From contig JAMDCK010000019.1 of the NCBI GenBank assembly GCA_023488435.1, positions 50,967 through 114,966 on the forward strand: a DNA stretch of 64,000 bases. Direction: 5' to 3'. The stretch is from Actinomycetota bacterium. GTDB taxonomy: Bacteria > Actinomycetota > Coriobacteriia > Anaerosomatales > UBA912. Both the position numbers and the translations under genes were made by a program. Below, piece after piece: positions 1 to 64,000 of this stretch (position 1 is the stretch's first letter; every line of letters starts with the position of its first letter). The notes below the pieces were generated by a model. That model ran no database searches. It saw only the letters and a program-made list of their open reading frames with translations, and was not told the origin of the DNA.

Positions 1-434
1 TGCGCCATCGTGAGTCCTGTCACAGGATTGTCGGAATGGACCACGACTGCCAGTCCGTCGACAGCCACTGGGTGCTCAACAGGGGTGACATTGTTCTGAC
101 TTGCTTGGGCGATCTCATCTTCATCCATTCCACGCGAAGCGGTCGCCAAGTCGATCGTGCCACCTATCAACGCCGAGATGCCCGTTCCGGAGCCACCGCC
201 CTTGACAGAGATGACTACGTCCGGATTGGCGATCATGAACTCCTCGGCCCAAGCCTGGGCGAGGTTGACCATCGTATCTGAGCCCTGGATGTTGATGGTT
301 CCGGTGAGTGTCTCTCCAGCACCACCCTGATCGCCGCCCGTATCCTGCTGGGGTGCGGCACATCCAACTAGCCCCATGCTGATTGCGATCAGTGCGGCTA
401 CAAGCGCAGTGATCATGATTTTGCCGAACTTCAT
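1..434 (-). CDS. pstS: Phosphate ABC transporter substrate-binding lipoprotein PstS (N-terminal part; runs off the window edge)
   Basis: Absent from the ORF track because it is open at the edge. Reverse translation from the ATG at 434 gives MKFGKIMITALVAALIAISMGLVGCAAPQQ (signal peptide plus lipobox LVGC). It continues TINIQGSDTMVNLAQAWAEEF...VKGGGSGTGISALIGGTIDLATASR, typical of the PstS family. Confidence 0.8.
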   Translation of the reverse strand, partial: MKFGKIMITALVAALIAISMGLVGCAAPQQDTGGDQGGAGETLTGTINIQGSDTMVNLAQAWAEEFMIANPDVVISVKGGGSGTGISALIGGTIDLATASRGMDEDEIAQASQNNVTPVEHPVAVDGLAVVVHSDNPVTGLTMA

Positions 435-496
435 TGACACCCTTCCTCTCGCTGACTGTTTGATCAAGCAATGGATATCGCCAACAACATCGACCA

Positions 497-570
497 TGTT
501 AGGTGCATCATCTGTAATAAAGGTTGCATTGATGTTAAATATCGCGCTACAGATGTAAAATGAATGTAAA
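497..570 (-). promoter_or_regulatory. Pho-box-like direct repeats (TTnACA hexamers on the pstS strand) in the pstS / response-regulator divergent intergenic region
   Basis: Plus-strand TGTTA/TGTAA cores begin at 497, 513, 533, 554 and 565. On the minus strand they read CTAACA, ATTACA, TTAACA, TTTACA and TTTACA. Spacings are 16, 20, 21 and 11 bp, roughly helical phase. The region is AT-rich, lies upstream of pstS and sits next to a PhoPR-like pair. Confidence 0.45.
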
Positions 571-641
571 GTCCGTCTGAAGTTCGTATTGCATGCGTAT
601 GATACCTCCTTGGATACACCGATCGATGCGGAGGTCAGGAA

Positions 642-1337
642 TTGACGACTATCTTACTGGTGGAAGACGACCCCATCATCCGGCAGACAGTCGAATATGC
701 TCTGCGCCGAGCAGGGTTCAATACGGTGTCGAGTGCCAATGGCCTCCAGGCGCTTGAAGTTGCTGCTACATCCAAGCCCGACCTCATACTCCTTGACTTG
801 ATGCTTCCCGGAGCTGACGGATATGTGTTCGCCCAGAGCTTCCGGGAGATAAACAAGCACACACCCATCATCATCGTGACCGCGCTGGATCAAGAGTCCG
901 ACAAGATCAAAGGACTCGATGCCGGCGCCGATGACTACATCACCAAGCCGTTCTCGATGCAAGAGCTGTTGGCTAGAGTCCGGGCAAACCTGAGGCGCAC
1001 TCGTGAACAAGATGTGTTGAGCAACGAACCAATTGCCATCGGCGATCTTTCCATAGAGCCCAACCAACTCAAGGCCTCGGTGGCGGGTGTTCCGGTGAAG
1101 CTCAGGCTCAAAGAGTTCCAGCTACTTGTTACCCTCGCTTCCCATCCCGGGGTCTTGAGGACCAGACAGTTTCTTGCATCCGAAGTGTGGGGCTACGAGG
1201 CGTTGCCTACCTCAAGGACGATTGACGTGCACATTCGGCGTCTCCGTCAGGGCATTGAGGACCCCTCGCGATTCACGTACATACACACAGTCCACGGCAT
1301 GGGTTATCGCTTCGAACCTATCCCCAAGGACGAATGA
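642..1337 (+). CDS. OmpR/PhoB-family response regulator (PhoP/RegX3-like)
   Basis: The translation has a receiver domain (ILLVEDDP...DLILLDLMLPGADG...KPF). It also has a winged-helix output domain (LRLKEFQLL...RTIDVHIRRLRQ...VHGMGYRF). TTG start. The stop overlaps the kinase start (1334-1337). Confidence 0.9.
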   Translation: MTTILLVEDDPIIRQTVEYALRRAGFNTVSSANGLQALEVAATSKPDLILLDLMLPGADGYVFAQSFREINKHTPIIIVTALDQESDKIKGLDAGADDYITKPFSMQELLARVRANLRRTREQDVLSNEPIAIGDLSIEPNQLKASVAGVPVKLRLKEFQLLVTLASHPGVLRTRQFLASEVWGYEALPTSRTIDVHIRRLRQGIEDPSRFTYIHTVHGMGYRFEPIPKDE

Positions 1338-3115
1338 CCCCAAGGTGGCCGCACGTGACTGAATCGCGATCTCCGCTCAAATCCGCCCTTGAGCATTGGC
1401 TAAGACCGGCTGCCATGGTTGTTGGAGTGGCAGCACTCGCCGCTCTATGGGCATGGAGCTTCTTGGCGCCGCTGGATTCGATACTGCTCGAGAGACAAGA
1501 ACGCCACCTGACAGCTTTCGCTAGATCAGCAATCACCCTTCTGCAAACGGTTCCGGGTGACCCGACCGACCAGCTCTACAATCTCGTCGATCAGACCGGC
1601 TTCCGCATCGAGGTAACGAACGCCCAGGGGGAGGTGGTCTTCGACTCGATTCCGGGACAGAATCTTGCGCCCGATGCCTCCGCGGATGCCGAGATAGAAG
1701 CCGCCCTGGCTGGCAGAACAGGACGTGCGCAGCGCATCGATCGGTTGGATGGGGAGAAAAGAGCATTCTTGGCGTTACCGACCGGCCTGGATGCCGAGCG
1801 GGCCGTGGTGCGTGTATCGGAGGATCAGGGCTACTTCGGGGATATTCTCATGTCAGCAGTGCGATCAGGGCTCGTGCTTCTCACCATATTGCTCATCCTC
1901 GCCATCATCTTAGCCAGGCGGCTCGATCGAGGAATAGCCCAGCCCATATCGCGGCTAACTTCGGCCGCCCAGAAGATTGCCTCAGGTAACCTGCAGGTCG
2001 TAATCGGAAGAGAGGGCGGCTCGTTCGAACCGATGGCGATTGCCCTGGAAGCTCTGAAGGAACGCATCCGCTCCATCGAAGAGGCACACTTGGGAGAGAA
2101 ACAGGACCTCCGCCGAGCACTGGATGGTTTCGACGATGCTGTATTGCTTGTAGATGCTGGCGTGATCCAGTATGCGAACTCCTCGGCGGGCAGACTGCTC
2201 GGAGCGCCTGTTTCTACACTCGTCGGCCGAACGATCGATGGCGTCGACCTGCCTGCCTCGATTGGAGCTGGGATCGGTGCGCTGGTTGACGAGAGGGTGG
2301 TCATCGAATCCGGCCCGGACCCCTCAGGCACGACGCTGAGGGCGACCGTGACACCTCTGGATGCCGAGAGCGGCTCGGGAGGCGCGTTGGTAGTCATCGG
2401 AGATGTCACCGAGCGACTCAAGACCGAGCGCCTGCGTAGAGACTTCGTGGCGAACGCCAGTCATGAGCTCAAGACCCCTGTTTCGACAATCCGATTGCTC
2501 GCAGAGTCCACTCGTGATGCGGCTCTCGATGGCGACGTGGAGCAGTCGCTGGCCTTCGCAACCCAGATTGCCGATGAATCGCACCGTCTGAGCAGGCTGG
2601 TCGTCGATCTTCTCGACCTCTCGCGACTTGAGTCGACCGATTCTGCTGGTTCTTCCTCGGATGTGAGGGAAGGAATCGCCAATGCGGTGCTCTCGCACAG
2701 AACTGCGGCAGCCCACAAGAGCCTGACTTTGCAGGTGGACGACACCGCGGTAGAGGGTGAAGACCTTTATGCGGCTGTGAATCTCACGGATCTTGCCATC
2801 GTGCTCGACAACTTACTCGACAACGCAGTCAACTACACCGCTGAAGGCGGAGCCCGTGTGCTGCTCGAAGCTGATGTCGACACCATAACCATCTCGGTCA
2901 TCGACACTGGGATTGGGATCCCCGCAGAGGACCTGTCGAGGATATTCGAGCGTTTTTATCGCGTGGACAGGGCTCGCTCTAGGTCCACAGGGAGCACAGG
3001 GCTGGGTCTATCGCTCGTCCGCAACGTCGTGGAACGCAGCGGGGGATCCGTTGAGGTCGCCTCCAGCCTCGGTCACGGCTCCACCTTCGTGGTTCGTCTA
3101 CCGAGAGCCCGCTGA
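1334..3115 (+). CDS. Sensor histidine kinase (PhoR/SenX3-like; TM-sensor-HAMP-PAS-HisKA-HATPase)
   Basis: H-box FVANASHELKTP. N and G boxes LDNLLDNAVNYT, DTGIGIP, GSTGLGLSLV. Two hydrophobic segments flank a roughly 140-aa extracytoplasmic region. Translationally coupled to the regulator. Confidence 0.9.
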   Translation: MTPRWPHVTESRSPLKSALEHWLRPAAMVVGVAALAALWAWSFLAPLDSILLERQERHLTAFARSAITLLQTVPGDPTDQLYNLVDQTGFRIEVTNAQGEVVFDSIPGQNLAPDASADAEIEAALAGRTGRAQRIDRLDGEKRAFLALPTGLDAERAVVRVSEDQGYFGDILMSAVRSGLVLLTILLILAIILARRLDRGIAQPISRLTSAAQKIASGNLQVVIGREGGSFEPMAIALEALKERIRSIEEAHLGEKQDLRRALDGFDDAVLLVDAGVIQYANSSAGRLLGAPVSTLVGRTIDGVDLPASIGAGIGALVDERVVIESGPDPSGTTLRATVTPLDAESGSGGALVVIGDVTERLKTERLRRDFVANASHELKTPVSTIRLLAESTRDAALDGDVEQSLAFATQIADESHRLSRLVVDLLDLSRLESTDSAGSSSDVREGIANAVLSHRTAAAHKSLTLQVDDTAVEGEDLYAAVNLTDLAIVLDNLLDNAVNYTAEGGARVLLEADVDTITISVIDTGIGIPAEDLSRIFERFYRVDRARSRSTGSTGLGLSLVRNVVERSGGSVEVASSLGHGSTFVVRLPRAR

Positions 3116-3826
3116 GCCGCGGCCACTCGGATTCTTTGCGTCGCCCACGGACCTACGCTTTTGGCCGTTGGAGTAGAACGCGAAGTACCCTGCCACGCAA
3201 AGCGGCATCCAGGCAATCGCGAGAATCCAGGCGGCAACTACATCCCCGATCCAGTTGACACCCAGGTAAACGACTGAGTACCCAACCAGGACGGGCACGC
3301 TGAGACAGGCAGCCCCTAGCCCGACCCTCGATGCCATTCCTCGTGCGCCGAAGACGACAATGAACGCGACGATGCCGAATAGCAGAAGAGTTGAAAGCGC
3401 ATGCATCGACGGCAGGCCATACGGCCCTGCGACTACTATCTTGGCAAACTCCTCGGACGGTCTATCCCTTTGGAGGAGGTCCCCAAGGATCATCCCGACA
3501 ATAGAGCCACCGGCGACCGTCAGCACTACCAGTCCCGCTTCGACGAAGCGCCTGCGCCAGATGAGCATCAAGGCGACTGCCAGCACCAGAATGGCGACCA
3601 CGATGGCGTCCCCAGCTAGGCTGATCGCCCTGAAGACCTGATCGGCTATGGGCGAATCCACTTCTCGGATCATCGCAGATAGGCGCCTGTCAGCGAAAGC
3701 TAAAGGCGAATAGAAGATCAGGGCCGTCACTAGCGCCGAAAACCCTACAAGCGCCAGCCCGAAAGCAACGACGAGCACGCCTGCCCTCGGATCACGCCTC
3801 CATGAATCGGGCCTCTGAACTCGCAT
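3098..3826 (-). CDS. PAP2-family membrane phosphatase
   Basis: Polytopic membrane protein with PAP2 motifs (DRPSEEF ... PSMHA ... VYLGVNWIGDV). Its 3' end overlaps the convergent kinase gene by 18 nt. Confidence 0.7.
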   Translation of the reverse strand: MRVQRPDSWRRDPRAGVLVVAFGLALVGFSALVTALIFYSPLAFADRRLSAMIREVDSPIADQVFRAISLAGDAIVVAILVLAVALMLIWRRRFVEAGLVVLTVAGGSIVGMILGDLLQRDRPSEEFAKIVVAGPYGLPSMHALSTLLLFGIVAFIVVFGARGMASRVGLGAACLSVPVLVGYSVVYLGVNWIGDVVAAWILAIAWMPLCVAGYFAFYSNGQKRRSVGDAKNPSGRGSAGSR

Positions 3827-3835
3827 CGACAGCTC

Positions 3836-5461
3836 CTAGCTGTTGGCCGCGTCGAGCAACCTCTCGGCGATCTGCTTCTTGCGTGACAGCAGGCCGTCGA
3901 TCCACACTGAGCCCTCGCTGAAGGAAACGCCTAGTGCGCGCTCGGCAAGGCGGATCCGGCCTACGGCCATCACCTCACTGCCCTCTTGGATCACGTCGGT
4001 GATCATCATCAGCACCAGATCGTAGCCCTGGAACTCGCGTAGCCTCTCCATCGCAGCCCGGATGTCTTTCGCATTGCTCATCACATTTGGCAGATCCGCA
4101 GTCTCCATCTGACTGATAGCGATACGGCTATCCCCGATTCTGTACTCCTTCAAGTCGGCGGTCACGGCCCTCTCTGCCGAGAAGGGCATGCTCGAATCCC
4201 GGGACTTGAGCACCTCGATGCCGAACTCCATCGGGTGCACGCCAAGGATATCGGCGAGCCGAGAAGCCACCTGGCGATCGACCTCGGTAGCAGTGGGCGA
4301 CTTGAGCAACACGGTGTCGGTCATGACCGCGGATAGCATCAGTGCCGCCATCTGCTCCGTCGGCTTCACCCCCAGATGCTCGTAGCGAAGTGCGACTATG
4401 GTGGCAGTGGAGCCCACCGGCATGTTCATGAATAGGATTGGTCCCGAAGTCTGCACGTCACCGACGCGGTGGTGGTCGATGATCTCGAGCACCGCAGCCT
4501 CTTCGATACCGGGCGCGGATTGAGACATCTCATTGTGGTCCACGAGTATGACCGGCCGCCGAAGGCCCCGTGCAACGTTGGTCCTAGTCACCATCCCCGA
4601 AAGACGACCCTCCGAGTCGACCACAACCAGCGCCCTGTTCGCACTCACGAGAATGTCCTCGGCGACCTCGCTCAGCAGGACATCCGGTTCCGCAAATGGC
4701 ACCGATGTCTCCATGTGGTCGCGAACCGAGTGCGAGAGGTTGACGAGCCTCGCAGTCGCGAAAGTGTCGTGATAAGTGGATATGATTGCCGCGCCGTTCT
4801 GCTCAGCTAGTTCGACCACGTGGTCATCAGGCCTGGCGCCGCCCGTAAGGATCAGGCAAGCCACCCCTGCGTCCAGAGCCATCGGCTGAGTCCGCTTCCT
4901 GTCTCCAACGATCAAGGTGTCGCCAGGCGCGATATACCCCAGCATCGTGGTTGGCTCCATCGCACCGATAAGGACGTTACCGGTCAGTTCGCGGTCCGGG
5001 TCGCCAAGTAGCAAGTTGCCATGGATCGCACCGGCCAGGTCGCCAACCGTCACATGCCGAGTAAGGAACCCGCGTATCTCGATCTCCTCAAGATACATCT
5101 CGGCGAGTCGCGCTTGGGTCACAAGACCTCTCACGAAACCGCCCTCCAGCACAGGCAGCACGCGCACTTGGTGCTCGCGCATGAGTCGGCCTACCTCGAG
5201 CATCGTCTGGTCGGCGCACACTGTGACGACATCTGCGACCATTACGTCTCGAACGCGCGTGCGCACATGCGCAATCTCAATCGGAACCGAGACGCCGTAG
5301 CGTTCGAAAAGCCATGTGGTCTCCGAGGGCATCGGTCCGAGTCGGGCCGGGATGTAGATGTTATCGGGGTCGCTGACATTCTTGAGGTGGGCATAAGCCA
5401 CCGCCGAACATATCGAGTCGTTATCCGGCCTCAGATGTCCGAAGACCATTATCGGACCCAT
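3836..5461 (-). CDS. CBS-domain-containing family II (Mn-dependent, DHH/DHHA2) inorganic pyrophosphatase
   Basis: Starts MGPIMVFGHLRPDNDSICSAVAYA (DHH motif I). A CBS-DRTGG-CBS insert follows (LILTGGARP), then VDHNE, IIDHHR and a DHHA2 C-terminus. The ATG at 5461 is preceded by GGAGGTG. The track start at 5476 is an upstream GTG. Confidence 0.85.
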   Translation of the reverse strand: MGPIMVFGHLRPDNDSICSAVAYAHLKNVSDPDNIYIPARLGPMPSETTWLFERYGVSVPIEIAHVRTRVRDVMVADVVTVCADQTMLEVGRLMREHQVRVLPVLEGGFVRGLVTQARLAEMYLEEIEIRGFLTRHVTVGDLAGAIHGNLLLGDPDRELTGNVLIGAMEPTTMLGYIAPGDTLIVGDRKRTQPMALDAGVACLILTGGARPDDHVVELAEQNGAAIISTYHDTFATARLVNLSHSVRDHMETSVPFAEPDVLLSEVAEDILVSANRALVVVDSEGRLSGMVTRTNVARGLRRPVILVDHNEMSQSAPGIEEAAVLEIIDHHRVGDVQTSGPILFMNMPVGSTATIVALRYEHLGVKPTEQMAALMLSAVMTDTVLLKSPTATEVDRQVASRLADILGVHPMEFGIEVLKSRDSSMPFSAERAVTADLKEYRIGDSRIAISQMETADLPNVMSNAKDIRAAMERLREFQGYDLVLMMITDVIQEGSEVMAVGRIRLAERALGVSFSEGSVWIDGLLSRKKQIAERLLDAANS

Positions 5462-5513
5462 AGCACGCACCTCCACATCCAGGCTTTGCTTCTTGCAACA
5501 TCACTCGGCACCA

Positions 5514-7694
5514 TCATGACGCAAGCTTCCTCAGTGGTGCAAAGCCCGTCATCAGATTCTTGACGCCTTTCGAGCCGAAATCAACCGTCACGCGATCCTT
5601 CGAGACTTGCTTGACGACGCCAATCCCAAAGACCTTGTGCTCAACCCGGTCGCCCGCCTGGAACACGACGTTAGTTGAGACGCCAACGGTAGGCTTTGCC
5701 GACACAGCCCCCGAGGAGAAGCTTCGTGTGCGCACCGGCGCATCCGCCTTCAGGCACTCCCGCGGTATCTCGGCGATGAATCGGCTGGGAGGGTTGCTCC
5801 TGGTGGAGCCGAAAAGCGACCTGTTGCGCGCATGGGTCAAGTAGAGACGCTCCCGCGCTCGCGTGATGGCGACGTAAGCGAGACGTCGCTCCTCTTCCAA
5901 GCCAGCCGGGTCGAAGATGGAGTTCACATGCGGGAACAGGGTGTCCTCCAGTCCTGCGATGAAGACCACCGGGAACTCAAGGCCCTTGGCGGTGTGGACC
6001 GTCATCAGCGTCACCGTCTCCTGGTCCCCGCTCATCGAATCCAGGTCGCTTCGAAGTGCAAGCCACTCGACGAAGTCGGCCAGCTGGGTGGCGATGTCTG
6101 CCCCATCCTCCGGTGATTGCGGGTGTGCAACCGAGTACTCCTCGGCCACTCCGAAGAACTCTCGGATGTTCTCTGCTCTGCCCGAAGACTCAACTGTGCC
6201 CTCGTTGGCGAGCTCCTGAAGGAGTCCTGTCCTGTCGATGATCTTCTCTACCTGGTCCCGTAGGCAATGCTCGTTCATAGCGCGGATCTCATCGATCAGC
6301 TCGACGAAAGGTCGCACCTTCGCCGCAGGACCAGTGCCGAAATCTCCGGCAGCAAAGCGGCGTAGCGTTGTCTCAAACGGTTCCGCGTCATCCATCGATA
6401 TCTGCGCGATGCGGTCGACGGTCGTCTTGCCTATCCCCCGCCTGGGCCTGTTGATGATGCGCTGAATGGAAATGGCATCGAGCGGGTTTATGAGGATCTT
6501 GAGATATGCCATGACATCCCGGACCTCAGCGCGATCGAAGTACCTGGTCCCTCCGACGATCTGATATGGGATGCCCTCCCTCAGCAATGCATCTTCAAGG
6601 GTCCGGCTTTGTGCATTGGTGCGGTAAAAAACCGCGAAGTCCGAATATCCATGACCTTCCGAGAGCCTGAGCCGCTCGATTTCGCGTGCGATGAAGCGGG
6701 CCTCATCCCTCTCATCATCCGCCTTGTAGGAAGTCACGGCCTCTCCGCCGGCATTCGCTGTCCAAAGCGTCTTGGTCTTGCGTCCGAGGTTGTTCGCAAC
6801 CACAGCGTTGGCCGCTGCCAGGATCGTTGCGGTCGATCGATAGTTCTGCTCGAGGCGGATGACGTTGGTTTCCGGATAATCCTGTTCGAAATCGAGGATG
6901 TTCCTGATATCCGCACCGCGCCACGAGTAGATCGACTGGTCGTCGTCTCCCACCACCATCAAGTTGCGATGGCGCTCTGCCAGCAGCTTGACGATGCGAT
7001 ATTGCGCATGGTTGGTGTCCTGATACTCGTCCACCAACACGTAGCGAAATCTAGACTGATAGCGATCGAGGACATCAGGATGATCGGCAAGCAGCCTGTG
7101 TGCTTCGACCAGAAGATCATCGAAGTCCATCGCATTGGACTCTTTGAGTCGCCGTTGATACAGCGGGAACACCCGCGCAGCAGCTTTGTCCATTGGGGTG
7201 ATTGCCGAGGCAGCGAACTCCTCAGGATCGATAAGCTCATTCTTCGCCGAGGAGGTTCTATTTGCTACGCCGGCGACAGGGTAGCGCTTCTCGTCTACCT
7301 CGGCTTGTGTCATCGCGGCCTTGAACAGTCGCTTCGAGTCATCGGCGTCGTAAATGGTGAACCTGCTGGTGTATCCAACCCGTTCGGCGTCGATGCGCAG
7401 CATCCTCACGCACATCGCGTGGAAGGTCATCACCCACATGTTTCTGGAGTTCAGACCGCAGATGGCCCCTAGGCGCGCTTTCATCTCAGCGGCGGCCTTG
7501 TTGGTGAAAGTGATCGCAATAATCTCTTCCGGAGAAGCCTTTCCTGAGCTGACGATATGCGCGATGCGATGCGTCAGCACCTTCGTCTTGCCTGACCCGG
7601 CCCCAGCCAATACCAATAGAGGGCCATCGGTGCTGTTGACAGCGTCGGCCTGCGCAGGATTGAGATTGGGGGTCGTTTCGGTCATGGGGGTCAA
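5514..7694 (-). CDS. pcrA: ATP-dependent DNA helicase PcrA/UvrD (SF1)
   Basis: LNPAQADAV, Walker A AGAGSGKT, DEYQDTN, YRS, VTLMTVHTAKGLEFPVVF, RRLAYVAITRA and a C-terminal Tudor-like tail. Confidence 0.93.
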   Translation of the reverse strand: MTPMTETTPNLNPAQADAVNSTDGPLLVLAGAGSGKTKVLTHRIAHIVSSGKASPEEIIAITFTNKAAAEMKARLGAICGLNSRNMWVMTFHAMCVRMLRIDAERVGYTSRFTIYDADDSKRLFKAAMTQAEVDEKRYPVAGVANRTSSAKNELIDPEEFAASAITPMDKAAARVFPLYQRRLKESNAMDFDDLLVEAHRLLADHPDVLDRYQSRFRYVLVDEYQDTNHAQYRIVKLLAERHRNLMVVGDDDQSIYSWRGADIRNILDFEQDYPETNVIRLEQNYRSTATILAAANAVVANNLGRKTKTLWTANAGGEAVTSYKADDERDEARFIAREIERLRLSEGHGYSDFAVFYRTNAQSRTLEDALLREGIPYQIVGGTRYFDRAEVRDVMAYLKILINPLDAISIQRIINRPRRGIGKTTVDRIAQISMDDAEPFETTLRRFAAGDFGTGPAAKVRPFVELIDEIRAMNEHCLRDQVEKIIDRTGLLQELANEGTVESSGRAENIREFFGVAEEYSVAHPQSPEDGADIATQLADFVEWLALRSDLDSMSGDQETVTLMTVHTAKGLEFPVVFIAGLEDTLFPHVNSIFDPAGLEEERRLAYVAITRARERLYLTHARNRSLFGSTRSNPPSRFIAEIPRECLKADAPVRTRSFSSGAVSAKPTVGVSTNVVFQAGDRVEHKVFGIGVVKQVSKDRVTVDFGSKGVKNLMTGFAPLRKLAS

Positions 7695-7750
7695 GTCTAC
7701 ACCCGCAGACGGTCCACAGACAGGGTTGAATCTTCCATCAGGATATGTTC

Positions 7751-7960
7751 CTACTTTACGAACTTGATCATGGAGAAGGAATCGCTCGAGTTGCTAAGAC
7801 ATTTATCGTGGATCGCGCAGCGCTTACCTTGGATATGCTGGATGTTGCCGCACTTGTCGCAGACGGGGTCCTTGCACACACTGCACTCCCCGATGCGAAC
7901 GGCTTCTGGCGCACCACATTGTAAGCAGAAGCGTATCGGAGAGTGAATCACCTTCTGCAC
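7751..7960 (-). CDS. Small Cys-rich zinc-ribbon-like protein (hypothetical)
   Basis: 69 aa with CLQC...CSVC...CDKC plus two more Cys. Lies 56 nt upstream of pcrA on the same strand. I recognise no homologue. Confidence 0.45.
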   Translation of the reverse strand: MQKVIHSPIRFCLQCGAPEAVRIGECSVCKDPVCDKCGNIQHIQGKRCAIHDKCLSNSSDSFSMIKFVK

Positions 7961-8020
7961 CCCATACGATGCCTCTTCTACCCGAGTTCCCTATCCTTCA
8001 GCAGGGCGATGCGAGTCTTT

Positions 8021-8830
8021 TTATGCGAGCGAACGCCCAACCGCCTGCGCCACCGGTCTTAATTCGACAATCAGGTTCCTTAATCCTTCAAGATCCAATG
8101 ATTGCGCTCCGTCACACAAAGCTTCACGCGGGTTGGGGTGGACCTCGACCATCAAGCCGTCTGCCCCAACCGCGACAGCAGCCCTAGAAATGGCCGGCAC
8201 CAGATCTGCCGAACCGGTCGGGTGCGAGACATCCACGATGATCGGGAGCAATGACAACTTCTTGACGACTGGAACCGCCGTGATATCCAAGGTGAACCGC
8301 GTGGCGGTCTCGAACGTACGGATGCCGCGCTCGCAAAGGATGACATTCTCGTTGCCTTGCATGGTGATGTAGTTGCTGGCCTGCAGCCACTCCTCGATAG
8401 TGGCGGCCATCCCCCGCTTGAAGACGACCGGCCGATGCGACTGTGCTGTCACCTCGCCGATCTTCTTGAGCAGGCTGAAGTTAGCCATGTTCCGTGTCCC
8501 GACCTGCAGGATGTCGGAGTACTCGTCTATCAGTTTCACGTGCGCCGAGTCGGTGACCTCAGTGACTACGAGCAGGCCGAATTCGTCGGCGACTTCTCTC
8601 AGTATCTCCAGGCCCTTTTGCTCAAGTCCTTGGAACGAGAATGGGGATGATCTGGGCTTGAAAGCGCCACCCCTCATGACGCGAACGCCTTGATCAACCA
8701 GCGTCGCGGCCACTTGGCGCATCTGCTCCTTGCTCTCGACAGAGCATGGGCCAGCTATGATGGTGACGCCTGCATCTCGGCGCACGGCGTCGATGGCGGC
8801 AGGGAGGTTCTTGGTGTTGTCGGGCGTCAT
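8021..8830 (-). CDS. 3-deoxy-7-phosphoheptulonate (DAHP) synthase, type I-beta (AroA(G)/KDOPS-like)
   Basis: MTPDNTKNLPAAIDAVRRDAGVTIIAGPCSVES...MRGGAFKPRSSPFSFQGL...VDVSH. The ATG at 8830 overlaps the chorismate mutase stop (ATGA). Confidence 0.85.
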   Translation of the reverse strand: MTPDNTKNLPAAIDAVRRDAGVTIIAGPCSVESKEQMRQVAATLVDQGVRVMRGGAFKPRSSPFSFQGLEQKGLEILREVADEFGLLVVTEVTDSAHVKLIDEYSDILQVGTRNMANFSLLKKIGEVTAQSHRPVVFKRGMAATIEEWLQASNYITMQGNENVILCERGIRTFETATRFTLDITAVPVVKKLSLLPIIVDVSHPTGSADLVPAISRAAVAVGADGLMVEVHPNPREALCDGAQSLDLEGLRNLIVELRPVAQAVGRSLA

Positions 8831-9114
8831 CGATCCCTCAGCTCCTTCATGACATGAAGGATGGACTCGTATATCTCGCGAAGATTCTCGGTGTATAGCG
8901 GTCCGGTGTTGCACTTGGTCACGTTGATGAATATCTCTTCTTCCCGCTTCGGGTCGTACAGGCCCATTTGCACCTGTGGCTTGAGTTCCCTGATAGCGAG
9001 GGACTCCGCCGCCCGCTCATTGAGTAGCCGCACAATCTGACAATCGATCTCATCGATTCTGCTCCTGTGCAACGAGATCTGCTCGGTGGCGTTGCTGTCA
9101 TCGGATGTCGTCAT
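8827..9114 (-). CDS. Chorismate mutase (AroQ class, stand-alone)
   Basis: 95 aa. LHRSRIDEIDCQIVRLLNERAAESLAIRELK...DPKREEEI is the helical AroQ signature. It sits directly upstream of, and overlaps, DAHP synthase. Confidence 0.8.
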   Translation of the reverse strand: MTTSDDSNATEQISLHRSRIDEIDCQIVRLLNERAAESLAIRELKPQVQMGLYDPKREEEIFINVTKCNTGPLYTENLREIYESILHVMKELRDR

Positions 9115-9126
9115 CGGGCACCTCCT

Positions 9127-10692
9127 TCATTCCCACTCTATAGTTCCCGGCGGTTTGCTAGTCACATCATACGCAACCCTATTGATGCCATCGACCTCAT
9201 TGATGATGCGGTTGCTCATCTTGGCCAGCAAATCGTGAGGGAGTCGCGCCCAGTCGGCGGTCATGGCATCAACGGAGGACACGGCCCTGATGATGATCGG
9301 CCTTCCGTATGTCCTTTCGTCGCCCATGACCCCTACGCTGCGGATATCGGGAAGTACGCCGAAATACTGCCAGACGCTCCTCTCCGTGTCCCAGGCACCA
9401 ATCTCCTCGCGGATGATCGCATCAGCGGCTCTCAAAGTTTCAAGCTTCTCACCGGTGATCTCACCGATGATCCTCACGCCGAGACCCGGACCCGGGAACG
9501 GCTGCCTGTGGACGATCTCATCGGGCAGCCCTATTTCGGAACCGACAGCCCTGACCTCGTCTTTGAAGAGCGCCTTCAGCGGCTCGATGAGCTCGAAGTG
9601 GACTCCTTCGGGGAACGGTATCAGGTTGTGATGGCTCTTGATCTTGGCCGCCGTCTTGTTTCCTGACTCTATCACGTCTGGATATAGGGTGCCTTGAGCC
9701 AGCCAGCGAACACCTTGCAGTGCCGCAGCTTGCTCGAAGAACACCTTCCAGAACTCCTCGCCGATGAGACGCCGCTTCTCTTCTGGGTCGGTGACGCCTT
9801 CGAGTACCTTGAGGTAGCGGTCGGCAGCATCGACCCGGATCAGGTCGACGTGGAACTGCCCGCGGAACACGCGCACGACATCCTCGGCCTCGCCCTCCCG
9901 CATCATGCCGTGATCGACGAAAACGCATGTCAGGCGATCACCTATCGCTTTGTGGAGCAGTGCAGCCACCACACTGGAGTCCACGCCACCCGAAAGGCCG
10001 CAGATGACTCTGTCGTCGCCGACCATCTCGCGGACCCGCTCGACGGTCTCGTCGATGATGTTGAACGTGGTCCAGCCAGGAGGAATCCCCGCTATCTCAT
10101 AGAGGAAATTCTTGATCATCGCCTGTCCGAAGTCAGTGTGTGCGACCTCGGGGTGGAACTGCGTGGCGTAAAGGTTGCGTGCGGGATCCTCGAACGAGGC
10201 GATTCCCGTTATAGGAGTGCACGAGGTGATTGTGAATCCGGATGGCGGCGAAACGACAGAATCCCTATGACTCATCCAGCACTGCGACAGAGCCGGAACA
10301 CCACGGAATAGTCGGCTCTCGGCATCGGTCACTCGCAGCTCTGCCGAGCCGTACTCCCCGACCTCCGCGACTGCTATCTCGCCGCCGAGGTGAAGCGCCA
10401 TCTCCTGGAACCCGTAACAGAAACCGAGTACCGGTATCCCCAGACCGAGCAGCTCCGGGTCCATGTGCGGCGAATCCTCGGCATAAACGCTCGCGGGGCC
10501 GCCGGAGAGTATGAGGGCCGCAGGCTTGCGATCCCGCACTTCTGCGGCGGTGATTTCGTGGCTGACGATCTCGCTGTAGACCCGCGCCTCTCGCACTCGC
10601 CGTGCGATGAGCTGCGCGTACTGTGCGCCGAAGTCGAGTACGAGTACCGTGGGTTGCTGCTCGTGATAGGAAGTCTCGGTCATCGCTAGCAC
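9127..10692 (-). CDS. guaA: GMP synthase (glutamine-hydrolysing)
   Basis: GATase domain (LVLDFGAQY, GFCYGFQ, HPE). ATP-PPase motif GLSGGVDSSV. C-terminal PPGTIEWE. The start is ambiguous (10692 or 10683). Confidence 0.95.
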   Translation of the reverse strand: MLAMTETSYHEQQPTVLVLDFGAQYAQLIARRVREARVYSEIVSHEITAAEVRDRKPAALILSGGPASVYAEDSPHMDPELLGLGIPVLGFCYGFQEMALHLGGEIAVAEVGEYGSAELRVTDAESRLFRGVPALSQCWMSHRDSVVSPPSGFTITSCTPITGIASFEDPARNLYATQFHPEVAHTDFGQAMIKNFLYEIAGIPPGWTTFNIIDETVERVREMVGDDRVICGLSGGVDSSVVAALLHKAIGDRLTCVFVDHGMMREGEAEDVVRVFRGQFHVDLIRVDAADRYLKVLEGVTDPEEKRRLIGEEFWKVFFEQAAALQGVRWLAQGTLYPDVIESGNKTAAKIKSHHNLIPFPEGVHFELIEPLKALFKDEVRAVGSEIGLPDEIVHRQPFPGPGLGVRIIGEITGEKLETLRAADAIIREEIGAWDTERSVWQYFGVLPDIRSVGVMGDERTYGRPIIIRAVSSVDAMTADWARLPHDLLAKMSNRIINEVDGINRVAYDVTSKPPGTIEWE

Positions 10693-11855
10693 ATACCGAC
10701 GCCCTGCGCCTGCTGAAGCGTCTTGCCTTCAGTCTGGAGCGCTGGGGCAACCATGACCTCGGCCTTCTGGAAGGCTTTGAGGTTCTCATAACCGCACGTA
10801 GCCAGGGAGGTACGCAGTCCTCCGCACAGGTTCATGGTGCCGTCGTTGTCGTGTGCGGGGCCGAGCAGGATCTCCTCGAGCGAGCCTTTGATGCCGGCGC
10901 GCACGCGAGTGCCACGCGGCAGGTCGGGGTGGAAGGTCGCCATACCCCAGTGAGTGCCGCGACCCGGAGCCTCTGAAGCGGCCGCCAGGGGCGAACCGAT
11001 CATGACCGCATCAGCCCCGACAGCGATCGCCTTCGAGATGTCGCCACCTGTCCGCATACCGCCATCAGCGATGACGTGGGTGTAGACGCCGGTCTCTTCG
11101 AGGAATCGCGTCCTGGCAGCAGCGGCATCGGCGATGGCAGTGCACTGAGGAACGCCGATTCCAAGAACCGCTCTTGTGGTGCATGCGTGTCCCGGGCCCA
11201 CTCCAACAAGTACGCCGACGGCTCCGGCCCTCATCAGATGCAGCGCGCCCTGGTAGCTGCAGCACCCACCGATGATGCACGGAATGCCCAGCTCGCGAAC
11301 GAAGGTGTTGAGGTCAAGGGGCTGGTCGTAGCTGGACTTGTGCTCTGCCGAGACGACCGTTCCCTGGATCACCAGGATGTCAAGTCCGCCCTCAAGAGCG
11401 GCACCGATGTAGCGTTCCACGTTCTGGGGCGTCAGCGATCCAGCAGCAAGGGCCCCGCCTTCTTTGATCTCGCGGATCCGTTGGGTGATCAGGTGTTCCT
11501 TGACAGGCTCCCGATAGATCTCCTGCATCTTGTGGGTGGCCTCTTCCTTGGTGAACGAAGCGATCGCATCAAGAAGCGGCGCTGGGTCCTCATAGCGAGT
11601 CTGAATGCCTTCTAGATTCAGCACGGCCAGCCCACCCTTTCGGCCCATGTTCACCGCGAATGGCACATCCACGACGCCATCCATCGCCGAAGCCAAGACG
11701 GGCAACTCGAAGCGGTACTCTCTTCCTCGGAAGGTGAACGTCCATGAGATGTCGACATCGCGAGGGTCTCTCGTGCGACGCGATGGCACTATAGCGATGT
11801 CGTTGAATCCATAGGCCCTGCGCCCGGTCTTGCCACGCCCGATCTCGATCTCCAT
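10686..11855 (-). CDS. guaB3: GuaB3-type IMP dehydrogenase-family protein (no CBS subdomain)
   Basis: MEIEIGRGKTGRRAYGFNDIAIVPSRRTRDP resembles the actinobacterial GuaB3 N-terminus. TIM-barrel motifs are GVGPGHACTT and IADGGMRTGGD. 389 aa with no CBS pair. Overlaps guaA. Confidence 0.8.
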   Translation of the reverse strand: MEIEIGRGKTGRRAYGFNDIAIVPSRRTRDPRDVDISWTFTFRGREYRFELPVLASAMDGVVDVPFAVNMGRKGGLAVLNLEGIQTRYEDPAPLLDAIASFTKEEATHKMQEIYREPVKEHLITQRIREIKEGGALAAGSLTPQNVERYIGAALEGGLDILVIQGTVVSAEHKSSYDQPLDLNTFVRELGIPCIIGGCCSYQGALHLMRAGAVGVLVGVGPGHACTTRAVLGIGVPQCTAIADAAAARTRFLEETGVYTHVIADGGMRTGGDISKAIAVGADAVMIGSPLAAASEAPGRGTHWGMATFHPDLPRGTRVRAGIKGSLEEILLGPAHDNDGTMNLCGGLRTSLATCGYENLKAFQKAEVMVAPALQTEGKTLQQAQGVGMC

Positions 11856-11893
11856 ATATGAAACGCCTCCTCGCTGAGTGCCACGGTCTTGGT

Positions 11894-11922
11894 ATTCTAT
11901 GCCTTTTTGGGACAGGATTGAA
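11894..11922 (-). promoter_or_regulatory. Candidate sigma-70-type promoter for guaB3-guaA-CM-DAHPS
   Basis: The minus strand reads TTCAAT, a 17-nt spacer, then TAGAAT. The -10 element lies about 39 nt upstream of the guaB3 ATG. Confidence 0.35.
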
Positions 11923-12004
11923 CCTTCTTAGCTATAATCTTAAAGTCGAAAGGCGTTAGAGCCGAACATTCACAATATAGCCGCCGAGAGGTCGTTTTGT
12001 AGCC

Positions 12005-13672
12005 ATGCATCCCACCACCAGACTTCGTACGTCGCTGATCGCGCTCTTCGCCGCAGCATTATTCCTCTTCGCCCCGCCTTACCATGCTGCCGAAGCATCC
12101 ACCCCTGCGGGTCGCGTGTTCCTCGACCCTGGCCACGGCGGGCGGTGGCCGGGAGCGGTCTACGGAGGTATCCGAGAAGCGGATCTCGCCCTCGTCTACG
12201 CCCTTGAGATCCAGCGCAACCTGAGAGTTCAAGGCCACTCGACCATGCTCAGCCGAACATCCAATGTGAACGTAGGCAACGTCGATATACCTACCTGGAG
12301 TACATCGGGAACCTATGCCGCGGTCGGTGGATTCACCCTCGCAGATGACCTGCAAGCCAGATGCAACTTAGCGAACGCCTGGGGAGCGGACGTCTTCGTC
12401 TCGATACACGCCAACGCGGCGGTGTCCTCGGCGGCCAACGGGGCTGAGACCTTCTGGCGCAACACCGGAAGCATGACGGACAGACAGCTATCCAGACGTC
12501 TGGCCGATCTGATACAGCAAGAATACATCTTGGAGACGGGACTCGTGGACCGCGGAGTCAAGGAGGATTCGTTCTACGTGCTTCGCTGGTCGAACATGCC
12601 TGCCGTGCTTGTGGAGACCGGCTTTATGAGCAATCCCACAGAGCTTCAGCGGCTCATCAACCCAACATTCCAGAGGGACGCTTCAGCAGCTGTGGCAAGA
12701 GGGATAGACCGCTTCCTTCGCTCTAACCCATTCCGGTCGATCTACCCGCGCCTCGCTGGATCCGATCGGTTCGCGACTGCGGCTGCGGTTGCCGGCTCCC
12801 GATGGCCTACGACCGCTGAGACTGTGATCTTAGCCTCTGGAGCGGACTGGCCTGACGCGATGGTCGGATCCACCCTGTCTCGGAGAATGAACGCCCCCAT
12901 GCTTCTGGTGGGTGGCGATGCGATCACCGAGGAGACACGGGCGCGTATCGCCAGATTGCGGCCTTCGAGGATCGTCGTCCTCGGAGGCGAGGCGGCAGTG
13001 AGTCCTGGAGCGGTCAACAGTGCGGTTAGCGCAACGGGTCGAGCGGCGGGCTCGGTAACCGTAGAGCGCATCGCTGGCGACGACCGGTTCTCAACGGCGG
13101 CCCAGATCGCTACCCGGGTCGGCGTGCCTGCCGACGGCAGGGTGTTCGTGGTCTCAGGTGCGAACTTCCCTGATGCGCTGTCGGTAGGATCCTACGCCGG
13201 AGCTCTAGGCGCCCCGATCCTGCTGGCCGATCGGGGCGTAATCCCGACGGAGACACTCTCGTTGCTGACAGCGAACAACACAGCAATCCAGCGGATCGAA
13301 GTCATCGGCGGCACGGGCGCCATCGGACCGGAGATCGAGGCGCAGTTGCGAACCTTCGGCACTGTAAGACGCATCGCTGGCGCGGATCGGTTCCGGACCA
13401 ACGTCGCTGTCATCCGAGCATTCATGGGGACCGCAGCGGTAAGTCCGCTCGTAGCCAACGCCGACGCCTTCCCTGATGCTCTGAGTGCGTCAACGATCGC
13501 AGCAGCTGGGAGCCGACCTGTCGTACTGGTCAGGCAGCGCAACCTCCCGGCCCCAACCCGCGAGTTCCTCTTCCACCACCGTTCGAGGCTGACCACCCCT
13601 ACAGTCGTTGGGGGAACCGGAGCCGTATCCTCGCAGATGGAGTGGATGATACAGAAAGGCTTCGGCAGATAG
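12005..13672 (+). CDS. Secreted N-acetylmuramoyl-L-alanine amidase (Amidase_3) with three C-terminal CWB2 cell-wall-binding repeats
   Basis: Signal peptide MHPTTRLRTSLIALFAAALFLFAPPYHAAEA. Amidase_3 motifs are LDPGHGG, SIHANA, ETGFMSN. Three repeats of about 100 aa each begin with R(L/I)AG(S/D/A)DRF.T and contain FPDAL and GG(E/T)(A/G)A(V/I). Confidence 0.85.
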   Translation: MHPTTRLRTSLIALFAAALFLFAPPYHAAEASTPAGRVFLDPGHGGRWPGAVYGGIREADLALVYALEIQRNLRVQGHSTMLSRTSNVNVGNVDIPTWSTSGTYAAVGGFTLADDLQARCNLANAWGADVFVSIHANAAVSSAANGAETFWRNTGSMTDRQLSRRLADLIQQEYILETGLVDRGVKEDSFYVLRWSNMPAVLVETGFMSNPTELQRLINPTFQRDASAAVARGIDRFLRSNPFRSIYPRLAGSDRFATAAAVAGSRWPTTAETVILASGADWPDAMVGSTLSRRMNAPMLLVGGDAITEETRARIARLRPSRIVVLGGEAAVSPGAVNSAVSATGRAAGSVTVERIAGDDRFSTAAQIATRVGVPADGRVFVVSGANFPDALSVGSYAGALGAPILLADRGVIPTETLSLLTANNTAIQRIEVIGGTGAIGPEIEAQLRTFGTVRRIAGADRFRTNVAVIRAFMGTAAVSPLVANADAFPDALSASTIAAAGSRPVVLVRQRNLPAPTREFLFHHRSRLTTPTVVGGTGAVSSQMEWMIQKGFGR

Positions 13673-13678
13673 CGCTCG

Positions 13679-14743
13679 CTAGACGTTGAACCTGAAGTGG
13701 ATGACGTCCCCGTCCGCGACGACATACTCCTTGCCTTCGATGCGCAGTTTTCCCGCCTCACGCGCTGGCTTCTCTCCGCCGAGGGCGACGTAGTCGGCGT
13801 AGCCCACGACCTCAGCTTTGATGAAGCCCCGCTCGAAGTCGGAGTGTATCGCTCCGGCAGCCTGAGGAGCTTTCGAGCCGATCGGAGTCGTCCACGCACG
13901 GACCTCCTTCTCGCCTGCAGTGAAGAAGCTGTGCAGGCCTAGGAGGCGATAGGCCTCTCGGATCAGCGTGTCCAGGCCGGGTTCCGACAGACCTATGGCT
14001 TCGAGGTACTCCGTTGCGGTCTCGGCATCCATCTCGGCGAGTTCGGCCTCGACCTTGCCGCAGATCGCGATGGGGGTGACGCCGCCGATGGGCGCAATGG
14101 TGTCTCCCAGCGCACTCTCGTCCACGTTGGCGACGTAGAGGTGCGGCTTTGCGGTGAGCAGGTGTAAGTCGCGGATGGATTCGCGCTCCTCGGCGGTCAT
14201 CTCGAGTGTCCGGGCCGGCATGCCCGAGTCGAGCCAGGCCGAGAGCCTTCGGATCAACTCCACCATGCCGAGAAGGGCCTTGTCCTTCTTCGCTTCCTTC
14301 TCGAGTCTTACAAGCGCCTTCTCAGTGGTTGCGACGTCTGCCAAGACGAGCTCCATCTTGATGACTTCTGCGTCGGTAATCGGATCGACGCGCCCGTCAA
14401 CGTGGATGACGTCGGGGTCGGTGAAGTGGCGGACCACCTCGCAGATCGCATCGGTCTCGCGGATGTGCGCCAGGAAGCGGTTGCCCAGCCCCTCGCCTTC
14501 GCTAGCCCCTTGGACGAGCCCTGCGATGTCAACGAACTCAACTGTCGCTGGAACGACCTCTTGAGGCTGCACGATCTTGGCGAGTGCCGCCAGGCGGGCG
14601 TCGGGGACGGGCACCACACCGACGTTCGGGTCGATCGTGGCAAAGGGGTAATTGGCAGCGAGGCCGGTCTTGCGGGTGAGTGCCGTGAAGAGGGTCGACT
14701 TGCCTACGTTCGGCAGGCCGACTATGCCTATGGAAAGGGACAT
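13679..14743 (-). CDS. ychF: Redox-regulated ribosome-binding ATPase YchF
   Basis: IGIVGLPNVGKSTLFTALT, DIAGLV.GAS.GEGLGN.FL and a C-terminal TGS-like IHFRFNV. Confidence 0.95.
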   Translation of the reverse strand: MSLSIGIVGLPNVGKSTLFTALTRKTGLAANYPFATIDPNVGVVPVPDARLAALAKIVQPQEVVPATVEFVDIAGLVQGASEGEGLGNRFLAHIRETDAICEVVRHFTDPDVIHVDGRVDPITDAEVIKMELVLADVATTEKALVRLEKEAKKDKALLGMVELIRRLSAWLDSGMPARTLEMTAEERESIRDLHLLTAKPHLYVANVDESALGDTIAPIGGVTPIAICGKVEAELAEMDAETATEYLEAIGLSEPGLDTLIREAYRLLGLHSFFTAGEKEVRAWTTPIGSKAPQAAGAIHSDFERGFIKAEVVGYADYVALGGEKPAREAGKLRIEGKEYVVADGDVIHFRFNV

Positions 14744-14894
14744 ACTGGTTCGCTTCTCCGATCATGATGCTGGGGTGCGTTTCGGGCCAGGTGCGCTTTA
14801 GACTCTGGTACTCTACTCGATAGTCGGCCCGGTCGCTACCCTGCGCGGTCCCGACCTGCCAGCTGCACTACGACTGGAAACGAGGTGCCTGCCC

Positions 14895-16046
14895 GTGCGC
14901 ATCGGGATGTTCGCAGATATGTACAAGCCTCACGTCAGCGGGGTCACCAACTACATCAGCATGTACAAGACCCGGTTTGAACAGCTCGGACACGAAGTCT
15001 ACGTCTTCACCTACGGCAACCGTTCGTACACGGATGAGGAAGTCAACGTGATCCGCTCCCCCGCAATCGCATGGGGGAACACGGGATGGCAGATGGGACT
15101 GTCCTTGTCGCAAGAGGCCAAGAAGCTCATCCCGACCATGGATGTTGCGCACATCCATCATCCCTTCCTCTCGGGCAGAGTCGCGATACGCGAGTGCGGA
15201 CCGCATAGAATCCCACTTGTGTTCACGAACCACTCTCGGTACGACATCTTCGCAGACGAATACGCCGCCTTCCTCCCCCGGAACATGCGAATGGCATTCC
15301 TCAGGTCCTACCTGGGCGCCTTCGCAAAGAAGATGGACATGTACCTGGCTCCATCGGCGGGAATCATCGAATGGCTACATGAGATGGGCATCGACGAGAA
15401 CGTCCACCTGCACAACAATGTCATCGACACCCCGGCCTTCCTGCACCCTCAAAACCCCAGACAACGCTCGGAGTTCGGCTGGACGAGCCATGAGATTGTG
15501 TTCTGTCACCTTGGCAGGTTCGCTGCGGAGAAGAACATCGATGTGCTGCTCGAGTCCTACGTGACGCTCGCACGGCAGGAGCCTAGGTCGCGATTGTTGC
15601 TCATCGGCGACGGCCCTAGGCGCGCCGACATGGATGCAAAGCTACGGGAGTGCGGGATTATCGACAACGTGCACTTCGCAGGCAGCACGCCGTACTCCGA
15701 GGTCCCCGGGCTGCTCGGAATCGCCGACGTGTTCGTGACCGCCTCGGTATCCGAGACCTTCCCGCTCGTGCTGATGGAGGCCGCTGCGGCAGGCCTCGCG
15801 CTTGTCGGCGTAAGCTCGCCGGGTGTAAGCGACATCATCATCGATGGGGAGACCGGCTTTCTCGCCACGAACTCCGCCGCTGATCTTGCCGAGAAGCTCG
15901 GTCGGCTCGCGAGCGACGACTCGCTGCGCCAGCGGATGAAGGCCGCCGCCCGACAGTCGGCTGAGCGCTTCGATATCAAGCCGATGGCCGACAAGCTGCT
16001 ATCGCACTACGAGGCGCACATCGCCTCGCGAAGGTCCGCTTCCTGA
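14895..16046 (+). CDS. GT4-family (GT-B) glycosyltransferase
   Basis: MRIGMFADMYKPHVSGV at the N-terminus. EX7E-type C-terminal region (ETFPLVLMEAAAAGLALV). GTG start at 14895. Confidence 0.8.
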   Translation: MRIGMFADMYKPHVSGVTNYISMYKTRFEQLGHEVYVFTYGNRSYTDEEVNVIRSPAIAWGNTGWQMGLSLSQEAKKLIPTMDVAHIHHPFLSGRVAIRECGPHRIPLVFTNHSRYDIFADEYAAFLPRNMRMAFLRSYLGAFAKKMDMYLAPSAGIIEWLHEMGIDENVHLHNNVIDTPAFLHPQNPRQRSEFGWTSHEIVFCHLGRFAAEKNIDVLLESYVTLARQEPRSRLLLIGDGPRRADMDAKLRECGIIDNVHFAGSTPYSEVPGLLGIADVFVTASVSETFPLVLMEAAAAGLALVGVSSPGVSDIIIDGETGFLATNSAADLAEKLGRLASDDSLRQRMKAAARQSAERFDIKPMADKLLSHYEAHIASRRSAS

Positions 16047-16090
16047 TTGCGACTGCGGTCGCGTCTCCGGTCGCATTCGCCTGCAATGAC

Positions 16091-16124
16091 GACGGCCCCT
16101 TGGCGATGAAGCCTCGGGGCCGTC
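16091..16124. terminator. GC-rich hairpin between the convergent glycosyltransferase and groEL genes (candidate bidirectional terminator)
   Basis: GACGGCCCC, a 16-nt loop, then GGGGCCGTC. Lies between the stop codons at 16046 and 16160. Confidence 0.5.
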
Positions 16125-16159
16125 TCCAAATGCCTGGTCCTCTTTGCGGGGAGGGCAGC

Positions 16160-17788
<1,629 letters not shown>

Positions 17789-17829
17789 CTAAGGTATCTC
17801 CTCCTTCACTGGTTGGTGGAAAAGACAGA

Positions 17830-18123
17830 CTAATCGACGACGACCGCAATGATGTCACGCTCTGCATCGAGGATCTTGTACTCGACGCTGTCGATCTTGA
17901 CCTCGCTACCGCCGTACTTGCTGAAGATGACCGTGTCGCCGACTTTGACATCGATAGCGACCCTGGTTCCGTCATCCTTGAGCTTGCCCTCGCCGACGGC
18001 GACGACTTCCCCGCGCTGGGGCTTCTCCTTGGCGGTGTCGGGGATGAATAGACCGCTCTGGGTCTTCTCCTCGGCTTCCGCCGGCTTGACGATCACGCGA
18101 TCGCCCAACGGCCTCAAATTCAT
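17830..18123 (-). CDS. groES: Co-chaperonin GroES
   Basis: [44 protein letters not shown]. The ATG at 18123 fits the family length (97 aa). The track start at 18195 is over-extended. Confidence 0.95.
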
Positions 18124-18253
18124 GTGCTGCCCTCCTGTTTTCGAAACGCGGACACGGACCTTCTCTGTGGTGCGATGCCGACCGGTTCGCCGCATAGGGC
18201 TTCAGGGCCTGCTTCGGGTATATTCCCGTTTCGCACCCGCATGAGACAAGTTT

Positions 18254-18280
18254 CTAGCACTCAGATTCGAAGAGTGCTAG
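18254..18280 (-). promoter_or_regulatory. CIRCE operator (HrcA binding site)
   Basis: CTAGCACTC-N9-GAGTGCTAG compared with the consensus TTAGCACTC-N9-GAGTGCTAA. Lies in the groES leader just downstream of the promoter. Confidence 0.85.
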
Positions 18281-18289
18281 GCAGAGATG

Positions 18290-18318
18290 ATTCTACCTGC
18301 CGAGGCAACATCGTTCAA
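18290..18318 (-). promoter_or_regulatory. groES-groEL promoter
   Basis: The minus strand reads TTGAAC, a 17-nt spacer, then TAGAAT. CIRCE begins about 10 nt downstream of the -10 element. Confidence 0.6.
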
Positions 18319-18443
18319 TAGCTTTTACCTGCGACTTTGCGAATGGGTTGAGTGGCACACGCTTAGATAATCAGGTGACGCCTTACTCAGGATAGCGGGG
18401 TCCGCGGGCGGTGTCGGCGTGCTTGCGTGGCGCTCGCAACCTT

Positions 18444-20000
18444 TTAGCCCAGGCGCAGGCCGGGGTCAGCTTCGGCGTCCAGGGCGAGCCGATCCCCTTC
18501 GAGGAACCTGAACGTTCCAGCAGCCGCGATCATCACAGCGTTGTCGGTGCATAAGTCAAGGCTGGGTACGTGCACGCTCACGCCTTCTCGGCGCATCGCG
18601 GTATCGAGAGCTTCGCGCAGGGCCCTGTTGGCCGCAACACCGCCGCCCAAGACGAACCTGTCGACTCCGCACTCCTTGACCGCCGAGAGGGCTTTGGCGA
18701 CCTGCACGTCGATGACGGCCGCCTGGAACGACGCCGCCAGGTCATGCACGTCGATCGCGCGGCCTGCAGCCTCTTCGGCACGCACGTGGTTGATCACCGC
18801 GGTCTTCAGGCCGGAAAGCGAGAATGCGAGGTCGCCCGAGTGAAGCATCGCGCGCGGGAACGGGATCGCGTTCGGGTCGCCCTCCTCGGCAAGCCGAGAG
18901 ATGACGGGGCCGCCGGGATACCCGAGTCCAAGCAACTTCGCGACCTTGTCGAACGCCTCGCCAACGGCATCGTCGAGCGTCTCGCCCAGCGTGCGGTAGA
19001 CGCCCCAGCGCGGGACGTGGATCAGTGATGTGTGCCCGCCGCTGACGATCAGCGCGACGAACGGCGGTTCGGCTGCCGAGTCACCCATGGCCGTCGCGAA
19101 CATGTGGCCTTCCAGGTGGTTCACGCCTACGAGCGGCACCCCGCTGGCCATCGCGAGGCCCTTGGCGTACGCGACGCCGACCACGAGCGCACCGACGAGC
19201 CCGGGCCCGTGCGTGACTGCGATCGCGTCGAGGTCGCCGAACGCCAGCGGCCGGCCAGCTGCCTCGCTGGCGCGCGCCATCGCCTCGTCGACGGTGCTCA
19301 CGATCGCTTCGGTGTGCTTGCGGCTCGCGATCTCCGGCACGACGCCGCCGAAGCGGTGGTGGAACTCGGTCTGGCTTGCGACCACGTCGGCAAGCACGGT
19401 CTCGCCCGCCGCCATGACCGCTGCGGCGGTCTCATCGCACGAGGTCTCGATCGCGAGCACGAGCGGCCGAGGAAGGTCCTCAGGCCCACCGAACATCCGC
19501 AGGGCTTCTGCGCCCTTCGCCGACAAGGACTCCAGGAGCTTACGGCTGCTTTCTGCGGTCAGGTCGCCCGACCACATGATGACCGCATCCTCCCCGGTCT
19601 CCGAGTAGTACTTCGGCCGGACGCCCGCGCGCGTGAGACCCGCGGACTCGTAGAGCGAGATCGCGGCTGCGTTGCTGGTGCGGACCTCCAGGGTGACGCG
19701 CACGACGCCTTCGGCGACTAGGCGCTCGTACGCTGCGCTGATCAGCGCCGAAGCGAGGCCACGCCGCCGGAAGGTCGGCTCGACCGCGAGGTTGAGTATG
19801 TGGGCCTCGTTGCCGACAAGCGCAGCTCCGACGTACCCGAGGACCGCCCGCTTGTGAGCGGCGACGAGCCATACCCTGTCTGCGCGGCCCAGCTCACAGC
19901 GGAACAGCTCCTCGCTCCACGGCGCAGGGAAACTCGCACGCTCGATGGCGGTCACGGCCTCGATGTCTGTTGCAGTCAGCGCGCGGATGTATGCGCTCAC
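18444..20000 (-). CDS. tsaD: Fusion protein: RimI-type GNAT acetyltransferase (N-terminal) plus tRNA N6-adenosine threonylcarbamoyltransferase TsaD (C-terminal)
   Basis: One continuous frame. The GTG at 20000 overlaps the tsaB stop (GTGA). The GNAT part contains ILNLAVEPTFRRRGLASALI. A linker of about 35 aa follows. The TsaD part contains LVLAIETSCDETAAAV, GVNHLEGH and GGVAAN. The upstream 143 codons of the track ORF are R/A/G-rich and overlap tsaB, so I trimmed them. Confidence 0.8.
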   Translation of the reverse strand: MSAYIRALTATDIEAVTAIERASFPAPWSEELFRCELGRADRVWLVAAHKRAVLGYVGAALVGNEAHILNLAVEPTFRRRGLASALISAAYERLVAEGVVRVTLEVRTSNAAAISLYESAGLTRAGVRPKYYSETGEDAVIMWSGDLTAESSRKLLESLSAKGAEALRMFGGPEDLPRPLVLAIETSCDETAAAVMAAGETVLADVVASQTEFHHRFGGVVPEIASRKHTEAIVSTVDEAMARASEAAGRPLAFGDLDAIAVTHGPGLVGALVVGVAYAKGLAMASGVPLVGVNHLEGHMFATAMGDSAAEPPFVALIVSGGHTSLIHVPRWGVYRTLGETLDDAVGEAFDKVAKLLGLGYPGGPVISRLAEEGDPNAIPFPRAMLHSGDLAFSLSGLKTAVINHVRAEEAAGRAIDVHDLAASFQAAVIDVQVAKALSAVKECGVDRFVLGGGVAANRALREALDTAMRREGVSVHVPSLDLCTDNAVMIAAAGTFRFLEGDRLALDAEADPGLRLG

Positions 20001-20746
20001 CGGGGGCCACCCTTCTCTGCCGCTTTGCGCTCGTTCTCCTCGGCATCGGATGCGCGCGTGTACACCGGCAGCAGCGCGGCGACATCGCCCGAACCCTGCG
20101 ATCCCGTCGCCCACGCAGCGCCGAAAGCTGCGAGCAGCGCCTCGCCGCTCGGGCTCCAAAGCGCCTCCTCGGCCAGCGAGAACGCCGTGTGCTCCGTGGC
20201 TCCGAACAGCTCGCGGTACTTGTGCAGCGCGTTGCCGGTCAGCAGACACGGCTCGCCGAGCGCTGCCCAGCGCTCTACCACCTCGGCGGGTCGGGCCACG
20301 GAATCCTCCTCGAGGCGCACCACTCCCTGCGCAGAGACGCGGAAGAGTGCCGGATACACCTCGGAGCGCATCGCATCGCCGAGGACGCCTACGAGCATCG
20401 GAGCTTGGGCGAGTGGCTGCACTCTCCACGCGATGGCGTCGAGCGTGCCCACGCCGAAGAGCGGAACGCCAAGCCCATGTGCGAGCCCTTTGGCGATCGA
20501 GACGCCGATGCGTACACCGGTGAACGACCCCGGCCCGCGACCCACGACCACCATGTCGATTTCGGCAGGCTCGATGCCCGCAGCCGCTAGGAGCTCGGAG
20601 ACCCGAGGCAGGGTCTGCGCAAGGGCAGCCCGGGGGGCGTAGATGTCACCGACGCCAAGCACCTGGACCTGGCCGTCTTCCAGCGCTCCCAAACCGATCG
20701 CCACGACCTCGGTCGATGTGTCGATCGCGATGATATTGCGGCTCAT
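19997..20746 (-). CDS. tsaB: tRNA t6A biosynthesis protein TsaB
   Basis: MSRNIIAIDTSTEVVAIGLG, VVGRGPGSFTGVRIG. The ATG at 20746 overlaps the tsaE stop (ATGA). Confidence 0.9.
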   Translation of the reverse strand: MSRNIIAIDTSTEVVAIGLGALEDGQVQVLGVGDIYAPRAALAQTLPRVSELLAAAGIEPAEIDMVVVGRGPGSFTGVRIGVSIAKGLAHGLGVPLFGVGTLDAIAWRVQPLAQAPMLVGVLGDAMRSEVYPALFRVSAQGVVRLEEDSVARPAEVVERWAALGEPCLLTGNALHKYRELFGATEHTAFSLAEEALWSPSGEALLAAFGAAWATGSQGSGDVAALLPVYTRASDAEENERKAAEKGGPR

Positions 20747-21252
20747 CGGCGAACCTCCACGCCTGCAAGCGCATCGCAAGCAGCAAGCCAGCTGCTTGCG
20801 AGCCGGGCATATCGCGCACCGTGCGCCTGGAACGCGAGCGCACGCTTGGCTTCGTCGACGATCTCAATGCGGATCGCTAGGTGCTCAGGCGGGATCGCCT
20901 CCGGGAATCGGTCTCCCCACTCGACGACGGCCACACCGCCCGCCTCCAGCACCTCGAAGTACCCGGTGTCCTCGAGCTCATCGGCGCGCTCAAGGCGATA
21001 CAGGTCGACATGGTAGAGCGTCGAGGCGCCCTCATGCACGCGGATTATGCCGAAGGTCGGGCTCGTGATCGGACCTTCGACCTGCAGCCCAGCCGCTATC
21101 CCCTTCGCAAGCTGGGTCTTGCCTGCCCCAAGGTCACCTGTAAGCAGCAGTACGTCGCCGGGGCCCAGCAGGTGACCGAGGGCCTGTCCCGTGGCGTGCG
21201 TCGCCTCACTCGCCGAAGTGATGATCGTCCCTTGTGTGCGCCCGTCATCCAT
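20743..21252 (-). CDS. tsaE: tRNA t6A biosynthesis ATPase TsaE
   Basis: LLLTGDLGAGKTQLAKGIA, SPTFGIIRVH, HVDLYRL. Confidence 0.9.
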   Translation of the reverse strand: MDDGRTQGTIITSASEATHATGQALGHLLGPGDVLLLTGDLGAGKTQLAKGIAAGLQVEGPITSPTFGIIRVHEGASTLYHVDLYRLERADELEDTGYFEVLEAGGVAVVEWGDRFPEAIPPEHLAIRIEIVDEAKRALAFQAHGARYARLASSWLAACDALAGVEVRR

Positions 21253-21845
21253 CAGTGGGCCTCTTCGGCGGGCAGCCCGCTGCTATCACACGACAGCGCA
21301 GCGATCGCGCGGAAATCCTCGAACAGCACCTCACGTTTCGATCTGTCGTAGATCACTGCTGCTGGGTGGAAGACAGGAAAGACGGTCGCCTCTCCCAAGA
21401 CCATAGGCTTACCTCGCAGCTCGGTGATGCCCGCTTGAGTCCCCAGGATGAACCTAGTCGCATGGTTGCCCAGGGTCACCAGCACCCTGGGGTGAACCAG
21501 CCGCACCTGCTCGCGCAGGAAACCGGCGCAAAGTTCCACCTCGGCAGGCAGCGGATCGCGGTTGCCGGGTGGTCTGCACTTCAGGATGTTGGCGATGTAG
21601 ACCTGTCTTCGGTCGAGGTCCACCGATGCGAGCAACTCATCTAGAAGCTTGCCAGCGGCGCCGACGAAAGGTTCGCCGGAGAGATCCTCGGCGCGTCCGG
21701 GTGCTTCACCCACGAACATGATATCAGCGGCAGTATCCCCTGCCCCGAAGACGAGTTCGACGCGAGTCTCACCCAACGCGCACCTTCGGCAATCGCCGAT
21801 ATAGCGCCGAAGTGACTCTAGCGTCTCGAAGGAAGCCTCGGTCAT
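21252..21845 (-). CDS. Uracil-DNA glycosylase, family 4 (Fe-S type)
   Basis: CRRCALGETR, MFVGEAPGRAEDLSGEPFVGAAGKLL, HPAAV. The stop shares 1 nt with the tsaE ATG. Confidence 0.85.
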   Translation of the reverse strand: MTEASFETLESLRRYIGDCRRCALGETRVELVFGAGDTAADIMFVGEAPGRAEDLSGEPFVGAAGKLLDELLASVDLDRRQVYIANILKCRPPGNRDPLPAEVELCAGFLREQVRLVHPRVLVTLGNHATRFILGTQAGITELRGKPMVLGEATVFPVFHPAAVIYDRSKREVLFEDFRAIAALSCDSSGLPAEEAH

Positions 21846-21846
21846 C

Positions 21847-22362
21847 TCAGAGCCATGTCGTCAATTCGTCGAGCGGCCTTCTGGGCGATCTGCCCGAGGA
21901 CTCCGCAGAGTACCCGATAGGCAGAATCGCAACCGGGGTCACCGGTGCCACGATACCGACAGCTTCGCGCACCGCATCCTCGTCGAAAGCACCTATCCAG
22001 CAAGACGCCAGCCCTCGGTCGACAGCAGCCAACAGGATGTTCTGCACCGCGGCAGCGCTATCCTGGATGGCGTAGAGCATCTCACCCCGCGCACCGTAGC
22101 GGGCCGCGCACGGACGTGGATCCACCGAGACTATGATTATCCGTGGAGCCGCCGTGGCCCAGCGTTGCCGAAGCGCACCCTGCAACCGCTCCTTCGCCTC
22201 GATGCTGCTTACGACCGTGAAGCGCCAGGGCTGAATGTTACCCGCCGAAGGGGCCACCGTCGCAGCGGACAACAGGGCAACGATATCCTCGTCAGTCACA
22301 GTGCGTTTCGAATCGAAATGACGCACGCTCCTGCGCTTCAGGACAACATCGCTAAACTCCAT
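21847..22362 (-). CDS. Nitroreductase-family flavoprotein
   Basis: MEFSDVVLKRRSVRHF...APSAGNIQPWRF. The ATG at 22362 is preceded by GAGAGGAAA. The track start at 22428 is probably over-extended. Confidence 0.8.
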   Translation of the reverse strand: MEFSDVVLKRRSVRHFDSKRTVTDEDIVALLSAATVAPSAGNIQPWRFTVVSSIEAKERLQGALRQRWATAAPRIIIVSVDPRPCAARYGARGEMLYAIQDSAAAVQNILLAAVDRGLASCWIGAFDEDAVREAVGIVAPVTPVAILPIGYSAESSGRSPRRPLDELTTWL

Positions 22363-22421
22363 GGATTTCCTCTCGCCAAAACGTTTGAACATCACGCCTA
22401 TATTAGACCAGCAGTGTTCAG

Positions 22422-22835
22422 TTGGCATATCGTAAAGGAATTACGCCGACGTCGGCGAAAATCAAGATAAACGCATTGGAGGTGGGACTGGTGGTATTGG
22501 ATCGACGCAACGTTTCCAGTGAAGACATCGGCATTCGCGCATTCCAGATTCGCAAGGCCAAAGCGGTCGAACGGGCGATGGATCGATTGCGTCATGCGCT
22601 GAAGGCCAACTGGGCGCAAGTCTCAAGCCCTGAAATCGAGGAAATCGAGTGGGTGCTCGGCGAAGTATGGGCCTACGTGGCTCGCGATGAGTGGGACAAG
22701 ATGCGATTCGGTCACCTGACGATGGCCGACCTCTATCGAATCCTTTCCTTAGGACGCCAGCTAAGACAGCATTCACGTGGTAGCGTGGAAATCCTGACGG
22801 AGGTCGCAGAGACCATCACGGAAAGAAGCTCATAA
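22422..22835 (+). CDS. Hypothetical protein (start uncertain; alternative starts GTG 22491 and ATG 22578)
   Basis: This is the only plus-strand ORF between two long minus-strand operons. The composition is balanced and helical, whereas the overlapping minus-strand ORF is R/P-rich junk. I recognise no family. Confidence 0.4.
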   Translation: MAYRKGITPTSAKIKINALEVGLVVLDRRNVSSEDIGIRAFQIRKAKAVERAMDRLRHALKANWAQVSSPEIEEIEWVLGEVWAYVARDEWDKMRFGHLTMADLYRILSLGRQLRQHSRGSVEILTEVAETITERSS

Positions 22836-22884
22836 CCACAGCGAAGTCCAAAGCCTCCTCTGCAAGATTGTCGCAGGTCCGCCC

Positions 22885-23529
22885 CTAACGAGTCTGCGCC
22901 TTCTTGCTCTCGATCTTCTTCTTGACCTTCTTCAGTCTGAACAGATCCTCTCGAGCGCGCTCATCGAGTATCTGCCTGATGTATGTGACCTGCCCTCTGA
23001 GCTGCGGAACGGTTATCTGCTCCAAGGCATTGACTCGTCGGTTCGTCTTCTGGATCTCATCGCCAAGGCGCTTGAGTCGGGTTTCGATGTCAGCGTACTC
23101 GATGATCACGTCTAGGATCCGCTCGAACTTGTGGGCCGTTTCATCGACCCTGCTCGAGACGCCCGTCACCGCGTAGCCACGGGTGAACGATGTTCGTATT
23201 GGACTCTCTCCTTTAGTCACCACCGGAACGGGAACACCCATGATCTTCGTTCCCGACATCTCGACGGTGACTTCACCCTTTGTGGCCATACCAGCCGAGC
23301 GCAACGCCACGGTTCCATCGACAGCCTCTGCAACCGCCAGTGAGTACTGCGCTTCGGAGACAGCACGCTGAAGCAACTCCGAAAGGCGCAAGGTCTCATC
23401 CATCACGCCCATGAACTCGATAAGCAGTGCATCTCTCTTCTGTTTGAGCAGGTCCATGCCTTGCTCCGCAAGCTTGATCTGCTCGCGACGCTCCAGCAAC
23501 TCTGTACGAGTCGGCCTTACTTCTTCCAC
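22885..23529 (-). CDS. atpD: V/A-type ATP synthase subunit D
   Basis: 214-aa coiled-coil protein (RPTRTELLERREQIKLAEQGMDLLKQKRDAL). It is the last gene of the operon, after B. Confidence 0.9.
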   Translation of the reverse strand: MEEVRPTRTELLERREQIKLAEQGMDLLKQKRDALLIEFMGVMDETLRLSELLQRAVSEAQYSLAVAEAVDGTVALRSAGMATKGEVTVEMSGTKIMGVPVPVVTKGESPIRTSFTRGYAVTGVSSRVDETAHKFERILDVIIEYADIETRLKRLGDEIQKTNRRVNALEQITVPQLRGQVTYIRQILDERAREDLFRLKKVKKKIESKKAQTR

Positions 23530-23541
23530 TCATGCACCTCT

Positions 23542-24972
23542 CTAAAGATCGCCCTCAGGCTCAGGGTTCGGGTGATACTTGGCTACAAAGTCACGTACCC
23601 TCTTCAGTTCGCTGATTGGCAGCCCGCTCATCAAGTCCCAGCTGATGTCCAGAGTCTCCTCAATCGACCGACCTTCTTCACCTTGACCAACGATTCTGGT
23701 TTCGAAGTCATCTGCGAACCTTAGATAACGCCGATCAGTATCAGCTAGGGCTTCCTCGCCGACGATAGCAACCAGTTTGCGCAAATCACGTCCCTGCGCA
23801 TAGGCCGCATAGAGCTGGTTGGCAACAGCCCTGTGATCTTCCCTAGTCTTTCCATCACCGATACCCAGGTTCATCAGTCGAGAAAGACATGGCAGGGCAT
23901 CGATGGGCGGAAAGATACCGCGCCGATGCAGGGAGCGGGAAAGTACAATCTGCCCCTCGGTGATATATCCCGTTAGGTCTGGAATAGGGTGCGTGATGTC
24001 ATCGTCTGGCATCGACAGGATAGGCAGCTGCGTCACTGAGCCCTTCTTGCCCTTGATTCGACCGGCGCGCTCGTAAATCATCGCTAGGTCGGTGTACATG
24101 TAACCCGGGAATCCTCGTCGACCAGGAACCTCTTCACGAGCGGTGGAGACTTCGCGCAGGGCCTCGCAGTAGTTGGTCATGTCAGACAATACGACAAGCA
24201 CCTGCATGTCCTTTTCGAACGCAAGGTACTCGGCCACGGTGAGTGCGCACTTCGGAGTGAGGAGACGCTCAACTGTCGGGTCATCGGCGAGGTTCTGGAA
24301 GAACACCACGCGCTCCAGTGCGCCGGTCTTCTCGAACTGCGACATGAAGTAGCTAGCTTCACGGTGAGTGATACCCATCGCGCCGAAGACGATGGCGAAC
24401 TCTTCCCCGCTCTTGACCTTTGCCTGCCTGATAACCTGGGCGGCCAACTCGTTTGCCGGCAGTCCTGAGCCAGAGAAGATTGGAAGTTTCTGTCCGCGGA
24501 CCAGCGTGTTCAAACCGTCGATCGCACTGATCCCGGTCTCGATGAAGTCAGCCGGCTTCTCCCGTGAATAGGGATTGATAGGAGCTCCAGTGATGTCCAA
24601 GCGCGCCTCTGGGATGATTGGTGCTCCACCATCTATCGGAACACCCGTCCCGTTCAGCACCCTGCCGAGAAGATCGGGGGAGACATCGATCTTTGCGACT
24701 TCTTCAAGAAAGCGGATCTCGGTGGCGCTCACATCCACGCCTTGGGTGCCTTCGAAGACTTGAATGACTGCTATGTCCCCCGATATCTCAAGCACTTGGC
24801 CGGTCCGACGAGAATCATCAGGCATCTTGATGGAAACCATCTCATTGTAAGCAACGTTTTGCACGCTGTTCACGAACAACAGCGGTCCCGTGACGTACGA
24901 GATGGTTCGGTAGTCAGTTGAGACCAACGATAGTTTGGTCTCAACCTCTTGCGTTGCGGTCTCGGTCCCCAA
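23542..24972 (-). CDS. atpB: V/A-type ATP synthase subunit B (non-catalytic)
   Basis: [15 protein letters not shown]..., [38 protein letters not shown]. The start is uncertain (TTG at 24972 or 24927). The track start at 25050 overlaps subunit A. Confidence 0.93.
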
Positions 24973-24973
24973 T

Positions 24974-26725
24974 TCAGTACACCTCGATTCCGGCGATTTC
25001 TTCGGCCAACTGTTCCGCATAACCCGGTAGGCTCTGGATGGCCTCCTCATGAGGGGTGGTCTTCATCCCGGCTATTCGATCGCGGATGGGAGTCTCCAGA
25101 AGCTGCCTTAGCGACACTCCTCTGTTTAGCGCTGCAACGGCAGAATCGTAGAAAGCCAAGATCACCTTCAGCATCACGTACGCCTTTTTAGGCGGACAGT
25201 ATGCATCGATATCATCGAAAGCGAACTGCTGAAGAAAATCCTCACGCAGCATTCTGGCTACTTCGAGGATGACTTTCTCCGATTCCGGCAATGCATCCGG
25301 GCCGACAAGCTGTACGATCTCTTGCAGCTCGGTCTCCTTCTGAAGTATGAACATCGCGCGATCGCGTAAGTCCTGCCAATCCGGCGCAACATTCTCCTCA
25401 TACCAGCCGCGGATCTGACTGCCGTAAAGGGTGTATGACTTCGTCCACGATATAGCCGGGAAGTGCCTTCTATGCGCCAGTGAGGTGTCCAAGGCCCAGA
25501 ACGCTCCAGTAACCCTTAGAGAGTTCTGTGTCATTGGCTCAGACATATCTCCACCTGCTGGGGATACCGCTCCCACCATCGTGACTGAGCCTATGCGCTC
25601 ATCAGACCCAAGGGTCTGGACTCTTCCCGAGCGCTCATAGAATGAAGCGAGTCTTGTGGCAAGGTAGGCAGGGTATCCTTCCTCCCCGGGCATCTCCTCG
25701 AGACGTCCCGAGACTTCTCGAAGTGCCTCGCCCCACCTTGAGGTCGAGTCTGCCATCATGGCCACGTTGTATCCCATATCGCGATAGTACTCCGAGAGAG
25801 TGGCACCGACATAGATGGACGCCTCGCGGGCCGCAACCGGCATGTTAGATGTGTTGGCCACAAGCACGGTGCGTTCCATCAACGGTGCACCGGTTCCCGG
25901 GTCTTCAAGCTCGGGAAACTCTACGAGGACTTCTGTCATCTCGTTTCCTCGCTCACCGCATCCAACATAGATGATGATGTCGACTTCCGCCCACTTGGCA
26001 AGAGATTGCTGGGTGACCGTCTTTCCAGTACCGAACCCTCCTGGGATGATCGCGTTCCCTCCCAGTGCGACCGGAAAGAACGTATCCAATATCCGCATAC
26101 CCGTCGTGAATGGATGGGTTGGGTCGAGCTTACGAACGTATGGGCGCCCTTGGCGAACGGGCCACCACTGACTCATCTTGATCTCGAAGCCATCCTCAAG
26201 CTTCGCCATGACTTGGTCTACCGTATACGAACCTTTCTCGGCAACTGTGGCCACCTTTCCAGAGACTCCCGGCGGAATCATGACCTTATGCGTTATAGTC
26301 TCGCCCTCGGGAATCGTGCCTACCACATCCCCAGGTCCTACCGACTGTCCGGGCTGCATCACAGGCGTGAAGTCCCACAGACGCTCGTGGTCGAGGGCTG
26401 CAGCCACGGTTCCGCGCTCAATGAACTCGCCCGATTGCTCGGCGATCAGCGGCAAAGGTCGCTGTACTCCATCGTAGATGGAGGTCAGGAGCCCAGGACC
26501 CAACTCGATCATCAATGGTCCTGCCGTGGACTCCGTGATATCCCCGACCGTCAACCCTGAAGTGTCCTCGTATACCTGAATGGTCGCCAAATCCCCCTCT
26601 AGACGGATTATCTCGCCCATCAGCCCTTCTCGACCGACCCGGACTATGTCATACATCCGCGCGCCACGCATGTCTTGCGCAACGACCACCGGTCCTGTGA
26701 TCTTCGATATCTTTCCGACTATCAT
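24974..26725 (-). CDS. atpA: V/A-type ATP synthase catalytic subunit A
   Basis: Walker [40 protein letters not shown]. 583 aa. Confidence 0.97.
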
Positions 26726-27057
26726 CAGCCTCGCCTCAAAGTTATGTCGAATCCAATAGCTCTACGTATCAGTCTCGCAAGGTACGCTCTGTGGTCATCT
26801 CCAACTTCGAGCTTCTCTTTAATAGGCAGCGATATCACAATCGGACGATAGATGGAGTCGATTCGACGTTGTGTTCGCTCGTCTATCCCCGCCATAAGGC
26901 GCTCGTTCACGGCTATGATTCCGCTGTCCTCGTCGTCAATCAGGCTGTTTAGATGGACGCGGGTCATCTCTGCCGAATCGACTACCACCGTGTCGACGCC
27001 AGAGAGCCTGAACCCGTCTGCTGTGCTCGTATCGGTGAGCACTGTTAGCTTATACAA
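26725..27057 (-). CDS. atpF: V/A-type ATP synthase subunit F
   Basis: 110 aa. [22 protein letters not shown]. Its position between C and A is typical. Confidence 0.8.
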
Positions 27058-28147
27058 GTATCAGCTCCTTTCTGATCCGGTCGAGCGGCATGCCGACTTC
27101 CTTGCCTTTCACAATAATCCGAATATTGGTTACCTCGTTCTGCTTGGCCCACAGATAGGCTATTGCAACGCCTGCCCCCAGCGGGTCTCCTCGGCCTAGC
27201 TTCACGACGCGTCGAACAAACGCTTGCTCCAGCGCTCTTTCGAATACGGAGATGCTGTTCTGTTCTAGGTATGCCATGACTACGTCATCGAGTATCCTGC
27301 CGTACGATATCTTTTTCAGCCTCTCTAACACCTCATCCACATCTGACTTGGCAGCTAGATCCATATACAGCGCACGATCCACCTCGATACCACCGGGCAG
27401 AAAATACGATTCCACGTCTTCGACATCGATGTCGGCCTGAAGGAGCCTCAGTGCCATCACAAGATTGGAGACGTCCATTTGAGCGCCGAGGACTGCTCGT
27501 CCGATTTGAATGTTCTTTCCCCGCTTATTCAGTCGCTGTGTCGCCCATGACGCATAGTACTGGTCGAGAGACAACTCCATGCCGAGGAGCTCTCCAGTCT
27601 GAACATAGCTGGCGAAACCGTCCCTGAGAGGGCTGGCGAACGGCAGGCCCCATGTAGCAACTGTGTCCACAAGCGCTTTCACGTCTTCAAGTCGCGCAAG
27701 TCCATCAATGTCATGAACGCTCAGTGTGCCAACCGGCAGTACTCCTGCGCCCAGACTCTCTGCCTCCAACCCGAGGTGCCTGGCCCTCAAAAGAGATTTG
27801 AGATTGAACACATCCCATCTGCCAAGCAAGGTCGAGACGATATGACCGGCCTCCGGGTTCAAGAAGCCGGTCACTTTGCCGTATGTCCGCACCATACTGT
27901 TTCGCAAGGCCCCATCGATGTTTGCGGCGCTGATGCCCTTTATCAACACTTCCTCAATGGAGGATGCGTACTCCGATTCCAACAGACTCTGAACCAGATC
28001 CTTGGTACTTGATGCCTCCAAAAGCTGCTCGAAGAAGGAGTGGTGCAGCATCCGCGAGCGCATTCCTCTTATCCGAGCATTTGCATATCCGTAGTCGCTG
28101 CCGCTGGATGGGCTGATGGATCGTACCGAAGCAGGGCTCTTGTTCAT
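27050..28147 (-). CDS. atpC: V/A-type ATP synthase subunit C (V0 d-like)
   Basis: 365-aa all-helical protein (YGYANARIRGMRSRML is a typical N-terminus). Overlaps both E and F. Confidence 0.85.
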   Translation of the reverse strand: MNKSPASVRSISPSSGSDYGYANARIRGMRSRMLHHSFFEQLLEASSTKDLVQSLLESEYASSIEEVLIKGISAANIDGALRNSMVRTYGKVTGFLNPEAGHIVSTLLGRWDVFNLKSLLRARHLGLEAESLGAGVLPVGTLSVHDIDGLARLEDVKALVDTVATWGLPFASPLRDGFASYVQTGELLGMELSLDQYYASWATQRLNKRGKNIQIGRAVLGAQMDVSNLVMALRLLQADIDVEDVESYFLPGGIEVDRALYMDLAAKSDVDEVLERLKKISYGRILDDVVMAYLEQNSISVFERALEQAFVRRVVKLGRGDPLGAGVAIAYLWAKQNEVTNIRIIVKGKEVGMPLDRIRKELILV

Positions 28148-28722
28148 GAGAACAAGATCTCCGCTACATCAGATTTGATATAGGGGATTGCCTTTTCCAA
28201 ACGATCCTCGATTGTGTTCCGTCTGACAATCCGCCCATCGGCGTAACTGACCACCACTCCGCCCATAGTCGAAATCTCTGCACGGACCGACCCTTGAGCA
28301 CCGATATCCGCCAGTGTCTTGAGCGCAAGTTCCTCATCTGCTGGATCAACCAGGACTTCTGGGGGCTCGCTCATGTCAGTCACCGCTTCCTCCAGCAGCG
28401 CACGAAACAATTCCGGATACCCATCAGCCCGCCTTATTTCGGACAGTTTTTCTCGAGAGGAGCTAAAAACCCTGGTTACTATCTCCTCTTTGACTGACCC
28501 CATTCGCTTTTGCGCATCAAGCCTCACGACATTGACACGCCTAGCAGAGTCCTCCTGTCCTGATGTCTGCGCGCTCAATAAGCATCCGTTACGAATAGCT
28601 TCGGCCTCGTCAGCTGCATCAGCCGCAATCGAACTGGCTTGCACACGCGCAGCTTCAAGAAGCGCAGCACACTCATCTTCGGCCTGCTCGTCCAGTGCGC
28701 GGAAGATATCCTCAAGGGCCAT
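28144..28722 (-). CDS. atpE: V/A-type ATP synthase subunit E (peripheral stalk)
   Basis: 192 aa with an N-terminal long helix and a C-terminal globular domain (GGVVVSYADGRIVRRNTIEDRL). Confidence 0.85.
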   Translation of the reverse strand: MALEDIFRALDEQAEDECAALLEAARVQASSIAADAADEAEAIRNGCLLSAQTSGQEDSARRVNVVRLDAQKRMGSVKEEIVTRVFSSSREKLSEIRRADGYPELFRALLEEAVTDMSEPPEVLVDPADEELALKTLADIGAQGSVRAEISTMGGVVVSYADGRIVRRNTIEDRLEKAIPYIKSDVAEILFS

Positions 28723-28771
28723 GTACGATAACCTCGATCCTTCGAATGTAGGAGCCGACTATCCCCTCGGA

Positions 28772-29110
28772 CTACCTTGATGGAGGCGGTGTGACAGGCA
28801 TACCGATTATCATGATCGCCGCGACAAACCCGAGGAGCACGATGACCTCCGGGAGAGCCTGCAGGACTACGACCCATACGGCCGCTTCGGGCCTCTCGGC
28901 GAGCGTACCTGCGGCAGCCGTACCAATCTTTGCCTGAGCGTATCCTGCGGCCATCGCAGAGAAGCTCATTGCAACGGCGGCGGCAATCGCCTTCGCGATA
29001 TAAGCAGATGCCTCGCCGCCCGGATCGACGGCGTAAGCCATCGCCGGGAACGCCATCGCCAAAAGAAACGCTGTGCCTGCAATTGTCTTCCCCAGTCGAT
29101 TCTTGATCAT
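28772..29110 (-). CDS. atpK: V/A-type ATP synthase proteolipid subunit K/L (c-ring)
   Basis: 112 aa. A signal-like N-terminal helix precedes one hairpin with a GxGxGxG-like helix (AAGYAQAKIGTAAAG) and the carboxylate helix LQALPEVIVLLGFVAAIM. Confidence 0.85.
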   Translation of the reverse strand: MIKNRLGKTIAGTAFLLAMAFPAMAYAVDPGGEASAYIAKAIAAAVAMSFSAMAAGYAQAKIGTAAAGTLAERPEAAVWVVVLQALPEVIVLLGFVAAIMIIGMPVTPPPSR

Positions 29111-31137
29111 GCGCTCTTTCCTCCTCCAACTTTGGTAAACGGACTGTACGGTTGCTTTCCTGTCTCGTAAAACGTGCCGAAGAACTCCAGCAAGTTTAGA
29201 CGCAAGGCATGGATCAAAGGGACGAATGCGGCAATCACTATCTTCAGTGAGTGCAATATCACCCCAAGTATGATTGCGGCCACCGGATGGCCCATCGCCA
29301 TCATCAACTCATTGACAGCATTGGCGAACATTGCGCCGCCCAAGCCAACGGCCATGATCCTTATGTAGCTGGCCATGTGTGAGACCGCTAGAAGGACTTC
29401 GACCGCACCCATCAATCCGCCGCCACGCACGGCGTAATACGCGCCGCCCAGAGATATGAGGCCGATTGCGACTTGTAGCCACATCTGCCCAGTTTCACCG
29501 ACGGTGTCGGAAATAATCGTAAGTTGGCTGATCAGCACAATCACGAGCACCCCTAAAAAGGTGACGAGCAGTCCTCCCTTTTCGTACAAGTGCTTCTTGT
29601 GCTTGGTCTTGACTGCATTGATGACTCCGAGAGTGAATCCGAGCAGTATGTGAACCACCCCAGCAAGCACTGCCATCCACATGTAGGCAACAATGTGTTC
29701 CGGGCGATAGAAGACCGGCACCATCCCGAACCAGTAAAATATCTTTTGCCCAGTCTCCGCATACAGTTGTGCGTCATACGTGAGCCATCCCAGGAGCTTA
29801 GGTACATTCCCGAAACCCTCTCCGTACGCAAGCCCGAACGCGATACTCATAGTTGCGGCTGGGCCCAAGATGGCCGTAGCGACCTGCACCAGTTCGATTT
29901 CACGGAACTTGAATCTCAGCCATATGACAACGGCAAGGATTATTGATCCGTATCCGAAATCGCCGACTATCATCCCGTAGAATAAGGGGAAGAAAATGAA
30001 CAAGAGCCATGTCGGATCCACAGTTCCGTACTTCGGAACACCTCTCACGTTCATCAGCGTGGAGTACGGCGCAACCCGATCCGGATTCTTAAGCGATACT
30101 GGGGTCTCTTCATACATGTCCTCTTTGATCTCAGTTGTTGAGACGATGACCTCGAGCCCCCATCGGCTCACTATCGTCCGTCTGAGTTCCTCGAAGTCAG
30201 CCACGGGAACCCAACCGCTAATCACAAATGTATACTCGGTACATCCGAACTTCGGGATGACCCCGACCTCGTCAATCTTATCGATGAGGACGTCCCGTAT
30301 GGCAAGAAGCCTCAGTTCCCACTCGATCGACATCTCCGCAAGCTCATCAATGATTTTCTGAAGCTCCGCAGGGAGCTCCTTTCGCTTGGCCCTCAGCTCT
30401 TCATACGCGACATCGAAGGGAACGTCTTGGAACTCACTAGGTAGTCGAATCTGATTGACGTTCTCCACGGCAAGAAACTTGTGGACCGGCTCAGAAAAGG
30501 TTCTGCTGAAAACTACAATCGCAGCTGTGGTGTCCTGATCGACGTCAGTAGAGACAATCTCGCATTGCTTATTTGTGATTTTGTCCAACTCATCTTTGAG
30601 CTGCTCTAGTGCGCCTTTGTACCGACTCTCAATCAGCAGCGCCACCGACTCGTATGCCCCGGTGGTAACAATCTGCTTGGCTAAGGGCTGGATCTTCTCG
30701 AGTATTGGTTCATAGCGAGCCAACTGGGCGATCTCGCTTTCGATAGCCGCCTGATCGGCGGCCAACGTCGCGGTCCGCTCTTCCACTTCTCCAACAACAT
30801 CAGCTATTTCCTGTGCGAGTTGCGCCGTATTGAGGCAGTAGAGGCGATCGTACTCGCGCAGTCGGGCTTCCTGGTCCATGGGAGCTTTTTCTTTGTGAAG
30901 AACCCCGAGTATCGCGCGAACCCGAATCAGAAGTTCATCCATTTGGTCTTGATCGACCCTTTGGTCCTTGACGATCTCCATGCTTTCGAGCGGCACATCC
31001 CCCGATTGAATCTTTGCGGACAGATCTTCGATATGAAGAGAGCCGTCCTCGTGCAGCATGCTGATGACTTCCTGGAAGAGATTCTTGGGGCCGATGATCT
31101 CGACTTTAGTCATTGGGACTAACATTTCACAACACAC
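29107..31137 (-). CDS. atpI: V/A-type ATP synthase subunit I (a-subunit, stator/proton channel)
   Basis: 676 aa. N-terminal cytoplasmic coiled-coil half and a polytopic C-terminal half with the conserved ASYIRIMAVGL Arg helix. The start may be MLVPMTKVEIIG. Confidence 0.9.
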   Translation of the reverse strand: MCCEMLVPMTKVEIIGPKNLFQEVISMLHEDGSLHIEDLSAKIQSGDVPLESMEIVKDQRVDQDQMDELLIRVRAILGVLHKEKAPMDQEARLREYDRLYCLNTAQLAQEIADVVGEVEERTATLAADQAAIESEIAQLARYEPILEKIQPLAKQIVTTGAYESVALLIESRYKGALEQLKDELDKITNKQCEIVSTDVDQDTTAAIVVFSRTFSEPVHKFLAVENVNQIRLPSEFQDVPFDVAYEELRAKRKELPAELQKIIDELAEMSIEWELRLLAIRDVLIDKIDEVGVIPKFGCTEYTFVISGWVPVADFEELRRTIVSRWGLEVIVSTTEIKEDMYEETPVSLKNPDRVAPYSTLMNVRGVPKYGTVDPTWLLFIFFPLFYGMIVGDFGYGSIILAVVIWLRFKFREIELVQVATAILGPAATMSIAFGLAYGEGFGNVPKLLGWLTYDAQLYAETGQKIFYWFGMVPVFYRPEHIVAYMWMAVLAGVVHILLGFTLGVINAVKTKHKKHLYEKGGLLVTFLGVLVIVLISQLTIISDTVGETGQMWLQVAIGLISLGGAYYAVRGGGLMGAVEVLLAVSHMASYIRIMAVGLGGAMFANAVNELMMAMGHPVAAIILGVILHSLKIVIAAFVPLIHALRLNLLEFFGTFYETGKQPYSPFTKVGGGKSA

Positions 31138-31167
31138 CTCCCGCAGATGGATCTAGCGTACTACCGT

Positions 31168-31536
31168 CTAAACCCTAGTCACCACACCGATTACAAACTC
31201 GACTGCCTCATCTTCGCGACTTGATGCCCTGGAGCAAAGAGCCTCCACCTCGGCCTCGGACTCTAAAGCGATCCGTTCCAGCTGGAGATTCAAGTTACTC
31301 AGGCAGGATTTCTTCTCCCCCTCGGCTAGATCCCAACCCTCGGCTTCGGCCTCTCTTTTGACCTCCACCGCCTTTTTCCGAGCTTCTGCGACGATCTCCT
31401 CGGCTTGCTGTCTGGTCGCAAGAACCCGCCCGGTTATCTCAAGTTCCTTCTCCTTGATGAGGTACAGAGGGGAGTTCAAGTCCATCTCCCGCTTACCCGA
31501 GGTGAGATTGGCTCCTGCAATCACATCGTCGCCCAC
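31168..31536 (-). CDS. V/A-type ATP synthase subunit G-like (peripheral stalk); start uncertain (alternative ATG 31485)
   Basis: Short, charged coiled-coil protein (QQAEEIVAEARKKAVEVKREAEAEG). It is the first gene of the operon, as atpG is in the Thermus atpGILECFABD order. Confidence 0.6.
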   Translation of the reverse strand: MGDDVIAGANLTSGKREMDLNSPLYLIKEKELEITGRVLATRQQAEEIVAEARKKAVEVKREAEAEGWDLAEGEKKSCLSNLNLQLERIALESEAEVEALCSRASSREDEAVEFVIGVVTRV

Positions 31537-31679
31537 GCCGCATGCCCCCGTCCTGGTTCGAGTCCGGCCAATGCATCAAGCATCCATACTCTGACCGCTT
31601 CAGAGGTATTGTTCGACGCAGGGAATCGGGTTCCTACCAGAATTTTCCAAGAACCGCCCCCGCGACCCGAGAAGTCGTG

Positions 31680-32795
31680 TTACGCGGTGCGCCGAGGCAG
31701 CCGCATCCCGAAAGCGCAGGCCAGCTCGTAGTTGATGGTCCCCGCAGCTTGAGCCAACTCATCGATCTCGATTCGCTCGGCGCCCTGACTTCCGACAAGT
31801 ACCGCTTCGTCGCCGACTTTCGCGCTGTTTCCCCTGGGCAGGACGACCATGAGTTGGTCCATGCACACTCGCCCGACCTGCTGACATCGCTTTCCGCCGA
31901 TCAGCACCTCCATGGTGTTGGAGGCTGCCCGGTGCACTCCATCGGCATACCCCAAAGGTAGCGTCACCAGATCGGATGGCTCGGCTGCGCGCCAAGTCAG
32001 GCCATAGCTGACCCCGTCCCCGATGTTGATGCGCTTCTTCAGCGTGATCCGCGCCTTGACCGACATGGCCGGAGTGAGGTTGACGACCTCCCTGGTGGCC
32101 TCGCAAGGATGCAACCCGTACATCGCAAGCCCGCATCGGACCATCGAAAGATGGGTCCTCGGGCTCAAGATGGCAGCGGGGCTGTTCGCTGCATGAACGA
32201 TCCCAGGGTCCACTCCTTCGCTGCGGATGCCAGCGACAGCCTCTTCGAATCTATCGACCTGCAGCCCGAAATCCCAGTCCCCGGGCACGTCGGCGGTGGC
32301 GAAGTGCGTAAACACGCCCTCGATACTCAAGCCAGGCAGGTCCGCCATCTCCCGAGCGAACAGCGGGGCCTCATCGTGTCTGATGCCAATGCGATTCATC
32401 CCTGTATCGACCTTCAGGTGACACAGTGCCTCGACCCCCCTGGCACCCGCAATCCTCGCCAGACTCGAGGCGAACTCGAAAGTCGTGACTGCGGGGATGA
32501 TCGCGTGCTCGAGTAGCTCATGGATCGCAGATATCGGCGGCTGGCCCAGCAACTGGATGGGCGCACGGACGCCGCCTGCCCTGAGGGCGATGGCCTCCTC
32601 GGCAGTGGCCACGCCTATGCGGTTGGCGCCTGCCGAAAGGGCGGTCCTCGCTACCGCCTCGGCTCCGTGTCCGTACGCGTCGGCTTTCACGACCGCCATG
32701 AACCCGACGCCGGGCGCCAGCAGGGCTCTAAGTGCCCTGACGTTCCGAGAGATCGCCGAAAGGTCGACCTCTACCCAGGCGTCGCGCAGATGCAT
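31680..32795 (-). CDS. alr: Alanine racemase
   Basis: AWVEVDLSAISRNVRAL, AVVKADAYGHG (PLP lysine), YGLTW. The ATG at 32795 lies just downstream of the CBS gene stop. The track start at 32852 is over-extended. Confidence 0.93.
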   Translation of the reverse strand: MHLRDAWVEVDLSAISRNVRALRALLAPGVGFMAVVKADAYGHGAEAVARTALSAGANRIGVATAEEAIALRAGGVRAPIQLLGQPPISAIHELLEHAIIPAVTTFEFASSLARIAGARGVEALCHLKVDTGMNRIGIRHDEAPLFAREMADLPGLSIEGVFTHFATADVPGDWDFGLQVDRFEEAVAGIRSEGVDPGIVHAANSPAAILSPRTHLSMVRCGLAMYGLHPCEATREVVNLTPAMSVKARITLKKRINIGDGVSYGLTWRAAEPSDLVTLPLGYADGVHRAASNTMEVLIGGKRCQQVGRVCMDQLMVVLPRGNSAKVGDEAVLVGSQGAERIEIDELAQAAGTINYELACAFGMRLPRRTA

Positions 32796-32802
32796 CGGAG
32801 GG

Positions 32803-33264
32803 TCACTCCTGGTCCAGCAGCGACCGAACAATGTCGGACTTGCTGACGACACCGATGAGTGTCTCGCCGTCCATGACCGGCAGTCGACTCACGTCCTTTT
32901 CGACCAGCAGGGTGGCAGCGTCCTCAAGCGTGGCGCTGGCCTGCACTGTGACGGGATCCGCCGTCATCACGGTGCGCACGTCGGCAGCGACCGCCTTCTT
33001 GAGCTCGCTTTCGAAGCGCGCCGTTGCCCCGGGGTACATGATGAACCCGTCGAGCAGGTGCAAGTAGGTGGGGAACTCGAGTTTGACGTCTTGCATGATC
33101 AAGTCGCCCTCGGTCACTATGCCGACCAGCTTACCGTTCTCGATCACCGGCAGCGAGCCGATCTTATTATCCACCATCAGCCTGGCCGCCTCGGTCACCG
33201 AGGACTCCGGTCCGACCGTCATAGGATCCGCCGACATGACATCCTTCACTGTGCGTTCTGACAT
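32803..33264 (-). CDS. CBS-pair domain protein
   Basis: 153 aa with two CBS repeats (VKDVMSADPMTV...LPVIENGKLVGIVTEGDL; VRTVMTADPVTV...LPVMDGETLIGVVSKSDI). Confidence 0.85.
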   Translation of the reverse strand: MSERTVKDVMSADPMTVGPESSVTEAARLMVDNKIGSLPVIENGKLVGIVTEGDLIMQDVKLEFPTYLHLLDGFIMYPGATARFESELKKAVAADVRTVMTADPVTVQASATLEDAATLLVEKDVSRLPVMDGETLIGVVSKSDIVRSLLDQE

Positions 33265-33328
33265 CCGTCACTTCCTTTCGCCACCAATCCCTCATCCCAT
33301 TCTATGTCAGCGCGCCTTCATCTGCCCC

Positions 33329-34861
33329 TTATTCGCCGAGAAGATACCGGAAAGCTTCCGGTAAGAAGTCGGGGATATCCTCGGCGATGACGCACCTGTT
33401 GGTCATCGCAGCAGCAGCACGCTCGGCAGCGAAGCCGTGTACGAAGGCCCCCAGGGCGGCGGCATTCATCGGCGACAGGCCCTGTGCTAGGAAGGTCCCG
33501 ATGATGCCCGCGAGGACATCACCCGTGCCCGCTGTGGCCAGCTCGACGCCTCCTGGGAGGTTGAGCGCCAGCCTGCCCTCGCCGGCGATCAGGGTTCTCG
33601 CGCCCTTGAACGCGCAGCATAAGTGCGGTCCCGCAAGCCGCGTCGCGTAACGCACTCGGTCCGACTGCACCTCCTCGGACGTGACGCCGACAAGGCGCGC
33701 AAGCTCGCCGGCGTGCGGGGTGATGATCGTGGGAGCCTGTCGGTTCAAAAACAGGTGGAGCTGCCCAACTATGGCGTTGATGCCGTCGGCGTCGAGGACC
33801 ACCGGTGCATCCAGGGTCTCGATCAGCTGCCGGACCAACGCCTCGGCCCCTGGCTCACGGGTCATCCCCGGGCCCATCACCACGGCGTCGAAGTCGAGAG
33901 CCATGCCCGCGATCGCAATCGACGCACCTGCCGAGAAAACCTGTGGAGCTTCCTCCTCGGCAGGCATGACGACCACCGAGGGCAGACGGCCCTGGGCGAT
34001 GGGAGCGATCGAACGCGGGACGACCAGCGAGACGTAGCCGGCACCGCTTCTTTGGGCTCCCATCGCCGTGAGTATCGCCGCGCCCGCATAAGCGCCCGAA
34101 CCGGCGACGATCAGGACCCGGCCGCGGCTCTTCTTGTGAGTGGTCGGCCCAAACTTTGGCAGCAGGGTGCGGTACTCCTCCCGATCCCACAGCTCGAGTC
34201 CGCCGAGCGAGCGACTCTCAAGTCCCGACACGCCGATGTCGCGAACCGCCACCTCCCCGCTCAAGTCGGCGCCGGGATAGAGCATCGATCCGACCTTCGG
34301 CGCGATCAGAGCGACAGTGACCGCAGCGTTAACCGCCGGAGTGCTCACCTGTCCGGTGTCGGCGTCGAGACCCGATACGATGTCGACCGAGATCACGAGG
34401 GCGTCATGGCTGTTGATCGCCACGATCCACGAGTCATAGGGGGGCGCGACAGGTCGAGTGCGGAACCCAATACCGAAGATCGCATCGATGACCACTGTAC
34501 GGCCGTCGAGGATGCCTTCTGGGAGTCTATCGGGGGCGACTATCCATGGCACTCCGCTTTCGACCGCTGCAAGTGCCGCATCCCCAGCGATCCCTCCGAC
34601 GCGGCCGGGCTCGCTCGCCGTGACGACCACGACCTCCCGTCCTGCTTCGTGGAGAAGCCGGGATGCGACCCAACCATCCCCGCCGTTGTTGCCCGCACCG
34701 CAGAACACCACAACCGACCCTGCTGCTGCCCGAGCCAGAACCTCGGCGACCACTGCCTGGCCCGCCCGTTCCATCAGCTCGGCGAGTCCGATTCCCAGCG
34801 ACTCAACCGCCAACTGCTCAGCGGCTATGACTCCCTGGCGTGTCAGCGCGAGACGCAACAA
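33329..34861 (-). CDS. nnr: Bifunctional NAD(P)H-hydrate repair enzyme Nnr (epimerase plus ADP-dependent dehydratase)
   Basis: YjeF-N domain (GAGNNGGDG). C-terminal carbohydrate-kinase domain (HKKSRGRVLIVAGS, TPHAGE, GTGDVLAG). Confidence 0.9.
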   Translation of the reverse strand: MLRLALTRQGVIAAEQLAVESLGIGLAELMERAGQAVVAEVLARAAAGSVVVFCGAGNNGGDGWVASRLLHEAGREVVVVTASEPGRVGGIAGDAALAAVESGVPWIVAPDRLPEGILDGRTVVIDAIFGIGFRTRPVAPPYDSWIVAINSHDALVISVDIVSGLDADTGQVSTPAVNAAVTVALIAPKVGSMLYPGADLSGEVAVRDIGVSGLESRSLGGLELWDREEYRTLLPKFGPTTHKKSRGRVLIVAGSGAYAGAAILTAMGAQRSGAGYVSLVVPRSIAPIAQGRLPSVVVMPAEEEAPQVFSAGASIAIAGMALDFDAVVMGPGMTREPGAEALVRQLIETLDAPVVLDADGINAIVGQLHLFLNRQAPTIITPHAGELARLVGVTSEEVQSDRVRYATRLAGPHLCCAFKGARTLIAGEGRLALNLPGGVELATAGTGDVLAGIIGTFLAQGLSPMNAAALGAFVHGFAAERAAAAMTNRCVIAEDIPDFLPEAFRYLLGE

Positions 34862-34888
34862 CCGTCCTCTCCACTATGGAGTCGCGAC

Positions 34889-35479
34889 CTAACGTTCAGG
34901 CCCAGACTCCTCCAGCGCTCCCTCTACCGTTGTTTCTTCCCCTTCGCCACCCTGCTGCAACTCATCGAGCAGACTTCTGGCATCCTTGAAGGAGGCAGCG
35001 AATCGAGCTTCGGCGCTCTCGGGCTCGGCCGGAGGCCTGGGGCGGTTCGCAGCCGTGATCGCAACTGCCGAGGCAACCGCAGTCTGGTGCGTGAACGACA
35101 GCGATAGGTGAAGCTCCACCACTCCGGCCTGCTCGGCCACTTCGGCAGCTCTGCCGTGCAGGACTGGCCGAGGGCGCCCGCCGCCGTCCCTGAGGACCTC
35201 GACGTCAACGAAGCGCATGCCGGAAAACCCGGTACCGATCGCCTTGAGGACTGCCTCCTTGGCGGCGAATCGCATCGCGTAGTGCACCTCCGGGCGGTTG
35301 CGCTTCTCACAATAGTCGCGCTCCTGCTGAGAGAATATGCGGGTCTTCATCTTAGGGTGACGCTGGAGCGCGAGCCGCATGCGCTCGATCTCCACAATGT
35401 CGACGCCCAGGCCACGGATCACCGAATCGCTGCGGGCTATCGCCTCGCTGCAAACTTGAGGGCTGTCATCCATCGTCAC
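34889..35479 (-). CDS. acpS: Holo-[acyl-carrier-protein] synthase AcpS with an extended acidic C-terminal tail
   Basis: GLGVDIVEIERM, FAAKEAVLKA, LSLSFTH. About 60 extra C-terminal residues follow the core. The ATG at 35479 overlaps the glmS stop. A later GTG (VIRGLGVD) is possible. Confidence 0.8.
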   Translation of the reverse strand: MTMDDSPQVCSEAIARSDSVIRGLGVDIVEIERMRLALQRHPKMKTRIFSQQERDYCEKRNRPEVHYAMRFAAKEAVLKAIGTGFSGMRFVDVEVLRDGGGRPRPVLHGRAAEVAEQAGVVELHLSLSFTHQTAVASAVAITAANRPRPPAEPESAEARFAASFKDARSLLDELQQGGEGEETTVEGALEESGPER

Positions 35480-37299
35480 TCGACCGTGACGGACTTGGCG
35501 AGGTTACGGGGCTGATCGACATCGCACCCACGCAGCTTGGCGATTCTGTACGACAGCAGCTGCAAAGGAATCGTCGCCGGAATCGCCGAAAGAGCCTCAG
35601 ACGTCGCCGGAACCTTTAGAACATGCTCAGCATGGTGCGCAATCTGGTTGTCCCCATGGGTCGCAACCACGATGACGTCGGCGCCTCTGGCCCTGACCTC
35701 CTCGATGTTGCTGACGACCTTCTCGTAAGTCTCGCTCTGGGTAGCCACCACGACCACCGGTAGCTCTTTGCAGATCAGCGCGATCGGGCCGTGCTTCATC
35801 TCGCCGGCAGCATACGCTTCGGCATGTATGTAGCTGATCTCCTTGAGCTTGAGCGCACCCTCCATGGCCACTGCGACACCGACTCCCCTTCCCAGGAACA
35901 GCGCTGAGTTGACGTCGGTGTAGGACGCCGCGCACTCTTCGACTTCGTCGGCATCGGCTAAGATCGCCTCGACGATCTCCGGCATGTTGGAGAGCTCTGC
36001 CCACAGAGACTCTACGCGCTCCTGGGGCAAAGAGCCTTTGACCTGCGCGAGCTTTAGGGCCAGGACTGTCAGTGCTGCAATCTGAGCCGTGAACGTCTTT
36101 GTCGCTGCGACTCCGATCTCGGGACCGGCGTGGGTGTAGAGGATTCCGTCGGCTTCGCGCGTGATCCGTGAGCCCACGACGTTTGTGATGGCGATGACCT
36201 TCGCGCCCCTTTCGCGAGCCTCGCGCACTCCCGCCAGTGTATCCGCGGTCTCGCCGGACTGGGTGATCGCCACGACGAGTGTCTGATCATCCACGATTGG
36301 GTCGCCATATCGGAACTCGCTGGAGACCTGCACTTCGACGGAGATGCGCGCCCACTTCTCAATGAGCGATTTTGCTACCATCCCGGCGTGATAGCTGGTG
36401 CCGCAAGCAAGGATGACTATTCTGTCGATAGCGACGATCTGCTCGACGGTCATGTTCAGCTCCGAGAGCTGGATCTGGCCATCGCGCATGCGCCCACTGA
36501 GTGTCGCGCGTATCGCTTTCGGTTGCTCGTATATCTCCTTGAGCATGAAATCCTCGAAGCCGCCCTTCTCGGCAGCCTCCAGATCCCACTCCACATGCAG
36601 CATCTCGGGCTCGACGATCTTCCCATCAGCGTCTGTCACGACGACCGCATCCCTAGTCACCGTGGCTACCTGCCCGTCGGCTAGCGCCACAACGTCGCGA
36701 GTGTATGCGAGCAGGACGCAGATATCGCTTGCCACGATGTTCTCGTCCTCGCCCAAGCCGATGACAAGCGGCGAGTCTTTTCGGGCGGCAACGATGGTAT
36801 CCGGCGAGTCTAGGTGCACGACTCCGAGAGCATATGCGCCATGCAGGCGCGCGATTGCCCTGCGGACCGCCCTAGCCAGATCGCCATCGAAGTATGCCTC
36901 AACCAGATGAGCGACGACCTCTGTGTCGGTCTCGCTTCGGATGATGTGCCCGTTCTGAGCGAGCTCCTCCCGAAGCTCGAGATAGTTCTCGATGATCCCG
37001 TTGTGCACCACAGCGATACGTCCGGTGCAATCCACGTGGGGATGAGCGTTCTCCTCGCTGGGCTTTCCGTGAGTCGCCCATCGCGTGTGCCCAATGCCGA
37101 TGTGCCCTCCCACCGGCCTCTCATCGAGTGCGTCCTTCAAGTTGACAAGCTTGCCGACCCTTCGGACGACATCGATCGAACCGTTTTCCATCACGGCGAC
37201 TCCCGCCGAGTCATACCCGCGATACTCCAGTCGAGCCAACCCGCCGAGAAGGACCTCCGTGGCCGACTTCGTCCCTGTATAGCCTACGATTCCGCACAT
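35476..37299 (-). CDS. glmS: Glutamine--fructose-6-phosphate aminotransferase
   Basis: MCGIVGY (Ntn Cys), two SIS domains, C-terminal NLAKSVTVE. Confidence 0.98.
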   Translation of the reverse strand: MCGIVGYTGTKSATEVLLGGLARLEYRGYDSAGVAVMENGSIDVVRRVGKLVNLKDALDERPVGGHIGIGHTRWATHGKPSEENAHPHVDCTGRIAVVHNGIIENYLELREELAQNGHIIRSETDTEVVAHLVEAYFDGDLARAVRRAIARLHGAYALGVVHLDSPDTIVAARKDSPLVIGLGEDENIVASDICVLLAYTRDVVALADGQVATVTRDAVVVTDADGKIVEPEMLHVEWDLEAAEKGGFEDFMLKEIYEQPKAIRATLSGRMRDGQIQLSELNMTVEQIVAIDRIVILACGTSYHAGMVAKSLIEKWARISVEVQVSSEFRYGDPIVDDQTLVVAITQSGETADTLAGVREARERGAKVIAITNVVGSRITREADGILYTHAGPEIGVAATKTFTAQIAALTVLALKLAQVKGSLPQERVESLWAELSNMPEIVEAILADADEVEECAASYTDVNSALFLGRGVGVAVAMEGALKLKEISYIHAEAYAAGEMKHGPIALICKELPVVVVATQSETYEKVVSNIEEVRARGADVIVVATHGDNQIAHHAEHVLKVPATSEALSAIPATIPLQLLSYRIAKLRGCDVDQPRNLAKSVTVE

Positions 37300-37399
37300 G
37301 ATATGTATTTCACCTTTCAGTTGAACGATCAGCTACTTGACGCGAAGCAGTGATCAAGTGATTCGACAAACAGGGCGGCACGAACCAGGCCGCCGTGCT

Positions 37400-37549
37400 G
37401 CTCATGATTTCCGGATCGCCCACGCATTGTCTCTGCGGTCACCCGCAGCCTTTGTCGGTGACGTATCGACCCCGGTAGGCCGGAGAGCCATCCGCCGATT
37501 GATCGATAAGCTCTCTCCTCGTCGACTGGGAAAGCCAGTCCAGGCGCTT
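37400..37549 (-). ncRNA. glmS ribozyme (GlcN6P-dependent self-cleaving cis-regulatory RNA)
   Basis: The minus strand reads A-GCGCCTGGACTGGC...GACGAGGAGAGAGCTTATCGATCAATCGGCGGATGGCTCTCCGGC...GGGTGACC...GAAATCATGA. The Bacillus/Thermoanaerobacter core is AGCGCCAGAACUGGC...GACGAGGAUGGAGGUUAUCGAAUUUUCGGCGGAUGCCUCCCGGC...GGGUGAC...AAAUCACAUGA. It lies about 100 nt upstream of the glmS ATG. The ends are approximate. Confidence 0.85.
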
Positions 37550-37622
37550 CGTTCTATCCAAGTCCTACCGCATAGGCACTCCCTTCAGTGACGAGAATTG
37601 TGCAATGTATACGAGCCTTTGC

Positions 37623-37631
37623 ATTATAGCA
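37623..37631 (-). promoter_or_regulatory. Candidate extended -10 promoter element for the glmS leader
   Basis: The minus strand reads TGCTATAAT (TGnTATAAT). Lies about 70 nt upstream of the ribozyme cleavage site. There is no good -35 element. Confidence 0.35.
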
Positions 37632-37808
37632 ACGTCGCGCCTATCTAGCACGCTAGCGATAGTACTCGCACAATGATATGGACCTGTGCTATTATTCTGT
37701 GCTGTTGGGTCATGAAGGCCCAAGAGGATCGCGACGTGGATGACCGCCAATTCGCGGAACCAGCGCGTCGCTTTGTTTTTGCCCCGCGGGGCGGAAGGAT
37801 GGATCAGC

Positions 37809-38012
37809 ATGGCAGATGGTACGGTTAAGTGGTTTAACGCAGAAAAGGGTTACGGTTTCATCGAGCGCGAGGGTGGAGACGACCTTTTCGTGCACTTCTC
37901 AGAGATCCAGGTCGAGGGATTCAAGACCCTCGAGGAGGGTCAGGCTGTATCTTTCGAGGAGGCCACAGGCCGAAACGGTAAGCCGCAGGCCACAAAGGTA
38001 TACCCCCGTTAG
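37809..38012 (+). CDS. cspA: Cold-shock protein (CspA family)
   Basis: [33 protein letters not shown] (RNP1/RNP2 motifs). 67 aa. The track start at 37740 is over-extended. Confidence 0.95.
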
Positions 38013-38048
38013 ACCGGAGTCTCAGGTCTAAGCAGGATCACCTACAAT

Positions 38049-38082
38049 CGAGAGGCGCTCCGGTTACCCGAAGCGCCTCTCG
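38049..38082. terminator. Hairpin between convergent cspA and glmM (candidate bidirectional terminator)
   Basis: CGAGAGGCGCT, a 12-nt loop, then AGCGCCTCTCG. Lies between the stops at 38012 and 38088. Confidence 0.55.
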
Positions 38083-38087
38083 ACCGT

Positions 38088-39422
38088 TTAACCCAACTCC
38101 CGTTCGACGACCCTCGCGATGCTCGCGGCTGATCGACCAGCCAGATCCTCGTCCTGGGCCTCCACCATTATCCGTACCAGCGGCTCGGTCCCAGAGGCTC
38201 TCACAAGCACGCGTCCGTTGCCATCCAATACCGACTCGACGCTGCAGACAGCCTCGTTGATCGCTTCATTTCCCGCCAATGAGCCTGTGTCACGAACGCG
38301 AACGTTTGTAAGCACTTGAGGGTACCGCTCCATAACCTTAGTGAGCTCCGAGAGCGGAAGTGTGCGCTCCTTCATCACTGATGCTAGCTGAAGGGCCGCA
38401 ACCAGTCCATCGCCGGTGGAATTGTGCTCAAGAAAGATGATGTGGCCCGACTGTTCGCCACCGAGATTCGCTCCACTGGCTCGCATTTCCTCGAGGACGT
38501 AGCGATCGCCCACCTTGGCCTGGAGAACTCGTACCCCCTGGTTCTGCATGGCGACCTGGAAGCCGAGATTACTCATCACCGTTGCCACAACCGTGGCCTC
38601 GGGAAGAGCACCTTTCGAATGCAAGTGGGTTGCGCAAACCGCAAGCAGCGTATCGCCGTCCACTACATTGCCGCGTTCGTCCATGGCGATGACGCGATCC
38701 GCATCGCCATCGTGCGCTATCCCGATATCCACCTTGTGCGTCAGTATCAACTCCCGCAGCATGGTCAAATCAGTCGATCCGCAGCCCACATTGATCTGTG
38801 CTCCGTCGAAATCACAATTAACTGCGATTACCTTGGCTCCCAGCTCTTTCAAGGCGCGAGGAGTCGTGATCGATGCGGCCCCATGCCCGCAATCGACAGC
38901 GACCGTCAGTCCCTCAAGGTCGACATCGATCGTGTCCATCACGTGAGACACATACCGCGACGTGGCATCATCCACATGTCGAACGCGACCGATCCCGTCG
39001 CCGAGAGGACGCTTCCCATTCCCTCCTTCGGCGACGAAGTCCTCGATCCGCTTCTCCATCCCGTCGGAAAGCTTGAATCCGTCCGGGCCGAAGAACTTGA
39101 TGCCGTTATACTCGGGTGGGTTGTGCGAAGCGCTGATAACGATACCGCCCGAGGCTCCGCACATACGCGTGAAATACGCTACCGCCGGGGTCGGCACGAT
39201 GCCGCAGAGCAGAACATCCGCACCTGCCGATGTGATACCGGCGACCATCGCAGCCTCCAGCATATCCCCGCTCGTGCGCGTGTCCTTGCCTATCACGATT
39301 TTCGACGAACCTTCCTCGCCGAAGAAGTAGCCTGCCGCCTCGCCTAGCCGAAACGCGATCTCTGGAGTGAGCGCCTCGTTCGCTATCCCTCGTACCCCAT
39401 CGGTCCCAAACAGTCGGGCCAT
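38088..39422 (-). CDS. glmM: Phosphoglucosamine mutase
   Basis: MARLFGTDGVRG, active-site ISASHNP, GDGDADR, GGEQSGH. The ATG at 39422 matches the family N-terminus. Confidence 0.95.
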   Translation of the reverse strand: MARLFGTDGVRGIANEALTPEIAFRLGEAAGYFFGEEGSSKIVIGKDTRTSGDMLEAAMVAGITSAGADVLLCGIVPTPAVAYFTRMCGASGGIVISASHNPPEYNGIKFFGPDGFKLSDGMEKRIEDFVAEGGNGKRPLGDGIGRVRHVDDATSRYVSHVMDTIDVDLEGLTVAVDCGHGAASITTPRALKELGAKVIAVNCDFDGAQINVGCGSTDLTMLRELILTHKVDIGIAHDGDADRVIAMDERGNVVDGDTLLAVCATHLHSKGALPEATVVATVMSNLGFQVAMQNQGVRVLQAKVGDRYVLEEMRASGANLGGEQSGHIIFLEHNSTGDGLVAALQLASVMKERTLPLSELTKVMERYPQVLTNVRVRDTGSLAGNEAINEAVCSVESVLDGNGRVLVRASGTEPLVRIMVEAQDEDLAGRSAASIARVVERELG

Positions 39423-39454
39423 ATCCTTAGCACCTTTCTCTTGCCGATTACGCA

Positions 39455-39482
39455 CAGGACCCGCCAGCATGGGCGGGTCCTG
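39455..39482 (-). terminator. GC-rich hairpin between rpsI and glmM (attenuator or I-shaped terminator candidate, no U-tract)
   Basis: CAGGACCCGCC, a 6-nt loop, then GGCGGGTCCTG. Confidence 0.35.
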
Positions 39483-39509
39483 AAACATTCTGAGAATCCT
39501 CTGTTCGCC

Positions 39510-39900
<391 letters not shown>

Positions 39901-39908
<8 letters not shown>

Positions 39909-40347
39909 CGACGTGGTCCTCCAGGTTTATCGATCGCGGCCCCTGTGCAACATGAGGATGCTCTGGGCCTGCGTATACTTTGAGCTTCTTCATCATGGCT
40001 CTGCCAAGAGTGTTCTTGGGCAGCATGCCCTTGACCGCGCGTGTGATGACGCGATCTGGATGGCGCTCCAGCATTCGGGAGATCGGAGTCTCTTTGAGAC
40101 CGCCATTGTACCCACTGTGCCGATAGGCCATCTTGGTAGCCATCTTATTACCGGTCAATCGGATCTTCTCAGCGTTGATGACGACAACGAAGTCACCGGT
40201 ATCGACGTGAGGTGTGTACTGAGGCTTGTTCTTGCCCTTCAGGATTTGAGCCACCCTGCTAGCAAGACGACCCAGCACCATGTCGTTCGCGTCAACGAGC
40301 AGCCATTCGCGCTCGACTTCGCCTGGTTTCGCATGGTAGGTCTTCAC
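39901..40347 (-). CDS. rplM: 50S ribosomal protein L13
   Basis: [20 protein letters not shown]...[21 protein letters not shown] start. Confidence 0.97.
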
Positions 40348-40418
40348 TTATCCTCCAACTTCAAAAATGATCTAGTACTGTTCGAATGAGTTTTCACGGG
40401 GCACAAACGAACCCTTAG

Positions 40419-40447
40419 ACTATAGCCATCGGGCACCGTTGAGTCAA
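40419..40447 (-). promoter_or_regulatory. rplM-rpsI(-glmM) promoter
   Basis: The minus strand reads TTGACT, a 17-nt spacer, then TATAGT. Lies about 70 nt upstream of the rplM start. Confidence 0.55.
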
Positions 40448-40481
40448 TAACAGTTAAGCACGGCGAGGCAGTGCGGTTTGG

Positions 40482-42464
40482 TTATTGTGACGCCCTTGCC
40501 TTCTTGGCGTAATCGGCTGCCGCTTGTGCCTGAACAATGGCCCTGTTCATCGAGACTAGAAAGCCGCTGGGGTTGTGGAACCCCTTACTGTTCTCCGAAA
40601 CCGCCAGATTCTCCCAGAGCACATGTGCTGTCTGGTAATTGCTTACCGCTTCTCTTAGATAGGAATTGTCGTCAGGAACGCCAGCGTTCTTGGCCGTCCA
40701 TATCTCCCTCAAGGCGATCACCAGGGCATCTTGTGCCCAGAGTCCAAGGGTGTAGGATTCATCCTGGATGCGATGAACCGCATTGATCATCCGTGTCGGC
40801 TCCCCCGCCTCAAGATGACAAGTTCCGCAGGGCTCGATAACCCCATTCGGCAACGAGATCTGCGCCTGCTCCGCAAACCTTTCGGCTGGCCCGGGGGTCA
40901 TATATTTTATCGGGGAGGCCATCCAGTGCGATGTGAACGTACGCCTCCGAGGTCCTGTGAGCTGGTCGTCGGGTACTTCGGCGGGGTTAAGTTTCACCCT
41001 AGGCATGTGACAGGCATTGCAGCTGGTAGCGTTGGCGTAGTGACGGCTCTGCCAGTAGAACTCAACCTCAGGATGTTGGCTCTTTATCAATCTCTCACCG
41101 ATGGGATATAGCGCCCCCTCAGGGAAGTATCCAGGCTTTGCCCGATCGTCGCTTTGCCAAGGCTGCGGCCCAATGCCGTGACGGAAGTCTTGAGCATAGT
41201 TGAATCTGGCTCTGAAGTCCGCCTCGAGGTCGAACTCCTTGCGCCAAGGAAAGTAGTCTCGGATAGTTGTGTCAATGGGACTGAACCCACACACATACTC
41301 CACGTGGCACTGAGCGCAAAGCAAGATGTTGCGATCGTAGACGCTCAATGCAGGATCGTCCATGCTTCGTATTTCGGCTTTAGCCGGATCGTATGGATTG
41401 ACTCCACGTTCGGATACCGCGCTAATGAGAGCCTGCCGAATGATCCTGAACTGAGTGTCGTGAGGATTATGGCACTGATTGCATGTGATCCCACCAGGAA
41501 TGGTGGGCGAACCTTCTGGTAGTTCGTCGACAACCAAGGCGTAAGTAGCCGCCCAAAGCATTTTTCTAGCCTCAGGAGACTGTCTTCCGTTGTTTTCGGC
41601 GGCAACGCCTGTCGCGTTATACGACGCGTACTGAACGCCATCCGGCAGAGTAACGCGCACCTTTACTTCGTAGTTCGGCAGACCGGTCTCGGGGTGTGGC
41701 GTTTCTTGGTCAGTGGATAGGTAAACCTCGGTGCCTGCCGGAATGGTGATGACCTGGCCGGGTGCAAAGTGTCCGGACTGGACCTTGACCTCGTTTTGAA
41801 CAGTTCTTGTTATACCGCTGTTCCAGTAGTAGACAACCTCGGTCGCTTTACACTGGAGGCAATTCTCGAACTTGCCTCGGCTGATGTTGTAGTGATCCAG
41901 AAGTGCGACACTGTGACTCCTGTCTTCATTGTACTCAGTGACAAACCCATGACCGTGCAACAGCGTGTTGTAATACTCCCAATCCATGGTCTTGGCCCGC
42001 AAGGCGCCGACATCGCCAATAGCCTCGTCAACGGGCTGGGCCCCTGGTGCCAGGGGCTCCTGTGGGCCCGGGGATCCCCCGTACCTTGTCCGGAAGGAAT
42101 CGCCGTAGCTAAAGGTCGTGTATTGATCCACGTGACATTGACCACACTGTTCCCGAGCGAACACCACAGCAACCCTAGCTTCCGGGTTCTCAGGGTCTGC
42201 CGCGTGGTCTAGGGCTCCTGCATGGCAAACCTGGCAGGAAAGAGTCGCATCTGGATCGAAATCAGGGATCAGCCGCTCTCCCCAGTACTGAATGTCAACA
42301 TGTGGGCCTGCCAGCACGGCGTCGACCTGCTCGCCATGGCAGCCACTACCGCCGCATGCGACTCGTTCTGGGGCCTGTTCGCCCACACCCGTCAACGCAA
42401 ATACTAGCAGTGCCGCTGCCCCCGCCAAGAGCACTAGGATCACCGCAACCAGTTTGCCTTTCAC
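40482..42464 (-). CDS. Membrane-anchored octahaem c-type cytochrome of the NrfA / octahaem nitrite reductase family (CXXCK active-site haem)
   Basis: Haem motifs in order are CGGSGCH (CX4CH), CQVCH, CGQCH, CLQCK, CNQCH, CAQCH, CNACH and CGTCH. NrfA-like signatures are EDRSH, LLCAQCHVEY, SQHPEVEFYWQSRHYANATSCNACHMP, and a C-terminal helix with ENSKGFHNP. N-terminal TM anchor. GTG start with GAGAGGG upstream. Confidence 0.8.
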   Translation of the reverse strand: MKGKLVAVILVLLAGAAALLVFALTGVGEQAPERVACGGSGCHGEQVDAVLAGPHVDIQYWGERLIPDFDPDATLSCQVCHAGALDHAADPENPEARVAVVFAREQCGQCHVDQYTTFSYGDSFRTRYGGSPGPQEPLAPGAQPVDEAIGDVGALRAKTMDWEYYNTLLHGHGFVTEYNEDRSHSVALLDHYNISRGKFENCLQCKATEVVYYWNSGITRTVQNEVKVQSGHFAPGQVITIPAGTEVYLSTDQETPHPETGLPNYEVKVRVTLPDGVQYASYNATGVAAENNGRQSPEARKMLWAATYALVVDELPEGSPTIPGGITCNQCHNPHDTQFRIIRQALISAVSERGVNPYDPAKAEIRSMDDPALSVYDRNILLCAQCHVEYVCGFSPIDTTIRDYFPWRKEFDLEADFRARFNYAQDFRHGIGPQPWQSDDRAKPGYFPEGALYPIGERLIKSQHPEVEFYWQSRHYANATSCNACHMPRVKLNPAEVPDDQLTGPRRRTFTSHWMASPIKYMTPGPAERFAEQAQISLPNGVIEPCGTCHLEAGEPTRMINAVHRIQDESYTLGLWAQDALVIALREIWTAKNAGVPDDNSYLREAVSNYQTAHVLWENLAVSENSKGFHNPSGFLVSMNRAIVQAQAAADYAKKARASQ

Positions 42465-42484
42465 GTTGATCGCCCTCTCTCTGC

Positions 42485-43675
42485 CTATACTTCCGGGGCC
42501 CTAATGTTCAGTAGCTTCACTCCAATGGTGATGATCAACGCTCCGACAGCCCAAAGGCCCACGCCCACCAAAACCTCTTGAAAGGTGGGGGCGTAGGATG
42601 TCAACTCTCCCATCGCGGACACCCCTAAGCCTTTGACGAGCAAGATGAATCTCTTTATGAACACACCTATCACCAGAAGCAGCGAGGCGAGAGCGATCAC
42701 TGGTATCGACTTACGGATCTTAGGGATAACCAGAAGGACGAAGGGCAGCAAGCCGAACAAAAACACTTGCGATAGAAATAGCGGTGCGTACTTTCCTGTC
42801 AGCAGCAAGCTATACATTTCCACGTAGGAGGGCTTGCCCGCACCTGGCCAAAGAGCAGTCATCATTTCAGCAAGCAGGAAGAAAAGGTCAACGAGTACCA
42901 CAACAGCCAGCAGCTTTCCCATTTTGAAGAATATCTCGTCCTTGAATCTCGTGCCGGTGAACTTCGACACGAGCAGACTGATGAGAATAAGTAATGCGAG
43001 GCCAGAAACAACAGCCGATGAAACAAACAGAGGCGCCATCAGTGCTGTGTTCCAGAGCTCCTCGCCCCTGACAAAGCCGAGCACCCAGGCTGTGATTGAG
43101 TGCATCGAGATCGCGGCTGTCAGAGAAACGATGGCCATCCCCAGAAGAAACCTGGGAGAACCCTTCCCCGTGTGAGACAGCCACAGAGCAATAGCGCAAA
43201 TTGCTAGATAGGAGTTCAAGATAATGAAGTCAAAAACGAAGATGGAGCTGAAGTTCGGACTCAAGAGAAACCAAAAAACCCTCTCGGGACGACCCAAATC
43301 AATCAGTACGAAGAGCGCTGCCAACAGCGTGCACACCAAGGCTTGAAGAACTGCCAGTTTGGATAACGGCTTGAACTCCCGGGCGTCAAAGATATACACG
43401 CTCGCATAAACCACGAGTCCACCGGCGGCTAATCCTACAAAGAACATGAAGTTCTGGATATAGAACCCCCATGGAAACCCGTCTCTCAAGCCGGTGACGA
43501 CAAGGCCTCGGGCGAGTGGTGTTTGGAAATAATAGGCATAGACCCCGAGGCCTATCAGCAGCACAAGAGTCGTCACCCAACCATAAAACACAAAGGTAGG
43601 ACCGTTTTTCTTAGGGGCCATACTTCCTCCCGAGGCATCTTTCGTCTCTAGATACTCCGCGTTGTCATTTTGCAT
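42485..43675 (-). CDS. NrfD/PsrC-family polytopic membrane quinol-interacting subunit
   Basis: 396-aa, very hydrophobic, multi-helix protein. It lies directly downstream of the NrfC-like FeS protein, the architecture typical of NrfD/PsrC/DsrP/ActC. Confidence 0.75.
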   Translation of the reverse strand: MQNDNAEYLETKDASGGSMAPKKNGPTFVFYGWVTTLVLLIGLGVYAYYFQTPLARGLVVTGLRDGFPWGFYIQNFMFFVGLAAGGLVVYASVYIFDAREFKPLSKLAVLQALVCTLLAALFVLIDLGRPERVFWFLLSPNFSSIFVFDFIILNSYLAICAIALWLSHTGKGSPRFLLGMAIVSLTAAISMHSITAWVLGFVRGEELWNTALMAPLFVSSAVVSGLALLILISLLVSKFTGTRFKDEIFFKMGKLLAVVVLVDLFFLLAEMMTALWPGAGKPSYVEMYSLLLTGKYAPLFLSQVFLFGLLPFVLLVIPKIRKSIPVIALASLLLVIGVFIKRFILLVKGLGVSAMGELTSYAPTFQEVLVGVGLWAVGALIITIGVKLLNIRAPEV

Positions 43676-43681
43676 CTAGGC

Positions 43682-44488
43682 TCACCCTAAATAGTAGAAG
43701 CGAGGATCGGCACCTTGCTCTTCCTTCAAGCGGAAAGCTCGTCTGGTGATAATCAACTTGGATACAGCACTCTCCGGATCGTTCATGTCGCCGAAGAATC
43801 GTGCAGCCGTTGGGCAGGCCTCCACACAAGCTGGAGTCCGCCCAATCCTGACGCGGTGAATGCAGAATGTGCACTTCTCGGCAACGCCCACGGGGCGCTT
43901 CGGAACTTCTAGATTGAGTTCGCCTTCGGGTACTTCCGGCTTTTTCCAGTTGAATCGGCGGGCGCCGTAAGGGCAAGCGACCACGCAGTATCTACATCCT
44001 ATGCACTTGTCATAGTCGATAACCGTGATGCCGTCGGGATCCTTCCATGTAGCCGTCACAGGACATACTTTGACGCACGGCGGGCTTTCGCACTGCATGC
44101 AGGCAACCGGCAGATACCACCGATCGGGTAGCGGCGCCTTCGTGTAGAGAGAGTCAGTGTTCTTGAGACTGATCGTACCCCTCTTGAGACTTTGGACCCT
44201 GATCCACTCCATATTTGATGACCTGGGGATGTTGTTGGTCTTGACGCACGCATAGACACACCTTCGGCAACCAACACAAGCCTTAGTGTTCAATGCCATC
44301 GCGAACCTAACGTCGGTCTTGAGCGGAGGAGGAGCGTAGCTGACGCTTGGTCCCTGCGCCAAGTTGCTCTTGGACTCCACAGAGGCCAAAACCCTCATGC
44401 CTCCCACATAGCCACCCAAAGTAAAGGCGCCAGCCACCATTCCCGTCTTGATCAAAAAGTCGCGTCGATCGATCGATTCGTCTTTCAT
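43682..44488 (-). CDS. Tat-exported 4x[4Fe-4S] ferredoxin subunit (NrfC/PsrB/DsrO-like)
   Basis: Twin-arginine leader MKDESIDRRDFLIKTGMVAGA. Four cluster motifs are CVGCRRCVYAC, CMQCESPPCVKVCP, CIGCRYCVVACP and CTFC...CVEACP. Confidence 0.85.
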   Translation of the reverse strand: MKDESIDRRDFLIKTGMVAGAFTLGGYVGGMRVLASVESKSNLAQGPSVSYAPPPLKTDVRFAMALNTKACVGCRRCVYACVKTNNIPRSSNMEWIRVQSLKRGTISLKNTDSLYTKAPLPDRWYLPVACMQCESPPCVKVCPVTATWKDPDGITVIDYDKCIGCRYCVVACPYGARRFNWKKPEVPEGELNLEVPKRPVGVAEKCTFCIHRVRIGRTPACVEACPTAARFFGDMNDPESAVSKLIITRRAFRLKEEQGADPRFYYLG

Positions 44489-44490
44489 GA

Positions 44491-45120
44491 CTACCGCCGC
44501 CCTTTGTTCGATTTGGCTGACATTCCCACCACTATGGAAATGCCTACTAGTCCGCCACTTAGCAGAAAGACAAGGATTGCCACAATCTCCAACTCAGGCA
44601 AGGAGGGCGAAGGCGGATCATCCGCTGGGGGAGGCAACGGCGTGAAGGGCTCTGCATAAGGGCCCACTCTGAAGGAAATAGGCTCGTCGAGAAATGGAGG
44701 CAAGGGGGCGACCTTGAACCGTCCGGGCCTGTGAGGGCTGTGGCAGGTGATGCAGCTAGCCCTCCCCGGCTTTCCATGAGTTCCTGCCTGCCACTCGTTG
44801 TACTTGTTCGAATGACACCGGTAACAAAGCCGAGGAACGTTCTCTTCGATAAAGGGAACCTGAGAGCCATCGATCAGGATGAAGTAGCTGGCCTCTCCTA
44901 CGACCATATCGTGACATACCTGGCAGGCATCTCGCGTTGGGCTGCCTAGCTTCTCATGACTGTCCAGCTCAATATAATCATGCTGTGAGGCTTGCGCTGC
45001 GCCCGCAAAAACGAACAGTGACAGGATGATTGCTGTGCAGACCGTCGTCAAAAGAGAAAGCCTGCGATGAGGGGCTACATCCCCCACGGAATCGCACACG
45101 CCCCTAGGACTCATAGCCAT
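44491..45120 (-). CDS. Trihaem c-type cytochrome with N-terminal signal/anchor and C-terminal TM helix
   Basis: CQVCH, CYRCH and CITCH. N-terminal hydrophobic segment LSLLTTVCTAIILSLFVFAGAAQA. A Pro-rich linker precedes the C-terminal helix EIVAILVFLLSGGLVGISIVVG. I chose the ATG at 45120; the 104 upstream codons of the track ORF look non-coding. Confidence 0.7.
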   Translation of the reverse strand: MAMSPRGVCDSVGDVAPHRRLSLLTTVCTAIILSLFVFAGAAQASQHDYIELDSHEKLGSPTRDACQVCHDMVVGEASYFILIDGSQVPFIEENVPRLCYRCHSNKYNEWQAGTHGKPGRASCITCHSPHRPGRFKVAPLPPFLDEPISFRVGPYAEPFTPLPPPADDPPSPSLPELEIVAILVFLLSGGLVGISIVVGMSAKSNKGRR

Positions 45121-45233
45121 CTTCCTTTCGCCGACGCATCCTTTGCGTACATCGTGCCTGTAGGGCGACTTCGGCTCGTACTTGCGGAATCCTTCCGGTT
45201 TGGTACTTTTTCTGACTATACCCGAGCGGACAG

Positions 45234-45251
45234 CGAAATATGTGTATTTCG
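45234..45251. promoter_or_regulatory. Perfect 7-4-7 inverted repeat (candidate operator) upstream of the cytochrome cluster
   Basis: CGAAATA-TGTG-TATTTCG. It lies about 14 nt upstream, on the minus strand, of a TATAGT -10-like hexamer (45215-45220), so it overlaps the -35 position. No good -35 hexamer is present. Confidence 0.3.
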
Positions 45252-45277
45252 TAGAGATAGTATGTAGGAAATTCAGT

Positions 45278-46081
45278 CTACACTTGATCGACCCAGCAGC
45301 TCTCTGGATAGGTGACGTTCCACAATGTGAGCCCATGGGATGGAGCAGTCGGGCCCGCAGCCCGCCGAATCTTCGCGGACAGTGCATCGGCGAGCCAGCT
45401 AGGTTCACGCTTGCCAATCCCCACCTCAACAAGACTGCCTACCACGACGCGGACCATTGAATGGAGGAATGCATCGCCGATCACGCGGACAGTCACACAC
45501 TCCTCGCCCAACAAGGTGTGTCGGTCCACATCCACGACCTCCAAAGCCCGAACGGTACTTTTACCCTCGGCGGAGCGCGCCACACAAAACGATGCGAAAT
45601 CATGCTCGCCGATCAGAATGACTCCGCCTTCCTGCATCGCCTCCAAGTCGAGAGGCTTTCTGACCCACCAAGCGTACCGGGACATGAACACCGGTGGTGT
45701 CGCACCAGTTGCTAAGCGGTAGCGATACTCTCGGCTGGAGGCATCGAACCTCGCCGAGAAGTCTGGAGCGGTACGCCGGGCCCCCTTAATGGCGATCCCT
45801 TTACTCGCGCACAGCGCATTGAGTGAGCGCACAAGGCTGTCCAGATCGGGCAACACGTCGTCGGCCTCGAAGCTCACCACCTGTGCACGCGCATGGACTC
45901 CTGTGTCGGTTCGACCTGCCCCAGTCGTACGTATCTCAGTCCGCAAGACAGTCGCCAGAGCGGATTCCAGTGTGCCCTGGACGGTCGACAGGCCCTCCTG
46001 GCGCGCGAAGCCGTGGAAGCCGGAGCCATCGTATGAGACCGTCAATGCGATGCCCTCGCCCATCTTCTCCCTCATCATCAT
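45278..46081 (-). CDS. truA: tRNA pseudouridine(38-40) synthase TruA
   Basis: IALTVSYDGSGFHGFARQ, GAGRTDTGVHA (catalytic Asp). The ATG at 46081 overlaps the ecfT stop (ATGA). Confidence 0.93.
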   Translation of the reverse strand: MMMREKMGEGIALTVSYDGSGFHGFARQEGLSTVQGTLESALATVLRTEIRTTGAGRTDTGVHARAQVVSFEADDVLPDLDSLVRSLNALCASKGIAIKGARRTAPDFSARFDASSREYRYRLATGATPPVFMSRYAWWVRKPLDLEAMQEGGVILIGEHDFASFCVARSAEGKSTVRALEVVDVDRHTLLGEECVTVRVIGDAFLHSMVRVVVGSLVEVGIGKREPSWLADALSAKIRRAAGPTAPSHGLTLWNVTYPESCWVDQV

Positions 46082-46875
46082 AACGTCACGGCGATGACGG
46101 CGAATGCGAGGCATGCCCCCAGCAACACCGAGATGTCGATCTTGGTCATACTACTCTGATGTAATCTGGTTCGGCCATAGCCTCCCACGTAGCACCTGGC
46201 CTCCATGGCTATCGCTAATGCCTCGGCCCGCTTGAACAGATTGACGAAGAGCGGGATCAGAATCGGGATGTATGCCCTGGCCCGAGATATCGGCCATCGT
46301 TGATCGAACCTAGCGCCCCTGGCGATCTGGGCGACCATGATCTTCTCGGCCTCCTCGGCCATTGTCGGGATGAAGCGAAGCGCGATTGTGAGCATCATCG
46401 CGATGTCGCCCACAGGGATCCTCAGGCGTTCGAGTGGACGCATGATCCTGGTGAGTCCGTCGGTGATCTCAACAGGTGAGCTGGTCAGTGTGAGCAACGT
46501 ACTTCCCAGGACAAGGATCACTATCCTCGCCGAAAAGAAGAGCCCCTGCAACAGCCCCCCCTGGTCGATGGCTAGGGGGCCGAGTCTGAGCAGGGCGACC
46601 GTGGCGGGCTCCCATCGAAGCGCGTGGGCAAGCAGCGTGAAGGAGAGCAACAACGTCACAGCTTTGAGGCCACGGGTCACAAGGTGGAGCGGAACCCTTG
46701 ACAGCGCGATGACGACCAACAGCATGCTCGCAATGACGCCTAGGCCCGTGAATCCTTCGATTGTGAAGAGCGTGATGCCCATCCCGGCCATCAGCCCCAT
46801 CTTGGTTCTGGGATCCAGCACATGTATCGGGGAATCGATGGGAACATACTGACCGAATGGAACTGGAGCCCTCAT
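46078..46875 (-). CDS. ecfT: Energy-coupling factor transporter transmembrane component EcfT
   Basis: Polytopic protein with the conserved coupling-helix motifs (AQIARGARF ... EALAIAMEARC). Overlaps ecfA2. Confidence 0.9.
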   Translation of the reverse strand: MRAPVPFGQYVPIDSPIHVLDPRTKMGLMAGMGITLFTIEGFTGLGVIASMLLVVIALSRVPLHLVTRGLKAVTLLLSFTLLAHALRWEPATVALLRLGPLAIDQGGLLQGLFFSARIVILVLGSTLLTLTSSPVEITDGLTRIMRPLERLRIPVGDIAMMLTIALRFIPTMAEEAEKIMVAQIARGARFDQRWPISRARAYIPILIPLFVNLFKRAEALAIAMEARCYVGGYGRTRLHQSSMTKIDISVLLGACLAFAVIAVTL

Positions 46876-47729
46876 GCTGTCGTTCCACCTCGCCTTGCAT
46901 TTCGAGCCGCTAGAAGCCGAACAGCAGCGGCGTCGGGATCCAATGAGAATTCGCCAACATCGATGCCGTTAGCCTTGGCCAACAACTGGGTCCGCAAGAT
47001 CTCCGGTGGCTGAGTCCCAGCCTCGAAAAATGGCTCCGGATCCGAGATGAGCACCTCGGGGGAGCCGTAGAATACGACCCTACCCTGATTCAGGATCAGT
47101 ACCTGCGAGGCTATTCCGAGGAACTCCTCTACATCATGAGTGGCGACCAATAGGCCGCATTCGTTAGAGACCTCCCGGAGGATCTGTCTCACTCTTGTCC
47201 GTCCGCTAGCATCCAGGGCCGCGGTCGGCTCATCGAGCAACAGGAATCGCGGCTTCATCGCCAGGATTCCTGCGAGAGCTACACGCCTGGCTTCCCCACC
47301 TGACATGGTAAAAGGTGATCTAGGTCCGAAGTGATCGGGCGGCAACCCCACCGACTCGAGAGCGCTACGCGCCAGCAGGTGCGCCTCCGCGCGAGAGTGA
47401 CCCATGTTCATGGGTCCGAATGCGACATCTTGGATAACTGTTTCGGCGAATAGTTGGGACTCGGGGTTCTGGAAGACTAGGCCAAGCCCGGCATCTTTTT
47501 CCAGGAGCGGGGCGTCCACGGGTGCTCCATCCACCTCAATCGATCCGTCAATCGGCCTAAGAAGTCCCGCGATGACGCGAAGTAATGTCGACTTTCCCGA
47601 GCCGGTAGGCCCTACGACCAGGGTGATGTCGCCCAGGGCGAGGTTGATTGAAACGCCACTCAGAGCTTCGTACTCGAAGCTGGTTCCACGCGAATATGTA
47701 AAGGCGACGTCTTTGAGCTGCAACATCAT
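46872..47729 (-). CDS. ecfA2: Energy-coupling factor transporter ATPase EcfA2
   Basis: MMLQLKDVAFTY, Walker A GPTGSGKST, signature MSGGEARR, Walker B LLLDEP. The ATG at 47729 overlaps the ecfA1 stop (ATGA). Confidence 0.92.
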   Translation of the reverse strand: MMLQLKDVAFTYSRGTSFEYEALSGVSINLALGDITLVVGPTGSGKSTLLRVIAGLLRPIDGSIEVDGAPVDAPLLEKDAGLGLVFQNPESQLFAETVIQDVAFGPMNMGHSRAEAHLLARSALESVGLPPDHFGPRSPFTMSGGEARRVALAGILAMKPRFLLLDEPTAALDASGRTRVRQILREVSNECGLLVATHDVEEFLGIASQVLILNQGRVVFYGSPEVLISDPEPFFEAGTQPPEILRTQLLAKANGIDVGEFSLDPDAAAVRLLAARNARRGGTTA

Positions 47730-48574
47730 AGCGCGCCGACGATCCTCTCGGCAGTCATTGCGGTGGCGGGAACTGGCACGCCGAGGTCTCTGAGTCTCCC
47801 GGCGAGGACCCCTATGGGCGGAACGGCTACCCCCCACGACTCAAGGAATCGCTCTTGTTGCAGGAACTCCTCCGGAGTGCCGCAGAAAACCGCTGCTCCC
47901 TTATCTAAGACGAGCACCCTATCAGAGGTAGCGATATCCTCGACATGGTGGGTGATGTGCACGATACCATGATTCAGCGTGCGTAGCTTCTCGATGATGC
48001 CGAGAACGTCTCGGCGCCCAGATGGATCTAGCATAGATGTCGGTTCGTCCAGGACCAGGAAAGCGGGCTGCAGTGCCAGAATTCCGGCAATCGCGAGTCT
48101 TTGCTTCTGGCCCCCTGACAAAAGATGCGGCTCGCGTCGCTCCAGTCCGGTCAACCCAACAGCTTCAAGGGCTGCGTCGACCCTAGCTCGTATCTCTCCC
48201 GGATCAATGCCGAGATTCTCAGGTCCGAAAGCGACATCTTCCTCCACCACCGTAGCAACGATCTGGTCATCTGGACTTTGAAGAACGATCCCAACTAGAC
48301 TACGAATATGTGACGCGTTTCCGGCTTCAGTGGTGAGTATCCCGTCGACTTCGATTTGACCCGATGTGGGATGCAGGAGTCCATTCAGCAAGAGAGCAAG
48401 GGTTGACTTGCCCGAACCATTGGCACCGAGAACCGCTAATACCTCACCCCGGTGGAGGTCGATATTGAGTCCGCTAATCACATCGTGACTCGCAGCTTGG
48501 TATCGGAAATCGACTTCTTCTACACGTATCACCAGTGCCTCCACAACAACCGAGACTTCGGGTCTTGAGACCAA
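47726..48574 (-). CDS. ecfA1: Energy-coupling factor transporter ATPase EcfA1
   Basis: IRVEEVDFRY, GANGSGKST, LSGGQKQR, LVLDEPTSMLD. The start is uncertain. The TTG at 48574 lies 6 nt after GGTGGAGGA. The track start is 48604. Confidence 0.9.
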   Translation of the reverse strand: MVSRPEVSVVVEALVIRVEEVDFRYQAASHDVISGLNIDLHRGEVLAVLGANGSGKSTLALLLNGLLHPTSGQIEVDGILTTEAGNASHIRSLVGIVLQSPDDQIVATVVEEDVAFGPENLGIDPGEIRARVDAALEAVGLTGLERREPHLLSGGQKQRLAIAGILALQPAFLVLDEPTSMLDPSGRRDVLGIIEKLRTLNHGIVHITHHVEDIATSDRVLVLDKGAAVFCGTPEEFLQQERFLESWGVAVPPIGVLAGRLRDLGVPVPATAMTAERIVGAL

Positions 48575-48667
48575 ATATCGTCCTCCACCAAAAGGGCCCC
48601 GCAATCTATGCGAGGCCCTTCAGTGAATCGATAGCGGGCAACTAGCCTACTGCCCATCGCCGGCCTC

Positions 48668-49021
48668 TCAGTCGACGAGCTCCATCATAACCATTGGAGC
48701 TGCGTCACCTTTTCTGGGGCCGAGCTTCAATATGCGGGTGTAGCCGCCCTCTCGGCTCTCGAAACGAGGTGCAACGTCTGCGAAAACTTTGTGGACGAGC
48801 TCTTTATCGCCCAGCTGTGCCATTGCGAGCCTGCGTGAGTGGATGTCGCCTCTCTTGCCCCAAGTTATGATCTTCTCGACAAGAGGTCGCACCTCCTTGG
48901 CGCGCGTCTCGGTGGTCTTAATGCGCTCGTTTGTGAGGAGGGCTGTCGCAAGATTCTTGAGCATGGCATCCGTATGGCTTGCATCGGTGCCTAGCTTTCG
49001 GCCCTTTTTCTGGTGTCTCAT
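48668..49021 (-). CDS. rplQ: 50S ribosomal protein L17
   Basis: [29 protein letters not shown]. Confidence 0.97.
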
Positions 49022-49036
49022 GGTCTTATTGTTCTC

Positions 49037-49975
49037 CTACGCCTTTAGTCCGAGGCCCGCTTGCTGCAGCTTGTCTTTGACCTCTTCTATGGACTTAGCT
49101 CCAAAATTACGGATGTTCAGAAGATCGTTCTCACTACACTCAGTGAGCTGACCGATCGTGTTGACTCCCTGACGCTTGAGGCAGTTGTACGAGCGAACCG
49201 AAAGATCAAGATCCTCGATTGGCTTGTCCAGCTCACTGTCAACGTCATCCTCGACCGCTCTGAAAATGCCCTCCTCGGGCAAGGGAGTCGCCGCCTGATC
49301 GGTGAAGACCAGCATGTGCTCGTTGATGATGTGGCCAGCCCTTGCAACAGCGTCATCGGGGGTGATGGCCCCATTGGTTTCAACTTCGAGGACAAGCTTG
49401 TCATAGTCTGTACGCTGACCGACTCGTGTGTTTCCTACGAGGTAAGTACACCTGCGCACTGGAGAGAACAGCGAGTCGATGGTGATGACTCCGAGCGCCT
49501 CCTCTGAGGGCTTGTTTCGTTCGGCGGAGACATAGCCCCTGCCGACCCTAATCCTAATGCTCATCTCTAGCTTAGCCTTCTCGTCAAGGTTTGCGATGAC
49601 CATATCAGGATTGACAAGCTCGAAGTCCGCAGGAACATTCAGATCATGCCCCGTCACCGGTCCGGGCCCAGTTGCCACCAGAGTAGCGACTGCATCACCT
49701 TCGCCGATGCCAGTCTCACGGAAGACAAGCTGTTTTACGTTGAGAACGATATCCGTGACATCTTCTCTCACGCCCTCGATCGACGAAAACTCATGGTGAA
49801 CGCCCTCAATCCTGATGGAGCTGGCAGCAGCTCCCTGCAGGGACGACAGCAGAGCGCGGCGCATGCAGTTACCCAGCGTATAGCCGAATCCCCGCTCGAG
49901 GGGCTCCAAGGTGTACTGCGCGATGCGGGTGTCGATCTTCTCGACCTTGACGTGCGGTCTCATAAATTCTGTCAC
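49037..49975 (-). CDS. rpoA: DNA-directed RNA polymerase subunit alpha
   Basis: LEPLERGFGYTLGNCMRRALLSS and a C-terminal domain LDLSVRSYNCLKR. Confidence 0.97.
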   Translation of the reverse strand: MTEFMRPHVKVEKIDTRIAQYTLEPLERGFGYTLGNCMRRALLSSLQGAAASSIRIEGVHHEFSSIEGVREDVTDIVLNVKQLVFRETGIGEGDAVATLVATGPGPVTGHDLNVPADFELVNPDMVIANLDEKAKLEMSIRIRVGRGYVSAERNKPSEEALGVITIDSLFSPVRRCTYLVGNTRVGQRTDYDKLVLEVETNGAITPDDAVARAGHIINEHMLVFTDQAATPLPEEGIFRAVEDDVDSELDKPIEDLDLSVRSYNCLKRQGVNTIGQLTECSENDLLNIRNFGAKSIEEVKDKLQQAGLGLKA

Positions 49976-50010
49976 TTTTCCTACAACCCTCCTCGGCCGA
50001 TCCAGGCGAC

Positions 50011-50637
50011 CTACTTAGAGTACAGTTCCACAATCAACTGCTCGCGAACAGGAGCATCGATCTGATCACGCTCTGGGAGAGAGAGGACCTTGCCGGCCAA
50101 TCTCTCGATGTCCACCTCAAGCCATCCCGGAACCTCAATCTTCTCCGAGGAGATCAGGGCCGTCTTGATAAGCAACAAGTCGCGCGATTTCTCGGCGACA
50201 GCGATCGTATCGCCCTTGCGCACTCGATAGGACGGAATGTCTACTCGCCTGCCGTTCACGGTGATGTGTCCGTGCCTGACGACTTGCCTGGCCTCATCGC
50301 GAGACTTCGCAAAGCCCAGACGATAGACCACATTATCCAGTCTGCTTTCGAGCAGACGGAGAAGATTCTGTCCCGTAACACCTGCCTGGCGATTCGCCAG
50401 ATCATAGTAGCCGCGGAACTGCTTCTCCAGAAGGCCATAGATTCTCTTGGTCTTCTGCTTCTCGCGCAACTGTACCCTGTACTCCGAGTCGCGCGGCCTG
50501 CGCTTCCCGGCCATACCTGGCGGGTAAGGACGCTTCTCCACTGCACACTTGTCCATATAGCAGCGGTCGCCCTTCAGAAACAATTTCACACCTTCGCGGC
50601 GGCAGAGTCTGCAGTCCGCCCCGGTATACCTTGCCAT
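50011..50637 (-). CDS. rpsD: 30S ribosomal protein S4
   Basis: [25 protein letters not shown], with an S4 RNA-binding domain. Confidence 0.97.
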
Positions 50638-50656
50638 AATCGAAGCCCTCCGTTAT

Positions 50657-51058
50657 CTAGACCCGACGACGCTTGCGCGGTCGGCAACCATTGTGGGGAA
50701 CAGGCGTACAATCCTGTATCGTGGCGATCTCAAGTCCAGCAGCCTGCAGTGAGCGAACTGCTGTTTCTCTACCAGAGCCAGGGCCCTTGACGAAAACCGA
50801 GACCTTTCGCATTCCATGTTCCATTGCGGCTTTGGCGCAAGCTTCTGCGGCCATCTGAGCTGCGAAGGGCGTGGACTTGCGTGATCCCTTGAACCCGACT
50901 GTCCCAGCCGACTGCCATGCGATGACATTGCCCTGGGGATCGGTAATCGTTATTACAGTATTGTTGAACGTACTCTTGATGTGAGCGTGGCCGACCGCAA
51001 CATTCTTGCGCTCGGATCTACGTACACGAGTGGTAACATTCTTTTTCTTGGCTGCCAT
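50657..51058 (-). CDS. rpsK: 30S ribosomal protein S11
   Basis: [32 protein letters not shown]. Confidence 0.97.
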
Positions 51059-51061
51059 TCC

Positions 51062-51436
51062 TTACTTGCCCTTCTTCTTGGCGCCGATTTGACGCCTTGG
51101 ACCTTTGCGGGTTCGTGCGTTCGTATGCGTGCGCTGCCCACGAACTGGGAGCCCACGACGATGTCTCAACCCACGATAGCACCCGATCTCCATCAGCCGC
51201 TTGATGTTCTGGCTGACCTCACGACGAAGATCTCCTTCTACGCGGAGGTTCTTGTCTATGATTTCGCGAAGCCGGATGACTTCTTCCTCTGTCAGATCTC
51301 GCACCCTTGTGTCAGCTGAGACACCGGATTCGCGAATAATCTGTTGGCTTGTAGTCAAGCCAACACCATAAATATAGGTCAGACCCACCTCGACACGCTT
51401 GTCTCTTGGCAGGTCAACACCTGCGATTCGGGCCAC
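51062..51436 (-). CDS. rpsM: 30S ribosomal protein S13
   Basis: [26 protein letters not shown]. The GTG at 51436 matches the family N-terminus. Confidence 0.95.
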
Positions 51437-51450
51437 TCGTCCTACCTCCT

Positions 51451-51564
51451 CTAACCTTGCCGTTGCTTGTGGCGTGGATTTTCGCAGATGACCAGTACGC
51501 GCCCATGGCGACGGATCACCTTGCATTTGTCACATATCTGTTTGACGGAAGGTCTTACCTTCAT
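51451..51564 (-). CDS. rpmJ: 50S ribosomal protein L36 (zinc-binding type)
   Basis: Absent from the ORF track (37 aa). My translation of the minus strand is [37 protein letters not shown] followed by a stop. It sits in the conserved infA-rpmJ-rpsM position. Confidence 0.93.
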
Positions 51565-51682
51565 TGCTCTTCCTTTCGATGGTGCATATCTATCTCTTCA
51601 CCCAGCCGCAGGTGTCTGATTTCCAGTAATCCAGCACGGGCTCGGCCCGCATCACACCATAAGTGTGAGTTCCAGCAGCATA

Positions 51683-51904
51683 CTACTTGTATCTGTACGT
51701 GATTCGCCCTCGAGTCAGATCGTAGGGCGAAAGCTCAACAACAACTCGATCTCCAGGCAGTATTCGGATATAGTGCATCCTCATCTTGCCCGATATGTGC
51801 GCCAATACCTTGTGGCCGTTTTCAAGCTCCACCCGAAACATAGCATTGGGCAAAGGCTCGACAACAGTGCCTTCCATCTCTATCGACTCTTCACGCGTCG
51901 CCAC
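51683..51904 (-). CDS. infA: Translation initiation factor IF-1
   Basis: [38 protein letters not shown]. Confidence 0.97.
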
Positions 51905-51983
51905 CAGCTAGGGTCTCCTTACTAAGGCTTTTGGTCGCAAATGGTCAGTATACTGATTCTCAAGGGCGCCGTCCACAGAAAAT

Positions 51984-52736
51984 CTAACCTCGGTATTCCG
52001 TCAAAACTTGAGGGCCAGTCTCGTGAATGGCCACCGTGTGTTCATAGTGCGCAGACAACGAGTCATCCGCCGTTACCACAGTCCACCCATCTGGCAGGGA
52101 TCTGACCTCGTGGCCTCCAGCGTTAATCATCGGCTCGATTGCCAGGACCATGCCTGCCTTCAGGGTCGGCCCCTGACCAGGCGGGCCGAAATTAGGAATC
52201 TGCGGTTCTTCATGCATGGATCTCCCGATACCATGTCCTACATACTCACGAACCACACCAAACCCCTCGGCTTCGGCCACCTTCTGTATCTCTGCCGACA
52301 CATCGGAAAGCTTGGCCCCCACGACCGCCTTGGCTATGCCTGCCTCAAGTGCTCGCTTGGTGACAGTCATTAAGTGACTAGCTCTGTGATCAACTTCGCC
52401 AACTGCAAAGGTGATCGCACAGTCACCATGATATCCATCCAAAACAGCGCCTACATCGACGGACAGTATGTCGCCTTCCTTCAACCTGCGCTCCGAAGGG
52501 ATGCCATGCACGACCTCGTTGTTGATTGAAGCGCATATTGATGCCGGGAAGCCGTGGTAGCCCTTGAACGCTGGGGTTGCCCCCAGAGATCGAATGACGT
52601 CCTCTGCGATTGCATCAAGTTTCAGGGTAGTGACACCTGGGCGAATGTTCTCCGCCACACACCTGAGCGCCGCTGCAGTGATTCTGCCGGCCTCGCGCAT
52701 AATTTCAATCTCGTCAGGCGACTTGCGAATTATCAC
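51984..52736 (-). CDS. map: Type I methionine aminopeptidase
   Basis: VVHGIP, DVGAVLDGYHGD, GHGIG, EPM; metal ligands present. Confidence 0.95.
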   Translation of the reverse strand: MIIRKSPDEIEIMREAGRITAAALRCVAENIRPGVTTLKLDAIAEDVIRSLGATPAFKGYHGFPASICASINNEVVHGIPSERRLKEGDILSVDVGAVLDGYHGDCAITFAVGEVDHRASHLMTVTKRALEAGIAKAVVGAKLSDVSAEIQKVAEAEGFGVVREYVGHGIGRSMHEEPQIPNFGPPGQGPTLKAGMVLAIEPMINAGGHEVRSLPDGWTVVTADDSLSAHYEHTVAIHETGPQVLTEYRG

Positions 52737-52745
52737 TTCGAGGAA

Positions 52746-53372
52746 TCATCTTCCCAAGCTGGTGCGGATATCGACCCACACGTCGTCCGGGCTCTTGGAT
52801 CCATCGATTTCAGTGAGAATTCCTTTGTCCCTGAAGTAGCCGATCAGGGGCGCAGTCGAGCGATTGTATACTTCTAGGCGATTCCGAACTGTCTGCTCGT
52901 TATCGTCCTCTCGCTGGACTAGTCGCCCCCCACAAGCGGAGCACTTGTCACCTTCGTTCATGCTGGTGATTCGACCGCATGCCTCGCAAGCACGACGTGA
53001 GGTCAATCTCTTCACGACGATCTCCTGATCGACATCGATGCTGATCGCACGGTCCAGAGTGATGCCGATGTCCGCCAGCTCCTTGTCAAGGACCTCAGCC
53101 TGACTGATGTTCCTCGGGAAGCCATCAAGGATGAAGCCCGATCCAGCTACTTCGGCGATGCCGGACTTCACAAGCCCTATGACGATAAAGTCGGGTACGA
53201 GATCACCAGCGTCCATGTATGCCTTCGCCTGAACGCCCAGCGGGGTCTTGTTAGCAACAGCTTGCCTTAGGATGTCGCCCGTGGAGATGTGCTTCAGGCC
53301 CCACTCCTTGACCATCCTTGCAGACTGTGTGCCCTTGCCGACGCCTGGCGCACCTAGTAGCACTAGCTTCAT
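52746..53372 (-). CDS. adk: Adenylate kinase (zinc-lid type)
   Basis: LLGAPGVGKGTQ, GFILDGFPR. The lid carries C..C...C..C (RRACEACG...CSACGG). Confidence 0.95.
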   Translation of the reverse strand: MKLVLLGAPGVGKGTQSARMVKEWGLKHISTGDILRQAVANKTPLGVQAKAYMDAGDLVPDFIVIGLVKSGIAEVAGSGFILDGFPRNISQAEVLDKELADIGITLDRAISIDVDQEIVVKRLTSRRACEACGRITSMNEGDKCSACGGRLVQREDDNEQTVRNRLEVYNRSTAPLIGYFRDKGILTEIDGSKSPDDVWVDIRTSLGR

Positions 53373-53396
53373 CCAAGTATCTCCTCTGCTTCTCGC

Positions 53397-54650
53397 TTAC
53401 TTGAAGAACCCGTCGTAGTGACGCATCTTTAGCTGACTCTCGAGTTGGGTCATCGTCTCAAGCGCCACCGATACCATGATTAGGATGGATGCCCCGCCGA
53501 ATTGGTCGAGGATGGCCATATCAGTAGCCCTGAAGTAAATGGTCGGCAAGATCGCTATCGCGGCCAAGAAAACAGCTCCTGGCAAAGTAATGCGGTTCAT
53601 GACGCTTTCGAGATAGTTTACGGTCGCCTTACCAGGTCGAACGCTCGGGATGAATCCACCGTTCTTCCGAAGGTTATCCGCAAGGTCGATTGGATTGAAC
53701 ACCAATGCCGAGTAGAAGTAGGCGAAGAAAATGATCATCAACGAGAACATCACGTAATAGAGCCAGCCTTGAGACAGGGCGTTCCCTACGTTGATGAGAA
53801 ATGCGTTGCCTGTGATCTGCGCTAGCTGCGCGGGGAAGAACAGTATCGCCGAGGCGAAGATGATCGGAATCACTCCAGCCCCGTTGATTTTGAACGGGAT
53901 GTAGGTGCCTGAACCGCCATATACCTTCCGCCCGACAACGCGCTTAGCGTACTGGACAGGTATACGCCTCTGTCCTCTCTCCATCACGACCACTAACGCG
54001 ACAACAACAAGGAACATGATTATCGTCACAACGAAGACAAGAATATGACCGAGTTGAACGACCTGCCAGACAGCAGCAGGGAACATCGCAACGATGCTCG
54101 CAAAGATAATCAAGGACATACCGTTACCGATTCCCTTTTGAGTAATCAGCTCACCCATCCACATTATGAGCATGGCGCCGGCTACCAAGGTTAAGACGAT
54201 GACGCCGTTGTTGACCCACCCTAATCCGCCGCCCGGGCCCGCAAGGGCTTGACGGAAGACCGTGAGCAAGCCAAGTGCGTTGAGGACTGCTATCCCCAAC
54301 GTGAGATACCGAGTCCACTGAGTGATCTTGCGCTGCCCGGTCTCGCCCTCTTTGCTCCAGCGCTCGAGCTTAGGGATGACCCCTTTGAGTAGCTGCATGA
54401 TGATCGATGCCGTGATGTATGGCATGATCCCCAGCGAGAAGACGGCAAATGTGGATAATGCCCCTCCAGCAAAAAGATTCAGCAAGCCGAGTGCTGCCTG
54501 GCCCTGAACCAACGCCTGGACTCTTTCTACATCCACCCCAGGTACCGGGATGTATGCACCTATTCTGTAGAGCCCCAAGACTGCCAATGTGAATACGATC
54601 TTGCCTCGAAGCTCAGGTATTCGCAATGCATTGGCGATTGCTGCTATCAC
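53397..54650 (-). CDS. secY: Preprotein translocase subunit SecY
   Basis: Polytopic protein with LGIMPYITASII, GNGMSLIIF. Position after rplO. Confidence 0.96.
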   Translation of the reverse strand: MIAAIANALRIPELRGKIVFTLAVLGLYRIGAYIPVPGVDVERVQALVQGQAALGLLNLFAGGALSTFAVFSLGIMPYITASIIMQLLKGVIPKLERWSKEGETGQRKITQWTRYLTLGIAVLNALGLLTVFRQALAGPGGGLGWVNNGVIVLTLVAGAMLIMWMGELITQKGIGNGMSLIIFASIVAMFPAAVWQVVQLGHILVFVVTIIMFLVVVALVVVMERGQRRIPVQYAKRVVGRKVYGGSGTYIPFKINGAGVIPIIFASAILFFPAQLAQITGNAFLINVGNALSQGWLYYVMFSLMIIFFAYFYSALVFNPIDLADNLRKNGGFIPSVRPGKATVNYLESVMNRITLPGAVFLAAIAILPTIYFRATDMAILDQFGGASILIMVSVALETMTQLESQLKMRHYDGFFK

Positions 54651-55093
54651 GGGGATTCAACCTTTCCTCCTGCGGCAACGATCTTTTCGGCAGCCGAAGC
54701 TGAGACCTTGTCGACCCTAATAATGAGCGGCTTGGTGATTTCCCCATCGCCGAGAATCTTGATCGCGGTCTTGCTGGACTTTACCACGCCCGCGGCGTGC
54801 AGGGTGGCGGGATCGACGACATCCCCAGAGGAGAAGTGATCCTCAAGGCGCCCTACATTGACCACGGAGTATTCCAACCGGAATCGATTCTTGAACCCCG
54901 GAAGCTTCGGTAGCCTCATGTGCAGGGGATTCTGTCCACCCTCGAATCCGGGGCCCTTACCGCCACCAGAACGGGATAGCTGGCCGTTGTTTCCCTTACC
55001 TGAGCGACCACCGTGTCCACTCCCGTGGCCACGACCGACTCTTTTCTTCTTCTTTCGAGATCCCGGTGCCGGGAACAAATCATGAATCTGCAT
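54647..55093 (-). CDS. rplO: 50S ribosomal protein L15
   Basis: MQIHDLFPAPGSRKKKKRVGRGHGSGHGGRSGKG. Confidence 0.96.
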   Translation of the reverse strand: MQIHDLFPAPGSRKKKKRVGRGHGSGHGGRSGKGNNGQLSRSGGGKGPGFEGGQNPLHMRLPKLPGFKNRFRLEYSVVNVGRLEDHFSSGDVVDPATLHAAGVVKSSKTAIKILGDGEITKPLIIRVDKVSASAAEKIVAAGGKVESP

Positions 55094-55116
55094 TTACTCT
55101 CCTGACTCTCGCTAAA

Positions 55117-55160
55117 GTCGGACTTGTGTTATCCGACCCTGCCGACTGCTCGCTGTCGGC
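55117..55160 (-). other. Two adjacent 6-bp stem-loops in the roughly 90-nt rpmD-rplO spacer
   Basis: GTCGGA-N9-TCCGAC (55117-55137) and GCCGAC-N8-GTCGGC (55141-55160). The function is unknown. Confidence 0.3.
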
Positions 55161-55183
55161 GAACTGACTGGACGTTCCTTGGG

Positions 55184-55369
55184 TCAGATGATCTCCTCGA
55201 CCTCGACCAAGTGCTTCACCTTGAAGACCATGCCTCTGATGACGGGAGTGTCATCATGCTCCACGCAGTGGTTGATTCGCTTGAGTCCCAACGCCCTGAC
55301 GGTTGCCTTTTGGTCCTTGGCAAAACCGATAACACTGCGCTTTTGGGTAATCCTGAGTTTGGGTGCCAT
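55184..55369 (-). CDS. rpmD: 50S ribosomal protein L30
   Basis: [25 protein letters not shown]. Confidence 0.95.
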
Positions 55370-55375
55370 TGATTC

Positions 55376-55885
55376 CTAATCCTCCAAACCATACAGCTGC
55401 GCAACGGTCTTGCCCCGCTTGCGAGCAATGTCCTCGGCGCTGGAAAGCGATTTCAGCCCTTCGGCTGCGGCCTTGACCATGTTAAGCGCATTGTTTGTGC
55501 CAAGCGACTTTGAAAGGACGTCCTTGACTCCTGCAAGTTCGAGGAGTGCCCTGACGGGTCCTCCGGCTATGACGCCCGTTCCGGGGCTGGCCGGCTTGAG
55601 CAGCACTTCGCCAGCGCCAAACTCACCAACGACCGAATGTGGAATCGTGGTGCCACTCAAGGCTACCTTGAACATGTTCTTCTTGGCGTCCTCGATGCCC
55701 TTTTTGATGGCGATAGGCACTTCTTGGGACTTGCCCATACCCACGCCGACATTTCCGGCGCCATCTCCGACGACAACTAAGGCAGTCAGAGCGAACCTCC
55801 GGCCGCCTTTGACGACCTTGGATACCCTGTTTATATAGACAACTTTCTCCTGCAACTCCGAAACCGGAGCATCTCTACGCGGCAT
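55376..55885 (-). CDS. rpsE: 30S ribosomal protein S5
   Basis: [32 protein letters not shown]. Confidence 0.97.
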
Positions 55886-55896
55886 TCCAAGCCTCC

Positions 55897-56265
55897 CTAA
55901 AACTGCAATCCGGCGCTACGTGCGCCGTCGGCCAATGCCTTGACCCGACCATGATACAAACGTCCCGAACGATCGAAAACAATCTCCGAGATGCCCTTCT
56001 CTACAGCGCGGCGACCCAGTGTTTCGCCGATTGATTTCGCCGCATCGACGTTGCCACTGCTCTTCAGCAAACCACGGACCTGGGGATCCAGTGACGAAGC
56101 TGCTACCAAGGTGACACCAGCCACGTCATCGATCAGCTGTGCATAGATGTGCACGTTGGTTCGCGTGACACAAAGACGGGGCCTTTCGGCCGTCCCTGAC
56201 ACCTTTCCACGAACCCGGGTCTTGCGCCTTGCCAATCCTGCTCTCTTAGATTTCAGCCTATCCAT
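55897..56265 (-). CDS. rplR: 50S ribosomal protein L18
   Basis: [20 protein letters not shown]...[27 protein letters not shown]. Confidence 0.97.
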
Positions 56266-56318
56266 GGCTCACAACATCTCCTCGAAATATCGTTACTTTT
56301 CTAATCATCTCCAGCAGA

Positions 56319-56855
56319 CTACTTGGCTGTCTTGCCGAGCTTCCTACGGACATGCTCTCCTTCGTACCTGACTCCCTTACCCTTGTAGGGCTCAGGTGGA
56401 CGCCAGCCACGGATCTCGGCAGCGATCTGCCCGACGCGCTGCTTGTCGATGCCTCGAACGGTGATCTTCGTGGGCGCTGGGACCTCAAAACTGATGTTGG
56501 GCTCAGCATTGATGTTGACTGGATGCGAGAATCCCAACTGCATCTCAAGATCCTCACCCTTCAGCGCAGCCCTGTAGCCGACCCCGACGATCTCCAGGTT
56601 CTTGTGGAATCCTTCGGAAACACCCACCACCATGTTATGCACTAGAGTGCGGGTCAAACCATGAAGCGCGCGATGCCTTCTTGCATCGCTTGGCCTCTCG
56701 ACTGTGATGACTCCGTCTTCAAGTCGGATGATCATCTCCTCGTCGAACTGCTGGACCAGCTCACCCTTGGGGCCTTTCACCTTCATATTGTTGTTCTCTA
56801 TCCTCACCTCGACCCCGGATGGGACCGGGATGGGCTGTTTGCCGATACGAGACAC
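56319..56855 (-). CDS. rplF: 50S ribosomal protein L6
   Basis: [17 protein letters not shown]. The GTG at 56855 matches the family N-terminus. The track start overlaps rpsH. Confidence 0.95.
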
Positions 56856-56886
56856 GGCGATGCTCCTTTCCTTCAGTCCTGTCCGG

Positions 56887-57285
56887 TTACCAGATGTAGG
56901 CGATGACTTCGCCACCGACGCCAGCTTTGCGTGCCTCGCGATCCGTCATCACCCCGCTAGAAGTGGATACCACAGCGATGCCGAGACCCCCGAGTACACG
57001 TGGGAGCTCGTCCTTCTTGGCGTACACACGAAGTCCGGGCTTCGAAATCCGCTTTATCCCGGTGATGGTCCTCTGCTTCTTGGGACCATATTTCAAAGTA
57101 ATCTCCAGGGAGTCTTGCGGGTTCCCCGGAACTACGGTGAACTCTTCGATATATCCCTCTTGATGCATCACGCGAGCGATCTCCACCAACTTCTTCGAAG
57201 CGGGCATCGCCGTCGATGCCTTGTAGGCCGAGTTGGCGTTCCTGACTCGAGTCAGCATATCGGCTATGGGATCTGTCATACTCAT
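56887..57285 (-). CDS. rpsH: 30S ribosomal protein S8
   Basis: [17 protein letters not shown]. Confidence 0.97.
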
Positions 57286-57378
57286 TTATTGACCTCCTAT
57301 GGTCCAAAACAGTCGCTTGCACCGGTTCACGCTCACCCTTAGCGGGCGCGCCTTTGTGCAAGATGCCTCGCAGTGCTG

Positions 57379-57564
57379 CTACCAGCTAGCCTTGCGAACT
57401 CCTGGAAGCTCGCCGCGATTGGCAAGCACCCTCAAGCAGATCCGGCAAAGACCGAACTGCCGAAAGAATCCTCTGGGACGACCGCAGCGTGTGCAGCGAT
57501 TTACCCCGCGAACCGAAAACTTTGGTTTGCGCGCCGCCTTTGCGATCATCGACTTCTTCGCCAC
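57379..57564 (-). CDS. rpsZ: 30S ribosomal protein S14 type Z (zinc-binding)
   Basis: 61 aa. [20 protein letters not shown]. Confidence 0.96.
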
Positions 57565-57604
57565 TAGTAAACCTCCTTAATGAAACCGTTTATCTAAGAC
57601 GCCT

Positions 57605-58147
57605 TCATCTCTTGAACGGAAACGCGAATGCGGACATCAGTGTCTTTGCTTCTTCATCCGACTTCGCAGATGTCACGAAAGTGATGTCCATTCCGCGAAT
57701 TTTGTCGATTTTGTCGTAATCGATCTCGGGAAAGACCAACTGCTCAGTCAGTCCCATGGAGTAGTTCCCTCGCCCATCGAACGACTTCGGATTCAAGCCA
57801 CGGAAGTCCCTGACTCGGGGAATCGCCATCGTAATGAGCCTGTCGAAAAACTCCCACATCCTTGCGCCACGGAGAGTGACCTTTACCCCGATGGGCATTC
57901 CTTGCCTGATCTTGAATCCGGCTATCGACTTCCTGGCACGAGCCACCATCGGCTTCTGCCCAGAGATGATGGTCAGATCGACCATCGCCGCATCAAGGGC
58001 TTTGGCATCCTGAGCAGCCTCTCCTACGCCCATGTTGATGACGATCTTCTCCAGCCTCGGGACCTGATGGACGTTGGTGTAACCTAGCTCTTGCATGAGC
58101 TTCGGCGCCACCTCGTCGCGATACTTGGTCTTGAACCTCGGTTCCAT
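57605..58147 (-). CDS. rplE: 50S ribosomal protein L5
   Basis: [33 protein letters not shown]. Confidence 0.97.
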
Positions 58148-58220
58148 CTACTGCTACCTCCATACGATGTTCTCGGCACCGGATTTCCGACCCGGTACCC
58201 TTCCATTAGGGCTTCTCGCC

Positions 58221-58544
58221 CTACTTGTCGATATCTGCTCCGCACTTCTTGCAGACTCGAATCCTCTTTCCGTCGGTGCGACGGCGAGAAACCCTCGTCG
58301 GCTTGGAACAACCTGGGCAGATGAGCATGACGTTGCTCACGTGGATTGTTCCTTCAATCTCAAGGATTCCGCCTTGCTGCTGCGTCCTTGTGGGTCGGCG
58401 ATGCTTCTTTATCATGTTGACGTGCTCTACGACCAAGCGCTGCTTGGTGGGGTCGGCACTGAGGACTCGACTTTCCTTGCCCTTGTCCTTCCCTGCTAGA
58501 ACTATGACTTTGTCGCCCTTGCGAACGAACATCGAACTCGACAT
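58221..58544 (-). CDS. rplX: 50S ribosomal protein L24
   Basis: VRKGDKVIVLAGKDKGKE. KOW motif. The C-terminal part carries CPGC...CKKC. Confidence 0.96.
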   Translation of the reverse strand: MSSSMFVRKGDKVIVLAGKDKGKESRVLSADPTKQRLVVEHVNMIKKHRRPTRTQQQGGILEIEGTIHVSNVMLICPGCSKPTRVSRRRTDGKRIRVCKKCGADIDK

Positions 58545-58557
58545 TGACTACCGCCTC

Positions 58558-58926
58558 CTATATGACCTCTGGGGCGAGTGATGCGATCTTCATATAGCGT
58601 CTGTCGCGCAACTCTCTTGCGACAGGGCCGAAGACACGAGTGCCCCTCGGGTTACCTTGCTGGTCGATGATGACTGCAGCGTTCTCATCGAACTTGATGT
58701 AGCTGCCATCCTTGCGTCTAATCTCTTTCTTGGTTCTAACTATCACCGCTCGCACGACATCGCCCTTCTTCACGTTGCCGTGGGGCAATGCCTCCTTGAC
58801 CGAGCACACTATGACGTCTCCGACATAAGCGTACCGGCGCTTGGATCCGCCTAGGACCTTGATGCAGGCGATCTTACGAGCGCCCGAGTTATCGGCTACT
58901 TTCAGCCGGGTCTCTGCCTGAATCAT
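58558..58926 (-). CDS. rplN: 50S ribosomal protein L14
   Basis: [28 protein letters not shown]. Confidence 0.98.
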
Positions 58927-59001
58927 CTCAAATTCCTCCGAAGTAAAGGGTTCGCCTCGGCGACTGCCAGCAGTAGAGCCGGACAGTGCTCTGGCAAGGG
59001 G

Positions 59002-59262
59002 TTACCTGGCCTTCTCTACGATCTCTACCAAACGCCATCTCTTGAGCTTCGAGAGCGGCCTCGTCTCCATGATCAAGACAGTGTCACCCACCTGGCATTC
59101 ATTGTTCTCGTCATGAGTGTGGTATTTGCGGCTACGAGTGATCATCTTGCCATACAGCGGATGACTCTTCCTGTCATCGATGCTCACAACACAGGTCTTG
59201 TCACCTGACGCCGAGACTACTACACCCTGCCGAACCTTGCGGCTATTGCGCTTCTCAGTCAC
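59002..59262 (-). CDS. rpsQ: 30S ribosomal protein S17
   Basis: [16 protein letters not shown]...HPLYGK...KYHTHDENN. Confidence 0.97.
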
Positions 59263-59280
59263 TTTTCCTCCACCGTATCC

Positions 59281-59514
59281 TTACGACGCTGCGCCTTCGC
59301 GCAACACCTTGAGCTCTCGCATCCGCAATGCTGTATGCAGACGGGCGATATCCTTCTTGACGCTCTTGATCCTTGCCGGATTATCAAGACGTCCGGTAGC
59401 CAGCTGGAACCTCAGGTTGAACAGCTCGGTCCGGGCTTCCTTGATCTTCTCGGAGACCTCTGAGTCCGACAGTTTTGCTATCTCTGCGACCTTCATCTTA
59501 TCCTTCACCGCCAC
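59281..59514 (-). CDS. rpmC: 50S ribosomal protein L29
   Basis: [27 protein letters not shown]. The start is either 59514 or the ATG at 59496. Confidence 0.95.
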
Positions 59515-59923
59515 TATCTACTCGCGAGACAAACTTCGTCTTGATTGGAAGCTTGTGTCGCGCCAGTCGAATCGCTTCCCTGGCAATCTCCTCTGAGACG
59601 CCGGATAGCTCGAACATGACCCTTCCCGGTTTGACCACAGCGACCCATTTCTCAGGGTTACCCTTTCCCGATCCCATCCTGGTCTCGGCGGGCTTCTGAG
59701 TAATCGGCTTGTCTGGGAAGATGTTGATCCAAACCTTCCCACCACGCTTCATATAACGAGTCATTGCAATACGTGCGGACTCAATCTGGCGGTTCGTAAT
59801 CCACCCTGCCTCCAGGGCCTTGATCCCGAAGTCACCAAAATTTACCTCGGTGCCGCCTTTTGCCTGACCTTTTCTCGAACCGCGCATCACCTTGCGGTGT
59901 TTTACCCTTTTAGGGACTAGCAT
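59498..59923 (-). CDS. rplP: 50S ribosomal protein L16
   Basis: [22 protein letters not shown]. Confidence 0.98.
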
Positions 59924-59935
59924 CTACAGCCTCCT

Positions 59936-60628
59936 TCAGTTCGCGCCACGACGCGGCCGGGAAGGAGCCTCACGCTCTTCCATGGCAGCCTTCGGACTCG
60001 TTCCTGGCAGGACCTCGCCGCGATAGACCCACACCTTCACTCCGATGACACCCATAGTGGTGTGCGCTTCGGCGAGGCCATAGTCGATCTTGGCTCTCAG
60101 TGTGTGGAGCGGGACGCGACCCTCTCGGTACCATTCACGGCGACTCATCTCAGCGCCACCCAAGCGACCAGAGCACTGGACCCGAACTCCAAGGGCACCA
60201 CCCTTCATCGCCGAGGTAACCGCCTTGCGCATCGCACGACGGAAAGCGACACGGCCTTCGAGCTGTTCGGCCACTCCCTGGGCGATCAGTGTCGCGTCCA
60301 GCTCCGGGCGCTTGATCTCAACGATGTTCACGCTCACTGGACCGCCGGCAATCTTCTCGAGCTCCTTGCGCAAAACATCGACCTCGGCGCCCTTCTTGCC
60401 GATGACGATTCCGGGCCTAGCTGTCCACAGAGTGACTGCAACCTTATCACCCTTGCGCTCAATCTCGACTCGCGAAACGGCGGCCTTGCGGAGGCGCTTT
60501 AGGACAGCTTTACGGATCAGGAGATCCTTAGCCAGCAAGTCGCTGTAGCCCTTACCTGCATACCAGCGAGAACGCCAGTCTTCTGTGATCCCTAGTCGAA
60601 TCCCTATCGGATAGACTTTCTGCCCCAT
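59936..60628 (-). CDS. rpsC: 30S ribosomal protein S3
   Basis: [24 protein letters not shown], with a KH domain. Confidence 0.98.
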
Positions 60629-60631
60629 GGT

Positions 60632-60973
60632 CTACGCCTCCCTTCCTTGCTTAAGAACGATCGTGATATGACTGGTGCGCTTGTTGATACGGAACGCGCG
60701 ACCTTGTGCCCGTGGGCTCACCCTTTTCAGAGTCGGGCCTTCGTCGACGAAGGTAGTCGCGACAAAAAGATTGTCCGACTTGATTCTCAGGTTCTTCTCT
60801 GCGTTTGCCACAGCGCTGTTAAGTACCTTCTCAACAGTTTCGGCAGCCGCCCTGGGGGTGAACTTGAGAATCGTGGAAGCCTCTGCAACGGACTTTCCTC
60901 TGATGAGATCCACCACAAGGCGAGCCTTGCGAGGACTTACCCGCACATAGCGTGCTGTTGCTTTCGCTTCCAT
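60632..60973 (-). CDS. rplV: 50S ribosomal protein L22
   Basis: [27 protein letters not shown]. Confidence 0.97.
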
Positions 60974-60977
60974 CTAC

Positions 60978-61253
60978 CTACCTCTTGCCTTTCTTGTCGG
61001 CGGCATGTCCGCGGAAAGTGCGGGTCGGAGAGAACTCTCCGAGCTTGTGGCCGACCATCGACTCAGTGACGTAAACCGGGACGTGCTTGCGGCCATCGTG
61101 CACCGCAATGGTGTGTCCAACCATCTCCGGGAAGATAGTCGACGCCCGCGACCATGTCTTTACAACCTTCTTCTCGCCCGCCTCGTTCATCGCGTGTATG
61201 CGTGCCAGTAACCTGGGCTGAACGAAAGGACCTTTCTTGAGACTCCTGCTCAT
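60978..61253 (-). CDS. rpsS: 30S ribosomal protein S19
   Basis: [11 protein letters not shown]...[23 protein letters not shown]. Confidence 0.98.
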
Positions 61254-61282
61254 AGTTATCTATCAGCTCCCTTGCCTGATCG

Positions 61283-62113
61283 CTACTTCTTGCGACGCCT
61301 GATGATGAGACGGTCGGATGCCTTGTTCTTGGATCTTGTGCGATGTCCCTTGGTGGGAACACCCCACGGGGTGACCGGATGACGCCCAGCGGTCTTGTTC
61401 TTACCTTCGCCTCCACCGTGCGGATGGTCGACCGGGTTCATGGCAGTACCACGGACGCTAGGACGGATTCCCTTCCAGCGAGCACGCCCGGCCTTACCGA
61501 TGGTAATGTTCCCATGATCGGAATTTCCGACCTCGCCGACTGTGGCCTTGCATATCGAAAGAACCCTGCGCATCTCACTCGAGGGCATCCGCAAGATCGC
61601 GTAGTCGCCCTCCTTGCCCATTAGTTGGATCGAAGTGCCTGCCGAACGAGCCATCGATGCACCCTTCCCCGGGTGTAGCTCTACAGCATGAACGACTGTA
61701 CCCGTGGGAATATCCTTGAGGCGCAGTGCGTTGCCCGGCTTGATATCGGCATCCGGACCGCTCAGGATCTCGGCTCCGACTTTCAATCCCTTCGGCGCAA
61801 GGATGTAGCGCTTCTCTCCATCAGCATAGTGGAGCAGCGCGATACGAGCGGATCTGTTGGGATCGTACTCGATCGATGCAACGCGGGCTGGGATGTTGTC
61901 CTTATCACGCTTGAAGTCTATGCGGCGATAACGCCTCTTGTGTCCGCCGCCCTGATGGCGCGTGGTAATCCGGCCATAGTTGTTCCTGCCACCCTTGCGG
62001 TGCAACGGCTCCAGTAGCGACTTCTCAGGCTCGCTCCTAGTGATCTCGGCAAAATCCGAGACCGACTGGAATCTGCGGCCAGGCGATGTCGGTTTGTACT
62101 TCTTGATTCCCAT
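61283..62113 (-). CDS. rplB: 50S ribosomal protein L2
   Basis: [15 protein letters not shown]...GGGHKRRYR...HPHGGGEG. The ATG at 62113 matches the family N-terminus. The track start at 62221 is over-extended. Confidence 0.97.
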
Positions 62114-62249
62114 CGATTCTCCTTCCAAACCCATCGGCCTTTCGCCTTTGGGTGAATCGCACATCCTTGTCCTAAGGGGGTTCTGTCTACCACGGTGCCG
62201 GGTGGCTCTATCGAAGAGCACCTACGACAAATGTCGCTCCGGCAGGTTC

Positions 62250-62528
62250 CTAGAACAACTCGATCGAATCGCCTTCCTTCAGGGTCACTACGGCCTTCTT
62301 CCAGCTCCGAGTGAGTCCCTTGCGATTCCTCAACCGCTTGGGCTTTCCGGACACGTTCATAGTATTCACGTTGATTACGGTGACTCCGAATATCTCGGAC
62401 ACCGCATCCGCGATCTGCGGCTTCGACGCAGTCTTAGCGACCTCGAAAGTATAGCGGTTCATTGAGGCCATCTCATATGCCTTCTCAGAAGCTATCGGCC
62501 TTATGACTACCGAGCGTGCATCTGCCAT
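62250..62528 (-). CDS. rplW: 50S ribosomal protein L23
   Basis: MADARSVVIRPIASEKAYEM. The ATG at 62528 shares 1 nt with the rplD stop (TAATG). Confidence 0.95.
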   Translation of the reverse strand: MADARSVVIRPIASEKAYEMASMNRYTFEVAKTASKPQIADAVSEIFGVTVINVNTMNVSGKPKRLRNRKGLTRSWKKAVVTLKEGDSIELF

Positions 62529-63151
62529 TACACAAGCACCCCCTCTAGCCATGTCACAGCGGCGCTGGTCATCAGCACATGGTTGTTGTTCACGAGGTCA
62601 TAGGTGTTGGAATCACTGACGGCGATCACGCGCACCTTGGGGATGTTGCGGAACGAAAGCATTGCGTCGATATCGTCATTGGCTACGACGACTGTCACGC
62701 GACCTTCGATCTGGAGTTTGGCCAATATTTCAGTGGCTCGCTTCGTCGAAGGTTCGGTAAATGCCAGATCATCAACGATGTGCAGCACGCCCTCCGCCGC
62801 TTTCGCAGACAGCGCGCTTCTCATCGCCAACTTGACGACCTTGTTGGGAACACTGAATCCATGTGCGCGGGGAGTCGGGCCGAAGACCACTCCGCCGCCC
62901 TTCCACTGGGGAGCCCTGATGGTTCCCTGCCGAGCGCGGCCGGTGCCCTTCTGACGCCATGGTTTGGCGCCGCCACCCGATACCTCACTGCGGCCTTTGG
63001 AGCTGTGGGTCCCGGCACGCTGACCGGCAAGTTGGCTCCTTACGACCTGGTGCATCGCAAAGGTATGCGGCTCGATAGCGAAGACGCTATCTGCGACTTC
63101 ACGCTCACCGAGTTTCTTTCCTGCTGTATCTTTGATATCTATCGTTGCCAT
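62528..63151 (-). CDS. rplD: 50S ribosomal protein L4
   Basis: GGGAKPWRQKGTGRARQGTIRAPQWKGGGVVFGP. Confidence 0.97.
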   Translation of the reverse strand: MATIDIKDTAGKKLGEREVADSVFAIEPHTFAMHQVVRSQLAGQRAGTHSSKGRSEVSGGGAKPWRQKGTGRARQGTIRAPQWKGGGVVFGPTPRAHGFSVPNKVVKLAMRSALSAKAAEGVLHIVDDLAFTEPSTKRATEILAKLQIEGRVTVVVANDDIDAMLSFRNIPKVRVIAVSDSNTYDLVNNNHVLMTSAAVTWLEGVLV

Positions 63152-63206
63152 TTTGTTGTTGCTCCTCGAATCACACTACATCGATCAAGTACCGTGACCT
63201 GCCCGG

Positions 63207-63827
63207 TCACGCCTTGCGAATCGTCAATAAAGCACCTTTGCCACCGGGAACAGCACCTCTGACCATGAGCAGATTCTGCTCGGTGTCCACGCGGACGATC
63301 TCCAGGTTCCTGACCGTGACCTTCTCGTTGCCCATCTGGCCCGGCATCTTAGTGCCTTTGAGTACGCGGGCCGGGGTGGCGCACATTCCGATCGCCCCTG
63401 GGGCGCGGTGGAAGTGCGAGCCGTGACCACCAGGACCGCCTCGGAAGTTATGGCGCTTCATAACACCGGCGAAGCCCTTACCCTTACTCACGCCGTTGAT
63501 GTGAACTTTGGTGCCTACCTCAAACCCTTCGACGGTCAGAACGTCACCGGACTTGACCGAATGGTCGTCCTCCAGGCGAACTTCCGACAGATGCCGCTTA
63601 GGAGTGACGCCGGCCTTGTCGAAGTGCCCCTTGGTCGGCCTGTTGACCTTGGACTCCTTGACGTCACCGAAGGCGATCTGAGCCGCCGAATAGCCATCTC
63701 TCTTGAGCGATTTCACCTGCGTGACCACACATGGGCCAGCTTCAATGACTGTGACCGGGATGATTTTGTCATCCTCGCTCCACAGCTGGGTCATCCCCAG
63801 CTTCCTTCCAAGAATCGTTTCTATCAC
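63207..63827 (-). CDS. rplC: 50S ribosomal protein L3
   Basis: ILGRKLGMTQLW...GKGFAGVMKRHNF.GGPGGHGS. Confidence 0.97.
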   Translation of the reverse strand: MIETILGRKLGMTQLWSEDDKIIPVTVIEAGPCVVTQVKSLKRDGYSAAQIAFGDVKESKVNRPTKGHFDKAGVTPKRHLSEVRLEDDHSVKSGDVLTVEGFEVGTKVHINGVSKGKGFAGVMKRHNFRGGPGGHGSHFHRAPGAIGMCATPARVLKGTKMPGQMGNEKVTVRNLEIVRVDTEQNLLMVRGAVPGGKGALLTIRKA

Positions 63828-63925
63828 CGAACTACTCCACTTCTTTCATCAGTCTTGGCGCCTCGGGCGCGTCCCATACGCGCATGTGCCAGCGGACTGA
63901 ACGGTCAACTTCTTACAATGCTGCC

Positions 63926-64000
63926 CTACAGTTTGATCTCGATATCGACACCCGCGGGCAAGTCGAGTCTCATCAATGAGTCGACGGTCTTAGGGGTCGG
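63926..64000 (-). CDS. rpsJ: 30S ribosomal protein S10 (C-terminal end only; gene continues beyond the window)
   Basis: Reverse translation gives ...PTPKTVDSLMRLDLPAGVDIEIKL followed by a stop. It sits in the conserved position upstream of rplC. Confidence 0.85.
   Translation of the reverse strand, partial: PTPKTVDSLMRLDLPAGVDIEIKL

Follow-up and report, generated by a model that had tools for sequence, protein, structure and literature searches.

A four-gene operon joining an octahaem nitrite reductase-family cytochrome to a trihaem cytochrome, Fe-S protein and NrfD-family module in an actinobacterium

What reaction is served by a trihaem cytochrome c, an Fe-S protein, an NrfD-family membrane protein and a cytochrome of the octahaem nitrite reductase (ONR) family, when all four are encoded together between the housekeeping genes truA and rplM? 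Here we describe this locus in a window of 64,000 nucleotides (the whole stretch of DNA that was analysed) from an uncultured, Coriobacteriia-like Actinomycetota bacterium. The four genes probably encode a membrane-bound menaquinol:nitrite oxidoreductase, which, in a monoderm actinobacterium, would make ammonium on the external side of the cytoplasmic membrane. Several points in favour of a monoderm host can be read from the sequences: among the proteins of the window is an Amidase_3 with CWB2 repeats, the most closely related genomes are Coriobacteriaceae-like, and many ONR homologues of this Coriobacteriaceae-like clade carry a lipobox.

An operon inserted at the truA-rplM junction

The four genes are co-directional and closely packed in a minus-strand operon: gene 1 (44491-45120), gene 2 (43682-44488), gene 3 (42485-43675) and gene 4 (40482-42464). 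They are all present where the sequence-only reading had placed them, and the flanking genes that it named, truA (45278-46114) and rplM (39901-40347), match both the list of open reading frames and independent gene calls. The gaps of 2-20 nt hold for the frames as called (2, 6 and 20 nt). Nevertheless, when start sites are chosen from Shine-Dalgarno spacing and from independent gene calls on identical metagenome contigs, gene 1 is likely to start at 45114 (207 aa) and gene 3 at 43621 (378 aa), and the gaps become 2, 60 and 20 nt. Terminator-like sites between the four genes are no more numerous than in shuffled sequence, and no terminator-like hairpin was found 3′ of gene 4 on the minus strand.

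The junction was compared in the four genomes nearest by RplM similarity, three of which have truA in the stretch fetched. In these three, truA and rplM are adjacent (137-184 nt apart), so that the four-gene unit represents an insertion into a conserved junction, as had been proposed. The spacer between gene 4 and rplM (40348-40481, minus strand) contains a promoter-like site for rplM, TTGACT-17-TATAGT (40419-40447), and a leader block that is conserved in relatives without the insert. Judging from this conservation, the spacer pre-dates the island and constitutes the downstream edge of the insertion, outside the island itself; the whole unit is, on the same comparison, inserted as one block at an otherwise intact junction.

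On the other side, the truA-gene 1 spacer (45121-45277, minus strand) holds a candidate promoter/operator, with a -10-like TATAGT (45215-45220) and a perfect 18-bp palindrome, CGAAATACACATATTTCG (45234-45251). A relative with a 92%-identical ONR has exactly the same TATAGT block, but matches the palindrome arms at only 4/7 positions. A consensus scan gave no match to the full sigma-70 consensus upstream of gene 1, and the promoter-like region earlier attributed to the cluster is a weak claim, with just the -10-like element present.

The octahaem reductase and its three partners

In gene 4 (40482-42464, minus strand; 660 aa), seven CXXC[HK] motifs, one of them CLQCK at residue 202, are joined by a CX4CH at residue 37 (CGGSGCH); the order is CX4CH, two CXXCH, CLQCK and four CXXCH (3 + CXXCK + 4). 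The eight haem sites announced by the sequence-only reading are all there because the non-canonical CX4CH is counted with the other seven. The protein matches Pfam Cytochrom_C552 (1.9e-37), its residues R196, K206, E389, Y390, C392, K461, Q463 and H464 do not vary across 66 homologues, and 3 + CXXCK + 4, EY-x-C and K-x-Q-H are shared with all full-length sequences among the 120 homologues listed. Its best PDB sequence match is the ONR of Thioalkalivibrio nitratireducens (TvNiR; 2ot4, 3rkh) at 4e-24, followed by that of Trichlorobacter ammonificans (TaNiR; 8rv0) at 8e-22. Likewise, TvNiR and TaNiR head the Foldseek matches of its AlphaFold model (pLDDT 91.4) at about 1e-17. NrfA follows at 1e-13 or weaker, OcwA lies at 0.02, and no MccA, OTR or HAO-type structure occurs among these fold matches. 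One of the top matches, 8rv0, is titled as the T. ammonificans octahaem nitrite reductase in complex with nitrite.

Furthermore, the haem pattern and motifs fit the published definition of ONR (PMC10716430), and gene 4 has a Tyr/Cys pair matching the Tyr-Cys link described for these enzymes (PMC12285233). By sequence and modelled fold, gene 4 is a member of the known ONR family, of the TvNiR/TaNiR type, and not a pentahaem NrfA, whose equivalog models give 57 bits against a cut-off of 595 and 45 bits against one of 692. The former description as NrfA-like is refined in this sense. Like TvNiR and TaNiR, the protein combines eight haems with the Arg, Tyr and His of the catalytic site, a Cys at the second position after that Tyr, and the Glu/Lys/Gln pattern of the Ca site; unlike them, it has CX4CH as its first site, some 85 additional, beta-rich residues inserted behind the catalytic CLQCK, and a long N-terminal helix. 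This single hydrophobic helix may serve as an anchor or be cleaved off as a signal peptide. Since the active site is that of a nitrite ammonifier, the acceptor, once considered unreadable from sequence, is now less open. The CX4CH form of the first haem site and an identity of about 20% to characterised ONRs count against an ONR-type nitrite reading. No dedicated lyase for the CXXCK haem adjoins the operon.

Gene 1 (44491-45120, minus strand) encodes a small trihaem cytochrome c with CXXCH at residues 66, 99 and 123 and a Pro-rich linker. Its hydropathy profile shows an N-terminal segment (21-39) followed by AQA|S, which may be a signal peptide or an anchor, and a C-terminal transmembrane helix (179-197) followed by KSNKGRR; both had been noticed before. 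Of the two cytochromes earlier taken to be membrane-tethered, gene 1 has this C-terminal anchor; for gene 4, tethering is uncertain. No curated family is matched by gene 1: its best NCBIfam hit, NrfH, reaches 24.9 bits where the cut-off is 134, and the DsrJ model gives no match even at E <= 10. It belongs to a rare family, with 37 representatives among 1.84 billion at E<=1e-10, and it is homologous to proteins of 3-4 haems that head the same three-gene module in other loci.

Gene 2 (43682-44488, minus strand) is a ferredoxin-type subunit of the DsrO/PsrB/ActB-C-terminal type. As foreseen, it has a twin-arginine leader (DRRDFLIK), indicating Tat export, and 16 Cys in four groups (CX2CX2CX3C, CX2CX4CX3C, CX2CX2CX3C and CX2CX11CX3C), which are predicted to bind four [4Fe-4S] clusters. 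It matches Pfam Fer4_11 (1.5e-20), its best PDB matches are ArrB, PsrB and ActB, and its best NCBIfam model is DsrO, passed at 208.4 bits (cut-off 200); NrfC was rejected at 133 bits (cut-off 378).

Gene 3 (42485-43675, minus strand) belongs to the NrfD family (Pfam NrfD, 1.3e-44), a quinol-interacting subunit of the ActC/DsrP type. It displays ten hydropathy peaks, throughout which its AlphaFold model (pLDDT 88.8) is helical, and in Foldseek the model has a TM-score of 0.81-0.83 to ActC of alternative complex III versus 0.51 to PsrC. By these ten peaks and the ActC-like fold, the polytopic protein formerly seen in the position of NrfD/PsrC is a 10-helix subunit and not an 8-helix one of the NrfD/PsrC type. 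Its best NCBIfam model is DsrP (202.7 bits), under the cut-off of 350. Moreover, D126 is invariant and S144 nearly so, and their distance of 18 residues is that of the quinone-site Asp and Ser listed for DsrP and QrcD (PMC8076601).

Known relatives and distribution of the parts

Genes 1-3 are neither NrfBCD nor NrfH nor a true DsrJOP, and gene 3 is of ActC/DsrP-like character. Like E. coli-type NrfABCD (PMC12285233), the operon combines a nitrite reductase with a CXXCK haem, a small mediator with several haems, an Fe-S subunit of four clusters and a quinol subunit of the NrfD family. However, its reductase is an octahaem ONR instead of a pentahaem NrfA, its mediator is trihaem and membrane-anchored instead of the soluble pentahaem NrfB, gene 2 falls under the NrfC cut-off, gene 3 has ten hydrophobic peaks and not the eight helices of NrfD, and the gene order is different. 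The view of a hybrid quinol:acceptor oxidoreductase outside both Nrf layouts is upheld, there being neither NrfB nor NrfH, and the NrfC, NrfH and NrfA equivalogs scoring far under their cut-offs.

The order trihaem cytochrome, Fe-S protein, 10-helix NrfD-family protein is that of DsrJOP in DsrMKJOP (PMC8076601), a likeness already pointed out and now reinforced by the DsrO and DsrP matches. In contrast to DsrJOP, gene 3 is under the DsrP cut-off (203 vs 350), gene 1 has a C-terminal anchor and no DsrJ match, and the terminal partner is a nitrite reductase, while no dsrMK, dsrAB or dsrC was found in the annotated parts of the window. As in alternative complex III (ActABCDEF), there is an ActC fold, a protein resembling the Fe-S part of ActB, and a c-type cytochrome subunit moving electrons on the outer side; the operon differs in having no molybdopterin-like ActB domain, ActD, ActE, ActF or pentahaem ActA, and in an acceptor that is an attached reductase and not a soluble cytochrome c or oxidase.

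By description, similar four-gene units are TDIS_0606-0609 of Thermosulfurimonas dismutans and DBT_2326-2329 of Dissulfuribacter, which comprise a transmembrane multihaem cytochrome c, an NrfD-family protein, a periplasmic 4Fe-4S protein and a transmembrane cytochrome c, and have been proposed to act in nitrite reduction (PMC5276818). There, however, the large cytochrome is listed among Hao homologues and is not an ONR with CXXCK, and the hosts are diderm Thermodesulfobacteriota/Desulfobacterota. The published ONR contexts that we found are nap-linked (PMC11972089) or Rieske/cytochrome b-linked (PMC6606698), unlike the dedicated FeS/NrfD-family/trihaem module described here.

The module of genes 1-3 recurs in 19 other loci, all of them without ONR and, on long enough contigs, usually adjoining strings of 5- to 12-haem cytochromes. 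These clusters, which hold the nearest relatives of genes 1-3, look like systems for extracellular electron transfer and not for nitrogen, and this counts against a nitrite role. In turn, the ONR genes in the eight loci examined stand alone or adjoin nap genes or GerE-type regulators: one homologue of gene 4 neighbours napGH, napB and napD, one an MFS transporter, a molybdopterin oxidoreductase and a Rieske protein, and several GerE-type regulators. Outside this species, the combination of all four genes was seen only in the relative with the 92%-identical ONR, where the gene order is the same.

Proposed electron supply to nitrite and its alternatives

In the menaquinol:nitrite oxidoreductase that we favour, quinol, presumably menaquinol, would be oxidised at an outer-side site of the 10-helix subunit (gene 3), and electrons would pass through the four Fe-S clusters of gene 2 to the anchored trihaem cytochrome (gene 1) and into the eight-haem chain of gene 4. 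There, six electrons would reduce nitrite to ammonium at the haem ligated by lysine, together with Arg196, the Tyr390/Cys392 pair, His464 and a Ca2+ site. The four proteins would form a physical complex, whose role may be respiratory, detoxifying or assimilatory. Quinol-linked octahaem N-oxide reductases have precedents in Nitrospira, as an ONR with Rieske/cytochrome b (PMC6606698), and in Thermosulfurimonas, as a Hao-like cytochrome with NrfD, FeS protein and transmembrane cytochrome c (PMC5276818).

The same complex could mainly reduce sulfite, hydroxylamine, NO or another N or S oxyanion, in detoxification or sulfur respiration, with nitrite as a side activity. ONR enzymes also act on hydroxylamine and sulfite in vitro, TvNiR on both as well as on nitrite (PMC8840924); the partner subunits have DsrO and DsrP, models from sulfur metabolism, as their best hits; and nitrate or nitrite genes were not found in the annotated parts of the window (about half scanned with Pfam and some 22 kb more covered by precomputed gene calls, together all but about 11 kb at ~52.5-64 kb). 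Neither a nitrate reductase or nitrite transporter nor a gene for cytochrome c maturation or a nitrogen-responsive regulator was found there, which counts against the favoured nitrite reading. Nevertheless, we consider the alternative substrates unlikely: gene 4 keeps all catalytic and Ca-site residues of the ONR/NrfA active site that ammonifies nitrite, the fold matches lack MccA, OTR and HAO-type structures, the gene neighbours of homologues include nap genes and a transporter with a molybdoenzyme, and the dsr genes named above were not found in the same annotated parts.

Quite improbable is an electron conduit that would link the quinone pool with acceptors or donors in the cell wall or outside the cell (minerals, electrodes, humics), comparable to the NrfA-related OcwA of the Gram-positive Thermincola. 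The ONR-free modules beside large cytochromes would agree with it, as would Coriobacteriaceae bacterium EMTCatB1, among the closest by RplM, for which 18 c-type cytochromes are reported and cathode electron uptake is proposed (PMC7943316), and the detectable, weak fold match of gene 4 to OcwA. But that match lies at 0.02 versus 1e-17 for ONR, the window operon has no further multihaem cytochromes, and a pocket of CXXCK, Arg, Tyr-Cys, His and Ca ligands, conserved under selection in 66 homologues, is nothing that a pure wire needs. Least probable of all, the four genes would be adjacent without forming one complex, with ONR served by another donor and genes 1-3 serving another, unlinked cytochrome: each part does occur without the other in the loci examined elsewhere, but here they are co-directional, closely spaced, inserted as a single block and kept in identical order in the relative, with no other multihaem cytochrome in the operon for genes 1-3 to serve.

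The four genes constitute a new combination of subunits whose parts are themselves known. The operon looks like a recombination of a separately circulating ONR gene with a cytochrome/FeS/NrfD-family module, the combined unit having apparently been placed upstream of the rplM promoter, and it suggests a route of electron supply to ONR in a cell without an outer membrane.

The four-gene unit and its junction

Four co-directional open reading frames, of 209, 268, 396 and 660 codons, occupy 40482-45120 of the minus strand between truA (45278-46114) and rplM (39901-40347). They encode a trihaem cytochrome c (gene 1, 44491-45120), an Fe-S protein (gene 2, 43682-44488), an NrfD-family protein (gene 3, 42485-43675) and an octahaem protein (gene 4, 40482-42464). 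The unit is real and had been correctly described in the sequence-only reading: motif scans and hydropathy profiles reproduced its motif counts for all four genes, and the Pfam models that it had proposed are found where expected, with Fer4_11 in gene 2, NrfD in gene 3 (1.3e-44) and Cytochrom_C552 in gene 4 (1.9e-37). Shine-Dalgarno spacing, together with independent calls on identical metagenome contigs, points to starts slightly further downstream in gene 1 (45114) and in gene 3 (43621), which give intergenic gaps of 2, 60 and 20 nt.

The unit had also been credited with a promoter-like region of its own. A -10-like TATAGT is indeed present before gene 1, but a scan for the sigma-70 consensus upstream of that gene found no full promoter. 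An 18-bp perfect palindrome, CGAAATACACATATTTCG (45234-45251, minus strand), lies 13 nt upstream of the TATAGT and matches no recognised regulator motif. Since it is conserved only in part in the single relative available, a population with a 92% identical octahaem reductase in which four of the seven arm positions are kept, no regulator is claimed. A terminator search 3' of gene 4 found none.

The junction in related genomes bears out the idea of an accessory insertion into a conserved gene block. truA was present in the fetched stretch of three of the four genomes with the closest RplM, and in those, which lack the insert, ecfT, truA and rplM are contiguous, with a truA-rplM distance of 137-184 nt. 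In the window, a promoter-like TTGACT-17-TATAGT and a conserved block, AAGGGTTCG...GCCCCGTGAAA, lie upstream of rplM and downstream of gene 4 (40348-40447, minus strand). This block, a candidate L13 leader, is common to three relatives at 73-80% RplM identity (L005, L006 and L008); no Rfam L13 leader family reached the gathering threshold upstream of rplM. Since the promoter-like element and the leader align with the truA-rplM spacers of the relatives, the point of insertion of the four genes lies upstream of the rplM promoter. Only one other population, that with the 92% identical reductase, was found to carry this unit at this junction. No direct or inverted repeats of at least 9 nt are common to both flanking spacers, and no mobile-element genes occur in the stretch of about 22 kb that surrounds the unit. 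The GC3 of the four genes (0.605-0.643) lies below the mean of the window (0.679, sd 0.068) and still within its range (z = -0.5 to -1.1), which is no clear compositional sign of foreign origin.

Regarding the carrier organism, a metagenome assembly collection has the exact gene 4 protein in 31 indexed blocks, with an identical gene context in the four places shown; samples with the identical contig include ERZ27237461, DRR851288 and SRR10267473. At NCBI the gene 1 product (MCL4554581.1 / MCL5887154.1) is listed as a 'NapC/NirT family cytochrome c' encoded by an 'Actinobacteria/Actinomycetota bacterium' MAG. Among species-representative genomes, the closest RplM proteins are just 72-80% identical, and they come from uncultured Coriobacteriaceae, an Actinomycetota MAG, 'Bacterium D16-34' and Coriobacteriaceae bacterium EMTCatB1. 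For the last of these, 18 c-type cytochromes, nitrite-reduction homologues and a strongly expressed V-type ATPase have been reported (PMC7943316).

Housekeeping genes fill the annotated parts of the window. Among them are an N-acetylmuramoyl-L-alanine amidase (Amidase_3; 12005-13672, plus strand) with three repeats of CWB2, a cell-wall-binding domain typical of monoderm envelopes, and a V/A-type ATPase operon (subunits D, B, A ... I; 22885-31137, minus strand); no F-type ATPase subunits were seen in these annotated parts. A glmS ribozyme (37407-37559, minus strand; RF00234, 91 bits against a gathering score of 37), the sole Rfam match in the window, stands directly upstream of glmS (35476-37299). 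Taken together, this set fits a monoderm actinobacterium. Genes for cytochrome c maturation, menaquinone or other quinone biosynthesis and nitrate or nitrite metabolism were not found in the annotated parts, which reach to about 52.5 kb. A single 661-aa open reading frame (18444-20429, minus strand) joins a RimI-like GNAT acetyltransferase domain to TsaD, with TsaE (20743-21252) just downstream.

Gene 4 and the octahaem nitrite reductases

Judged by its sequence and its predicted structure, gene 4 is an octahaem nitrite reductase (ONR). These enzymes are defined by eight haem sites in the order three CXXCH, one CXXCK and four CXXCH (PMC10716430). Gene 4 shows this number and order, with seven CXXC[HK] motifs, CLQCK included, and one CX4CH; the sites are at residues 37 (CGGSGCH, the CX4CH variant), 77, 107, 202 (CLQCK), 328, 383, 482 and 546. 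A first site of the CX4CH type is common to many Gram-positive-type homologues, several of which bear lipoprotein signals.

The active-site residues point in the same direction. K461-S-Q463-H464 and E389-Y390 align with K-L-Q-H and E-Y of TvNiR, the Thioalkalivibrio ONR, while CAQCHVEYVCG falls on its CAQCHVEYNCN and R196 on the Arg of its VVDRA. In TvNiR these positions correspond to the catalytic Arg, to the catalytic Tyr and the Cys paired with it, and to the segment holding the Ca ligand and the catalytic His. Gene 4 is thereby predicted to place a catalytic His between the sixth and seventh haem sites, in the Ca-dependent pattern, and to possess the catalytic Arg and Tyr with a nearby Cys able to link. 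In an alignment of 66 homologous sequences, R196, K206, E389, Y390, C392, K461, Q463 and H464 are invariant, and these invariant features are those that define ONR in the literature (PMC10716430; PMC12285233). Furthermore, all full-length sequences among the 120 homologues listed combine three haems, CXXCK and four haems with EY-x-C and K-x-Q-H.

Among PDB sequences, gene 4 is closest to the eight-haem nitrite reductases from Thioalkalivibrio (4e-24) and from Trichlorobacter ammonificans (8e-22), with all pentahaem NrfA structures scoring behind them. When its AlphaFold model (pLDDT 91.4) was searched with Foldseek, positions 1-8 were taken by TvNiR, TpNiR and TaNiR, the T. ammonificans enzyme (E 2e-17 to 2e-16), followed by NrfA (1.6e-13 at best) and, far behind, by OcwA (0.02); the modelled fold is closest to the solved ONR structures. 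Assignment to pentahaem NrfA is rejected by the eight haem sites and by scores of 57 bits for NF008339 (cut-off 595) and 44.8 for TIGR03152 (cut-off 692.5); of the NrfA-related models, the superfamily-level Cytochrom_C552 alone passes. The MccA/SirA, OTR and HAO types are also rejected, gene 4 having no CX11-17CH motif (MccA has a CX15CH site), and no OTR, MccA or HAO structure occurred among the 50 Foldseek matches listed or in the PDB sequence search.

Gene 4 nevertheless differs from TvNiR, to which it is about 20% identical, in the CX4CH first haem site and in a beta-rich insert of about 85 residues (approximately 215-295) after the catalytic CLQCK motif, which is present in the family consensus and absent from the TvNiR alignment. 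Tethering of the enzyme by an N-terminal helix is plausible.

The putative quinol module and the occurrence of module and ONR elsewhere

Gene 3 scores 153.6 bits with the Pfam NrfD model (PF03916, cut-off 25.8) and has ten hydrophobic peaks and only two Cys. Its sole PDB sequence matches are ActC subunits of alternative complex III (ACIII), and its model superimposes on ActC with a TM-score of 0.81-0.83, as against 0.51 for the 8-helix PsrC. D126 is invariant and S144 nearly so, and the 18 residues between them reproduce the spacing of the quinone-site Asp and Ser of DsrP and QrcD. These features place gene 3 in the 10-helix ActC/DsrP/QrcD subgroup of the NrfD family, which has no redox cofactor motifs, with a putative quinone site on the outer side. 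The product of gene 2 (268 aa) has a twin-arginine motif, DRRDFLIK, and its 16 Cys form four groups of the ferredoxin type; it lies narrowly above the DsrO cut-off (208.4 vs 200 bits).

The gene 1 product contains three CXXCH motifs; its N-terminal hydrophobic segment ends in AQA|S, and basic residues come after the TM helix at its C-terminus. In the curated-model search it fell outside every family, being neither DsrJ, NrfB nor NrfH. It is a member of a small family of cytochromes that have 3-4 haems, a linker rich in Pro and an anchor at the C-terminus. The family is rare: in a full HMMER scan, 37 representatives out of 1.84 billion reached E <= 1e-10. A word-indexed search had returned just three homologues; the family emerged through the neighbours of gene 3 homologues, a metagenome scan and the full HMMER scan.

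Membership of the known donor systems is rejected for these three genes by curated models and folds. For NrfBCD or NrfH, gene 2 reaches 133 bits with NrfC (TIGR03149, cut-off 378) and gene 1 24.9 with NrfH (TIGR03153, cut-off 134); gene 3 is ten-peaked and ActC-like, not an 8-helix NrfD, and a pentahaem protein is absent. For DsrMKJOP, gene 3 scores best with DsrP yet stays below its cut-off (202.7 vs 350), and gene 1 has no DsrJ match at E <= 10; dsrMK genes neither flank the unit nor were seen in the other annotated stretches of the window. Of ACIII, which comprises ActA to ActF with a molybdopterin-like ActB and two NrfD-like subunits, there are just an ActC-like subunit and an Fe-S protein, the operon lacking a second NrfD-like gene, ActD and ActE.

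Elsewhere, the cytochrome/FeS/NrfD-family module headed by a gene 1-family cytochrome occurs in 17 loci from metagenomes and in two that were reached via gene 3 homologues, and an ONR is absent from all module loci other than those of the window species and the 92% relative. In the longer loci, 9-, 8-, 9- and 5-haem cytochromes follow the module and a 12-haem one often precedes it. This cluster recurs in metagenomes (L094 1157-7317; L095, L100, L104, L105, L108), the first 9-haem protein of L094 matching Pfam NapC/NirT (Cytochrom_NNT), and it looks like an undescribed electron-export system. One module (L092 6462-9158) lies on an apparently archaeal contig whose neighbouring genes match Ribosomal_L13e, AF_0059 and TrmB; a TPR protein comes after it, with no further cytochromes nearby.

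In turn, the closest non-self homologues of gene 4 are 55-61% identical, and none adjoins an NrfD-family gene: one has no open reading frame in the 355 nt upstream and two stand behind a GerE-type regulator. A neighbour-joining tree groups gene 4 with these homologues, outside a lipoprotein-type clade that includes Coriobacteriia- and Anaerosomatales-annotated sequences. Among more distant ONR homologues, some stand alone, one follows napGH-napB-napD and one adjoins an MFS transporter, a molybdopterin oxidoreductase and a Rieske protein. NCBI-named homologues appear as 'ammonia-forming cytochrome c nitrite reductase subunit c552' or 'hypothetical protein'. Regulators of the GerE/LuxR type, in some cases bearing receiver or PAS domains, neighbour ONR homologues in several lineages (L112 55-660, L113 309-953, L088 5996-6622, L089 1-414), which hints at a common regulatory theme. 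Because module and ONR occur separately elsewhere, the operon appears to be a fusion of the two that is specific to this lineage.

Proposed electron path and its significance

The analysis establishes the motifs for cofactors, the folds, the residues of the active site and the layout of the operon; the electron path, the complex, the type of quinone and the physiological role are inferred. The best-supported reading is that the unit is probably a menaquinol:nitrite oxidoreductase, forming ammonium outside the membrane. Quinol would be oxidised at the ActC-like subunit encoded by gene 3, and electrons would pass through the four Fe-S clusters of gene 2 to the anchored trihaem cytochrome (gene 1) and from there to the ONR (gene 4).

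Subunits of the ActC/DsrP/QrcD type are proposed to translocate protons. Since the quinol-oxidising subunit would be of this type, ammonification would be directly coupled to the generation of proton-motive force in this monoderm; such an energy-conserving nitrite reductase is an unlikely extension. If true, it would contrast with electroneutral NrfH-type systems, and the unit would represent the first defined physiological quinol-to-ONR electron pathway, a minimal ACIII-like core on a terminal reductase.

Three other readings were weighed. Against all of them stand the conservation of the catalytic pocket, the order in which the fold matches rank, the nitrogen-related surroundings of homologues and the insertion as a block. 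That the main substrate is sulfite, hydroxylamine or NO instead of nitrite is rather improbable, and a general role as an extracellular electron conduit is more so. That two unrelated systems simply lie side by side is about as improbable as the conduit.

The menaquinol:nitrite oxidoreductase would share its logic with E. coli NrfABCD, which is built from different families (PMC12285233). In Nitrospira the ONR adjoins a Rieske/cytochrome b complex (PMC6606698), in the Geobacterales it is linked to nap genes (PMC11972089), and a Thermosulfurimonas locus combines a Hao-like cytochrome, an NrfD protein, an FeS protein and a TM cytochrome c (PMC5276818). No description of an ONR with an NrfD-family module was found in the literature searched, to which the main T. 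ammonificans paper did not belong. The four-gene unit is a new arrangement of known families, not a new kind of system.

ONR enzymes are structurally well characterised and their cellular electron donors poorly defined. The operon provides a concrete and testable donor chain, from quinol through an ActC-like subunit and an Fe-S protein to an anchored trihaem cytochrome, in a lineage devoid of an outer membrane. It also illustrates how respiratory modules are recombined, as a unit otherwise located beside large multihaem clusters is here joined to an enzyme of the nitrogen cycle, and surveys of nitrate ammonification gain an actinobacterial ONR clade.
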